32,000 nucleotides of DNA from Vibrio alginolyticus NBRC 15630 = ATCC 17749 (GCF_000354175.2 NC_022359.1:540001-572000), one strand, 5' to 3'; numbered from the stretch's first letter, positions 1 to 32,000 are shown. Numbers and translations are program-made. Notes: a model not told the origin generated them from the sequence alone.

Positions 1-43
1 AGTGTGGGGCTTCCCCATGTGAGAGTAGAACATCGCCAGGCTT
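1..43 (+). rRNA. rrf: 5S ribosomal RNA, 3'-terminal fragment (5' part lies upstream of the window)
   Basis: nt 1-43 (agtgtggggcttccccatgtgagagtagaacatcgccaggct) align by eye with the conserved 3' end of gammaproteobacterial 5S rRNA (E. coli ...AGTGTGGGGTCTCCCCATGCGAGAGTAGGGAACTGCCAGGCAT). The 3' end is uncertain by about 2 nt. Confidence 0.85.
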
Positions 44-140
44 TAAACATCGCTTTCAAGTTCTCTTTAATTGAGATAACTGAAGGCAAAACTAAAAATT
101 AGCATCAATAGTATAAGACTAAGTTTTAGTGACAATTTGT

Positions 141-231
141 GGAGAGATGGCTGAGTGGTTGAAAGCACCGGTCTTGAAAACCGGCATACGTTAATAGCGT
201 ATCTAGGGTTCAAATCCCTATCTCTCCGCCA
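141..231 (+). tRNA. tRNA-Ser (anticodon UGA), class II with long variable arm, encoded CCA
   Basis: Manual cloverleaf. Acceptor GGAGAGA/TCTCTCC. Anticodon stem CCGGT/ACCGG with loop CTTGAAA (anticodon TGA at 175-177). Long variable arm ATACG-TTAATAG-CGTAT. T arm TAGGG-TTCAAAT-CCCTA. Discriminator G followed by CCA. Confidence 0.95.
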
Positions 232-244
232 CTTTTAAAAAAAA

Positions 245-269
245 CCGCTGTTCTTACAGCGGTTTTTTT
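245..269 (+). terminator. Rho-independent terminator after tRNA-Ser (end of the rrn/tRNA transcript)
   Basis: Stem ccgctgt (245-251) / acagcgg (256-262), loop tctt, then T7 run 263-269. It is preceded by an A-run, so it could work in both directions. Confidence 0.8.
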
Positions 270-509
270 GTATCTGCTGTTTTTTAACCGCTGTTATCGA
301 AACTTCTAATTGATTTTTCTCTAGCTCTTTCTCCAAGTTTTTGCGTACCTACTTTGGGTTTAGTTTACGCAGTAATACCTTCAATCGAAGACATTTCCAT
401 ACGTCTCATTTGGGCTTCAAATAGAGCTTTCTTAAGTCTCAACGTGGGATGCTTAAACGCATTTTGATAGAGTTCCAGTCTAAATACTGCGGATGCACTT
501 GGAGAAAAA

Positions 510-1270
510 ATGAAGCTACTTTACTGGTTAGATGAATGGCAAGCTCTTACTCAACAAGAACAAGAGATGGCTTTACCTATCTCTGGCTACGATTTACTTG
601 ATGATGTGTTTGTGAAGTATGAACTCGTCGATCTTAACAAGCCATTGTTGTTTACATTTTCTCCTTCCGGTACTGATGTGCAGGTACAAGATTTAACTCC
701 GGATTTTTCTCCTTGGGGCTACGAGCTCGGAATACAACAACAAGTAAACATTATTGCCTTTCAACATTTAGGACAAAGTAATTGGTTCCGTAGTCGGAAT
801 TTGATTTTCTTTCTGGAGCAGCTATCTGAGTTGCTTCACCCCTTCCAATGTCGTTTGGGTTATGGGCAAAGTCGAGGTGGCTTTGCAATTGGCGCGTTCG
901 CTAACTTGCTGAAATTAGAACATCTTTTGTTGTTTTATCCTGTTAGCACAAAAATAAAGCGTTAGTGCCTTGGGATGATCGGCCGAGTACTGAGCTTGCT
1001 CAGCAGTTTGCTTGGGAAAGCGGCTATCATGATAGAGATTTGGGCAATGCCAAAGGTTATATTATTTATGACCCATCCAATCGCATTGATCGTCTTCATG
1101 CTGAACGTTATCCCGAGCTTACTCATTTGAAAGTCGTCGGTATGGGACACGGCACTCAATCCACACAATTAGATAAATTAGAATTTTTTAATCTGGTGGC
1201 GCAGGAGTTTGTTCGCCATCAAACCTTAGATATTGACCAATTTAATAAGCAAATTCACGCTTTGTTTTAA
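510..1270 (+). pseudogene. Frameshifted, C-terminally shorter paralogue of the downstream alpha/beta-hydrolase-like gene
   Basis: ORFs 510-965 and 965-1270 together are colinear with residues 1 to about 255 of ORF 1374-2405. I counted 48/62 identical residues over the N-terminus. The frame breaks at 955-965, where copy 1 reads acaaaaataaagcgttagtg and copy 2 reads acaaaaaacaaagttttggtg, so copy 1 is 1 nt shorter, in or next to an A-run. The GxSxG-like (GQSRG) and GMGHG motifs are retained. Confidence 0.7.
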
Positions 1271-1373
1271 AAGAGGACTGATATCAGAGTCCCCTGTAAC
1301 CAGGGGGAGATGATCACACACTAAAAACTAGATTTTTAACACAATTGCTAGGCGCAATTTAGATGGAGGATTA

Positions 1374-2405
1374 ATGAAGTTACTGTACTGGTTGGATGAA
1401 TGGCTGGCTCTTTCTCGTGAAGAACAGCAAACCAGGCTACCGATGTCCGGGGAGGACTTACTTGATGATGTATTTGTTAAGTATGAGTTTGTCGACCGAA
1501 ATAAACCACTGTTGTTCACCTTTTCCCCTGCTGGTACGAATCTACAAGTACAGGACTTACACTCAGACTTTGCGCCTTGGGGTTATCGCTTAGCCCAGAA
1601 ACAAAAAGTAAATATTATTTCATTTCAGCATCTTGGGAAAAGTAACTGGTTTCGCAGCCGTAATTTGATTTTCTTTCTAGAGCAACTGTCGACTTTACTT
1701 GAGCCCTTTGAATGTCGTTTAGGCTATGGACTTAGCCGCGGTGGTTTTGCTATTGGTGCCTTTTCTAATCTATTAAAGTTGGATCAAGTATTGATGTTTC
1801 ACCCGGTCAGCACAAAAAACAAAGTTTTGGTGCCATGGGATGATAGGCCAAGTACTGAACTTGCCCAACAATTTGATTGGGAAGGAAAGTATCACGACCT
1901 CGACCTTGGCGATGCAAAAGGCTATATCATTTATGATCCAACTAATGAAATCGACCGCCTTCACGCCAAACGCTACCCAGAGCTCACTCACTTAAGAGTC
2001 TTCGGGATGGGACATGGTACCCACGCGACGTATTTGAATAAATTCGGTTTTTATAAGCAAGTGGCCGTAGACTTTATACGTTATCAGAAGATAGATATAG
2101 CGCAGTTTCGTCATCAGACCAAAACGCTGCGCTTAAAAGAAGATTACTATCAGTGCCTTAACAAGGCGAATGCGAGCTCACAGCATCGTTTAAACTTACT
2201 GAGCACCGCTCATAATGTACTAATTGAAGAAAAGAAAGAACATGTGAAGGAGCATCAAGCGCAAATCGATATTCAGCCACTTGTTGATATTGCACTTAAG
2301 CATGAGTATGACAACCCGCAAGATGCAGTACAGCTTTTGGAAGTCGCTCAGCAGTTGGTTCCGAATGATCCCGTTGTGGAGCACAAGTTGCAGCAACTGT
2401 CGTAA
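1374..2405 (+). CDS. Hypothetical alpha/beta-hydrolase-fold protein (putative Ser-Asp-His esterase) with a helical C-terminal extension of about 90 aa
   Basis: 343-aa ORF. GGAGG lies 4 nt before the ATG. It has a nucleophile-elbow-like GLSRGG after a hydrophobic strand, a later YDPTNEIDR, and GMGHG. The C-terminal ~90 aa are helix-rich and charged. I do not recognise the family. Confidence 0.75.
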   Translation: MKLLYWLDEWLALSREEQQTRLPMSGEDLLDDVFVKYEFVDRNKPLLFTFSPAGTNLQVQDLHSDFAPWGYRLAQKQKVNIISFQHLGKSNWFRSRNLIFFLEQLSTLLEPFECRLGYGLSRGGFAIGAFSNLLKLDQVLMFHPVSTKNKVLVPWDDRPSTELAQQFDWEGKYHDLDLGDAKGYIIYDPTNEIDRLHAKRYPELTHLRVFGMGHGTHATYLNKFGFYKQVAVDFIRYQKIDIAQFRHQTKTLRLKEDYYQCLNKANASSQHRLNLLSTAHNVLIEEKKEHVKEHQAQIDIQPLVDIALKHEYDNPQDAVQLLEVAQQLVPNDPVVEHKLQQLS

Positions 2406-2441
2406 CGTTGAGATGTAATGCGGACGATATTGGTCGAAATA

Positions 2442-2470
2442 GGTCAGTGGCTTTTGTCGCTGGCCTTTTT
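2442..2470 (+). terminator. Rho-independent terminator of the 1374-2405 gene
   Basis: 10-bp stem ggtcagtggc (2442-2451) / gtcgctggcc (2456-2465) including G-U pairs, loop tttt, T5 run 2466-2470. Confidence 0.65.
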
Positions 2471-2520
2471 AATAGCTTATGGATTGATATTTCGATGAAA
2501 TCTAATGAAGCAGTACAAAA

Positions 2521-2547
2521 TAAAAAGCCCAAGCAAATGCTTAGGCT
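2521..2547 (-). terminator. Rho-independent terminator of yibL
   Basis: Minus strand reads agcctaagca-tt-tgcttgggct followed by ttttt (plus-strand A-run at 2522-2526). It lies 22 nt after the yibL stop. Confidence 0.7.
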
Positions 2548-2568
2548 CCATAAATGTTAATGCGAGTT

Positions 2569-2925
2569 TTAAAACTCTTTTGGCGCAAAGCCTGTCATCA
2601 CATCAAGGCGAAGTTCTTTACCAACTTTTGTTAATGGGTGAACGATTACTAAGCCGCGTACGCGTTTTTTTAGTTTGCCTATGTCCGCTTGTTCTGCTTT
2701 GGTGATTTCACGAGAGAAAGGCATATCAAGTAAGCTTTTACGTTCTTTGTTCAGCTCATAGTTTTGCTTGTGCTTTAACTGGTTAAGCTTTTTGGTCAGC
2801 TGTTCTACTTCATCCGTGAACTTTGTAATCATTTCGTGATCACCACGAGAACGTGCCGCATCAAGTTTACGTTGGCATGTATCTAAACGGTTGTGCAGCT
2901 TTTGAATATCAGTTTTTATGCTCAT
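2569..2925 (-). CDS. yibL: Ribosome-associated protein YibL (DUF2810 family)
   Basis: Colinear by eye with E. coli YibL, for example MPFSREITKAEQADIGKLKKRVRGLVIVHP versus [30 protein letters not shown], and a C-terminal MTGF motif. The ORF track starts at a TTG (2940). The ATG at 2925 gives 118 aa, close to the 120 aa of E. coli YibL, so the start is uncertain. Confidence 0.85.
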   Translation of the reverse strand: MSIKTDIQKLHNRLDTCQRKLDAARSRGDHEMITKFTDEVEQLTKKLNQLKHKQNYELNKERKSLLDMPFSREITKAEQADIGKLKKRVRGLVIVHPLTKVGKELRLDVMTGFAPKEF

Positions 2926-3010
2926 GGTAATTTGGCTCAAATTTTAAATAGCCGAGGAGTATAGCATAGCTGAGGTCACACGCTCTACTATACTTCTCGA
3001 TTGTCTGGCT

Positions 3011-4006
3011 TTAGTTAATCAGTTCATTGCCCGATACGTTACCAGAGAAAAAGGCTTCGACGTTATCAAGCGTCACAGAGGCAATATTATTAAGTGCTTC
3101 GTGAGTCAAGAATGCTTGGTGGCCAGTAAACAGCACGTTATGACAAGCCGATAAACGGCGGAAAACATCATCTACAATGACATCGTTAGATTTATCTTGG
3201 AAGAATAAGTCTTTTTCATTGTCATACACGTCTAGGCCAAGCGCACCAATCTTACCTTGTTTCAACGCTTCTATCGCCGCTAGTGAATCTAGCAACTCGC
3301 CTCGACTGGTGTTAATGATCATTACACCATCTTTCATTTGCGTGAAGGCTTTTTCGTTCAATAAGTGATAGTTTTCTTCACTCATTGGACAATGGAGAGA
3401 GATAATATCCGCATTAGCGTAGATTTCTTCAAGCGAACAGTAACGGGCTCCCATTTCTAGCGCTAATGGGTTTTCGTAGGGGTCGTAGCAAAGCAGTTCC
3501 ATGCCAAGCCCTTTGAAGATACGCATCGTCGCGATACCAATCTTACCCGTACCAATAACACCAACGGTTTTTCCGAAAAAGTTAAAGCCAACAAGACCCT
3601 CTAGCGAGAAGTTGGCGTCACGTGTGCGTTGGTAGGCCTTGTGAAGACGGCGGTTTAGGCACATCATTAAACCAACCGTGTGCTCTGCCACTGCTTCTGG
3701 TGAGTAAGCAGGAACTCGAACCACTTGTAAGCCTAGTTCTTTGGCTGCTTGTTGATCAACTTTATCATATCCCGCGCAGCGCATAGCAATAAGCTTGGTC
3801 CCGCCCAGAGAAAGCTGTTTAAGGACAGGAGCTGAAAGATCATCATTAACAAACGCACATACGACATCACTGCCGTGCGCCATCTTGGCTGTTTTTTCGG
3901 TTAGTCGGAAGTCGTGATAGTGAAATTCAAAATCGCGGTTATTTTTAATTTTATTAAAAGAGGCTTCGTCGTAGGATTTTGCACTAAAAAAAGCAATGTT
4001 AATCAT
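3011..4006 (-). CDS. ldhA: Fermentative D-lactate dehydrogenase (NAD-dependent 2-hydroxyacid dehydrogenase)
   Basis: 331 aa, colinear with E. coli LdhA: VVRVPAYSPEAVAEH, YQRTRDANFSLEGL, GKTVGVIGTGKIG (NAD fold), LSACHNVLFTGHQAFLT. Confidence 0.92.
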   Translation of the reverse strand: MINIAFFSAKSYDEASFNKIKNNRDFEFHYHDFRLTEKTAKMAHGSDVVCAFVNDDLSAPVLKQLSLGGTKLIAMRCAGYDKVDQQAAKELGLQVVRVPAYSPEAVAEHTVGLMMCLNRRLHKAYQRTRDANFSLEGLVGFNFFGKTVGVIGTGKIGIATMRIFKGLGMELLCYDPYENPLALEMGARYCSLEEIYANADIISLHCPMSEENYHLLNEKAFTQMKDGVMIINTSRGELLDSLAAIEALKQGKIGALGLDVYDNEKDLFFQDKSNDVIVDDVFRRLSACHNVLFTGHQAFLTHEALNNIASVTLDNVEAFFSGNVSGNELIN

Positions 4007-4247
4007 GGTTCCCTCTCAAAAAGTGCGGACTTTATAAATAAATATGCTTATAAAGTAATGCAACTTAGCCGCAATGAATAGAGAAATCTTCTCTTTGACT
4101 TTTGTTGTATCAAATAACGATAAGAAGTACGCCTTTCAGCGAGTCTATCTTATGGTTCCGCATTAGATACTGTTTGCTTTACGAGCATTAACTGACTAGC
4201 ATTATCGCTCTTTTCTTGTTCACTTTATTAGCTTAGGCGTTACGACA

Positions 4248-4730
4248 ATGTCAGTAAAATGGTGCTCTATGTTCTTGTGTTGTGTGTTTGCTTCTGGCAC
4301 TCACGCAGCTGTTGACCTCGTTAAAGTCGACAAGTCTAAGCGTCGAATGTATTTGATGGAACAAGGAGCAGTGCTAAAAGAATACCGAATTGCTTTAGGA
4401 GCGAACCCTCAAGGACATAAACAAGAAGAGGGAGACAATCGCACACCAGAGGGCGAATACACTCTAGATTATGTTATAGAGGACTCTGCTTTTTATCGTT
4501 CTGTGCATATCAGTTACCCTGATGCGATTGATACGTTGGAAGCGAAGCGCCGAGGTGTGTCCCCTGGAGGGAACATCAAAATTCATGGCTTAAAAAACGG
4601 TGAGAGTCAGTTGCCGATTTACATCCAAAGTTTTGATTGGACTAATGGGTGTATTGCGATTACCAACGAGGAGATGGACGAATTTATCCAGCTTGTCGAG
4701 ATGGGGACACCAATTCAGATTGAGTGGTAA
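4248..4730 (+). CDS. Small exported L,D-transpeptidase-family (YkuD domain) protein
   Basis: Signal peptide ending THA|AVD. YkuD catalytic signature IKIHG...TNGCIAITNEEMDEF (His/Cys pair). Confidence 0.8.
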   Translation: MSVKWCSMFLCCVFASGTHAAVDLVKVDKSKRRMYLMEQGAVLKEYRIALGANPQGHKQEEGDNRTPEGEYTLDYVIEDSAFYRSVHISYPDAIDTLEAKRRGVSPGGNIKIHGLKNGESQLPIYIQSFDWTNGCIAITNEEMDEFIQLVEMGTPIQIEW

Positions 4731-4765
4731 CAAAAGGTCCCCTTTAATGTTCTGGCTCTTATAGG

Positions 4766-5476
4766 CTATGGCATAAAGCGCTGTGGATGATCACTAAAAA
4801 TACCGTCTAACTGAGGCAGGTATTTCAGTTTATTTGGATTGTTCACCGTATAGCACATCACTTTGTAACCGGCTTGTTGGAGTTTGTTTATCTGGCGAGT
4901 ACGAACCCAGTTAATATTTAGGTTGCAGCTATAGGCACTAACTTCTTCCAAAAGGCGTTTATCTTTTCTCGTAAAGAATTCACTTAACACACCCAATCGG
5001 TAGCCACTGCAGTATTTGTGCATCGCTCTAATGACGTCATGACTAAAGCTCGATAGGAGTACATTCTCTTGCGGCATTGGACTTTTTGTTAACGCATTGG
5101 CGAGAGTCTGCGCCACTTCTTCCGCTGGATGGTTGTCTACTTTAACTTCGATATTCAAGTTAAGCTTATTCTCAGTAGCTAAAGTGAGCAGTTCATCTAG
5201 TGTCACGATCTTCTCGCCTGAAAAGTCTGTGCTAAACCAACTACCGAAATCTAATGCTTTTAAGTCTTCCAGGGTGAGCTCATCAACACGCCCTTGTCCA
5301 TTGCTGCATCGATTGACGGTATGATCATGGCAAACCACTAAAACATTATCTTTGGTAGGCTGTATATCCACTTCCACCCACTTCAACCCCAGGTCAATGG
5401 CTGCCTGAATGCTTATTTTTGTATTCTCAGGGTATGAACCTGCCACGCCACGGTGACCAATTAATAACGTTTCCAT
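4766..5476 (-). CDS. Cytoplasmic glycerophosphodiester phosphodiesterase (UgpQ-like, GDPD family)
   Basis: N-terminal LIGHRGVAGSYPENT and VEVDIQPTKDNVLVVCHD are typical GDPD motifs. No signal peptide. Confidence 0.85.
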   Translation of the reverse strand: METLLIGHRGVAGSYPENTKISIQAAIDLGLKWVEVDIQPTKDNVLVVCHDHTVNRCSNGQGRVDELTLEDLKALDFGSWFSTDFSGEKIVTLDELLTLATENKLNLNIEVKVDNHPAEEVAQTLANALTKSPMPQENVLLSSFSHDVIRAMHKYCSGYRLGVLSEFFTRKDKRLLEEVSAYSCNLNINWVRTRQINKLQQAGYKVMCYTVNNPNKLKYLPQLDGIFSDHPQRFMP

Positions 5477-5706
5477 TCGCTTTATCTTTTGCTTTGCGGT
5501 TGCCTGATTGTACTCGTTTTTTCTATGAAGATATATCTAGGTGCATATTGTTAGGAACCTTTAGTACAAGTGAACATTAAACTCTAATAGTACGTTGCTG
5601 CTTCTTGGACTGAGTCCTGTGGACTTAAAGCCTTAGAGTGTGTAGTTGTTTAATTGGTAAATGAGTAATAAAATGCGAACCATTTTTATTTGAATGGTGA
5701 GTGGTA

Positions 5707-6372
5707 ATGTCACGAGTTTTGATAGTCGATGATGACGTTCCTTTGTGTGAGCTGTTAGAAGCGGTTTTGCAAGAGGAGGGCTACATCGTATCTTCTGTGC
5801 ATTGCGGTGAAAGTGCGCTGCAATATATGGAAAAAACGCCTGTAGATCTTGTATTGCTTGATGTCATGTTACCAAACCTTAACGGCATGCAAGTTGCTCG
5901 TAGGATCTGTCAGCGCTTCGCGACACCTATTCTAATGCTTACCGCTCTCAACGATGAAAACTCGATGCTTGATGGTTACCAAGCGGGGGCCGATCAGTAT
6001 ATCGGAAAGCCCTTTAATGTCGCTGAGCTTCTAATGCGCATCAAAGCGATTCTTCGTCGTGTTGGCTTGGAACGTCAACGTCAGACGATGTGTAGTACCG
6101 TTCAAACGATCAGCGACCAGCTTAATAGCTTACCCCTCACAAGTACGGAAGCTGAACTATTGAGCTACTTGGTAAAAAACCAAGGAGTCGTGATTTCAAA
6201 AGCAGAGCTTCAAACTGAAGTGTTAAAGAAAGAGCTGAGTCCTTTTGATCGCAACCTTGATATGCACATCAGTAACATACGTCGCAAGTTAGTTGAAGCG
6301 GGGCTTTCCAAGCAACATATCAAAACCTTCCGTGGCAAAGGTTACAGTTATTTAGAGGCTGTAAACCGTTAA
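5707..6372 (+). CDS. OmpR/PhoB-family response regulator, CpxR-like
   Basis: Receiver domain (VLIVDDD...LLDVMLP...KPF) plus winged-helix output. PFDRNLDMHISNIRRKL resembles E. coli CpxR PFDRAIDMHISNLRRKL. The ORF track starts at GTG 5701; I prefer ATG 5707. The stop overlaps the kinase start (TAATG). Confidence 0.88.
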   Translation: MSRVLIVDDDVPLCELLEAVLQEEGYIVSSVHCGESALQYMEKTPVDLVLLDVMLPNLNGMQVARRICQRFATPILMLTALNDENSMLDGYQAGADQYIGKPFNVAELLMRIKAILRRVGLERQRQTMCSTVQTISDQLNSLPLTSTEAELLSYLVKNQGVVISKAELQTEVLKKELSPFDRNLDMHISNIRRKLVEAGLSKQHIKTFRGKGYSYLEAVNR

Positions 6373-7745
6373 TGAAGCTCCGATGTCCACCTTTTATTGC
6401 AAAACGTAAAGATAGCTTAGCGTTCAAGTTATTTAGTTGCATGACCGCAATTGTCATTAGTATTTTGGTCGTGCAATCCTTAGCGGAACAAGCTCTGGTG
6501 AAAGCCATGTTGAAAGTGCCCGATAGTGTGCGAGAAGAAATGCTAGACCTTGCACATCAAGCCAATGTATTGATTGAGCACGGAGACATGGACGAACTTG
6601 CTGACTGGGCAAATGCGCAAAACTTTTATTTATTTGTGTTGAATGAACATCAGCAACCAGTTACGCACCGTCTGATGCATCCGCACTTCGAGTTCAAACT
6701 TCAATTTAAGAGAAGCATTGATGATCAACTTGAGGGGAAAGTGAATCGCCCCATCATCAATATTCCTTTAGTTCATGGCAATACTTTAGTGATTCAATTG
6801 CCACATCGACTGCACCCTGCAAATGACTTCATTCTGTATTTCTCTATTCTCAAAGTCGTGATTGCAGTGGTTATTTTGGCGCTCTTTTCGCTGCTAATGG
6901 CACGTAACTTACAGCAACCATTGGATCGATTGAGAGAAGCAAGCAAAAAGCTATCTAATGGCGATTTTAATGTCAGTGTCGTGAAAGAGCTGAAGTCGAG
7001 CACGCGTGAGTTTAACGAGTTAGCGCAAGATTTCGATCACATGACGCAACAGATTCATTCTCTCGCTGAAAAGCAGCGACTGCTTATAAGAGATGTCTCT
7101 CACGAATTGAGAACGCCGTTAGCGAGGCAGAACTTGGTTCTGCATCTTTTGCGAAAGCGTGTTGGAGAAAGTGAGCAAAGCCTAGTGGCAAGGCTAGAAG
7201 ATGAAGCAAAAGAGCTAAACCATTTGATCAGCGATATATTGGAGTTCAGTCGCTTGGAAAATGCGCGCTTCGACAAAGCCACGAAACGCTGTGATTTAGA
7301 AGTTTTGCTCTCCCCGCAAGTAGAACGTTGCAAAATAGATTTGAAGTCAGAACAGACGTTGTCTTTCCGCTCAGAAGCTGTATGTGCTAAAGCCATTTGT
7401 GAAGAAACGCTGGTCATTCGTTGTTTGAACAATCTTATTGGTAATGCCATTAAATATTCAGGACCAGCATCTCAGATAGAAGTTTCTCTGGAAAATTATG
7501 TCAAAGAAGGGCAGCAGTTCACCACCATGTCAGTATCTGATGATGGGCCTGGTATTCCAGAGAACAAGCTGGTCGATATTTTTGATCCGTTTACACGCTT
7601 AGATGCTTCTAGAGATAAAAAGCTTGGTGGCTACGGTTTAGGTCTTGCGATTGTCAAAGAATCCATGCGTATTATGGGTGGAGCAGTCACGGCGAAAAAC
7701 CGTGAGCAAGGCGGTTTGAGGGTTACTTTAGTGTTCAAGCAATAA
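6372..7745 (+). CDS. Sensor histidine kinase, CpxA-like (two TM segments, periplasmic domain, HAMP, HisKA, HATPase_c)
   Basis: H-box SHELRTPLA, N-box NLIGNAIKY, G-boxes DDGPGI and GYGLGLAIV, and two hydrophobic segments flanking a periplasmic region of about 115 aa. Translationally coupled to the regulator. Confidence 0.88.
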   Translation: MKLRCPPFIAKRKDSLAFKLFSCMTAIVISILVVQSLAEQALVKAMLKVPDSVREEMLDLAHQANVLIEHGDMDELADWANAQNFYLFVLNEHQQPVTHRLMHPHFEFKLQFKRSIDDQLEGKVNRPIINIPLVHGNTLVIQLPHRLHPANDFILYFSILKVVIAVVILALFSLLMARNLQQPLDRLREASKKLSNGDFNVSVVKELKSSTREFNELAQDFDHMTQQIHSLAEKQRLLIRDVSHELRTPLARQNLVLHLLRKRVGESEQSLVARLEDEAKELNHLISDILEFSRLENARFDKATKRCDLEVLLSPQVERCKIDLKSEQTLSFRSEAVCAKAICEETLVIRCLNNLIGNAIKYSGPASQIEVSLENYVKEGQQFTTMSVSDDGPGIPENKLVDIFDPFTRLDASRDKKLGGYGLGLAIVKESMRIMGGAVTAKNREQGGLRVTLVFKQ

Positions 7746-7766
7746 GTATGATTAAGTCGTAATTTT

Positions 7767-7782
7767 TGTGATTAATGTCACA
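7767..7782. promoter_or_regulatory. Candidate CRP (cAMP receptor protein) site, TGTGA-N6-TCACA
   Basis: tttTGTGAttaatgTCACAtta. Both consensus pentamers are perfect with the canonical 6-nt spacer. It lies 22 nt after the kinase stop and 171 nt before the receptor ATG. Confidence 0.55.
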
Positions 7783-7833
7783 TTATCATGGCGCATCATC
7801 AGAGAGTACTTTACAAAAGTTTGCAAATGCAAA

Positions 7834-7876
7834 GAATGTAAATTTAATGCAAATGGTAATACTTATCACTTATATT
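7834..7876 (+). promoter_or_regulatory. Candidate Fur operator overlapping the receptor promoter
   Basis: The 19-mer at 7849-7867 (gcaaatggtaatacttatc) matches GATAATGATAATCATTATC at 14/19 by my count. The surrounding sequence is AT-rich and hexamer-like. A -10-like tatatt sits at 7871-7876. The downstream gene is a TonB-dependent receptor. Confidence 0.6.
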
Positions 7877-7952
7877 CACCCGCGAAATAATTAAGAGGGA
7901 ATCGCATTCAACAAGTATGTGACCCGAAAAATAATAATCGGAGTGAAAGGAT

Positions 7953-10049
7953 ATGTTTACTAAGAGCCATTTGGCGTTAGTGATCGGTGCAGTGTTAGCA
8001 ACACCTGCAGTGGCGGAAGTTCAAACAGACGAACATGTAGTTGTAGAAGGTCGAGAGTTCGGCTACAAGGCAGATACAAACAGTACAGCAATGCGCATGG
8101 AAATGACGCAGCTGGAAACGCCGGGACAAGTAGCGGTTATCGATGAAGCGGTAATTGATGAGCAGCGTGCAAGTACACTTGGTGAAGTGCTACGTAACGA
8201 TGCAAGTGTTAGCGCGGGTGGTACAAGCCGTAACCGCGAACGTTTCTCTCTACGTGGTTTTGAACTTAGCAGTTCAGACGGTTTTCTTCGTGATGGTCGT
8301 CAACACTGGTCACACTACCGTCAGCCAATTGAGCTTTTAGAGCGTGTTGAAGTGCTTAAAGGTCCATCAGGTCTGCTATACGGTAAATCTGAGCCGGGTG
8401 GTTTGGTAAACATGGTTTCGAAAAAACCAACAACTCAAACACAAGCAAGTTTGAGTCAAGATCTAGGTTCGAATGATCACTCACGCACTGTGCTTGATGT
8501 GAGTGGCGCGCTAAATGATGCAGAGACACTGCGAGCGCGCGCAATTTTTGCCAAAGAAAGCTACGGCTCTTGGCGCAGGTACGGTGATGGCACTGAGCCT
8601 AAAACAGATCGTACGGTAGCTGGCCTAGTGGTTGAGTACGATATCACAGACAACTTTATGGTATCGGCTCATTACGATCGCACGAAAGACGACGGTAGCG
8701 TGGACTCTGGCGCATACATTGTTGATGGCAAAGCGGTTCGCGGTGATAAGTACATTTGGGATGCGCAGTGGTCTGAAATTGATAACGAAGTAGAAAACTA
8801 CGGTGTCGATATTAATGCGCAAGTCACGGATAACGTGAACGTAAAAGCAGGTTACAACCGTCAAGACTTTAAGCGTTTTGATGTGGAGTCTTACCCAGGT
8901 TTCGAAACTTATGACCAAGATACTAAGATCGACCATTCTGGTAACGAACGCAAAGATAATTGGGTGTTTGATACTGCATATATAGATGTGACGACGGACT
9001 TTTCTCTGTTTGGTACAGATAACACGTTTTTGGTAGGTGCGAACTATCTAGAGTATACCTATGACCGTTTCCAAAAGTATTACAACCCTATAAGTATAGA
9101 AGCCGGTCAGACAGTGCCTCGTCCTGGCTACTCTGGGAAAGTTAAACAGTCCACAAGCGAGCACGATACTTGGGGTATCTACGCGCAAAATATGATGACG
9201 ATTAATGATTACTGGCAAGTGCTTGCAGGTGTTCGTTATGACGAAAAGCGTGATGATGACCTGACCGAAAACCAGGTTTCTCCAAAATTTGGTGTAATTT
9301 TCCACCCAGCGACGAATGGCTCGGTTTACGTTCAGTACTCTGAAAGCTTTATGCCGCAAGGTGAAGTCAGCAGTGGTCGTGGCAAAAAGTATATCAATGA
9401 TGGTGAGAAGCTAGACGCAGAGCGTGGTATCTCTTACGAGATCGGAACTAAGTGGGAACTGTTTGATCAGCGCTTATTTGTATCTGGTGCAGTGTTTGAT
9501 ATCACGTTAGAGAACATCTCGCTGGATGTTGAAAGCGGCAAAGACGCGGGCGGCAATCTCCTACACAAGAAAACGCAAGGTGGTGAGCAAGTTCACAAAG
9601 GTGCTGAGTTAATGGCTCAAGGTTTTGTGACCCCAGAGTTGTCGCTAACCGCTTCTGCAATGTATTTGGATGCAGAGCTTAAGAAGGCAGAAAGATATGA
9701 AGGTAACCGCCCTGTAGACGTGCCAGAGTTCTCGGCAAGTCTATGGTCTAGCTACAAGGTTCAAGACAACACTAACTTAAACCTTGGTTTGATTTATGAA
9801 GGTGATCGCTACGGTGATGCAAAGAACACCTTCAAGAAAGATGGCTACGCTCGCGTTGATATGGGCGTGTCATACAAACATAAGTACGATGAAAACTTGG
9901 ATATCATTGCTCGATTCAATGTCGAGAATTTATTCGATACCGACTACTTCGCAGGTGGTGGTAGCACGAATGGCGAGCAAAAAGGTGCGAGTGGGGTTGT
10001 GGTTGGAGAAAGCCGCAACTACATGGCAACAATCCAGTTCAAGTACTGA
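7953..10049 (+). CDS. TonB-dependent siderophore outer-membrane receptor
   Basis: Signal peptide ending AVA|EVQ. Plug-domain motifs (ETPGQVAVID, RGF..., VEVLKGPSGLLYG). Long beta-barrel region ending in aromatic ...IQFKY. Fur-like operator upstream. The two-component system plus receptor plus TonB2 layout resembles my recollection of the peuRS-peuA enterobactin-receptor locus of V. parahaemolyticus; identity was not verified. Confidence 0.9.
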   Translation: MFTKSHLALVIGAVLATPAVAEVQTDEHVVVEGREFGYKADTNSTAMRMEMTQLETPGQVAVIDEAVIDEQRASTLGEVLRNDASVSAGGTSRNRERFSLRGFELSSSDGFLRDGRQHWSHYRQPIELLERVEVLKGPSGLLYGKSEPGGLVNMVSKKPTTQTQASLSQDLGSNDHSRTVLDVSGALNDAETLRARAIFAKESYGSWRRYGDGTEPKTDRTVAGLVVEYDITDNFMVSAHYDRTKDDGSVDSGAYIVDGKAVRGDKYIWDAQWSEIDNEVENYGVDINAQVTDNVNVKAGYNRQDFKRFDVESYPGFETYDQDTKIDHSGNERKDNWVFDTAYIDVTTDFSLFGTDNTFLVGANYLEYTYDRFQKYYNPISIEAGQTVPRPGYSGKVKQSTSEHDTWGIYAQNMMTINDYWQVLAGVRYDEKRDDDLTENQVSPKFGVIFHPATNGSVYVQYSESFMPQGEVSSGRGKKYINDGEKLDAERGISYEIGTKWELFDQRLFVSGAVFDITLENISLDVESGKDAGGNLLHKKTQGGEQVHKGAELMAQGFVTPELSLTASAMYLDAELKKAERYEGNRPVDVPEFSASLWSSYKVQDNTNLNLGLIYEGDRYGDAKNTFKKDGYARVDMGVSYKHKYDENLDIIARFNVENLFDTDYFAGGGSTNGEQKGASGVVVGESRNYMATIQFKY

Positions 10050-10065
10050 TAACAATTTGATTATT

Positions 10066-10100
10066 AAAGGGGAAGGGTAGTCTTCCCCTTTGGTCGTTTT
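10066..10100 (+). terminator. Intrinsic terminator or attenuator hairpin between the receptor and ttpB
   Basis: Perfect 10-bp stem aaaggggaag (10066-10075) / cttccccttt (10082-10091), loop ggtagt, then ggtcgttttt. Confidence 0.65.
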
Positions 10101-10123
10101 TGGAACACAGAAATATAACTCGT

Positions 10124-10891
10124 ATGAATCTAATGAAATCAAGTATCGCTCTGTTGATATCATCGGTTTTGATTCCCGCTCACGCGGCGAACTTAAACGA
10201 TGCACAAGCTGTGCAGAGTAAAACAAACCAGTCGTCGGCGGTAAGCCAAAAACGTATTGATGCAAGCGCAGAAAAATCACTTACTCTAGAAGCTGAAATT
10301 GAGCAGCTGCAAGAAGAAGTCGGTAACTTGAAGATTTATCGCGATCATCTTGCAAGCCTTGTTGAGAGCCAAAATCAAGAAGTTGATAGCTTGAACGAGC
10401 AAATTGAACAGATTGCTCAAACTCGTCAAGGTGTCGTGCCTTTAATGTATCACATGCTTGAGGGCTTAAAAGTGCTCGTCGCTAACGACAAGCCTATACG
10501 CAAAGCGCAACGTGAGGAGCGAATTGCAAAGCTGGATTCCATGGTGACGCGTGCAGACGTTGCGGATGCAGAGAAGTTTCGTCGTATTTTAGAAGCGTAC
10601 CAAATTGAAATGGATTACGGCACCAAGCTTGGCGTTTACCAAGGCAAGATTAACCTGGGTGACAATGAAGCTGTGGAGGCGGACATTCTCTATTTAGGCC
10701 GTTTGTCTTTGGTAGCGCGTAGCTTATCTGGTGACACATTTTGGAGCTGGTCACAGCAACAACAAGCATGGCAACAAGTGGGTTCTGAGCAAAAATCAGA
10801 GCTAGACAAAGCGTTCGCTATGGCGAATAAACAGATCGCGCCGAGTATGTTAACTCTGCCAGTGTCGTTAACCGCTGCGGAGGGCAAATAA
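10124..10891 (+). CDS. ttpB: TonB2-system periplasmic coiled-coil protein, TtpB-like (DUF3450)
   Basis: Signal peptide (..IPAHA|ANL). Q/E-rich heptad-like region. It is the first gene of the canonical Vibrio TonB2-type cluster. The ORF track start is TTG 10100; ATG 10124 or 10133 is more plausible. Confidence 0.75.
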   Translation: MNLMKSSIALLISSVLIPAHAANLNDAQAVQSKTNQSSAVSQKRIDASAEKSLTLEAEIEQLQEEVGNLKIYRDHLASLVESQNQEVDSLNEQIEQIAQTRQGVVPLMYHMLEGLKVLVANDKPIRKAQREERIAKLDSMVTRADVADAEKFRRILEAYQIEMDYGTKLGVYQGKINLGDNEAVEADILYLGRLSLVARSLSGDTFWSWSQQQQAWQQVGSEQKSELDKAFAMANKQIAPSMLTLPVSLTAAEGK

Positions 10892-12259
10892 ATGATGAAA
10901 AAATGGTTATCGGTTGCATTAATCTCGACAGCCGCATTAATGCCTTATACAACTTTTGCTAGTGATGCGTTGTTACAAAAGGCGCAGCAAGAAAATCGTC
11001 AACAGCAATCGCACAATGTCGCGCGTGAATCAGGTTTTAAGCAAACAGAGCAAGACCTACAGGCTATAAAGAATAAATTGGTGGCAGAGCGTGCTGCTCT
11101 TCAAGCAGAGGCGGACTCATTAAGTATTACCTTCGGTGAAAATGAAGCAGAACTGGCACAGCTAGAAGAAAAGTTGCGTCTAGAAACCGGGAGCCTAGGT
11201 GAGTTATTTGGCGTCGTTCGCCAGAACGCAAAAGAGCTAGAGTCTGAGCTAAAAAGCTCAGTAACCGGTGTAGATGCAAACTCATATCAGAAAGATATCG
11301 ATGCTATTGTTGCGGCTAAATCACTGCCAACGTTGACCCAACTTCAGGCGATGTGGCGCAGCATGGAAGAACAAATCAAAGCAAGCGGTGAAATGGCAAA
11401 CGTCTCTTTCACACTGCTAAATGGCGAGGGTCGTGAACAAACGGTTAGTGGTGTTCGTCTTGGTTCTATGGCGCTGCTGGATGACACTGGCTACGTTAAG
11501 TGGAATGGTCAACGCGGAGATGCGGTAAACTATCTTCGTCAGCCTGAAAGCGGTCCAACAGCGAATACTATTTCCTCTGGTGACATTGATGCGCTTGTCA
11601 TAGATCCGTCACGTGGCATTCTTCTTGAGCAGCTCGCAAACTCACCGACTTTGGCTGATCGCCTAAATGCGGGTGGCGTTGTCGGCAAAATCATCCTTGG
11701 TTTATTGGCTATCGGCCTATTGATTGCGCTCGTACGTGGTGCATCTTTGATGATTTCGCGCCAGAAAATCATGAAGCAACTGAAAACCCCAGCGCAGCCA
11801 GGAAACAACCCTTTGGGTCGCGTGCTTGCGGTATACCAGAAAGACAAGCATCGCAGCGTAGAAGCGTTAGAACTACGTCTTTTGGAAGCCGTTGTTGATG
11901 AGCAAACCCACCTAGAAAAAGGGTTGTCGATGCTTAAGCTTCTTGCTGCTCTAGCTCCTATGCTTGGCCTACTAGGCACGGTAACGGGTATGATCGAAAC
12001 CTTCCAAGTCATCACTCAATTTGGTAATGGTGATCCGAAAGTAATGGCGGGTGGCATTTCGATGGCACTTGTGACTACCGTACTTGGCCTTGTTTCAGCC
12101 ATGCCTTTGCTATTAGCGCACAACGTATTGAGCTCTCAAGCAGAAAATATTCGCAGTATCTTAGAAAAACAAGGCATCGGTTTAGTTGCAGAACAAGCTG
12201 AGCGTGATATGCCGAATAACAAAAGTCACTCTAACACCTTAGCGGAGAACGCAGCGTAA
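10892..12259 (+). CDS. ttpC: TtpC-like large MotA/TolQ/ExbB-family proton-channel protein of the TonB2 system
   Basis: 455 aa. N-terminal signal/periplasmic coiled-coil half, then a C-terminal ExbB-like channel core (APMLGLLGTVTGMIETF...MAGGISMALVTTVLGL). Its position directly upstream of exbB-exbD-tonB is typical for Vibrio TonB2. Confidence 0.85.
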   Translation: MMKKWLSVALISTAALMPYTTFASDALLQKAQQENRQQQSHNVARESGFKQTEQDLQAIKNKLVAERAALQAEADSLSITFGENEAELAQLEEKLRLETGSLGELFGVVRQNAKELESELKSSVTGVDANSYQKDIDAIVAAKSLPTLTQLQAMWRSMEEQIKASGEMANVSFTLLNGEGREQTVSGVRLGSMALLDDTGYVKWNGQRGDAVNYLRQPESGPTANTISSGDIDALVIDPSRGILLEQLANSPTLADRLNAGGVVGKIILGLLAIGLLIALVRGASLMISRQKIMKQLKTPAQPGNNPLGRVLAVYQKDKHRSVEALELRLLEAVVDEQTHLEKGLSMLKLLAALAPMLGLLGTVTGMIETFQVITQFGNGDPKVMAGGISMALVTTVLGLVSAMPLLLAHNVLSSQAENIRSILEKQGIGLVAEQAERDMPNNKSHSNTLAENAA

Positions 12260-12813
12260 TGGAGCAGATCCTACTCAGCACATTGGGTTTGATCAGTGAG
12301 GATTGGGCCACAACCTTGATGAGCTTTATGCAGCAAGGTGGTCAAATCCTATGGTGGCTGGCCGCCGTCGTGGCGGTGTGCTGGCTGTTGGTTATGGAGC
12401 GAGTTATTTATCTCACAACGGTTTTCCCTGGGGTAAAAAAACAGCTTTGTGAGCAGTGGCACGCAAGATCAGAGCACCACTCTTGGTACGCGCATCAAAT
12501 CCGTGAAGGATGGATTGCAAAAGCGCAAATCGAACTACGCCAAAACCTATCGACTATTAAGCTACTTGTGGCGGTTTGCCCAATGCTAGGGTTGTTAGGG
12601 ACGGTGACAGGCATGATTACGGTGTTTGACGTAATGGCATCGCAAGGCAGCAGCAATCCGAAATTGATGGCTTCTGGTATCTCACTTGCTACGCTGCCAA
12701 CCATGGCAGGTATGGTAGCAGCGCTTGCGGGCATGTTTATTCATGCTCGCCTTAGCAAAGTGTGTGAACGAAAAGCTATCCAGTTAGAACAATCTTTAAG
12801 GAGTCAAAAGTGA
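12259..12813 (+). CDS. exbB: ExbB (MotA/TolQ/ExbB proton channel), TonB2-type system
   Basis: CPMLGLLGTVTGMITVF and LMASGISLATLPTMAGMVAAL core motifs. Three predicted TM segments. TAATG overlap with ttpC. Confidence 0.9.
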   Translation: MEQILLSTLGLISEDWATTLMSFMQQGGQILWWLAAVVAVCWLLVMERVIYLTTVFPGVKKQLCEQWHARSEHHSWYAHQIREGWIAKAQIELRQNLSTIKLLVAVCPMLGLLGTVTGMITVFDVMASQGSSNPKLMASGISLATLPTMAGMVAALAGMFIHARLSKVCERKAIQLEQSLRSQK

Positions 12814-13214
12814 GACTCGGACGCAGACCTAACCAACAAGATGAAGCTCAAGTCGATTTAACCTCGATGCTTGATATCGTCTTCATCATGTTGATCTTCT
12901 TCATTGTGACCAGTTCGTTTGTACGTGAATCCGGTGTAGAAGTGAATCGCCCCCAGGCTTCTAATGTAGTAAGTCAAAAAGACGCGGGCATTTTTATCGC
13001 AGTAACGGCAGCGAATGATGTGTACATTGACAAACGAGTGGTTGATATTGAGCGTGTTGAGGCCTCTATTGAGCACCTGTTACTTGATCAACCTGATGCT
13101 TCGTTAGTTATCCAAGCTGACGAGCATGCTTACAATGGCACTGTCGTGAAAGTGATGGACGCTGCAAAGGCGGCGGGTGTGAAGAACATTGCATTGGCGG
13201 CGGAGAAACCTTAA
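12810..13214 (+). CDS. exbD: ExbD/TolR-family biopolymer transport protein
   Basis: 134 aa. N-terminal DLTSMLDIVFIMLIFFIV TM segment. AAGGAG lies 6 nt before GTG 12810. GTGA overlap with exbB. Confidence 0.9.
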   Translation: MRLGRRPNQQDEAQVDLTSMLDIVFIMLIFFIVTSSFVRESGVEVNRPQASNVVSQKDAGIFIAVTAANDVYIDKRVVDIERVEASIEHLLLDQPDASLVIQADEHAYNGTVVKVMDAAKAAGVKNIALAAEKP

Positions 13215-13834
13215 TGGGCAGGCTGTTACTTGCACTACCAGCATCACTGTTAATTTCTGTGAGCTTGTTTAGCTTTATGGCGTGGATGGTTGATAAAGGC
13301 AACCAGCGTGCACCAGAAGCTTCAGAAGCCGTTCGTTTTGATATGGTGATGGTAGAGAATGAAGCAGACGTGCAGCGTCGTCAACGTTCAGTGCCGGAGC
13401 AACCAGAACCACCTCAAGCGCCGGAGCCAATGGATCTGTCTCAATCTGACACTCAAATGGAACCAATGAGTCAGATGACGCCAGTCAGTGCTTTAGGTTT
13501 AAACACAGCCCTTGAAGGCATCGCGATTAGCGCCCCAAACTTGAAGGGAACAATGGGCAACCAGCAAGCACTGCCGTTGTATCGTGTTGATCCTCGCTAT
13601 CCAAGTAAGGCGCTGAAACGTAGAGTGGAAGGTTATGTCATTATGCGTTTCACGATCGATGCAACTGGACGACCAAAAGATATTGAAGTGATCGAGGCTG
13701 AGCCCGAGCGCATGTTTGAAAGAGAAGCAATCCGTGCGCTTAAAAAATGGAAGTATCAGCCAAAAGTTGAGGATGGTGTGTCAATTGAGCAGTTCGGACA
13801 AACCGCTAAAGTGGAGTTCAAGTTAGCCAAATGA
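13214..13834 (+). CDS. tonB: TonB energy transducer (TonB2-type)
   Basis: N-terminal TM anchor, Pro/Glu-rich spacer (PEQPEPPQAPEP), and a C-terminal TonB domain (YPSKALKRRVEGYVIMRFTIDATGRPKDIEVI...ALKKWKYQP). Confidence 0.9.
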   Translation: MGRLLLALPASLLISVSLFSFMAWMVDKGNQRAPEASEAVRFDMVMVENEADVQRRQRSVPEQPEPPQAPEPMDLSQSDTQMEPMSQMTPVSALGLNTALEGIAISAPNLKGTMGNQQALPLYRVDPRYPSKALKRRVEGYVIMRFTIDATGRPKDIEVIEAEPERMFEREAIRALKKWKYQPKVEDGVSIEQFGQTAKVEFKLAK

Positions 13835-15003
13835 TGAAAAAATTCTTAATCGGTACGGTATTAAGCCTGAGTGCACTCTCAACCATTGCCAGTGAGTTAA
13901 GCCAATACACCGCAGCGAGAGTTCAACGAGCATACAACTTGGCTCAAGAAGAGAAACTGAAAGAAGCGATTTCATCTCTTGAAGCTATGGAGCTTTCTCG
14001 TGGATATGACCAAGCTTATGTCGCTCGAATGTTGGGTATTTTTTACTGGCAGAATGAGCAAACTCAAGCGGCGATTAAGCAACTTGAGTTGGCAGTCAAT
14101 AGTGGTTTGCTACAAGATGAGCAATCATGGCAAACCCGAAAAATGTTGGCTGATATACTGCTGAACGAGCAACGTTTTTCTAAGGCGTTACCTCATTACT
14201 ATGCCTTGAGCAAAAACATTCCTAAAGGTCAAAAAGCGCATGAGCTATGGCTACGTATTTCCCAATCTCATTATCAACTGAGTCAGTGGCAAAAAGTGCT
14301 TTCAGCAATGGCTCGTTATGAGAAGTTTGGTCAGCCAGACAAGCTTGGCGCATTGTCGATAAAGCTTTCTGCTGAGCTAGAACTGAAAAAGTGGAAGCCG
14401 GCAATCTCGACCATCAAACGCTTAATCGTGATTGAACCTGAGCGAATTGAATGGTGGCGTCAGCTTGTTGCTCTATATCTACGGGTTGATGACAACAAAC
14501 GTGCCCTAGACTCTTTGGCGTTGGCAAAACTGAAAGGGTTACAACTTAGCCAAGATGACTTAAAGCTGCTGGCACAATTGTACGCGAAACGAGGTATTCC
14601 TGAGAGAGCTGCGTTGGTGATGAACGAGCTAGAGGATGTAAACTCGAATAGTAAGCTAAAAGCTCAGCAAGCAACGTATTGGCAAATGGCAAAAGAGTGG
14701 GAAGAATCTATTGATAGCTGGCGTATTGCAGCTCAGCTAGATAGGCAGTATTACTGGAACTATTCTCAACTGTTGGTGCAAGAAGGCCATTATAAAGATG
14801 CCATTGCCGCGCTCGATAATGTCAGAGGTCGTAAAGCGGATGTTGCACTTATCAAAACTCGCGCTTACTACAAACTTAAGCGGTTTGACGATGCGCTCGC
14901 TAACGCCAAAAGAGCGAATGAGATTAAGCCGTCTAATCAGGCAAAAAGTTGGGTTAAGTATCTATCTCAGCTACGCAAAGTAGAATCGACGCAGAACTCA
15001 TAG
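13831..15003 (+). CDS. ttpD: TtpD-like exported TPR-repeat protein, terminal gene of the TonB2 cluster
   Basis: Signal peptide, then repeated 34-aa TPR-like helical units throughout. ATGA overlap with tonB. Confidence 0.75.
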   Translation: MMKKFLIGTVLSLSALSTIASELSQYTAARVQRAYNLAQEEKLKEAISSLEAMELSRGYDQAYVARMLGIFYWQNEQTQAAIKQLELAVNSGLLQDEQSWQTRKMLADILLNEQRFSKALPHYYALSKNIPKGQKAHELWLRISQSHYQLSQWQKVLSAMARYEKFGQPDKLGALSIKLSAELELKKWKPAISTIKRLIVIEPERIEWWRQLVALYLRVDDNKRALDSLALAKLKGLQLSQDDLKLLAQLYAKRGIPERAALVMNELEDVNSNSKLKAQQATYWQMAKEWEESIDSWRIAAQLDRQYYWNYSQLLVQEGHYKDAIAALDNVRGRKADVALIKTRAYYKLKRFDDALANAKRANEIKPSNQAKSWVKYLSQLRKVESTQNS

Positions 15004-15019
15004 CGAACATTTTTATTAA

Positions 15020-15049
15020 ATACCCGAGCTCAGTCTCGGGTATTTTTTG
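15020..15049 (+). terminator. Rho-independent terminator of the TonB2 operon
   Basis: Stem atacccgag (15020-15028) / ctcgggtat (15035-15043), loop ctcagt, T6 run 15044-15049. Confidence 0.85.
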
Positions 15050-15060
15050 TTTAAAGTAAA

Positions 15061-15103
15061 CAATGTAAATTAAATGCCAATACGAATGATTATCACCTAA
15101 ATT
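15061..15103 (+). promoter_or_regulatory. Candidate Fur operator/promoter of the PepSY-DUF2271-DUF4198-ABC locus
   Basis: The 19-mer at 15076-15094 (gccaatacgaatgattatc) matches the Fur consensus at 13/19, with 9/10 in the AATCATTATC half. A -10-like taaatt sits at 15098-15103. The 43-nt block is about 80% identical, ungapped, to the block at 7834-7876. Confidence 0.6.
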
Positions 15104-15123
15104 ATGCCCCACATTTATTGGTG

Positions 15124-15765
15124 ATGATTGTTTCTATGTTGCTTAAAAGCAAAGGTGTTCAAACTTGGGCTCGCCGCCTACATATCTATATTTCGATGGC
15201 TCTTCTCTTAGTTACGCTGTTTTTTGCAGTAACTGGTATTACCCTCAATCGCCCCGAATTGTTTGAACGCAGTGAACCTATCATTCAACAACATACTCTG
15301 ACGGTTCCGCACTCAGTTCTATTCTCACATTCAGATACCTTTCAACCTAATCGTGAAGAACTGGTGGCTTTCTTGACTAAAGAAACCGAGCTTCGCGGCA
15401 CTCCTTCCGCACTAGATGTGTATACCGAAGTTGAGCAAGGTGAGTTGTTACTCGGAGAGCTTTCTATGGATTTTAAAGGCCCGGGTTATAACGCTACGGT
15501 CTTTATTGATATGACTACTGGTGCGGCTGATGTTGAAACGACGCACTACGGTATTGTTGCGCTGCTGAACGATCTACATAAAGGACGCAACAGTGGCGGG
15601 ATTTGGAAGTGGTTTATCGACGTCACTGCGCTTTTGATGGTGTTTTTTGTTCTTACAGGCGTGTGCTTGTTACTGCCTAAGAAGAAGACGCTCAGAACGT
15701 CAATGCAATGGATGAGCTTTGGTACGTTACTGTCGCTCGTAATTTATTTTGTTGCTGTTCCATAA
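15124..15765 (+). CDS. PepSY-associated TM-helix family inner-membrane protein (PiuB/VciB-like, candidate periplasmic ferric reductase)
   Basis: N-terminal WARRLHIYISMALLLVTLFFAVTGITLNRP and C-terminal LNDLHKGRNSGGIWKWFIDVTALLMVFFVLTG helices with conserved His, flanking a loop of about 110 aa. The start is ambiguous (TTG 15118, GTG 15121, ATG 15124 or ATG 15136). Confidence 0.75.
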   Translation: MIVSMLLKSKGVQTWARRLHIYISMALLLVTLFFAVTGITLNRPELFERSEPIIQQHTLTVPHSVLFSHSDTFQPNREELVAFLTKETELRGTPSALDVYTEVEQGELLLGELSMDFKGPGYNATVFIDMTTGAADVETTHYGIVALLNDLHKGRNSGGIWKWFIDVTALLMVFFVLTGVCLLLPKKKTLRTSMQWMSFGTLLSLVIYFVAVP

Positions 15766-15786
15766 CAGCTTTTTTAGAGAACACTT

Positions 15787-16326
15787 ATGTTGAACACAGG
15801 AAGGTTTTTCCGCCGTAATCACTTTTGTAAAGCCGCTTTGATCGCGGCTTTTACTCCTTTCTCTCTTTCCGCGGCGCCTCTACCAGATAACGCGAAGGTC
15901 GACTTCGAACTCGAACTTCCAAAGATAGATACCTCAATGTATGCACGCCCTTATGTGGCGGTTTGGGTTGAAAACGATCAGCGTAAACCGGTTAAAACCA
16001 TTCAGTTATGGGTAGGGAAAGACGAATGGTTAAAAGATCTACGCAGCTGGTGGAGAAAAGCGGGTCGTTATGATCGTGAACTTGTTGATGCGGTGACTTC
16101 TGCAACACGTCCTGCTGGTCAATACCGCTTTGTCTGGGATGGAACCAATGACGCAGGGGAGCGTTTGGAACAAGGAAATTACACGTTGTACGTCGAGGTC
16201 GTTCGTGAACACGGTGGGCGAAACTACTTACGTCAAAAAATAACGCTAGCGGACAGTGACGTGCGCTATGAGCTTAAACCAACACAAGAGACGGGTGTCA
16301 TCACCGTCAATTATCAAGTTAAGTGA
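15787..16326 (+). CDS. DUF2271 domain-containing exported protein
   Basis: Signal peptide, then family-typical YARPYVAVWVEN...LWVGKDEWLKDLRSWWRK...DAVTSATRPAG... Confidence 0.8.
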   Translation: MLNTGRFFRRNHFCKAALIAAFTPFSLSAAPLPDNAKVDFELELPKIDTSMYARPYVAVWVENDQRKPVKTIQLWVGKDEWLKDLRSWWRKAGRYDRELVDAVTSATRPAGQYRFVWDGTNDAGERLEQGNYTLYVEVVREHGGRNYLRQKITLADSDVRYELKPTQETGVITVNYQVK

Positions 16327-16341
16327 TTAAAGGACACAACA

Positions 16342-17172
16342 ATGAAAACCAAAATGAAAGCAGTGGCATTGGCGAGTGTAATGGCAATGGGATTGGCTGT
16401 AACCACCACCGCACAAGCACATCCACGTTGGGTTCTGCCCTCTCACTTTACGGTTTCTAAAGAAGGCGGTGACTGGCTGACATTTGATGTTACTGCCTCT
16501 CACGGAACGTTTGTTTTTGATAAGCCTGCGGGTAGTGATCAGGCATTTGTGGTGATGCCGGATGGCCGCTCTGAGCGTCCTAACTTTGTTGTTCGTGGCA
16601 AGCGTCGCTCTATGTTTGATTTCTTTTTTACAGAAGAAGGCACGCACAAAGTCGCGATTAATAATCAGCCGAGCTACTACACACAATACAAAGCGGGCCG
16701 TCGTGATACGGTGAAATGGGCGCGAGCAAACAAAGCTGAGCGTGGTGACGTGCTTCCTGAGCAAGCGCGTGATGTGGTTACTCAACTAAGTTACACCCGA
16801 GCAGAAAGCTACATTACGGTTGGTATGCCAACGGACAAAGCGTTGGAGATTGAAGGCAAAATGCTGGAGATGAAACCGATCACGCATCCATCGGACATCA
16901 TTGAAGGTGAGCCTGTGACTTTCCAGTTTTTCTTTAACGGAGAGCCACAAGAGGGCGTTACTGCTGAGATTACACGTGAAGGTACCATGTACCGAAACCA
17001 TCAAGAACAAATCGATGTGGTGAGCGATAAAGATGGCAAAGTGATCTTCACGCCAGAAGTCGCCGGGCGCTACTTAATGAAAGCGAACTACAAAGGTGAA
17101 TTAAAAGATAATCCATTGGCGGATAAAGCGAGTGCCAATGTTCATCTTACGTTTGAAACTCAACTTAACTAA
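16342..17172 (+). CDS. DUF4198 domain-containing periplasmic protein
   Basis: Signal peptide ..TTTAQA|HPRWVLPSHF. C-terminal transthyretin/Ig-like module (VTFQFFFNGEPQEGV...DKDGKVIFTPEVAGRYLMKA), typical of DUF4198. Confidence 0.8.
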   Translation: MKTKMKAVALASVMAMGLAVTTTAQAHPRWVLPSHFTVSKEGGDWLTFDVTASHGTFVFDKPAGSDQAFVVMPDGRSERPNFVVRGKRRSMFDFFFTEEGTHKVAINNQPSYYTQYKAGRRDTVKWARANKAERGDVLPEQARDVVTQLSYTRAESYITVGMPTDKALEIEGKMLEMKPITHPSDIIEGEPVTFQFFFNGEPQEGVTAEITREGTMYRNHQEQIDVVSDKDGKVIFTPEVAGRYLMKANYKGELKDNPLADKASANVHLTFETQLN

Positions 17173-17214
17173 TCGAATTAGGCTCAGCAATTGCTGGGCC
17201 ATTTTGGAATTATC

Positions 17215-17535
17215 ATGAATAACACTTCTCTTCTAAAAGCGGTTTTGCTTTTTTCTGGATTTGCGTCCTTTCACGCTGCTGCACATTTTCCTCTGATGAG
17301 CTGTCACTTGGCGCAAGATAAAGTGATTTGTGAAGCGGGCTACTCGGATGGATCGACAGCGGTCGACTACGATGTCGAAATGTACGATTACGACGACAAT
17401 CTGATCGCCAAAGAAAAAACAGATAAGCGTTCCATCGCAGAATTTACTCACCCTGAAACAGATTTCTATTTGGTATTTGATGCCGGACATGAAAGCCCGG
17501 TGGAAGTGGATATCGTTGAGCTGAAAGAGAAATGA
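17215..17535 (+). CDS. Small exported hypothetical protein (106 aa), predicted mature N-terminus His-Phe-Pro
   Basis: Signal peptide MNNTSLLKAVLLFSGFASFHAAA|HFPLMSCH. Two Cys residues. Acidic Ig-like C-terminal part. The stop overlaps the next start (ATGA). The ORF track start TTG 17191 is less likely. Confidence 0.65.
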   Translation: MNNTSLLKAVLLFSGFASFHAAAHFPLMSCHLAQDKVICEAGYSDGSTAVDYDVEMYDYDDNLIAKEKTDKRSIAEFTHPETDFYLVFDAGHESPVEVDIVELKEK

Positions 17536-18083
17536 GTGTACAGAAAGTTCGCCCTGATGATGGTAACCGAGAAGGAAAGTGGGTCGCACTGACAATCGCA
17601 GCAATTCTCAGTTCAGCAGCCATACTTATGCCCTACCATCAGGTCGCGACTGAAAAGCCAGACATGCAGTCTCATCAAGTGTTAATCACGGATTTACATC
17701 AAAATGAGTTGGGGTTGATCGCTGAGCTTAAGCTCGCTCATGAAGAGATTCGTGATTTGCAGTTAGATACCGGAACTTGGCCTGAGATCTCTGATATGGA
17801 GGTGCTTTGGATTGCTCCGTTCGTGAAAGACCAAAACTGGAAGCGTAAAGGTTCTCATCAGTGGCAACGAATTGATGACGGTGTCTACATTGGCGTGAAG
17901 ACCAGTGCCCAAGGCTCTGCTTCCATGCTGTTGGATAGCCGCAGTTCTCAAGCTGATATTTGGTTTAATGATTCTAGCCGTTCGTTAAATGTGGAGGGAC
18001 TAAGCGATCTAGCTAAACGCCACGATTTCGGGTGGAAACAAATCGTTCTGTCAGACTCTTCCTCTCATTCTCACGCCCATTAA
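17532..18083 (+). CDS. Hypothetical single-pass membrane protein with a periplasmic domain and a His-rich C-terminal tail (possibly the DUF6162 family)
   Basis: One TM segment (WVALTIAAILSSAAILMPY). A soluble domain of about 145 aa ending in SDSSSHSHAH. Translationally coupled to the upstream gene. The family assignment is from memory and uncertain. Confidence 0.65.
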   Translation: MSVQKVRPDDGNREGKWVALTIAAILSSAAILMPYHQVATEKPDMQSHQVLITDLHQNELGLIAELKLAHEEIRDLQLDTGTWPEISDMEVLWIAPFVKDQNWKRKGSHQWQRIDDGVYIGVKTSAQGSASMLLDSRSSQADIWFNDSSRSLNVEGLSDLAKRHDFGWKQIVLSDSSSHSHAH

Positions 18084-18105
18084 GACAACATAATTGATAA
18101 GTACT

Positions 18106-19032
18106 ATGATCAAACGCTCTCTTTTACGTCGTATTCTTACAGCCACCGCGTTATTGACGGTGTCTTCTACTGGCTTTGCTGCCGATAAACTCAGTATTGG
18201 TATTACGCTTCAACCTTATTACAGCTATGTTAAAGCCGTTGTTGGTGAGAAGGCGGACATCGTTCCTTTGGTTGATGCTGGTTTTAATCCTCACAACTAT
18301 TTGCCACAACCTAATGATCTTAAGCGCTTAAATGAAATGGACGTAATAGTGATCAATGGTATTGGTCATGACGATTTTGCACTGAAAGTGATCAAGGCTT
18401 CTCAGCGTGATGATCTCGTGGTTATCGAAGCGAACAAAGAAGTGCCTTTATTGCCCGCTATGGGGCAGTCTGTTGGTCAAGGAGCAGTGAACCCTCACAC
18501 CTTTGTCGGTCTATCAACAACCATTCAAAAGGTTTACACCATCGCGAGTGAGCTAAGCCAATTGGACCCAGACAATGCTACGTTCTATCGCCAAAATGCT
18601 CGTAAATACGCGAAAACATTTCGCCTGATGAAGCGTGATGCAATGTTGTCTCTTGGTGAGTTGGACACGGCTGGTATGAAGGTGGCGACAACCCACAATG
18701 CTTACGGATATATCCTTCAGGAGTTTGGTGTTGACGTTGCCGCTGTCATTGAGCCTGCTCATGGTGTAGAACCAAGTGCAAGTCAGCTACAGGAAACGAT
18801 AGAGAAAATTCGTGAATCGGGCATTGATGTTCTGTTTTATGAGCTCAATATGCCGAATCGCTTTGTTGATACCATCGAAGAGGCGACCGGGGTGCAGCTT
18901 TATCGCTTTTCTCACATGACTCACGGTGAGTATGAGGCTGATAAAGTCGAGGTTGAGATGCGAGATAATGTGGAAACACTAATCGAAGCCATGAAATTTG
19001 TGGCGAGTAAGCGAGCAGGGGAAAAGGCGTGA
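18106..19032 (+). CDS. Metal ABC transporter substrate-binding protein (cluster A-I, ZnuA/TroA family)
   Basis: Signal peptide. The three canonical His-ligand motifs are present (GFNPHNY, AVNPHTF, ATTHNAYGY). The ORF track start is TTG 18094; I prefer ATG 18106. Confidence 0.85.
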   Translation: MIKRSLLRRILTATALLTVSSTGFAADKLSIGITLQPYYSYVKAVVGEKADIVPLVDAGFNPHNYLPQPNDLKRLNEMDVIVINGIGHDDFALKVIKASQRDDLVVIEANKEVPLLPAMGQSVGQGAVNPHTFVGLSTTIQKVYTIASELSQLDPDNATFYRQNARKYAKTFRLMKRDAMLSLGELDTAGMKVATTHNAYGYILQEFGVDVAAVIEPAHGVEPSASQLQETIEKIRESGIDVLFYELNMPNRFVDTIEEATGVQLYRFSHMTHGEYEADKVEVEMRDNVETLIEAMKFVASKRAGEKA

Positions 19033-19760
19033 TGACTGGACCTTCCGTTTCCTTAAGTAACGTGGGCCTAAAATACGCCGACAATATCATTTTGCAGAAC
19101 ATCAGCGCCGAATTCGAGAACGCGAAATGTCACGTTATTATGGGACCGAACGGCGGTGGTAAAACCTCTTTGCTTCGTTCGGTACTTGGACTCACGCCAT
19201 TTTCGGGAAACATAGCGCTCAATTGGCCAGAACCATCAGCTGCATCGGGGAAGATAGGGTATGTGCCACAAAAAGCGATGTTTGAAGCAAGCCTCCCGTT
19301 AACCGTGATGGATTTTGTACTGCTTAACCAAACTCGTATCCCTCTATTTTGGCGACGTAAAACGAAACAAACTCAACATGCCCTGGCCCAGCTGGATCGC
19401 GTGGGTATGGCAACGCGTAGCGACCGTCGTATGGGGCAACTCTCTGGCGGTGAGCAACAGCGTGTTTTGTTTGCGCAAGCTTTACTGGATGAGCCCAATT
19501 TATTGGTTTTAGACGAACCTACAACTGGCATGGATGAGCAAGGTGTTCGATATCTTGAAGGTTTGATTCATGAAGTTGTTGGAGAAGGCAAAACGGTGGT
19601 GGCAGTACATCATGACGTGACCGCCGTGCGCCGTTTAGATGCGCAGGTCCATGTCGTAAATCGTCAAATTGTGGCGTCAGGTCACCATTCAGATGTGCTA
19701 AGCCCTGATCGTATAGAAACATTATTCAAGCACTACACAGCAAAAGTGGAGGCTGCATAA
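19029..19760 (+). CDS. Metal ABC transporter ATP-binding protein (ZnuC/TroB-like)
   Basis: Walker A GPNGGGKTS, signature LSGGEQQR, Walker B LLVLDEPTTGMD. Start is GTG 19029 or ATG 19032; both overlap the SBP stop. Confidence 0.9.
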   Translation: MMTGPSVSLSNVGLKYADNIILQNISAEFENAKCHVIMGPNGGGKTSLLRSVLGLTPFSGNIALNWPEPSAASGKIGYVPQKAMFEASLPLTVMDFVLLNQTRIPLFWRRKTKQTQHALAQLDRVGMATRSDRRMGQLSGGEQQRVLFAQALLDEPNLLVLDEPTTGMDEQGVRYLEGLIHEVVGEGKTVVAVHHDVTAVRRLDAQVHVVNRQIVASGHHSDVLSPDRIETLFKHYTAKVEAA

Positions 19761-20635
19761 TGGATTGGTTGCGAGAGTTAGCGGTTAGCGGCGTTGAAGC
19801 TGGATGGTTAAGCGATAGCTTTTCTTATGCCTTCATGGTAAACGCAATTGTGGCAGCGCTGATATTAGGACCATTACTTGGTGGTCTTGGTACATTAGTC
19901 ATCGCCAAGCGACTGGCTTTTTTCTCTGAAGCGGTTGGGCATGCTGCGCTTACCGGAATCGCGATTGGTGTGTTGCTCGGTGAGCCGCCAGAGAATCCGA
20001 TCATCGGATTGTTTAGCTTTTGTATGATTTTTGCGCTGTTGCTTCACTTTGTTCGTAATCGTACGAATGTACCTTACGACACACTGGTTGGGGTTTTTCT
20101 TGCATTAGCGTTAGCGGTTGGTGCTGCGCTGTTAATGTACGTTGCTCGTAAGATCAACATTCACATGTTGGAGAACGTGTTGTTTGGCTCGATCTTGACT
20201 GTGACGGACAACGATATCCTTATTTTAGCGATCAGTTGTTTGATCATATTACTGCTTCTTATTCCAACGTTTAACCGCATTTTGCTAACTTGTATCAGCC
20301 CGGATATTGCACGTGTACGCGGCTTTAATACCAGCTTTTATGATTACTTATTTGTCATGATGATCACCTTGGTCACCATCGCCGCGGTAAAGATTATTGG
20401 CGCGGTATTGGTTGGTGCATTGCTGCTGATTCCTGGTGCAACGGCTAGGTTATTGACTAAACGCATGGGCAGTTTTGTTCTCCTTTCTTCTTTATTGGCA
20501 ACCATTGCGTGTTTAATAGGAACCATACTGCCGATGGAGCTTGAGCTACCAGTGCCATCAGGCGCATCCATCATCATTGTTTCTGCGGCATTTTTCCTAA
20601 CAGCAACGGTTTACCGAATTATCCAAAAAGCGTAA
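19760..20635 (+). CDS. Metal ABC transporter permease (ABC-3 family, ZnuB/TroCD-like)
   Basis: 291 aa, 8-9 hydrophobic helices, ABC-3-type sequence. TAATG overlap with the ATPase gene. Confidence 0.88.
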   Translation: MDWLRELAVSGVEAGWLSDSFSYAFMVNAIVAALILGPLLGGLGTLVIAKRLAFFSEAVGHAALTGIAIGVLLGEPPENPIIGLFSFCMIFALLLHFVRNRTNVPYDTLVGVFLALALAVGAALLMYVARKINIHMLENVLFGSILTVTDNDILILAISCLIILLLLIPTFNRILLTCISPDIARVRGFNTSFYDYLFVMMITLVTIAAVKIIGAVLVGALLLIPGATARLLTKRMGSFVLLSSLLATIACLIGTILPMELELPVPSGASIIIVSAAFFLTATVYRIIQKA

Positions 20636-20651
20636 CCCTTTTTATAAAGTA

Positions 20652-21527
20652 ATGAACATGAAGATAAAAAAATTAGCGATAACTTTTGGTTTGGTTATAG
20701 CGACAACACTTCCATCGTTGGCAAGCGCCAAAGACATTTTAACCAGCACTCCCGTCACGTACATGTTGTCTGAGCAACTCATGAAAGGTACAGGGATAGA
20801 GACTCAGTATCTGCCTCCAAAGCGTTACGGCGTTGAGCGTCTTGAGAACTGGTTCGCAAATAAAGGTACAGAGCAAGTTAAGCAAGCGGGTCAAGCCGCG
20901 ACGGTTGCTATTACTCTTGGTGCGATTTGGAAACAAGACCCGACTTATGTTTACGCTCGACAGGGCAACATTCACTTGATTGAAATCGATGCATCGCAGG
21001 CCATTTCTCCTAGAGCTCAAGGAGTTGCAGTTCTGACATTGGAAAACGGGTCAACATCGAAGTACGCATGGCTGAACCCTACAAACTTAATCCGAATGGC
21101 GGGCATTGTTGGAGAGGATCTACAACGTGTATATCCTGAACACCAAAAGGCGATTCAAACGAATCAACAGGCTCTTATGCTCAATGTGCGTGAACTGATC
21201 AACCAACAACAGGCAGAGATCTTCGATAAAGGCATCGATTCAGTGGTACTGATGAGTGAGTCATTAGAGGACTTTGCCTCTGGCAACCAATTGTTTGTGG
21301 TTGGGCGCGAATTTAAGCCGGAACTTGAGTGGACAGAAGAAGACAAATTATCTTTAAAAGCTCAGTTTGAACAAGATAAAACGCTATGGTTAGTGACGGA
21401 TAAACGACCGTCGAAAACCTTGACATCGCTTATTAAACCGAGCCGCATACTGCAAATTGATGTTATTGACCGCTGGGGCAGTAACGGTATCAAAACTGAG
21501 AAGCCACTCGCACGTTGGGAGATGTGA
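20652..21527 (+). CDS. Exported TroA/ZnuA-fold-like protein lacking the canonical metal-ligand histidines (degenerate second SBP)
   Basis: Signal peptide ..SLASA|KD. Colinear by eye with the SBP at 18106-19032, but the ligand motifs read YLPPKRY, AWLNPTNL and VLMSESLEDF, with no His at any of the three positions. Confidence 0.7.
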   Translation: MNMKIKKLAITFGLVIATTLPSLASAKDILTSTPVTYMLSEQLMKGTGIETQYLPPKRYGVERLENWFANKGTEQVKQAGQAATVAITLGAIWKQDPTYVYARQGNIHLIEIDASQAISPRAQGVAVLTLENGSTSKYAWLNPTNLIRMAGIVGEDLQRVYPEHQKAIQTNQQALMLNVRELINQQQAEIFDKGIDSVVLMSESLEDFASGNQLFVVGREFKPELEWTEEDKLSLKAQFEQDKTLWLVTDKRPSKTLTSLIKPSRILQIDVIDRWGSNGIKTEKPLARWEM

Positions 21528-21742
21528 CACGTAAAAAGCCACAGATTTTATGATGGGGAGTGAAAAGTTCCCTATTTTTTTGTGATTAAGCTCAAAATGT
21601 GAGCATTGATACCACTGGTTGCATAAGAAAGTGTTTGTTTCATTTCTATTTCATTACTACTTTGTTATGTGTTCGTTGCGATTGATTCGGATTTAATCTG
21701 TTTCTAAGCGAACCGGTACAAACAACTATACGGATGTTAACA

Positions 21743-22792
21743 ATGAAAATGAAAACTCTAGCCGTTGCAGTGGCGGCACTAGCATGTGGTTCACAGGCCT
21801 TCGCAGCAGAAGTTTACAACAGCGATGGTACATCTTTATCGATCGGCGGTCACGTTTCAGTTGGCGTGGGTGAGTATTTCGAAGAAGAAGTAAAAGTTCA
21901 CCAAGTGTCTCCACGTATCAATGTTGCGGGCAAGAAAGACATTGGCAACGGTATCACTATCGACGCTAAAGGCGAATGGGCACTTAACTACCTAAATGGT
22001 GGTAGCCAGTCGTTTTCAACTCGTTTGGGCTACATCGGCGCGACCCACCAGCAGTTTGGCCGTTTAGTGGGAGGTACACAGTGGTCTCCGTACTACGATG
22101 TCGCTGGCGTTGCGGATCTACCAATCGCGTTCGCGAACGACTTTTTGTACGACAATCACAACAATCTAGGTACTGGTCGTGCTGAAAAAATGATCAGCTA
22201 CCGTAAAAGCTTTGAGTTTGGCGAAGGTTTTGCTTTCAACCTAGGTCTTGGTTGGCAAGGTGAAAATGATGATAGAGGCCTATCATTACAACAAAACCCT
22301 AACACAGGTCTTCCAGAATACGTTTCTAAAGGCAGCAAGTATGACCAACGTGGTCAAATCGCACTGAGCGGCTCTGTTGCGGGCTTTGGTCTAGGCTACG
22401 TATACAGCGGCGGTGATGTTGAGAATTCTGGTCTAGGTACTAAAACTGCTGAATCACACCTTGTTTCTGTAAATTACGGTGAGTATGGCTCTGGTCTGTA
22501 CGCAGCTGTTGTATACGGCATGAACGAATACTTCTACGAGATGCGTGAAGAAACTACTCAGATTGAGGGCCTACTAGCGTACGGAGTCAACAATTGGACG
22601 TTCAGCGTTAACTACGAAGGTGTAGAAGACGACAAAGACAACAAGACAGTTTCAAGCGAAACTGCGCTACAAGCAGAGTACGCAGTAACTCCTGCATTCG
22701 TTACTTTCGCTGGTTACCAGTTTGACCTAGGTAACGACTACAACAATGAAGAGAACGACTACTGGACTCTAGGTGCTCGTTACTACTTCTAA
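21743..22792 (+). CDS. General-diffusion outer-membrane porin (OmpC/OmpU superfamily)
   Basis: Signal peptide MKMKTLAVAVAALACGSQAFA|AEVYN. Alternating beta-strand pattern. C-terminal ...LGARYYF. ATGs at 21734, 21743 and 21749 are all possible starts. Confidence 0.88.
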   Translation: MKMKTLAVAVAALACGSQAFAAEVYNSDGTSLSIGGHVSVGVGEYFEEEVKVHQVSPRINVAGKKDIGNGITIDAKGEWALNYLNGGSQSFSTRLGYIGATHQQFGRLVGGTQWSPYYDVAGVADLPIAFANDFLYDNHNNLGTGRAEKMISYRKSFEFGEGFAFNLGLGWQGENDDRGLSLQQNPNTGLPEYVSKGSKYDQRGQIALSGSVAGFGLGYVYSGGDVENSGLGTKTAESHLVSVNYGEYGSGLYAAVVYGMNEYFYEMREETTQIEGLLAYGVNNWTFSVNYEGVEDDKDNKTVSSETALQAEYAVTPAFVTFAGYQFDLGNDYNNEENDYWTLGARYYF

Positions 22793-22834
22793 TAAATAGG
22801 CCAGTTTCTACTGCCTAAACACATTTATTGTGTT

Positions 22835-22865
22835 AACGCCTACTCGTTGTGAGTAGGCGTTTTTC
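22835..22865 (+). terminator. Rho-independent terminator of the porin gene
   Basis: 11-bp stem aacgcctactc / gagtaggcgtt, loop gttgt, followed by a T-run. Confidence 0.85.
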
Positions 22866-22946
22866 TTTCTGCTATCCTTTGGCTATAAGAGACGCTAGTC
22901 ATTCTGTGCTTAGGTAACCCCACTCTTTGTTTAGAGAGTGCGTCTA

Positions 22947-22973
22947 TAAAAAATGCCCGCAACTTGCGGGCAT
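22947..22973 (-). terminator. Rho-independent terminator of ptrB
   Basis: Stem atgcccgc / gcgggcat with loop aactt. It is flanked by A6 on the plus strand (T-run on the minus strand) and by T5, so it may work in both directions. Confidence 0.8.
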
Positions 22974-23010
22974 TTTTGTTGTTAGAAGAGATGCAGTTCT
23001 ATTAATACGC

Positions 23011-25176
23011 TTATTTTTTATCGAGTAAATCGAGGAAGAAGGCATACTCTAGCGCATCTTCTTTTAAGCGCTTAAATCGACCAGATGCGCCGCCGTGTCC
23101 GGCTTCCATATCGGTTTTGAACAACAAGACGTTATCGTCTGTCTTCATTTCACGAAGTTTGGCGACCCACTTCATTGGTTCAAAGTACTGTACTTGAGAG
23201 TCGTGCAAGCCAGTCGTTACCAACATGTTCGGGTAGTTTTGCGCCTTGATGTTGTCGTAAGGCGAGTAACTCAACATATAGTCATAGTATGTTTTGTTAT
23301 TTGGGTTACCCCATTCATCATACTCATTGGTGGTCAATGGAATCGATTCATCGAGCATGGTGGTTACCACGTCCACAAACGGAACATGTGCACCGATACC
23401 GCGGTACAGTTCTGGTGCTTGGTTGATGATAGCCCCCATTAAGAGACCTCCTGCAGAGCCACCAACAGCGAAGACTTTATCTTTCGCGCCGTAGCCTTGT
23501 TCAACCAAACCTTTAGTCACATCAATAAAGTCGTTGAATGTGTTTTGCTTGGTTAGTTTTTTACCGTCTTCATACCAAGGGCGGCCAAGCATTTCAGATC
23601 CACGAATATGAGCAATGGCGTAAACAAAGCCGCGATCCAATAGACTCAAACGTGTCGAGCGGAAAGTTGGCTCAATGGTTGCGCCATAAGACCCATAACC
23701 ATATTGGTAGAGTGGATTCGTACCATCTTTCTTAAATAAGTCTTTACGATACACCAAAGAAACGGGTACTTCTTTACCGTCACGGGCTGTGACCATGATG
23801 CGTTCTGATTGGTAATTGTCAGGATTAAAATCACCAAGTACAGGTGTTTGCTTCATGATTTCTGACCCGCCCGTTGTTAGATCGAAATCGTAGTAGGTTC
23901 CTGGAGTGGTTAAACTGCTGTAATAAATACGAACTTTCTCGTTATCCAGCTCTAGGTTACCTGTCAAATAGGCAGCAAACGCATCGTCATTAAATGTGAG
24001 GGGGAATTCTTTTCCTGTTGAAAGCTGACGTACAGTGACGCTTGCTAGGCCGTTAGAGCGCTGCTCATAGACGATGTGATCATCGAATAACTCGAAGTCG
24101 ACAAGTTGAGTGTTGTCGTCTGCGGCAATCACATCTTGCCATTTAGAGCGGTCATGTATGTCATTTTGATGAACTTTCATCAAACGGAAGTTGACGGCTT
24201 GATAGTTAGTATAAATGTAGTACCAATCGCCTAGCTTAGAAATACTGTATTCAATGCCATCTTCGCGAGGATAGAACGGTTTCGCCTTTGCTTTAGGGTT
24301 GTTCGCATCAATGATAGAGACCCCACTGGTTTCTGTACTCGAATGCCAGATATAAATATCTTCGCCATCTTTGCTTTTGCTTAGTGAGGTGTAATAGGCG
24401 CTGTCGGTTTCCTCAAAAATCAGCTCATCGTTGCTTTGTGGTGTGCCCAATACATGACGATAAACTTGGTAGCCCAATAAGGTCTGAGGATCTTTTTTGA
24501 TGTAGTAAAAGGCGTTGTTATCGTTCTGCCATGCGACAGCGCTTGAGGCCCCTTCGATTTCATCTTGTAGGTAATTGCCTGTTGTCAGGTCTTTGATCTT
24601 AAGGGTGTACACGCGGCGGCTTAATGTGTCTTCGCCATACGCCAATAAGTTTTCATTCGGACTAACGTATAGGCCGCCGATACTGAAAAATTCATGTTCT
24701 TTTGCTAGTTCATTGACATCTAAAATGATTTGTTTGTCTTTGCCTGCAAAGTCTTTAGCTCGCAAATGGACTTCGTACTCGTTATCTCCGGTCACTTCAC
24801 TGGAGTAGAAGTAGTTGCCTTTACGAACCGGTACTGAGTTGTCGTCTTTTGCGATACGCCCTTTAATTTCTTCAAATAGCGTATCTTGAAATGTTTCAGT
24901 GTGCTTTAGAACGGTTTCTGCGTACTGATTTTCTTTCTCTAGGTGCTGTAAAATTTCAGGGTCTTTACGTTCGTCGTCACGCATCCAGTAGTAGTTATCA
25001 ACGCGGGTATCGCCATGAATAGTCATCGCGTGAGGGACTTTTTTCGCAACCGGAGCTTGAGTTTGTTGAGCAACGATCTGTGTTTGGGAGTATTGAGTCA
25101 TGCTGGGGGTTCCTTGATTGCTGCATCCGGCGACAAGCGCGACCGAGACGGTCAACGTAGTTAAAGTGAAACGCAT
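23011..25176 (-). CDS. ptrB: Oligopeptidase B / protease II (S9A prolyl-oligopeptidase family), predicted lipoprotein
   Basis: 721 aa. N-terminal beta-propeller region. C-terminal catalytic domain with GGSAGGLLMG (nucleophile Ser), later Asp and GHGG His motifs. The N-terminus MRFTLTTLTVSVALVAGCSN carries a lipobox (VAG|C). Confidence 0.88.
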   Translation of the reverse strand: MRFTLTTLTVSVALVAGCSNQGTPSMTQYSQTQIVAQQTQAPVAKKVPHAMTIHGDTRVDNYYWMRDDERKDPEILQHLEKENQYAETVLKHTETFQDTLFEEIKGRIAKDDNSVPVRKGNYFYSSEVTGDNEYEVHLRAKDFAGKDKQIILDVNELAKEHEFFSIGGLYVSPNENLLAYGEDTLSRRVYTLKIKDLTTGNYLQDEIEGASSAVAWQNDNNAFYYIKKDPQTLLGYQVYRHVLGTPQSNDELIFEETDSAYYTSLSKSKDGEDIYIWHSSTETSGVSIIDANNPKAKAKPFYPREDGIEYSISKLGDWYYIYTNYQAVNFRLMKVHQNDIHDRSKWQDVIAADDNTQLVDFELFDDHIVYEQRSNGLASVTVRQLSTGKEFPLTFNDDAFAAYLTGNLELDNEKVRIYYSSLTTPGTYYDFDLTTGGSEIMKQTPVLGDFNPDNYQSERIMVTARDGKEVPVSLVYRKDLFKKDGTNPLYQYGYGSYGATIEPTFRSTRLSLLDRGFVYAIAHIRGSEMLGRPWYEDGKKLTKQNTFNDFIDVTKGLVEQGYGAKDKVFAVGGSAGGLLMGAIINQAPELYRGIGAHVPFVDVVTTMLDESIPLTTNEYDEWGNPNNKTYYDYMLSYSPYDNIKAQNYPNMLVTTGLHDSQVQYFEPMKWVAKLREMKTDDNVLLFKTDMEAGHGGASGRFKRLKEDALEYAFFLDLLDKK

Positions 25177-25425
25177 CTGATTTTATCCTTATTGTACACC
25201 CAAGTGGCCTCATCCTGAGGGCTGGGCTTTCATTTTGTTAGTGGTTTTCAGTTGTCCATTCTTTGTTATGGGGTATGCCGAAAAAGTGAGAATCCTCAAT
25301 ATTTTCGAGTTGGCTACTCAATTTGAAGGAAGCTGAAAACACATTGTGTAAGCAGCTGTTATTTTTAACAAATATCAATTCGAAAGTTAAATCATTCTCA
25401 TCGGGAAATCGATATAGTGTGATAT

Positions 25426-25461
25426 GAAAAAAGGGACACACTTGTTGAGTGTGTCCCTTTT
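25426..25461 (-). terminator. Terminator of the MFS transporter gene (bidirectional hairpin)
   Basis: 10-bp stem gggacacact (25433-25442) / agtgtgtccc (25448-25457), flanked by A7 upstream and T4 downstream on the plus strand. Confidence 0.8.
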
Positions 25462-25487
25462 GGATTTTGAAAGTAAGCTGATAATGA

Positions 25488-26693
25488 TCAGATAACTTGC
25501 GGTACTTCGTTTGAGTGATTGTGTGCTCGATTCACCCACATTAACCCAAGCATTGCAATTACCGACATTGCCATCATCAAAATGCCCAAAGGCATCTGGT
25601 TATGCGCTGGAAATAGTGACGCGAGCAAAGTTGCGACACCTGCCCCCAAGTTTTGCATGCCACCCAATGTCGCGCCTGCTGTTCCTGCATGGTATGGGAA
25701 TGGCGCAATCGCTCCAGTTGTTGCCGCTGGGAAGAGAATACCTGCACCCAAAAAGTACACGGTTGCGCCTCCAACCAGCGTTAATGCAGTGGTTAAACCA
25801 AACAAGCCTGGGATGAGCACAATAGCAGAGCCCACAAAAATAGAGACCAAGCCTACATTTAAAGCACGACGCTCAGAGCGACGTCTTGCGATGTAGCTAG
25901 ATAAGCCTGCACCCACCAAGTAACCTGGGATCGGCAATATAAACAGCAAACTTACCGTTGTTGCTGGTAATTCTAATACCCCACCTAACAACACCCCAGC
26001 TGCCGCTTCGAATACACCCACACCAGCGAATGTTGCAACCAGGCAAATCAAAAAGCCTTGAAAGCGACGGTCAGACAAAACGTGTTTGTAGCTTTTGGCT
26101 ACTGGTTCGAATTTGCGTTTCTCTTTTGGTAGCGTCTCCATCATGCTTGTCATCATGGTGATCACAACCGCGATAGCAAATAGCGCTAAGAACAAGTAGC
26201 TCGACCGCCATCCGAAAGCTTCTGTTAGGTAACCGCCTAATACTGGTGCCATTAATGGTGAGAAAATCACACACATGCTAATTAAGCTGTTTGCTCTGTG
26301 TAGATCAGAGCCTTCAAAGCAATCGCGAGTCAGAGTGCGTGACATCGCACCGCCGCAGCCAATACCTAAGCCTTGGATAAAGCTACCAATCAAGAACCAT
26401 TCAAATTGATGTGCAAATAATGCTACCAGTGTACCCACGATGTAGATAAGCAGCCCGACGATGATGATCGGTTTGCGTCCCAAGCGGTCCGATAGTGTGC
26501 CATACGCAAATTGCGACAAGCCATATGGGATTAGGTAACAAGCCATCACAGCTTGAAGTGATGACGCAGATACCAAAAACTCGCCCGCCATATGACCGAT
26601 TGAAGGCACGTACATTGTCTGGGTCATTTGACCCACGGCAGTCAATATAGCGATTAAAAAGGTAAGTTTCGCTAATGGAAACGAAGCAGACAT
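25488..26693 (-). CDS. MFS transporter, Bcr/CflA (DHA1) drug-resistance subfamily
   Basis: 401 aa, 12 predicted TM segments, MFS motif A GTLSDRLGRKPIII, and Bcr-type N-terminal region. Confidence 0.85.
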   Translation of the reverse strand: MSASFPLAKLTFLIAILTAVGQMTQTMYVPSIGHMAGEFLVSASSLQAVMACYLIPYGLSQFAYGTLSDRLGRKPIIIVGLLIYIVGTLVALFAHQFEWFLIGSFIQGLGIGCGGAMSRTLTRDCFEGSDLHRANSLISMCVIFSPLMAPVLGGYLTEAFGWRSSYLFLALFAIAVVITMMTSMMETLPKEKRKFEPVAKSYKHVLSDRRFQGFLICLVATFAGVGVFEAAAGVLLGGVLELPATTVSLLFILPIPGYLVGAGLSSYIARRRSERRALNVGLVSIFVGSAIVLIPGLFGLTTALTLVGGATVYFLGAGILFPAATTGAIAPFPYHAGTAGATLGGMQNLGAGVATLLASLFPAHNQMPLGILMMAMSVIAMLGLMWVNRAHNHSNEVPQVI

Positions 26694-27060
26694 TTGCGTA
26701 TCTCTCCAAAAAATTTAAGACGTAAAAACCCTTAGCGCTCTTTTATAGAGTGCCAACTGAATTCTTGTGTTGCGGGGGTATTTGCGCGAGATAATAGTGC
26801 TTGCTTGTATAATTAGCAATCGAAAAGTGTGAAGTTGAGCAAGATAAAAATCTATGATTTCAATTAGAAAAACTAATCCGATTTTGTTTTCAAAAAGAGA
26901 TGCATTTCTTTGTCTAATTAAGTTAAATCTTTTACTTTTCGTGAATAGAATGAGCCTTATAGGTAACTGGTTTTAATGGTTAAAGTGCAAAAATAAAGCG
27001 TCTGCTCGGTTGATCTGAGTTCAAGATGAAACGAGTGAATAAAAGGTAGAGGAAGGCATC

Positions 27061-27086
27061 AGAAAGAAAAGGGAGCCGAAGCTCCC
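27061..27086 (-). terminator. Rho-independent terminator of the speA-speB operon
   Basis: Minus strand reads gggagc-ttcg-gctccc followed by ttttctttct. It lies 17 nt after the speB stop. Confidence 0.75.
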
Positions 27087-27102
27087 TTAGAAATGATTAT
27101 GT

Positions 27103-28023
27103 CTATTCGCGCTCAGATGCGTATGCGTAAAGCATTTCTAGTGCGATGGTTGCTCCCGCTAGTGCGGTAACATCACTGTGGTCGTATGGAGGCGATACTT
27201 CGACAACATCCATACCCACGATATTCATGCCGGCTAAACCACGAATAATTTTCAGCGCTTTGTCTGAGTTCAAGCCACCACAAACTGGTGTACCAGTTCC
27301 CGGTGCGAAGGCCGGGTCTAAGCAGTCGATGTCAAAAGTGACATATACTGGCTTGTCTGCGACGGTGCGACGAATTTCTTCTAGGATCTCGTTCACCGAC
27401 ATGTCATTCGCTTGCATCGCATTAATCACATTGAAGCCGTGATCTTGCTGTTTGTACTCCGTACGAATGCCGATTTGTATTGAGTTCTTTGCTGAGATCA
27501 AACCTTCTTTCGGCGCATGGTAGAACATCGTACCGTGGTCGTATGAACTGCCATTTGCGTAGGTATCCGTATGAGCATCAAAGTGAATCAGAGCCATTTG
27601 ACCATGATGCTTCGCGTAGGCACGCAGGATAGGCAGTGTGATGAAGTGGTCACCGCCCAATCCCAACATGGTTTTACCGCTTTTTAGAATTTCACTGGTT
27701 GCCGCCTCTAGACGGTAAGTGAAATCTTCCGCATCACCGCAATCGAACACAAGGTCGCCCGCGTCGATCACTTTCAGTTTATCCAATACGTTGAAGCTCC
27801 ACGGGAACTTCTTACCTTCCCATGCCAAGTTGACTGAGGCACGGCGAATTGCATCTGGACCCATACGCGCACCTGGACGACCAGATGTTGCCATGTCCAG
27901 AGGGACTCCCAACACCACAACGTCTGCGTCTGCCGATACCGGGTTACGAATGTACGGCAGACGTAAAAACGACATAGAGTTGGAGTAAAGCGAATAATCA
28001 GTTTTAGTAAACAAATCATTCAT
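27103..28023 (-). CDS. speB: Agmatinase (agmatine ureohydrolase)
   Basis: 306 aa. Arginase-family Mn-binding motifs ([33 protein letters not shown]). Located 1 nt downstream of speA. Confidence 0.92.
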
Positions 28024-28024
28024 A

Positions 28025-29947
28025 TCAGAAGTCCTCTAAATAGGTGTATCCTGCTAGACCTTGTTCTAGTTCTGCTAGGATTTGTGCTTGTTCATTGGCT
28101 TCAACTCGCTGTGAAACCAATTGTTTATAATTGTCACGAATCGCATCCACGTCGATATGAACGTAGCGCATCATGTCTTCTACACTATCACCTTCGTTGA
28201 TGTAACTGATCTCAAATTGACCGTGTTCATCAACATTGACTACAGCACTGTGGGTATCACCAAATAGGTTGTGCATGTCACCAAGGATTTCTTGGTATGC
28301 GCCTACTAGAAAAAAGCCCATTAAGTACGGTTTGTCTTTGCTCCAAGCTGGTACAGGTAGCGTGCTCTCGATGCCTTGACCATCAACGTAGTGATCGATC
28401 GCGCCATCAGAGTCACATGTGATGTCCAACATCACTGCACGACGCTCTTCCGCCTCGCCAAGACCAGAAAGTGGCAGAACAGGGAACACCTGATCAATAC
28501 CCCAAGCATCTGGTAGAGATTGGAAGAGAGAGAAGTTCACGAAGAACTTATCTGCAAGACGTTCGCTCAACTCGTCCAGAATCGGACGGTGGAAGCGATT
28601 CTTAGTGCTCATCTTGCGGCTTAATTCGAAGTAAATGCGCAGTGACAATTGTTCTGCCCACGCACGTTGTTCCAAGTTAAGCACGCCTGTAGCAAATTGA
28701 GAGTGCACTTCTGCCAAATCACTTTGGGTATCATTGTAAATCTCAATTAACGCACGAGCGTCTGTACCATCTTGTAAGTTTTCCCAGTTTCGCCACATGT
28801 TTTGTAGCAAAAGCGGAGCGTCATCATCACGCTCATGTACTTCTTCCGGTAGGTACGATTCGGTACCAATTACGTTAGAAATCAATACAGCGTGGTGCGC
28901 TGTTAGCGAGCGACCCGATTCCGAAATGATCACTGGCATTGGTTGTTCGTATTGCAGACACACATCGCCCACTGTGTTGACGATATTACGTGCGTATTCT
29001 GCAAGGCCGTAGTTCATCGAATTCGATGATTGGCTGCGTGTGCCGTCATAATCCACTGCCAAGCCGCCGCCCACATCGAAGTACTCGATGTTTGCACCGA
29101 GTGCGCGTAGTTCGCAGTAGAAACGTGCAGACTCGTTCACACCATTGCGTACATCACGGATGTTTGCCATCTGTGAACCAAGGTGGAAGTGAACCAGTTG
29201 CATCGCGTCTAGGTTGCCTTCGCGTTTAAGACGTTCAATAACGCTAAGCACTTGCGATGCTGATAAACCAAACTTCGATTTTTCACCGCCACTTGCTTGC
29301 CATTTCCCTGCGCCTTGAGAGGCGAGGCGAATGCGTAAACCAAGGCGCGGTTTTACGCCCAAACTTTTCGCTTCTTCTAGTACCAGATCCAGCTCAGAAA
29401 GCTTCTCTAGTACGATGAATACTTTGTGGCCTAGCTTTTCACCGATCAGTGCAAGACGCACATACTCACGGTCTTTGTAGCCATTACACACGATCACGGA
29501 GCTACCTTGTTGAGCCAATGCAAGTACCGCCAACAATTCTGGCTTGCTACCCGCTTCAAGACCAAGCTGCTTGGTTTCTAGTTGAGCTTGGCTCGCTAGA
29601 ATTTCATCCACCACTTCACGTTGTTGGTTTACTTTAATTGGGTACACCAACAAGTATTTGTTTGGATATTGGTATTCTTCAATTGCTTGGTTGAATGCGT
29701 GGCAAATACCATGCACACGTTGGTGCACAATTTGCGGGAAGCGTACTAATACAGGCAGATTTAACTGCTTCGCTTCTAGCTCATTTACAATCGCACTGAA
29801 AGGGATTTGATGTGCACGATCACTACGTGGTGATACATATACTTCGCCTTGGTCATCAATGCCGTAGAAACCTTGGCTCCAGTAGTGAACGTTGTAGTCC
29901 GCGCGGATGCGGTCTAATTTAGTTGCTTTTTCCAACTCGATTCTCAC
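28025..29947 (-). CDS. speA: Biosynthetic arginine decarboxylase (PLP-dependent)
   Basis: 640 aa, colinear with enterobacterial SpeA ([15 protein letters not shown]-Lys region, [23 protein letters not shown]). The predicted start is GTG, with an SD 14 nt upstream (see findings). Confidence 0.92.
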
Positions 29948-30222
29948 AAAAATGTACTTAACTCCTTAATTAATTAGAAGGAAAAGTACAAAAAAGCAAA
30001 TCATGAGGTATTTACCTCATACCCTGACACGAACTCCGTGTGCGCGCATTAACGGATAAAAGGGCCCTTGAGTCTAATGATTAAAATCTATCATCTCGAT
30101 TATGATTTGTTGTCGTCGCTACGTGTGAATATTTGTTTACCGAAGCGTCCATTCTGCTGTTATAGTTGGTCTGACCAGTAAGGATTCGGTCATGAAGCAT
30201 CTCACTAAAATAAGGACATATT

Positions 30223-30984
30223 TTGCAGCTGCACAGAATTCAGGGGTACATTCAGACCATGTATCTCGCCGAATATTCCGATAAATTATTGTTGCTTGAT
30301 GGTGCCAGTCGAGCAGACATCCCTCATCTTAAAGACTTTATTGAACATCAACTCCATCGTCCTTTTTCTGACCTAAAGTTGGTTGTTGTGACCCACATGC
30401 ATCCAGACCATGCTGGTGGTGCGCACAAACTACGTGATTTAACAGGATGCAAGCTATTGGCCGCAAAGCGAGAGAACCAGTGGTATAGCGGTGTAGACGG
30501 TTGGCTAATGCATTTGACCGATTTGATGTTAGCACGCTGGATGGCGAATCGGATGCGTAAACCAAAGCAAAACCTGTGGTATTCCCGCAAGCTAAAGCCA
30601 GATATTGAACTTATTGATGGACAGTTTATTCCTGGATTTGATGATTGGCAGGTGCTAGAAACGCTAGGGCATACCGACCGAGATCTGTCGGTTTATCATT
30701 CTGAACAAGATGTGTTGTATGTGGCGGATTTAATGGTGCAGGTGAAAAAGCATCTGATTGCGCCGTTTCCCATATTTCATCCGAATCAATATCGGCAATC
30801 ATTAAAGCGTGTGTTTGAGATGAATCCGCAATGTTTGCTTTTGGCACATGGGGGAGAGGTGACTTTGGATGAAAAAGCGTATCAGCACATTTTGAATACA
30901 GCGCCGACTAAGCCAATGACGCACTGGCGAGTGACAAAAGTTAAAGCGAAGGGATTGTTGTTTGCGTTATTTCGTAGGAAGTAG
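30223..30984 (+). CDS. MBL-fold metallo-hydrolase
   Basis: HxHxDH motif (VVTHMHPDHAGG), plus later His and Asp ligands (GHTDRD, LLAHGG). TTG start 7 nt after AGGA. Confidence 0.8.
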   Translation: MQLHRIQGYIQTMYLAEYSDKLLLLDGASRADIPHLKDFIEHQLHRPFSDLKLVVVTHMHPDHAGGAHKLRDLTGCKLLAAKRENQWYSGVDGWLMHLTDLMLARWMANRMRKPKQNLWYSRKLKPDIELIDGQFIPGFDDWQVLETLGHTDRDLSVYHSEQDVLYVADLMVQVKKHLIAPFPIFHPNQYRQSLKRVFEMNPQCLLLAHGGEVTLDEKAYQHILNTAPTKPMTHWRVTKVKAKGLLFALFRRK

Positions 30985-31050
30985 GCGAAGATAAAGCCAG
31001 ACGAGTGATGCTCAACAAAAACGTTCGATCACTCATCTGAAGCTACGGGG

Positions 31051-31479
31051 TTAAGATGCCAATAAGTGAGATTGGCTAGGATCAACGAGCACTTTGTCTG
31101 CCATGCCCTGACGACCTAACAACATCATGTAAGTCATTTTTTCACGGTTAGTCAACGTAATGTCGATTGGCCATTGTTGGTCGCCCATACGCAGCATCGT
31201 TGTGATCACGCAGCGGTGCTCAAAAGTACCGTTAGAAGATTTAACCTTACGGTTTGCTTTTAGTTTCGCTGTGCAGCGAACCACTTGTTCTAAATGGTAT
31301 ACATCTGGGTGCAGATCGAATGCAACATAAGACTGACCATCTTTTTCAAAGCAATCAATATTGTCTACATGTAATGAAGAGGTTTGAGCGCCTGTATCAA
31401 TACGCGCTTCAAGGTGAGTAATCCCTAACTCTGGCAAGCAAATAGCTTCGGCATTCCCAATGATCATTTTCTGATTCAT
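31051..31479 (-). CDS. Retropepsin-like 'ATP-dependent zinc protease' family protein (RimB-like) downstream of rimK
   Basis: 142 aa. N-terminal ...LEARIDTGAQTSSLH (D-T/S-G aspartic-protease-like motif) and C-terminal MLLGRQ. This family commonly pairs with rimK. Confidence 0.75.
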   Translation of the reverse strand: MNQKMIIGNAEAICLPELGITHLEARIDTGAQTSSLHVDNIDCFEKDGQSYVAFDLHPDVYHLEQVVRCTAKLKANRKVKSSNGTFEHRCVITTMLRMGDQQWPIDITLTNREKMTYMMLLGRQGMADKVLVDPSQSHLLAS

Positions 31480-31501
31480 AGTGTCATCCTAGCGACGAGT
31501 A

Positions 31502-31530
31502 ACAAGAGAGCCGGCTTTTGGCTCTCTTGT
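31502..31530 (-). other. Intercistronic stem-loop between rimK and the protease gene
   Basis: Perfect 11-bp inverted repeat acaagagagcc (31502-31512) / ggctctcttgt (31520-31530) with a 7-nt loop. There is no adjacent U-run on the coding (minus) strand. Confidence 0.6.
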
Positions 31531-31544
31531 GCGTTAAACAAAAA

Positions 31545-32000
31545 TCAACCTTTACCGCGAGTACGGTTTGAATTTGGCTTAGCGTTTTTCTCGATAAAAT
31601 CGAAGATCATACCTGCAATGTTTTTACCAGTTGCTAGTTCGATGCCTTCTAGACCAGGGGAAGAGTTCACTTCCATTACCACTGGGCCATTTTTAGATTG
31701 AAGGATATCCACACCACAAAGGTTCAAGCCCATCACTTTCGCTGCATTTACAGCGGTCGCACGCTCTTCTTTGCTCAAACGCACGAGTTGTGCAGAGCCA
31801 CCACGGTGAAGGTTAGAACGGAACTCGCCTTCCTTTGCTTGGCGCTTCATTGCGGCAATCACCTTATTTCCGACAACAAAACAGCGGATGTCCGCGCCTT
31901 TTGCTTCTTCGATAAATTCTTGCACCATGATGTTAGCTTTCAAACCCATGAAAGCTTCAATCACACTTTCTGCCGCTTTATTTGTTTCAGCAAGTACAAC
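31545..32000 (-). CDS. rimK: Ribosomal protein S6 L-glutamate ligase RimK, C-terminal part (5' end outside the window)
   Basis: The open frame runs to the window edge. [20 protein letters not shown]...[32 protein letters not shown]...[26 protein letters not shown] is colinear with E. coli RimK (ATP-grasp). Confidence 0.92.

Follow-up and report, generated by a model that had tools for sequence, protein, structure and literature searches.

A probable Vibrionaceae version of the Pseudomonas fpv iron-release and import system in Vibrio alginolyticus

The present study analyzes a nine-gene locus (g1 to g9, 15118-21527, plus strand) in a window of 32,000 nucleotides from Vibrio alginolyticus NBRC 15630 = ATCC 17749 (NC_022359.1:540001-572000). 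The patterns detected make it probable that these genes constitute a Fur-repressed operon that frees iron reductively in the periplasm and takes up the Fe(II), the Vibrionaceae version of FpvGHJK-FpvCDEF. In P. aeruginosa the fpvGHJKCDEF system (PA2403-PA2410) releases iron from ferripyoverdine in the periplasm and imports Fe(II), and experiments there have established FpvG as the reductase, FpvC as a chelator of Fe(II), and FpvJ, FpvC, and FpvF as partners in a complex. When g4-g9 were compared with the fpv locus by blastp, full-length homologues of FpvJ, FpvK, FpvC, FpvD, FpvE, and FpvF were found in the same order; both operons are compact, predicted to be iron-regulated, and headed by a membrane protein of the PepSY_TM superfamily. 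The Vibrio locus differs in lacking FpvG and FpvH (UCP029505), in place of which it has a PepSY_TM_like_2 protein of 209-215 aa, a DUF2271 protein, and a DUF4198 protein.

Organization of the locus

The nine genes lie on a single strand, as originally predicted, and the predicted gaps of 21, 15, 42, -4, 22, -4, -1, and 16 nt were reproduced with the gene starts on which they depend. Strong terminator hairpins, both on the plus strand, flank the unit. One, at 15018-15045 (-15.3 kcal/mol, z -4.7), whose 11-bp stem leads into a T-run, does close the preceding TonB2 operon, as had been claimed; the other, at 21552-21576, ends the nine-gene unit (-13.7 kcal/mol, z -3.5), and for neither did any of 200 shuffled sequences fold equally well. 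The statement that there is no internal hairpin with a T-run was essentially right, since the sole example, at 15754-15769 just 3′ of g1, is weak (-6.3 kcal/mol, z -1.4, equaled by 21 of 200 shuffles).

Upstream on the same strand are, by domain content, a peuRS-like two-component pair (5701-7745), a peuA-like TonB-dependent siderophore receptor (7953-10049), and a TonB2 system (ttpB-ttpC-exbB2-exbD2-tonB2-ttpD, 10100-15003), in a gene order identical to that of the characterized V. parahaemolyticus region VPA0148-0156 (PMC4141801). The receptor and TonB2 are likely to be the outer-membrane supply route.

Capture and import genes

The domain search confirmed the assignments made earlier with the exception of two proteins that had been called orphans, g4 and g5, both of which have Fpv counterparts. 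The product of g4 (17191/17215-17535, the start at 17215 being likely because homologues have 106 aa) is a small protein, predicted to be a periplasmic beta-sandwich, with 34% identity to FpvJ by blastp (hhalign probability 100, E 2e-47) and an all-beta AF2 model (pLDDT 80). Invariant in it are A-HFPLMxC, where the hyphen precedes the mature N-terminal His, a Cys pair (C30 and C39), and a GHE motif (GHExPVEVD), and the N-terminal His is present in 106 of 112 aligned family representatives. The FpvK homologue g5 (17532-18083) matches DUF6162 (PF19659, 5e-17) and shares 28% identity with FpvK over 176 aa (blastp; profile-profile probability 100, E 1e-47). It has one N-terminal membrane helix, an alpha/beta domain, and a C-terminal SHSHAH tail, and a search of the PDB with its fold (AF2 model, pLDDT 74) gave no match.

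The importer had been described as being of the ZnuABC/TroA type, which is correct for the fold families shared with ZnuABC, TroA, and MntABC (ZnuA, ABC_tran, and ABC-3) but too generic, as the proteins correspond specifically to FpvC, FpvD, and FpvE with an additional FpvF-type binding protein. The cluster A-I substrate-binding protein g6 (18094/18106-19032), a predicted Fe(II) carrier, has 50% identity to FpvC by blastp and matches the FpvC structures 6R3Z, 6R44, 6R5S, and 6RU4 at E 5e-91, whereas the Mn and Zn binding proteins score no better than 6e-25. It has His at all six positions that were changed from His to Gly in the FpvC structure 6R6K, each retained in 77-80 of 80 orthologues, rather than the three- or four-ligand site usual in cluster A-I proteins. 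The ATPase g7 (19029-19760) has 41% identity to FpvD (E 3e-60) and the ABC-3 permease g8 (19760-20635) has 52% identity to FpvE (E 3e-96), both by blastp. The second periplasmic binding protein, g9 (20652-21527), matches FpvF with 31% identity over 245 aa (blastp E 4e-32; profile-profile probability 100, E 7e-71) and ZnuA only below threshold; it shares with FpvF the motif WLNPTNL, where metal-binding relatives have NPH, and is predicted to bind a chelate or siderophore.

The PepSY/DUF2271/DUF4198 module

Judged by domain content, g1-g3 is the published “PepSY-like flavinylation” module, standing in place of the Pseudomonas FpvG/FpvH. The three-helix inner-membrane protein g1 (15118-15765, although translation probably begins at an ATG at 15136, which matches the 209 aa of the V. 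campbellii orthologue) is of the short VciB type, matches PF16357 (2e-62) and PF03929 (1e-12), and is a candidate transmembrane electron carrier. About 80 orthologues were compared, and 95% or more of them retain His22 (WARRLHiY) and His153 (LNDLHKGRNSG). FpvG, by comparison, has 403 aa with PepSY_TM and PepSY domains by Pfam and four helices according to the literature. Profile-profile comparison detected no similarity of g1, g2, or g3 to FpvG or FpvH, and an FpvH-like protein was not found in the locus, so that the reductase step rests on analogy. VciB, cited as the only characterized member of the short PepSY-like class, shares a Pfam family with g1, which has conserved His near its membrane helices; VciB is reported to feed general ferrous transporters with no tie to flavinylation components.

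The original prediction held that neither DUF2271 nor DUF4198 has a mechanism assigned to it, which is out of date: ApbE flavinylates DUF2271 (PMC8238504), and DUF4198 proteins are periplasmic metal binders acting through His, the metal being Zn for Zcp and Ni for IsDUF4198 (PMC12663993, PMC12537917). The exported DUF2271 protein g2 (15787-16326; PF10029, 4e-46) is probably an ApbE-flavinylated electron-transfer protein. Its motif D[AG]VTSAT occurs in 79 of 80 orthologues, and relative to the published flavinylation motif [S/T]GA[S/T], Gly is replaced by Ser. Domain search detected no ApbE gene in the cluster or in the window. The DUF4198 protein g3 (16342-17172; PF10670, 4e-47), a predicted periplasmic metal binder, has a mature N-terminal His (AQA-HPRW..PSH, the motif being present in 75 of 80 orthologues), a feature that it and g4 share with IsDUF4198.

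In the accessible text of Meheust et al. (2021, eLife) and Huang et al. (2024, mSystems), the flavinylation clusters likewise combine a PF16357/PF03929 membrane protein, DUF2271, and a secreted DUF4198 protein, are predicted to reduce Fe(III), and resemble the Vibrio locus in predicted Fur regulation and association with receptors. The Vibrio locus differs from the clusters as described there in the TSAT motif, in having no ApbE gene in the cluster or window, and in the joining of the module to a core of FpvJKCDEF type that would capture and import Fe(II); VIT1 and TonB associations are noted in the same text, which does not mention a link to FpvJKCDEF.

An alternative explanation could be that the metal imported is a divalent one other than iron, namely Ni/Co, Zn, Mn, or Cu, with g3 and g4 capturing it in the manner of NikK/NikL for a cluster A-I ABC importer and g1 and g2 acting on Cu(II) or another redox substrate. 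The characterized DUF4198 proteins bind Zn or Ni and not Fe (PMC12663993, PMC12537917), g3 belongs to the NikK/Zcp family, g4 has a below-cutoff match to the family of the Ni/Co ECF subunit NikL, to whose periplasmic domain it is distantly related, and the best NCBIfam matches of g6-g8 are AztCAB and MntC, all below cut-offs. The PepSY_TM protein CrpH is tied to copper. The N-terminal His followed by Met in g4 (HFPLM) resembles copper sites and is counted here in favor of another metal. We consider import of another metal unlikely, however. The match of g3 to Zcp (9MHI) is distant, with two of the three zinc histidines missing; the locus has no NikMNQO genes, its ABC partner is of Fpv type, and its regulation looks Fur-like; g6, by far nearest to FpvC, retains the site of six His and lacks a His-rich Zn loop; and g9 matches the siderophore-binding FpvF. 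No Zur-like box was found upstream of g1 (best matches 11-15 of 20, at positions not conserved among related loci), the operator that is conserved there resembles a Fur site and is built like the peuA promoter, and a siderophore receptor and TonB2 are associated with the locus.

Conservation of the locus

Genes g1-g9 are colinear in 80 genome loci from Vibrio, Photobacterium, and Moritella and in three other contigs, one from V. campbellii and two more distant. This gene-neighborhood census, set beforehand as a check on co-conservation of the 5′ and 3′ halves, found both halves in every related locus examined. The FpvG/FpvH form was present in 38 of 39 Pseudomonas-type loci, and no form mixing this with the Vibrio type was seen among the loci in the census; since g5 and g4 served as its seeds, the frequency of an Fpv-like core with other partners is not deducible from it. 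A position immediately behind a receptor and TonB2 proved to be frequent but not obligatory: among 74 loci, the TonB2 operon was adjacent in 34, 1.5-8 kb away in 20 (at most 8 kb upstream in 54 in all), and absent from the flank in 20. Association with TonB2, and in the Harveyi clade with the PeuA enterobactin receptor, as well as the Fur-like box in the promoter, distinguish the locus from fpvGHJKCDEF. Vibrio-type loci also have no pyoverdine genes, which means that a chelate other than ferripyoverdine must be the substrate.

Somewhat less probable than import of another metal is that two independent systems share one promoter, a VciB-like ferric reductase module (g1-g3) feeding general Fe(II) transporters, Feo for example, and an FpvJKCDEF-like importer with its own substrate. 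Consistent with this, the literature places the PepSY-like/DUF2271/DUF4198 module in thousands of clusters that lack this ABC system, in Alteromonas the module adjoins iron-regulated receptors with no ABC transporter, and the Pseudomonas Fpv core is paired with a different reductase pair; in addition, the spacing is widest at the g3-g4 and g5-g6 junctions (medians of 66 and 38 nt among related loci), and there is a promoter-like match at 18082-18110. Against two independent systems stands the same order of nine genes, found wherever the locus is complete, in three or more genera and two distant contigs. Internal junctions have neither a conserved operator nor a Fur-like box, there is no significant internal terminator, and the Pseudomonas reductase physically contacts the periplasmic FpvJ, FpvC, and FpvF proteins, from which a reductase directly upstream of FpvJ is expected.

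Promoter and regulation

The single Fur-like operator predicted in front of the locus is present, the only conserved operator being upstream of g1. Alignment of related loci delimits a promoter/operator block of about 48 nt (15056-15103, plus strand) that is at least 85% conserved among 20 diverse loci, with flanks that could not be aligned. Within it the Fur-like box (15076-15097) is modest, matching 13 of 18 informative positions of AATGATAATNATTATCATT; eight sites of that quality occur in the window against 2.5 expected, so the match in the window is not significant alone. The position of the box is constant in essentially all 80 related loci, and in Photobacterium and Moritella the match to the Vibrio Fur consensus rises to as much as 16 of 18. 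Further Fur-like boxes occur at 5672 and 7852, and the promoter of the peuA-like receptor (7829-7885) has the same architecture as that of g1, with an identical 23-nt spacing; the peuA promoter of V. parahaemolyticus is Fur-repressed (PMC4141801). In favor of iron regulation, vpa0159, the g3 orthologue, increased alongside iron-uptake genes in low-iron DMEM; against it, in a V. parahaemolyticus copper RNA-seq study the table of differentially expressed Fur-regulon genes lists the adjoining peuA-tonB2 genes and not the presumed orthologues from VP_RS16040 onward.

Least probable of the alternatives, and doubtful in our view, is that the block is the site of a non-Fur regulator, for example of OmpR/CpxR type on a GTAAA-N4-GTAAA direct repeat, responding mainly to envelope or other stress and not to iron: although the best-conserved part is a 15-mer upstream of the Fur-like box (GTAAAYAATGTAAAT, exact in 79 of 80 genome loci) that contains this repeat, and the box itself scores only 13 of 18, the spacing is N4 and not the N5 of the CpxR consensus (GTAAA-N5-GTAAA), the block holds three AATG half-sites (15062, 15073, and 15085) that recur every 11-12 nt, a helical periodicity also known from extended Fur operators, the box is stronger in other genera, and the like-built promoter of the peuA-like receptor has a V. 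parahaemolyticus counterpart that is Fur-dependent by experiment. Regulation by Fur and by another regulator are not mutually exclusive.

Proposed mechanism

The original prediction of an iron-repressed unit for periplasmic reduction or release of metal, transfer by carriers, and ABC import is supported by homology to the characterized fpvGHJKCDEF, by co-conservation, and by the lone operator at g1, once the importer and the two orphans are given their corrected identities. The most likely role, in our analysis, would be iron-repressed reduction of ferric chelates in the periplasm followed by Fe(II) hand-off and ABC import. Ferric chelates would enter the periplasm through TonB2-energized receptors such as the adjacent PeuA-like one and be held by g9, with its FpvF-like WLNPTNL in place of NPH. 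Electrons would be carried over the inner membrane by g1, probably by haem on the two conserved His in a dimer, and passed to g2, probably with FMN attached by the ApbE of the cell at the Thr of DAVTSAT, which would then reduce Fe(III). The freed Fe(II) may be caught by the N-terminal-His proteins g3 and g4 and handed to the six-His site of g6, to be pumped inward by g7 and g8, with g5 as a possible membrane-anchored accessory.

The earlier statement that no experimental description exists applies to the exact nine-gene form only, since six of the nine genes have studied counterparts in Pseudomonas and the g1-g3 module has been described bioinformatically. The Vibrio locus would be a new version of a known system: where Pseudomonas has its reductase pair, it has a short membrane protein accompanied by a probable flavoprotein and a metal binder.

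Results

Nine consecutive plus-strand open reading frames, here g1 to g9, were called between 15118 and 21527 of the window. Intergenic distances given in the original prediction were recovered with g4 beginning at 17215 and g6 at 18106. Homologues of 106 aa support this position for g4, and the 209-aa length of the V. campbellii orthologue places the start of g1 at 15136. Across related loci the median junctions are 22, 35, 66, -4, 38, -4, -1, and 21 nt. Hairpins followed by T-runs border the unit at both ends, at 15018–15045 on the 5′ side (-15.3 kcal/mol, z -4.7) and at 21552–21576 on the 3′ side (-13.7 kcal/mol, z -3.5). That no terminator interrupts the unit, as had been predicted, was in substance upheld: the sole internal hairpin with a T-run, at 15754–15769 after g1, is weak and not significant (-6.3 kcal/mol, z -1.4) and was rejected as a terminator. 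There was no Rfam match anywhere in the locus. In Pfam, g1 matched PepSY_TM_like_2 (2e-62), g2 DUF2271, g3 DUF4198, g5 DUF6162 (PF19659; 5e-17), g6 ZnuA, g7 ABC_tran, and g8 ABC-3, while g9 matched ZnuA below threshold and g4 matched no family significantly. The product of g5 had been described as an orphan but it carries DUF6162 and is therefore not one.

The fpv locus of P. aeruginosa (L082) served as the reference for comparison, with window proteins paired by blastp and then by profile-profile alignment (hhalign). Its genes encode FpvG (403 aa; PepSY_TM and PepSY), FpvH (179 aa; UCP029505, PF27732), FpvJ (109 aa; without a Pfam family), FpvK (186 aa; DUF6162), and the remaining products FpvC, FpvD, FpvE, and FpvF. 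Matches by blastp were g4 to FpvJ (34% identity, E 3e-14), g5 to FpvK (28% over 176 aa, E 3e-16), g6 to FpvC (50%, E 1e-103), g7 to FpvD (41%, E 3e-60), g8 to FpvE (52%, E 3e-96), and g9 to FpvF (31% over 245 aa, E 4e-32), and hhalign paired g4 with FpvJ (E 2e-47), g5 with FpvK (E 1e-47), and g9 with FpvF (E 7e-71) over their full length with probability 100. The arrangement is likewise that of the fpv system, with FpvJ- and FpvK-type genes (g4, g5) directly upstream of the FpvC-type g6, the ATPase and permease genes (g7, g8) directly after it in identical order, and a second binding protein of FpvF type (g9) following the permease. Two differences are that there are no pvd genes in the window, so that the pyoverdine association is absent, and that the MbtH, thioesterase, and aminotransferase genes flanking the P. 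aeruginosa locus are lacking in the Vibrio loci.

The closest structures to g6 were those of P. aeruginosa FpvC (6R3Z, 6R44, 6R5S, 6RU4; E 5e-91), followed by Mn and Zn binding proteins at 6e-25 or weaker. ZnuA structures matched only at E 1e-5 or weaker, and the generic ZnuABC-type importer of the original prediction was abandoned on this comparison. Neither a conserved Zur-like site nor a His-rich loop in g6 was found when the locus was searched for ZnuABC/Zur features. Another FpvC structure, 6R6K, differs from the wild type by exactly six His-to-Gly changes, and g6 has His at all six of these positions (motifs NPH, GHDD, NPHTF, TTH, PAHG, and SHM), these His being kept in 77–80 of 80 orthologues. 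In FpvC these six residues reportedly form the Fe(II) site. Both g9 and FpvF have WLNPTNL where metal-binding relatives have NPH, which is consistent with the siderophore-binding role reported for FpvF. The labels "adhesion protein" and "zinc ABC transporter substrate-binding protein" are still widely given to FpvC. One deposited "adhesion protein" from P. aeruginosa VRFPA02 (472 aa) carries both a DUF6162 and a ZnuA domain and is probably FpvK joined to FpvC by annotation or by a frameshift.

Homologues of g4 are strongly conserved, with A/HFPLMxC (the slash marking the start of the mature protein), two cysteines, and GHExPVEVD invariant, and FpvJ has a matching layout (A/HNPICEC ... DAGPGH). 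The family is small, with only 179 cluster representatives recovered from 1.84 billion proteins in an exhaustive profile search. Histidine is the first mature residue in 106 of 112 aligned g4/FpvJ family sequences and the cysteine pair is kept in approximately 90% of them; distant members reach approximately 200 aa and have a C-terminal membrane helix. A sub-threshold match was obtained to the NikL family of Ni/Co ECF subunits. The AF2 model of g4 is an all-beta sandwich (pLDDT 80) with no specific match in the PDB. These features point to FpvJ and g4 as candidate relay proteins that would bind metal. Repeat proteins of 1000–4800 aa match positions ~50–90 of the g4 profile many times, which points either to an Ig-like or acidic repeat in common or to an artefact of composition in the YDYDDNL stretch. 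The model of g5 combines a membrane helix with an alpha/beta domain (AF2, pLDDT 74) and had no fold match. The C-terminus of g5 (18066–18083) is a His-rich tail, SHSHAH, whose final His alone shows moderate conservation across orthologues. FpvK terminates in RQHRH, and the g5 tail may bind metal weakly.

The first three genes depart from the fpv system. The g1 product has 209–215 aa (PF16357) and about three hydrophobic helices, compared with approximately 400 aa in FpvG, for which the literature gives four helices. The two have only Pfam PepSY_TM in common (blastp E 0.02, hhalign probability 0.3), and no FpvH-like protein was found among the window proteins by blastp or hhalign. Remote homology of g1 to FpvG and of g2 or g3 to FpvH was rejected, with hhalign probabilities below 1. 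A different known system is more similar. In 3220 clusters described by Meheust et al., PepSY-like proteins (PF03929/PF16357) occur with DUF2271 and a secreted DUF4198 protein and are predicted to reduce iron, DUF2271 being flavinylated by ApbE at an [S/T]GA[S/T] motif (PMC8238504). The locus has the same pairing of a PepSY-like membrane protein with DUF2271, kept in all related loci, and a secreted DUF4198 partner in g3. In g1, at least 95% of approximately 80 orthologues retain His22 and His153; bis-His haems are predicted for PepSY-like proteins and have been shown for FoxB. In g2, DAVTSAT is present in 79 of 80 orthologues, with Ser where the published motif has Gly. A difference is that apbE is frequent, though not universal, in the clusters of that system, whereas ORFs of at least 110 aa throughout the 32-kb window contained no ApbE domain, and neither did the called genes of the V. 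campbellii locus (L001) and two more distant contigs (L083, L084). In Vibrio, apbE is expected elsewhere on the chromosome.

A signal peptide and a mature N-terminal His (A/HPRW..PSH) are conserved in g3, which lacks two of the three zinc ligands of Zcp. Of the characterized DUF4198 proteins, Zcp is a periplasmic Zn binder (PMC12663993) and IsDUF4198 binds Ni through an N-terminal His (PMC12537917). The earlier statement that DUF2271 and DUF4198 have no assigned mechanism is outdated, because flavinylation of the former and metal binding by the latter are published. These metals, and the sub-threshold NikL match of g4, would fit a substrate other than iron for the locus (Ni, Co, Zn, Mn, or Cu); set beside the FpvC-type histidines of g6, this is the less well supported reading.

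A genome scan seeded with g5 recovered 80 loci, distributed over Vibrio (the Harveyi, Splendidus, and further clades), Photobacterium, and Moritella. By tblastn, all nine genes had identical order and strand in every locus not cut by a contig end, and the nine-gene order was also present on V. campbellii chromosome 2 and on the two more distant contigs, which were found via g4. Both halves of the operon, predicted to form one module, accordingly occurred together in every complete locus. Functional independence of the halves could be imagined from their resemblance to two separate systems, but with this co-occurrence it is less well supported than a joint function. In an FpvJ-seeded scan of metagenomes, 38 of 39 long loci, in a set whose matches were all Pseudomonas-like, had the form FpvG-FpvH-J-K-C-D-E-F. 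No mixed forms of the two arrangements were present among the loci seen in these censuses, both of which were seeded with core genes. The pattern resembles an exchange in which a non-orthologous reductase module took the place of the other beside a core that stayed conserved.

Upstream of g1, a Fur-like box at 15076–15097 agrees with the consensus at 13 of 18 informative positions. Eight sites of that quality occur in the window where 2.5 are expected, and therefore this match is not significant by itself. The candidate box is instead argued for by comparison of related loci: its position is kept in approximately 80 of them, with 16/18 matches in Photobacterium and Moritella, it lies in a block of ~48 nt (15056–15103) at least 85% conserved across 20 diverse loci with unalignable flanks, and 79 of 80 genome loci contain the 15-mer GTAAAYAATGTAAAT without a mismatch. 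The ordinary quality of the window's own copy would allow some other regulator to control this block, a possibility less well supported than Fur when the related loci are considered. Zur control was rejected, a consensus scan of 80 upstream regions yielding only scattered 11–15/20 matches, and no conserved Fur-like or Zur-like site was found at internal junctions of related loci. The window has 13/18 Fur-consensus matches at the g3/g4 (17208–17226) and g5/g6 (18093–18111) junctions, the latter overlapped by a promoter-like match at 18082–18110; internal promoters or operators at 17208, 18093, and 18082 are not conserved elsewhere and were rejected as chance or coding constraint.

The g1 promoter (15056–15103) and that of the peuA-like receptor gene (7829–7885) have in common an architecture of ~55 nt with identical spacing, AATGTAAATT-AATGC-AAT...TTATCAC-TA-ATT. 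Its upstream half contains GTAAA-N4-GTAAA, resembling a CpxR-type direct repeat, although the CpxR consensus repeat has N5 spacing; an extended Fur array or a -35 region are candidate readings of this half. Other Fur-like boxes are found upstream of the gene for the peuR-like response regulator (5672–5690, 13/18) and of the receptor gene (7852–7870, 15/18), matching the Fur-dependent peuRS and peuA-tonB2 operons of V. parahaemolyticus. The peuA-tonB2 operon of that species is experimentally Fur-repressed and ends with VPA0156, just before the orthologues of the present locus (PMC4141801). In the literature on VPA0157–0165 we found only vpa0159, the g3 orthologue, mentioned, in one transcriptome paper where it was up in DMEM together with iron-uptake genes. 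A table of differentially expressed Fur-regulon genes published with a copper/Fur RNA-seq study does not list the presumed orthologues of the nine genes.

In the window the locus is preceded by genes for a two-component pair of peuRS type, for a TonB-dependent siderophore receptor, and for a TonB2 system. Of 74 loci whose upstream sequence was long enough, 34 had the end of the TonB2 operon within 1.5 kb and 20 had it at 1.5–8 kb, and in 20 TonB2 was absent from the flank. Placement after TonB2, as originally predicted, is thus a strong association (54/74 within 8 kb) but not an obligatory one. In V. campbellii (L001, 6619–7464) a gene for an Rce1-like (CPBP) membrane protease separates ttpD from g1, and comparable gaps of ~0.9–1.5 kb in V. 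diabolicus and in further loci of the Harveyi clade (L002, L004–L010) suggest the same insertion; the ttpD–g1 interval in the window is only 115 nt and this strain therefore has no protease gene there. Just downstream of the operon, a 352-aa ORF (21734–22792) had no Pfam match at 1e-5; it occurs only in Harveyi-clade loci. A weak Porin_1 match was obtained for the V. campbellii orthologue, and the ORF may encode an outer-membrane porin. Elsewhere in the window are a tRNA gene (141–228) and two ORFs with no Pfam family, 510–965 (151 aa) and 1374–2405 (343 aa).

Discussion

In P. aeruginosa, fpvGHJKCDEF encodes a periplasmic reduction pathway that frees iron from ferripyoverdine, with FpvG as the inner-membrane reductase and FpvH required; Fe(II) is chelated by FpvC and handed to the FpvDE importer, the siderophore is bound by FpvF, and a periplasmic FpvJ-FpvC-FpvF complex contacts FpvG/FpvH, with FpvJ and FpvK still listed as of "unknown function" (PMC6954188). 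The present locus is, as predicted from its genes, a Fur-box-fronted operon for periplasmic iron release and Fe(II) import of the Fpv type, in which the FpvG/FpvH pair appears replaced by a VciB-type PepSY_TM protein (g1), a probable DUF2271 flavoprotein (g2), and a putative DUF4198 metal binder (g3). The homology and conservation are solid. We infer specificity for iron, flavinylation, binding of haem, and the sequence in which metal is handed on. It is possible, and we propose it tentatively, that this is a natural module swap in which VciB-type PepSY_TM, flavinylated DUF2271, and DUF4198 functionally replace FpvG/FpvH on an FpvJKCDEF core.

If the swap is real, the locus would encode a marine ferric-chelate reductase and Fe(II) importer downstream of TonB2 that does not depend on any one siderophore, with DUF2271 donating electrons to Fe(III) in the periplasm, DUF4198 and the NikL-domain-related FpvJ acting as N-terminal-histidine Fe(II) relay proteins, and DUF6162/FpvK serving as the membrane anchor of these two relay proteins. 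The mature N-terminal His of the FpvJ family gives the specific hypothesis that FpvJ binds metal. For genome annotation, g6–g9 should not be named zinc transporters. In the literature found, the pyoverdine iron-release machinery and the PepSY-like/DUF2271/DUF4198 clusters were not connected, there was no mention of DUF6162, and no link was drawn between FpvC and a Vibrio locus; the present comparison brings together the Pseudomonas work and these widespread clusters, for which iron reduction is predicted. The main value of the locus lies in tying several DUF families to an experimentally tractable, already characterized pathway, and it offers a genetically tractable system for the roles of DUF2271, DUF4198, FpvJ, and FpvK. 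Marine Vibrionaceae use many foreign siderophores. If the swap is functional, reduction and import of the Fpv type would not be a speciality of pyoverdine but a general strategy of marine Vibrionaceae.
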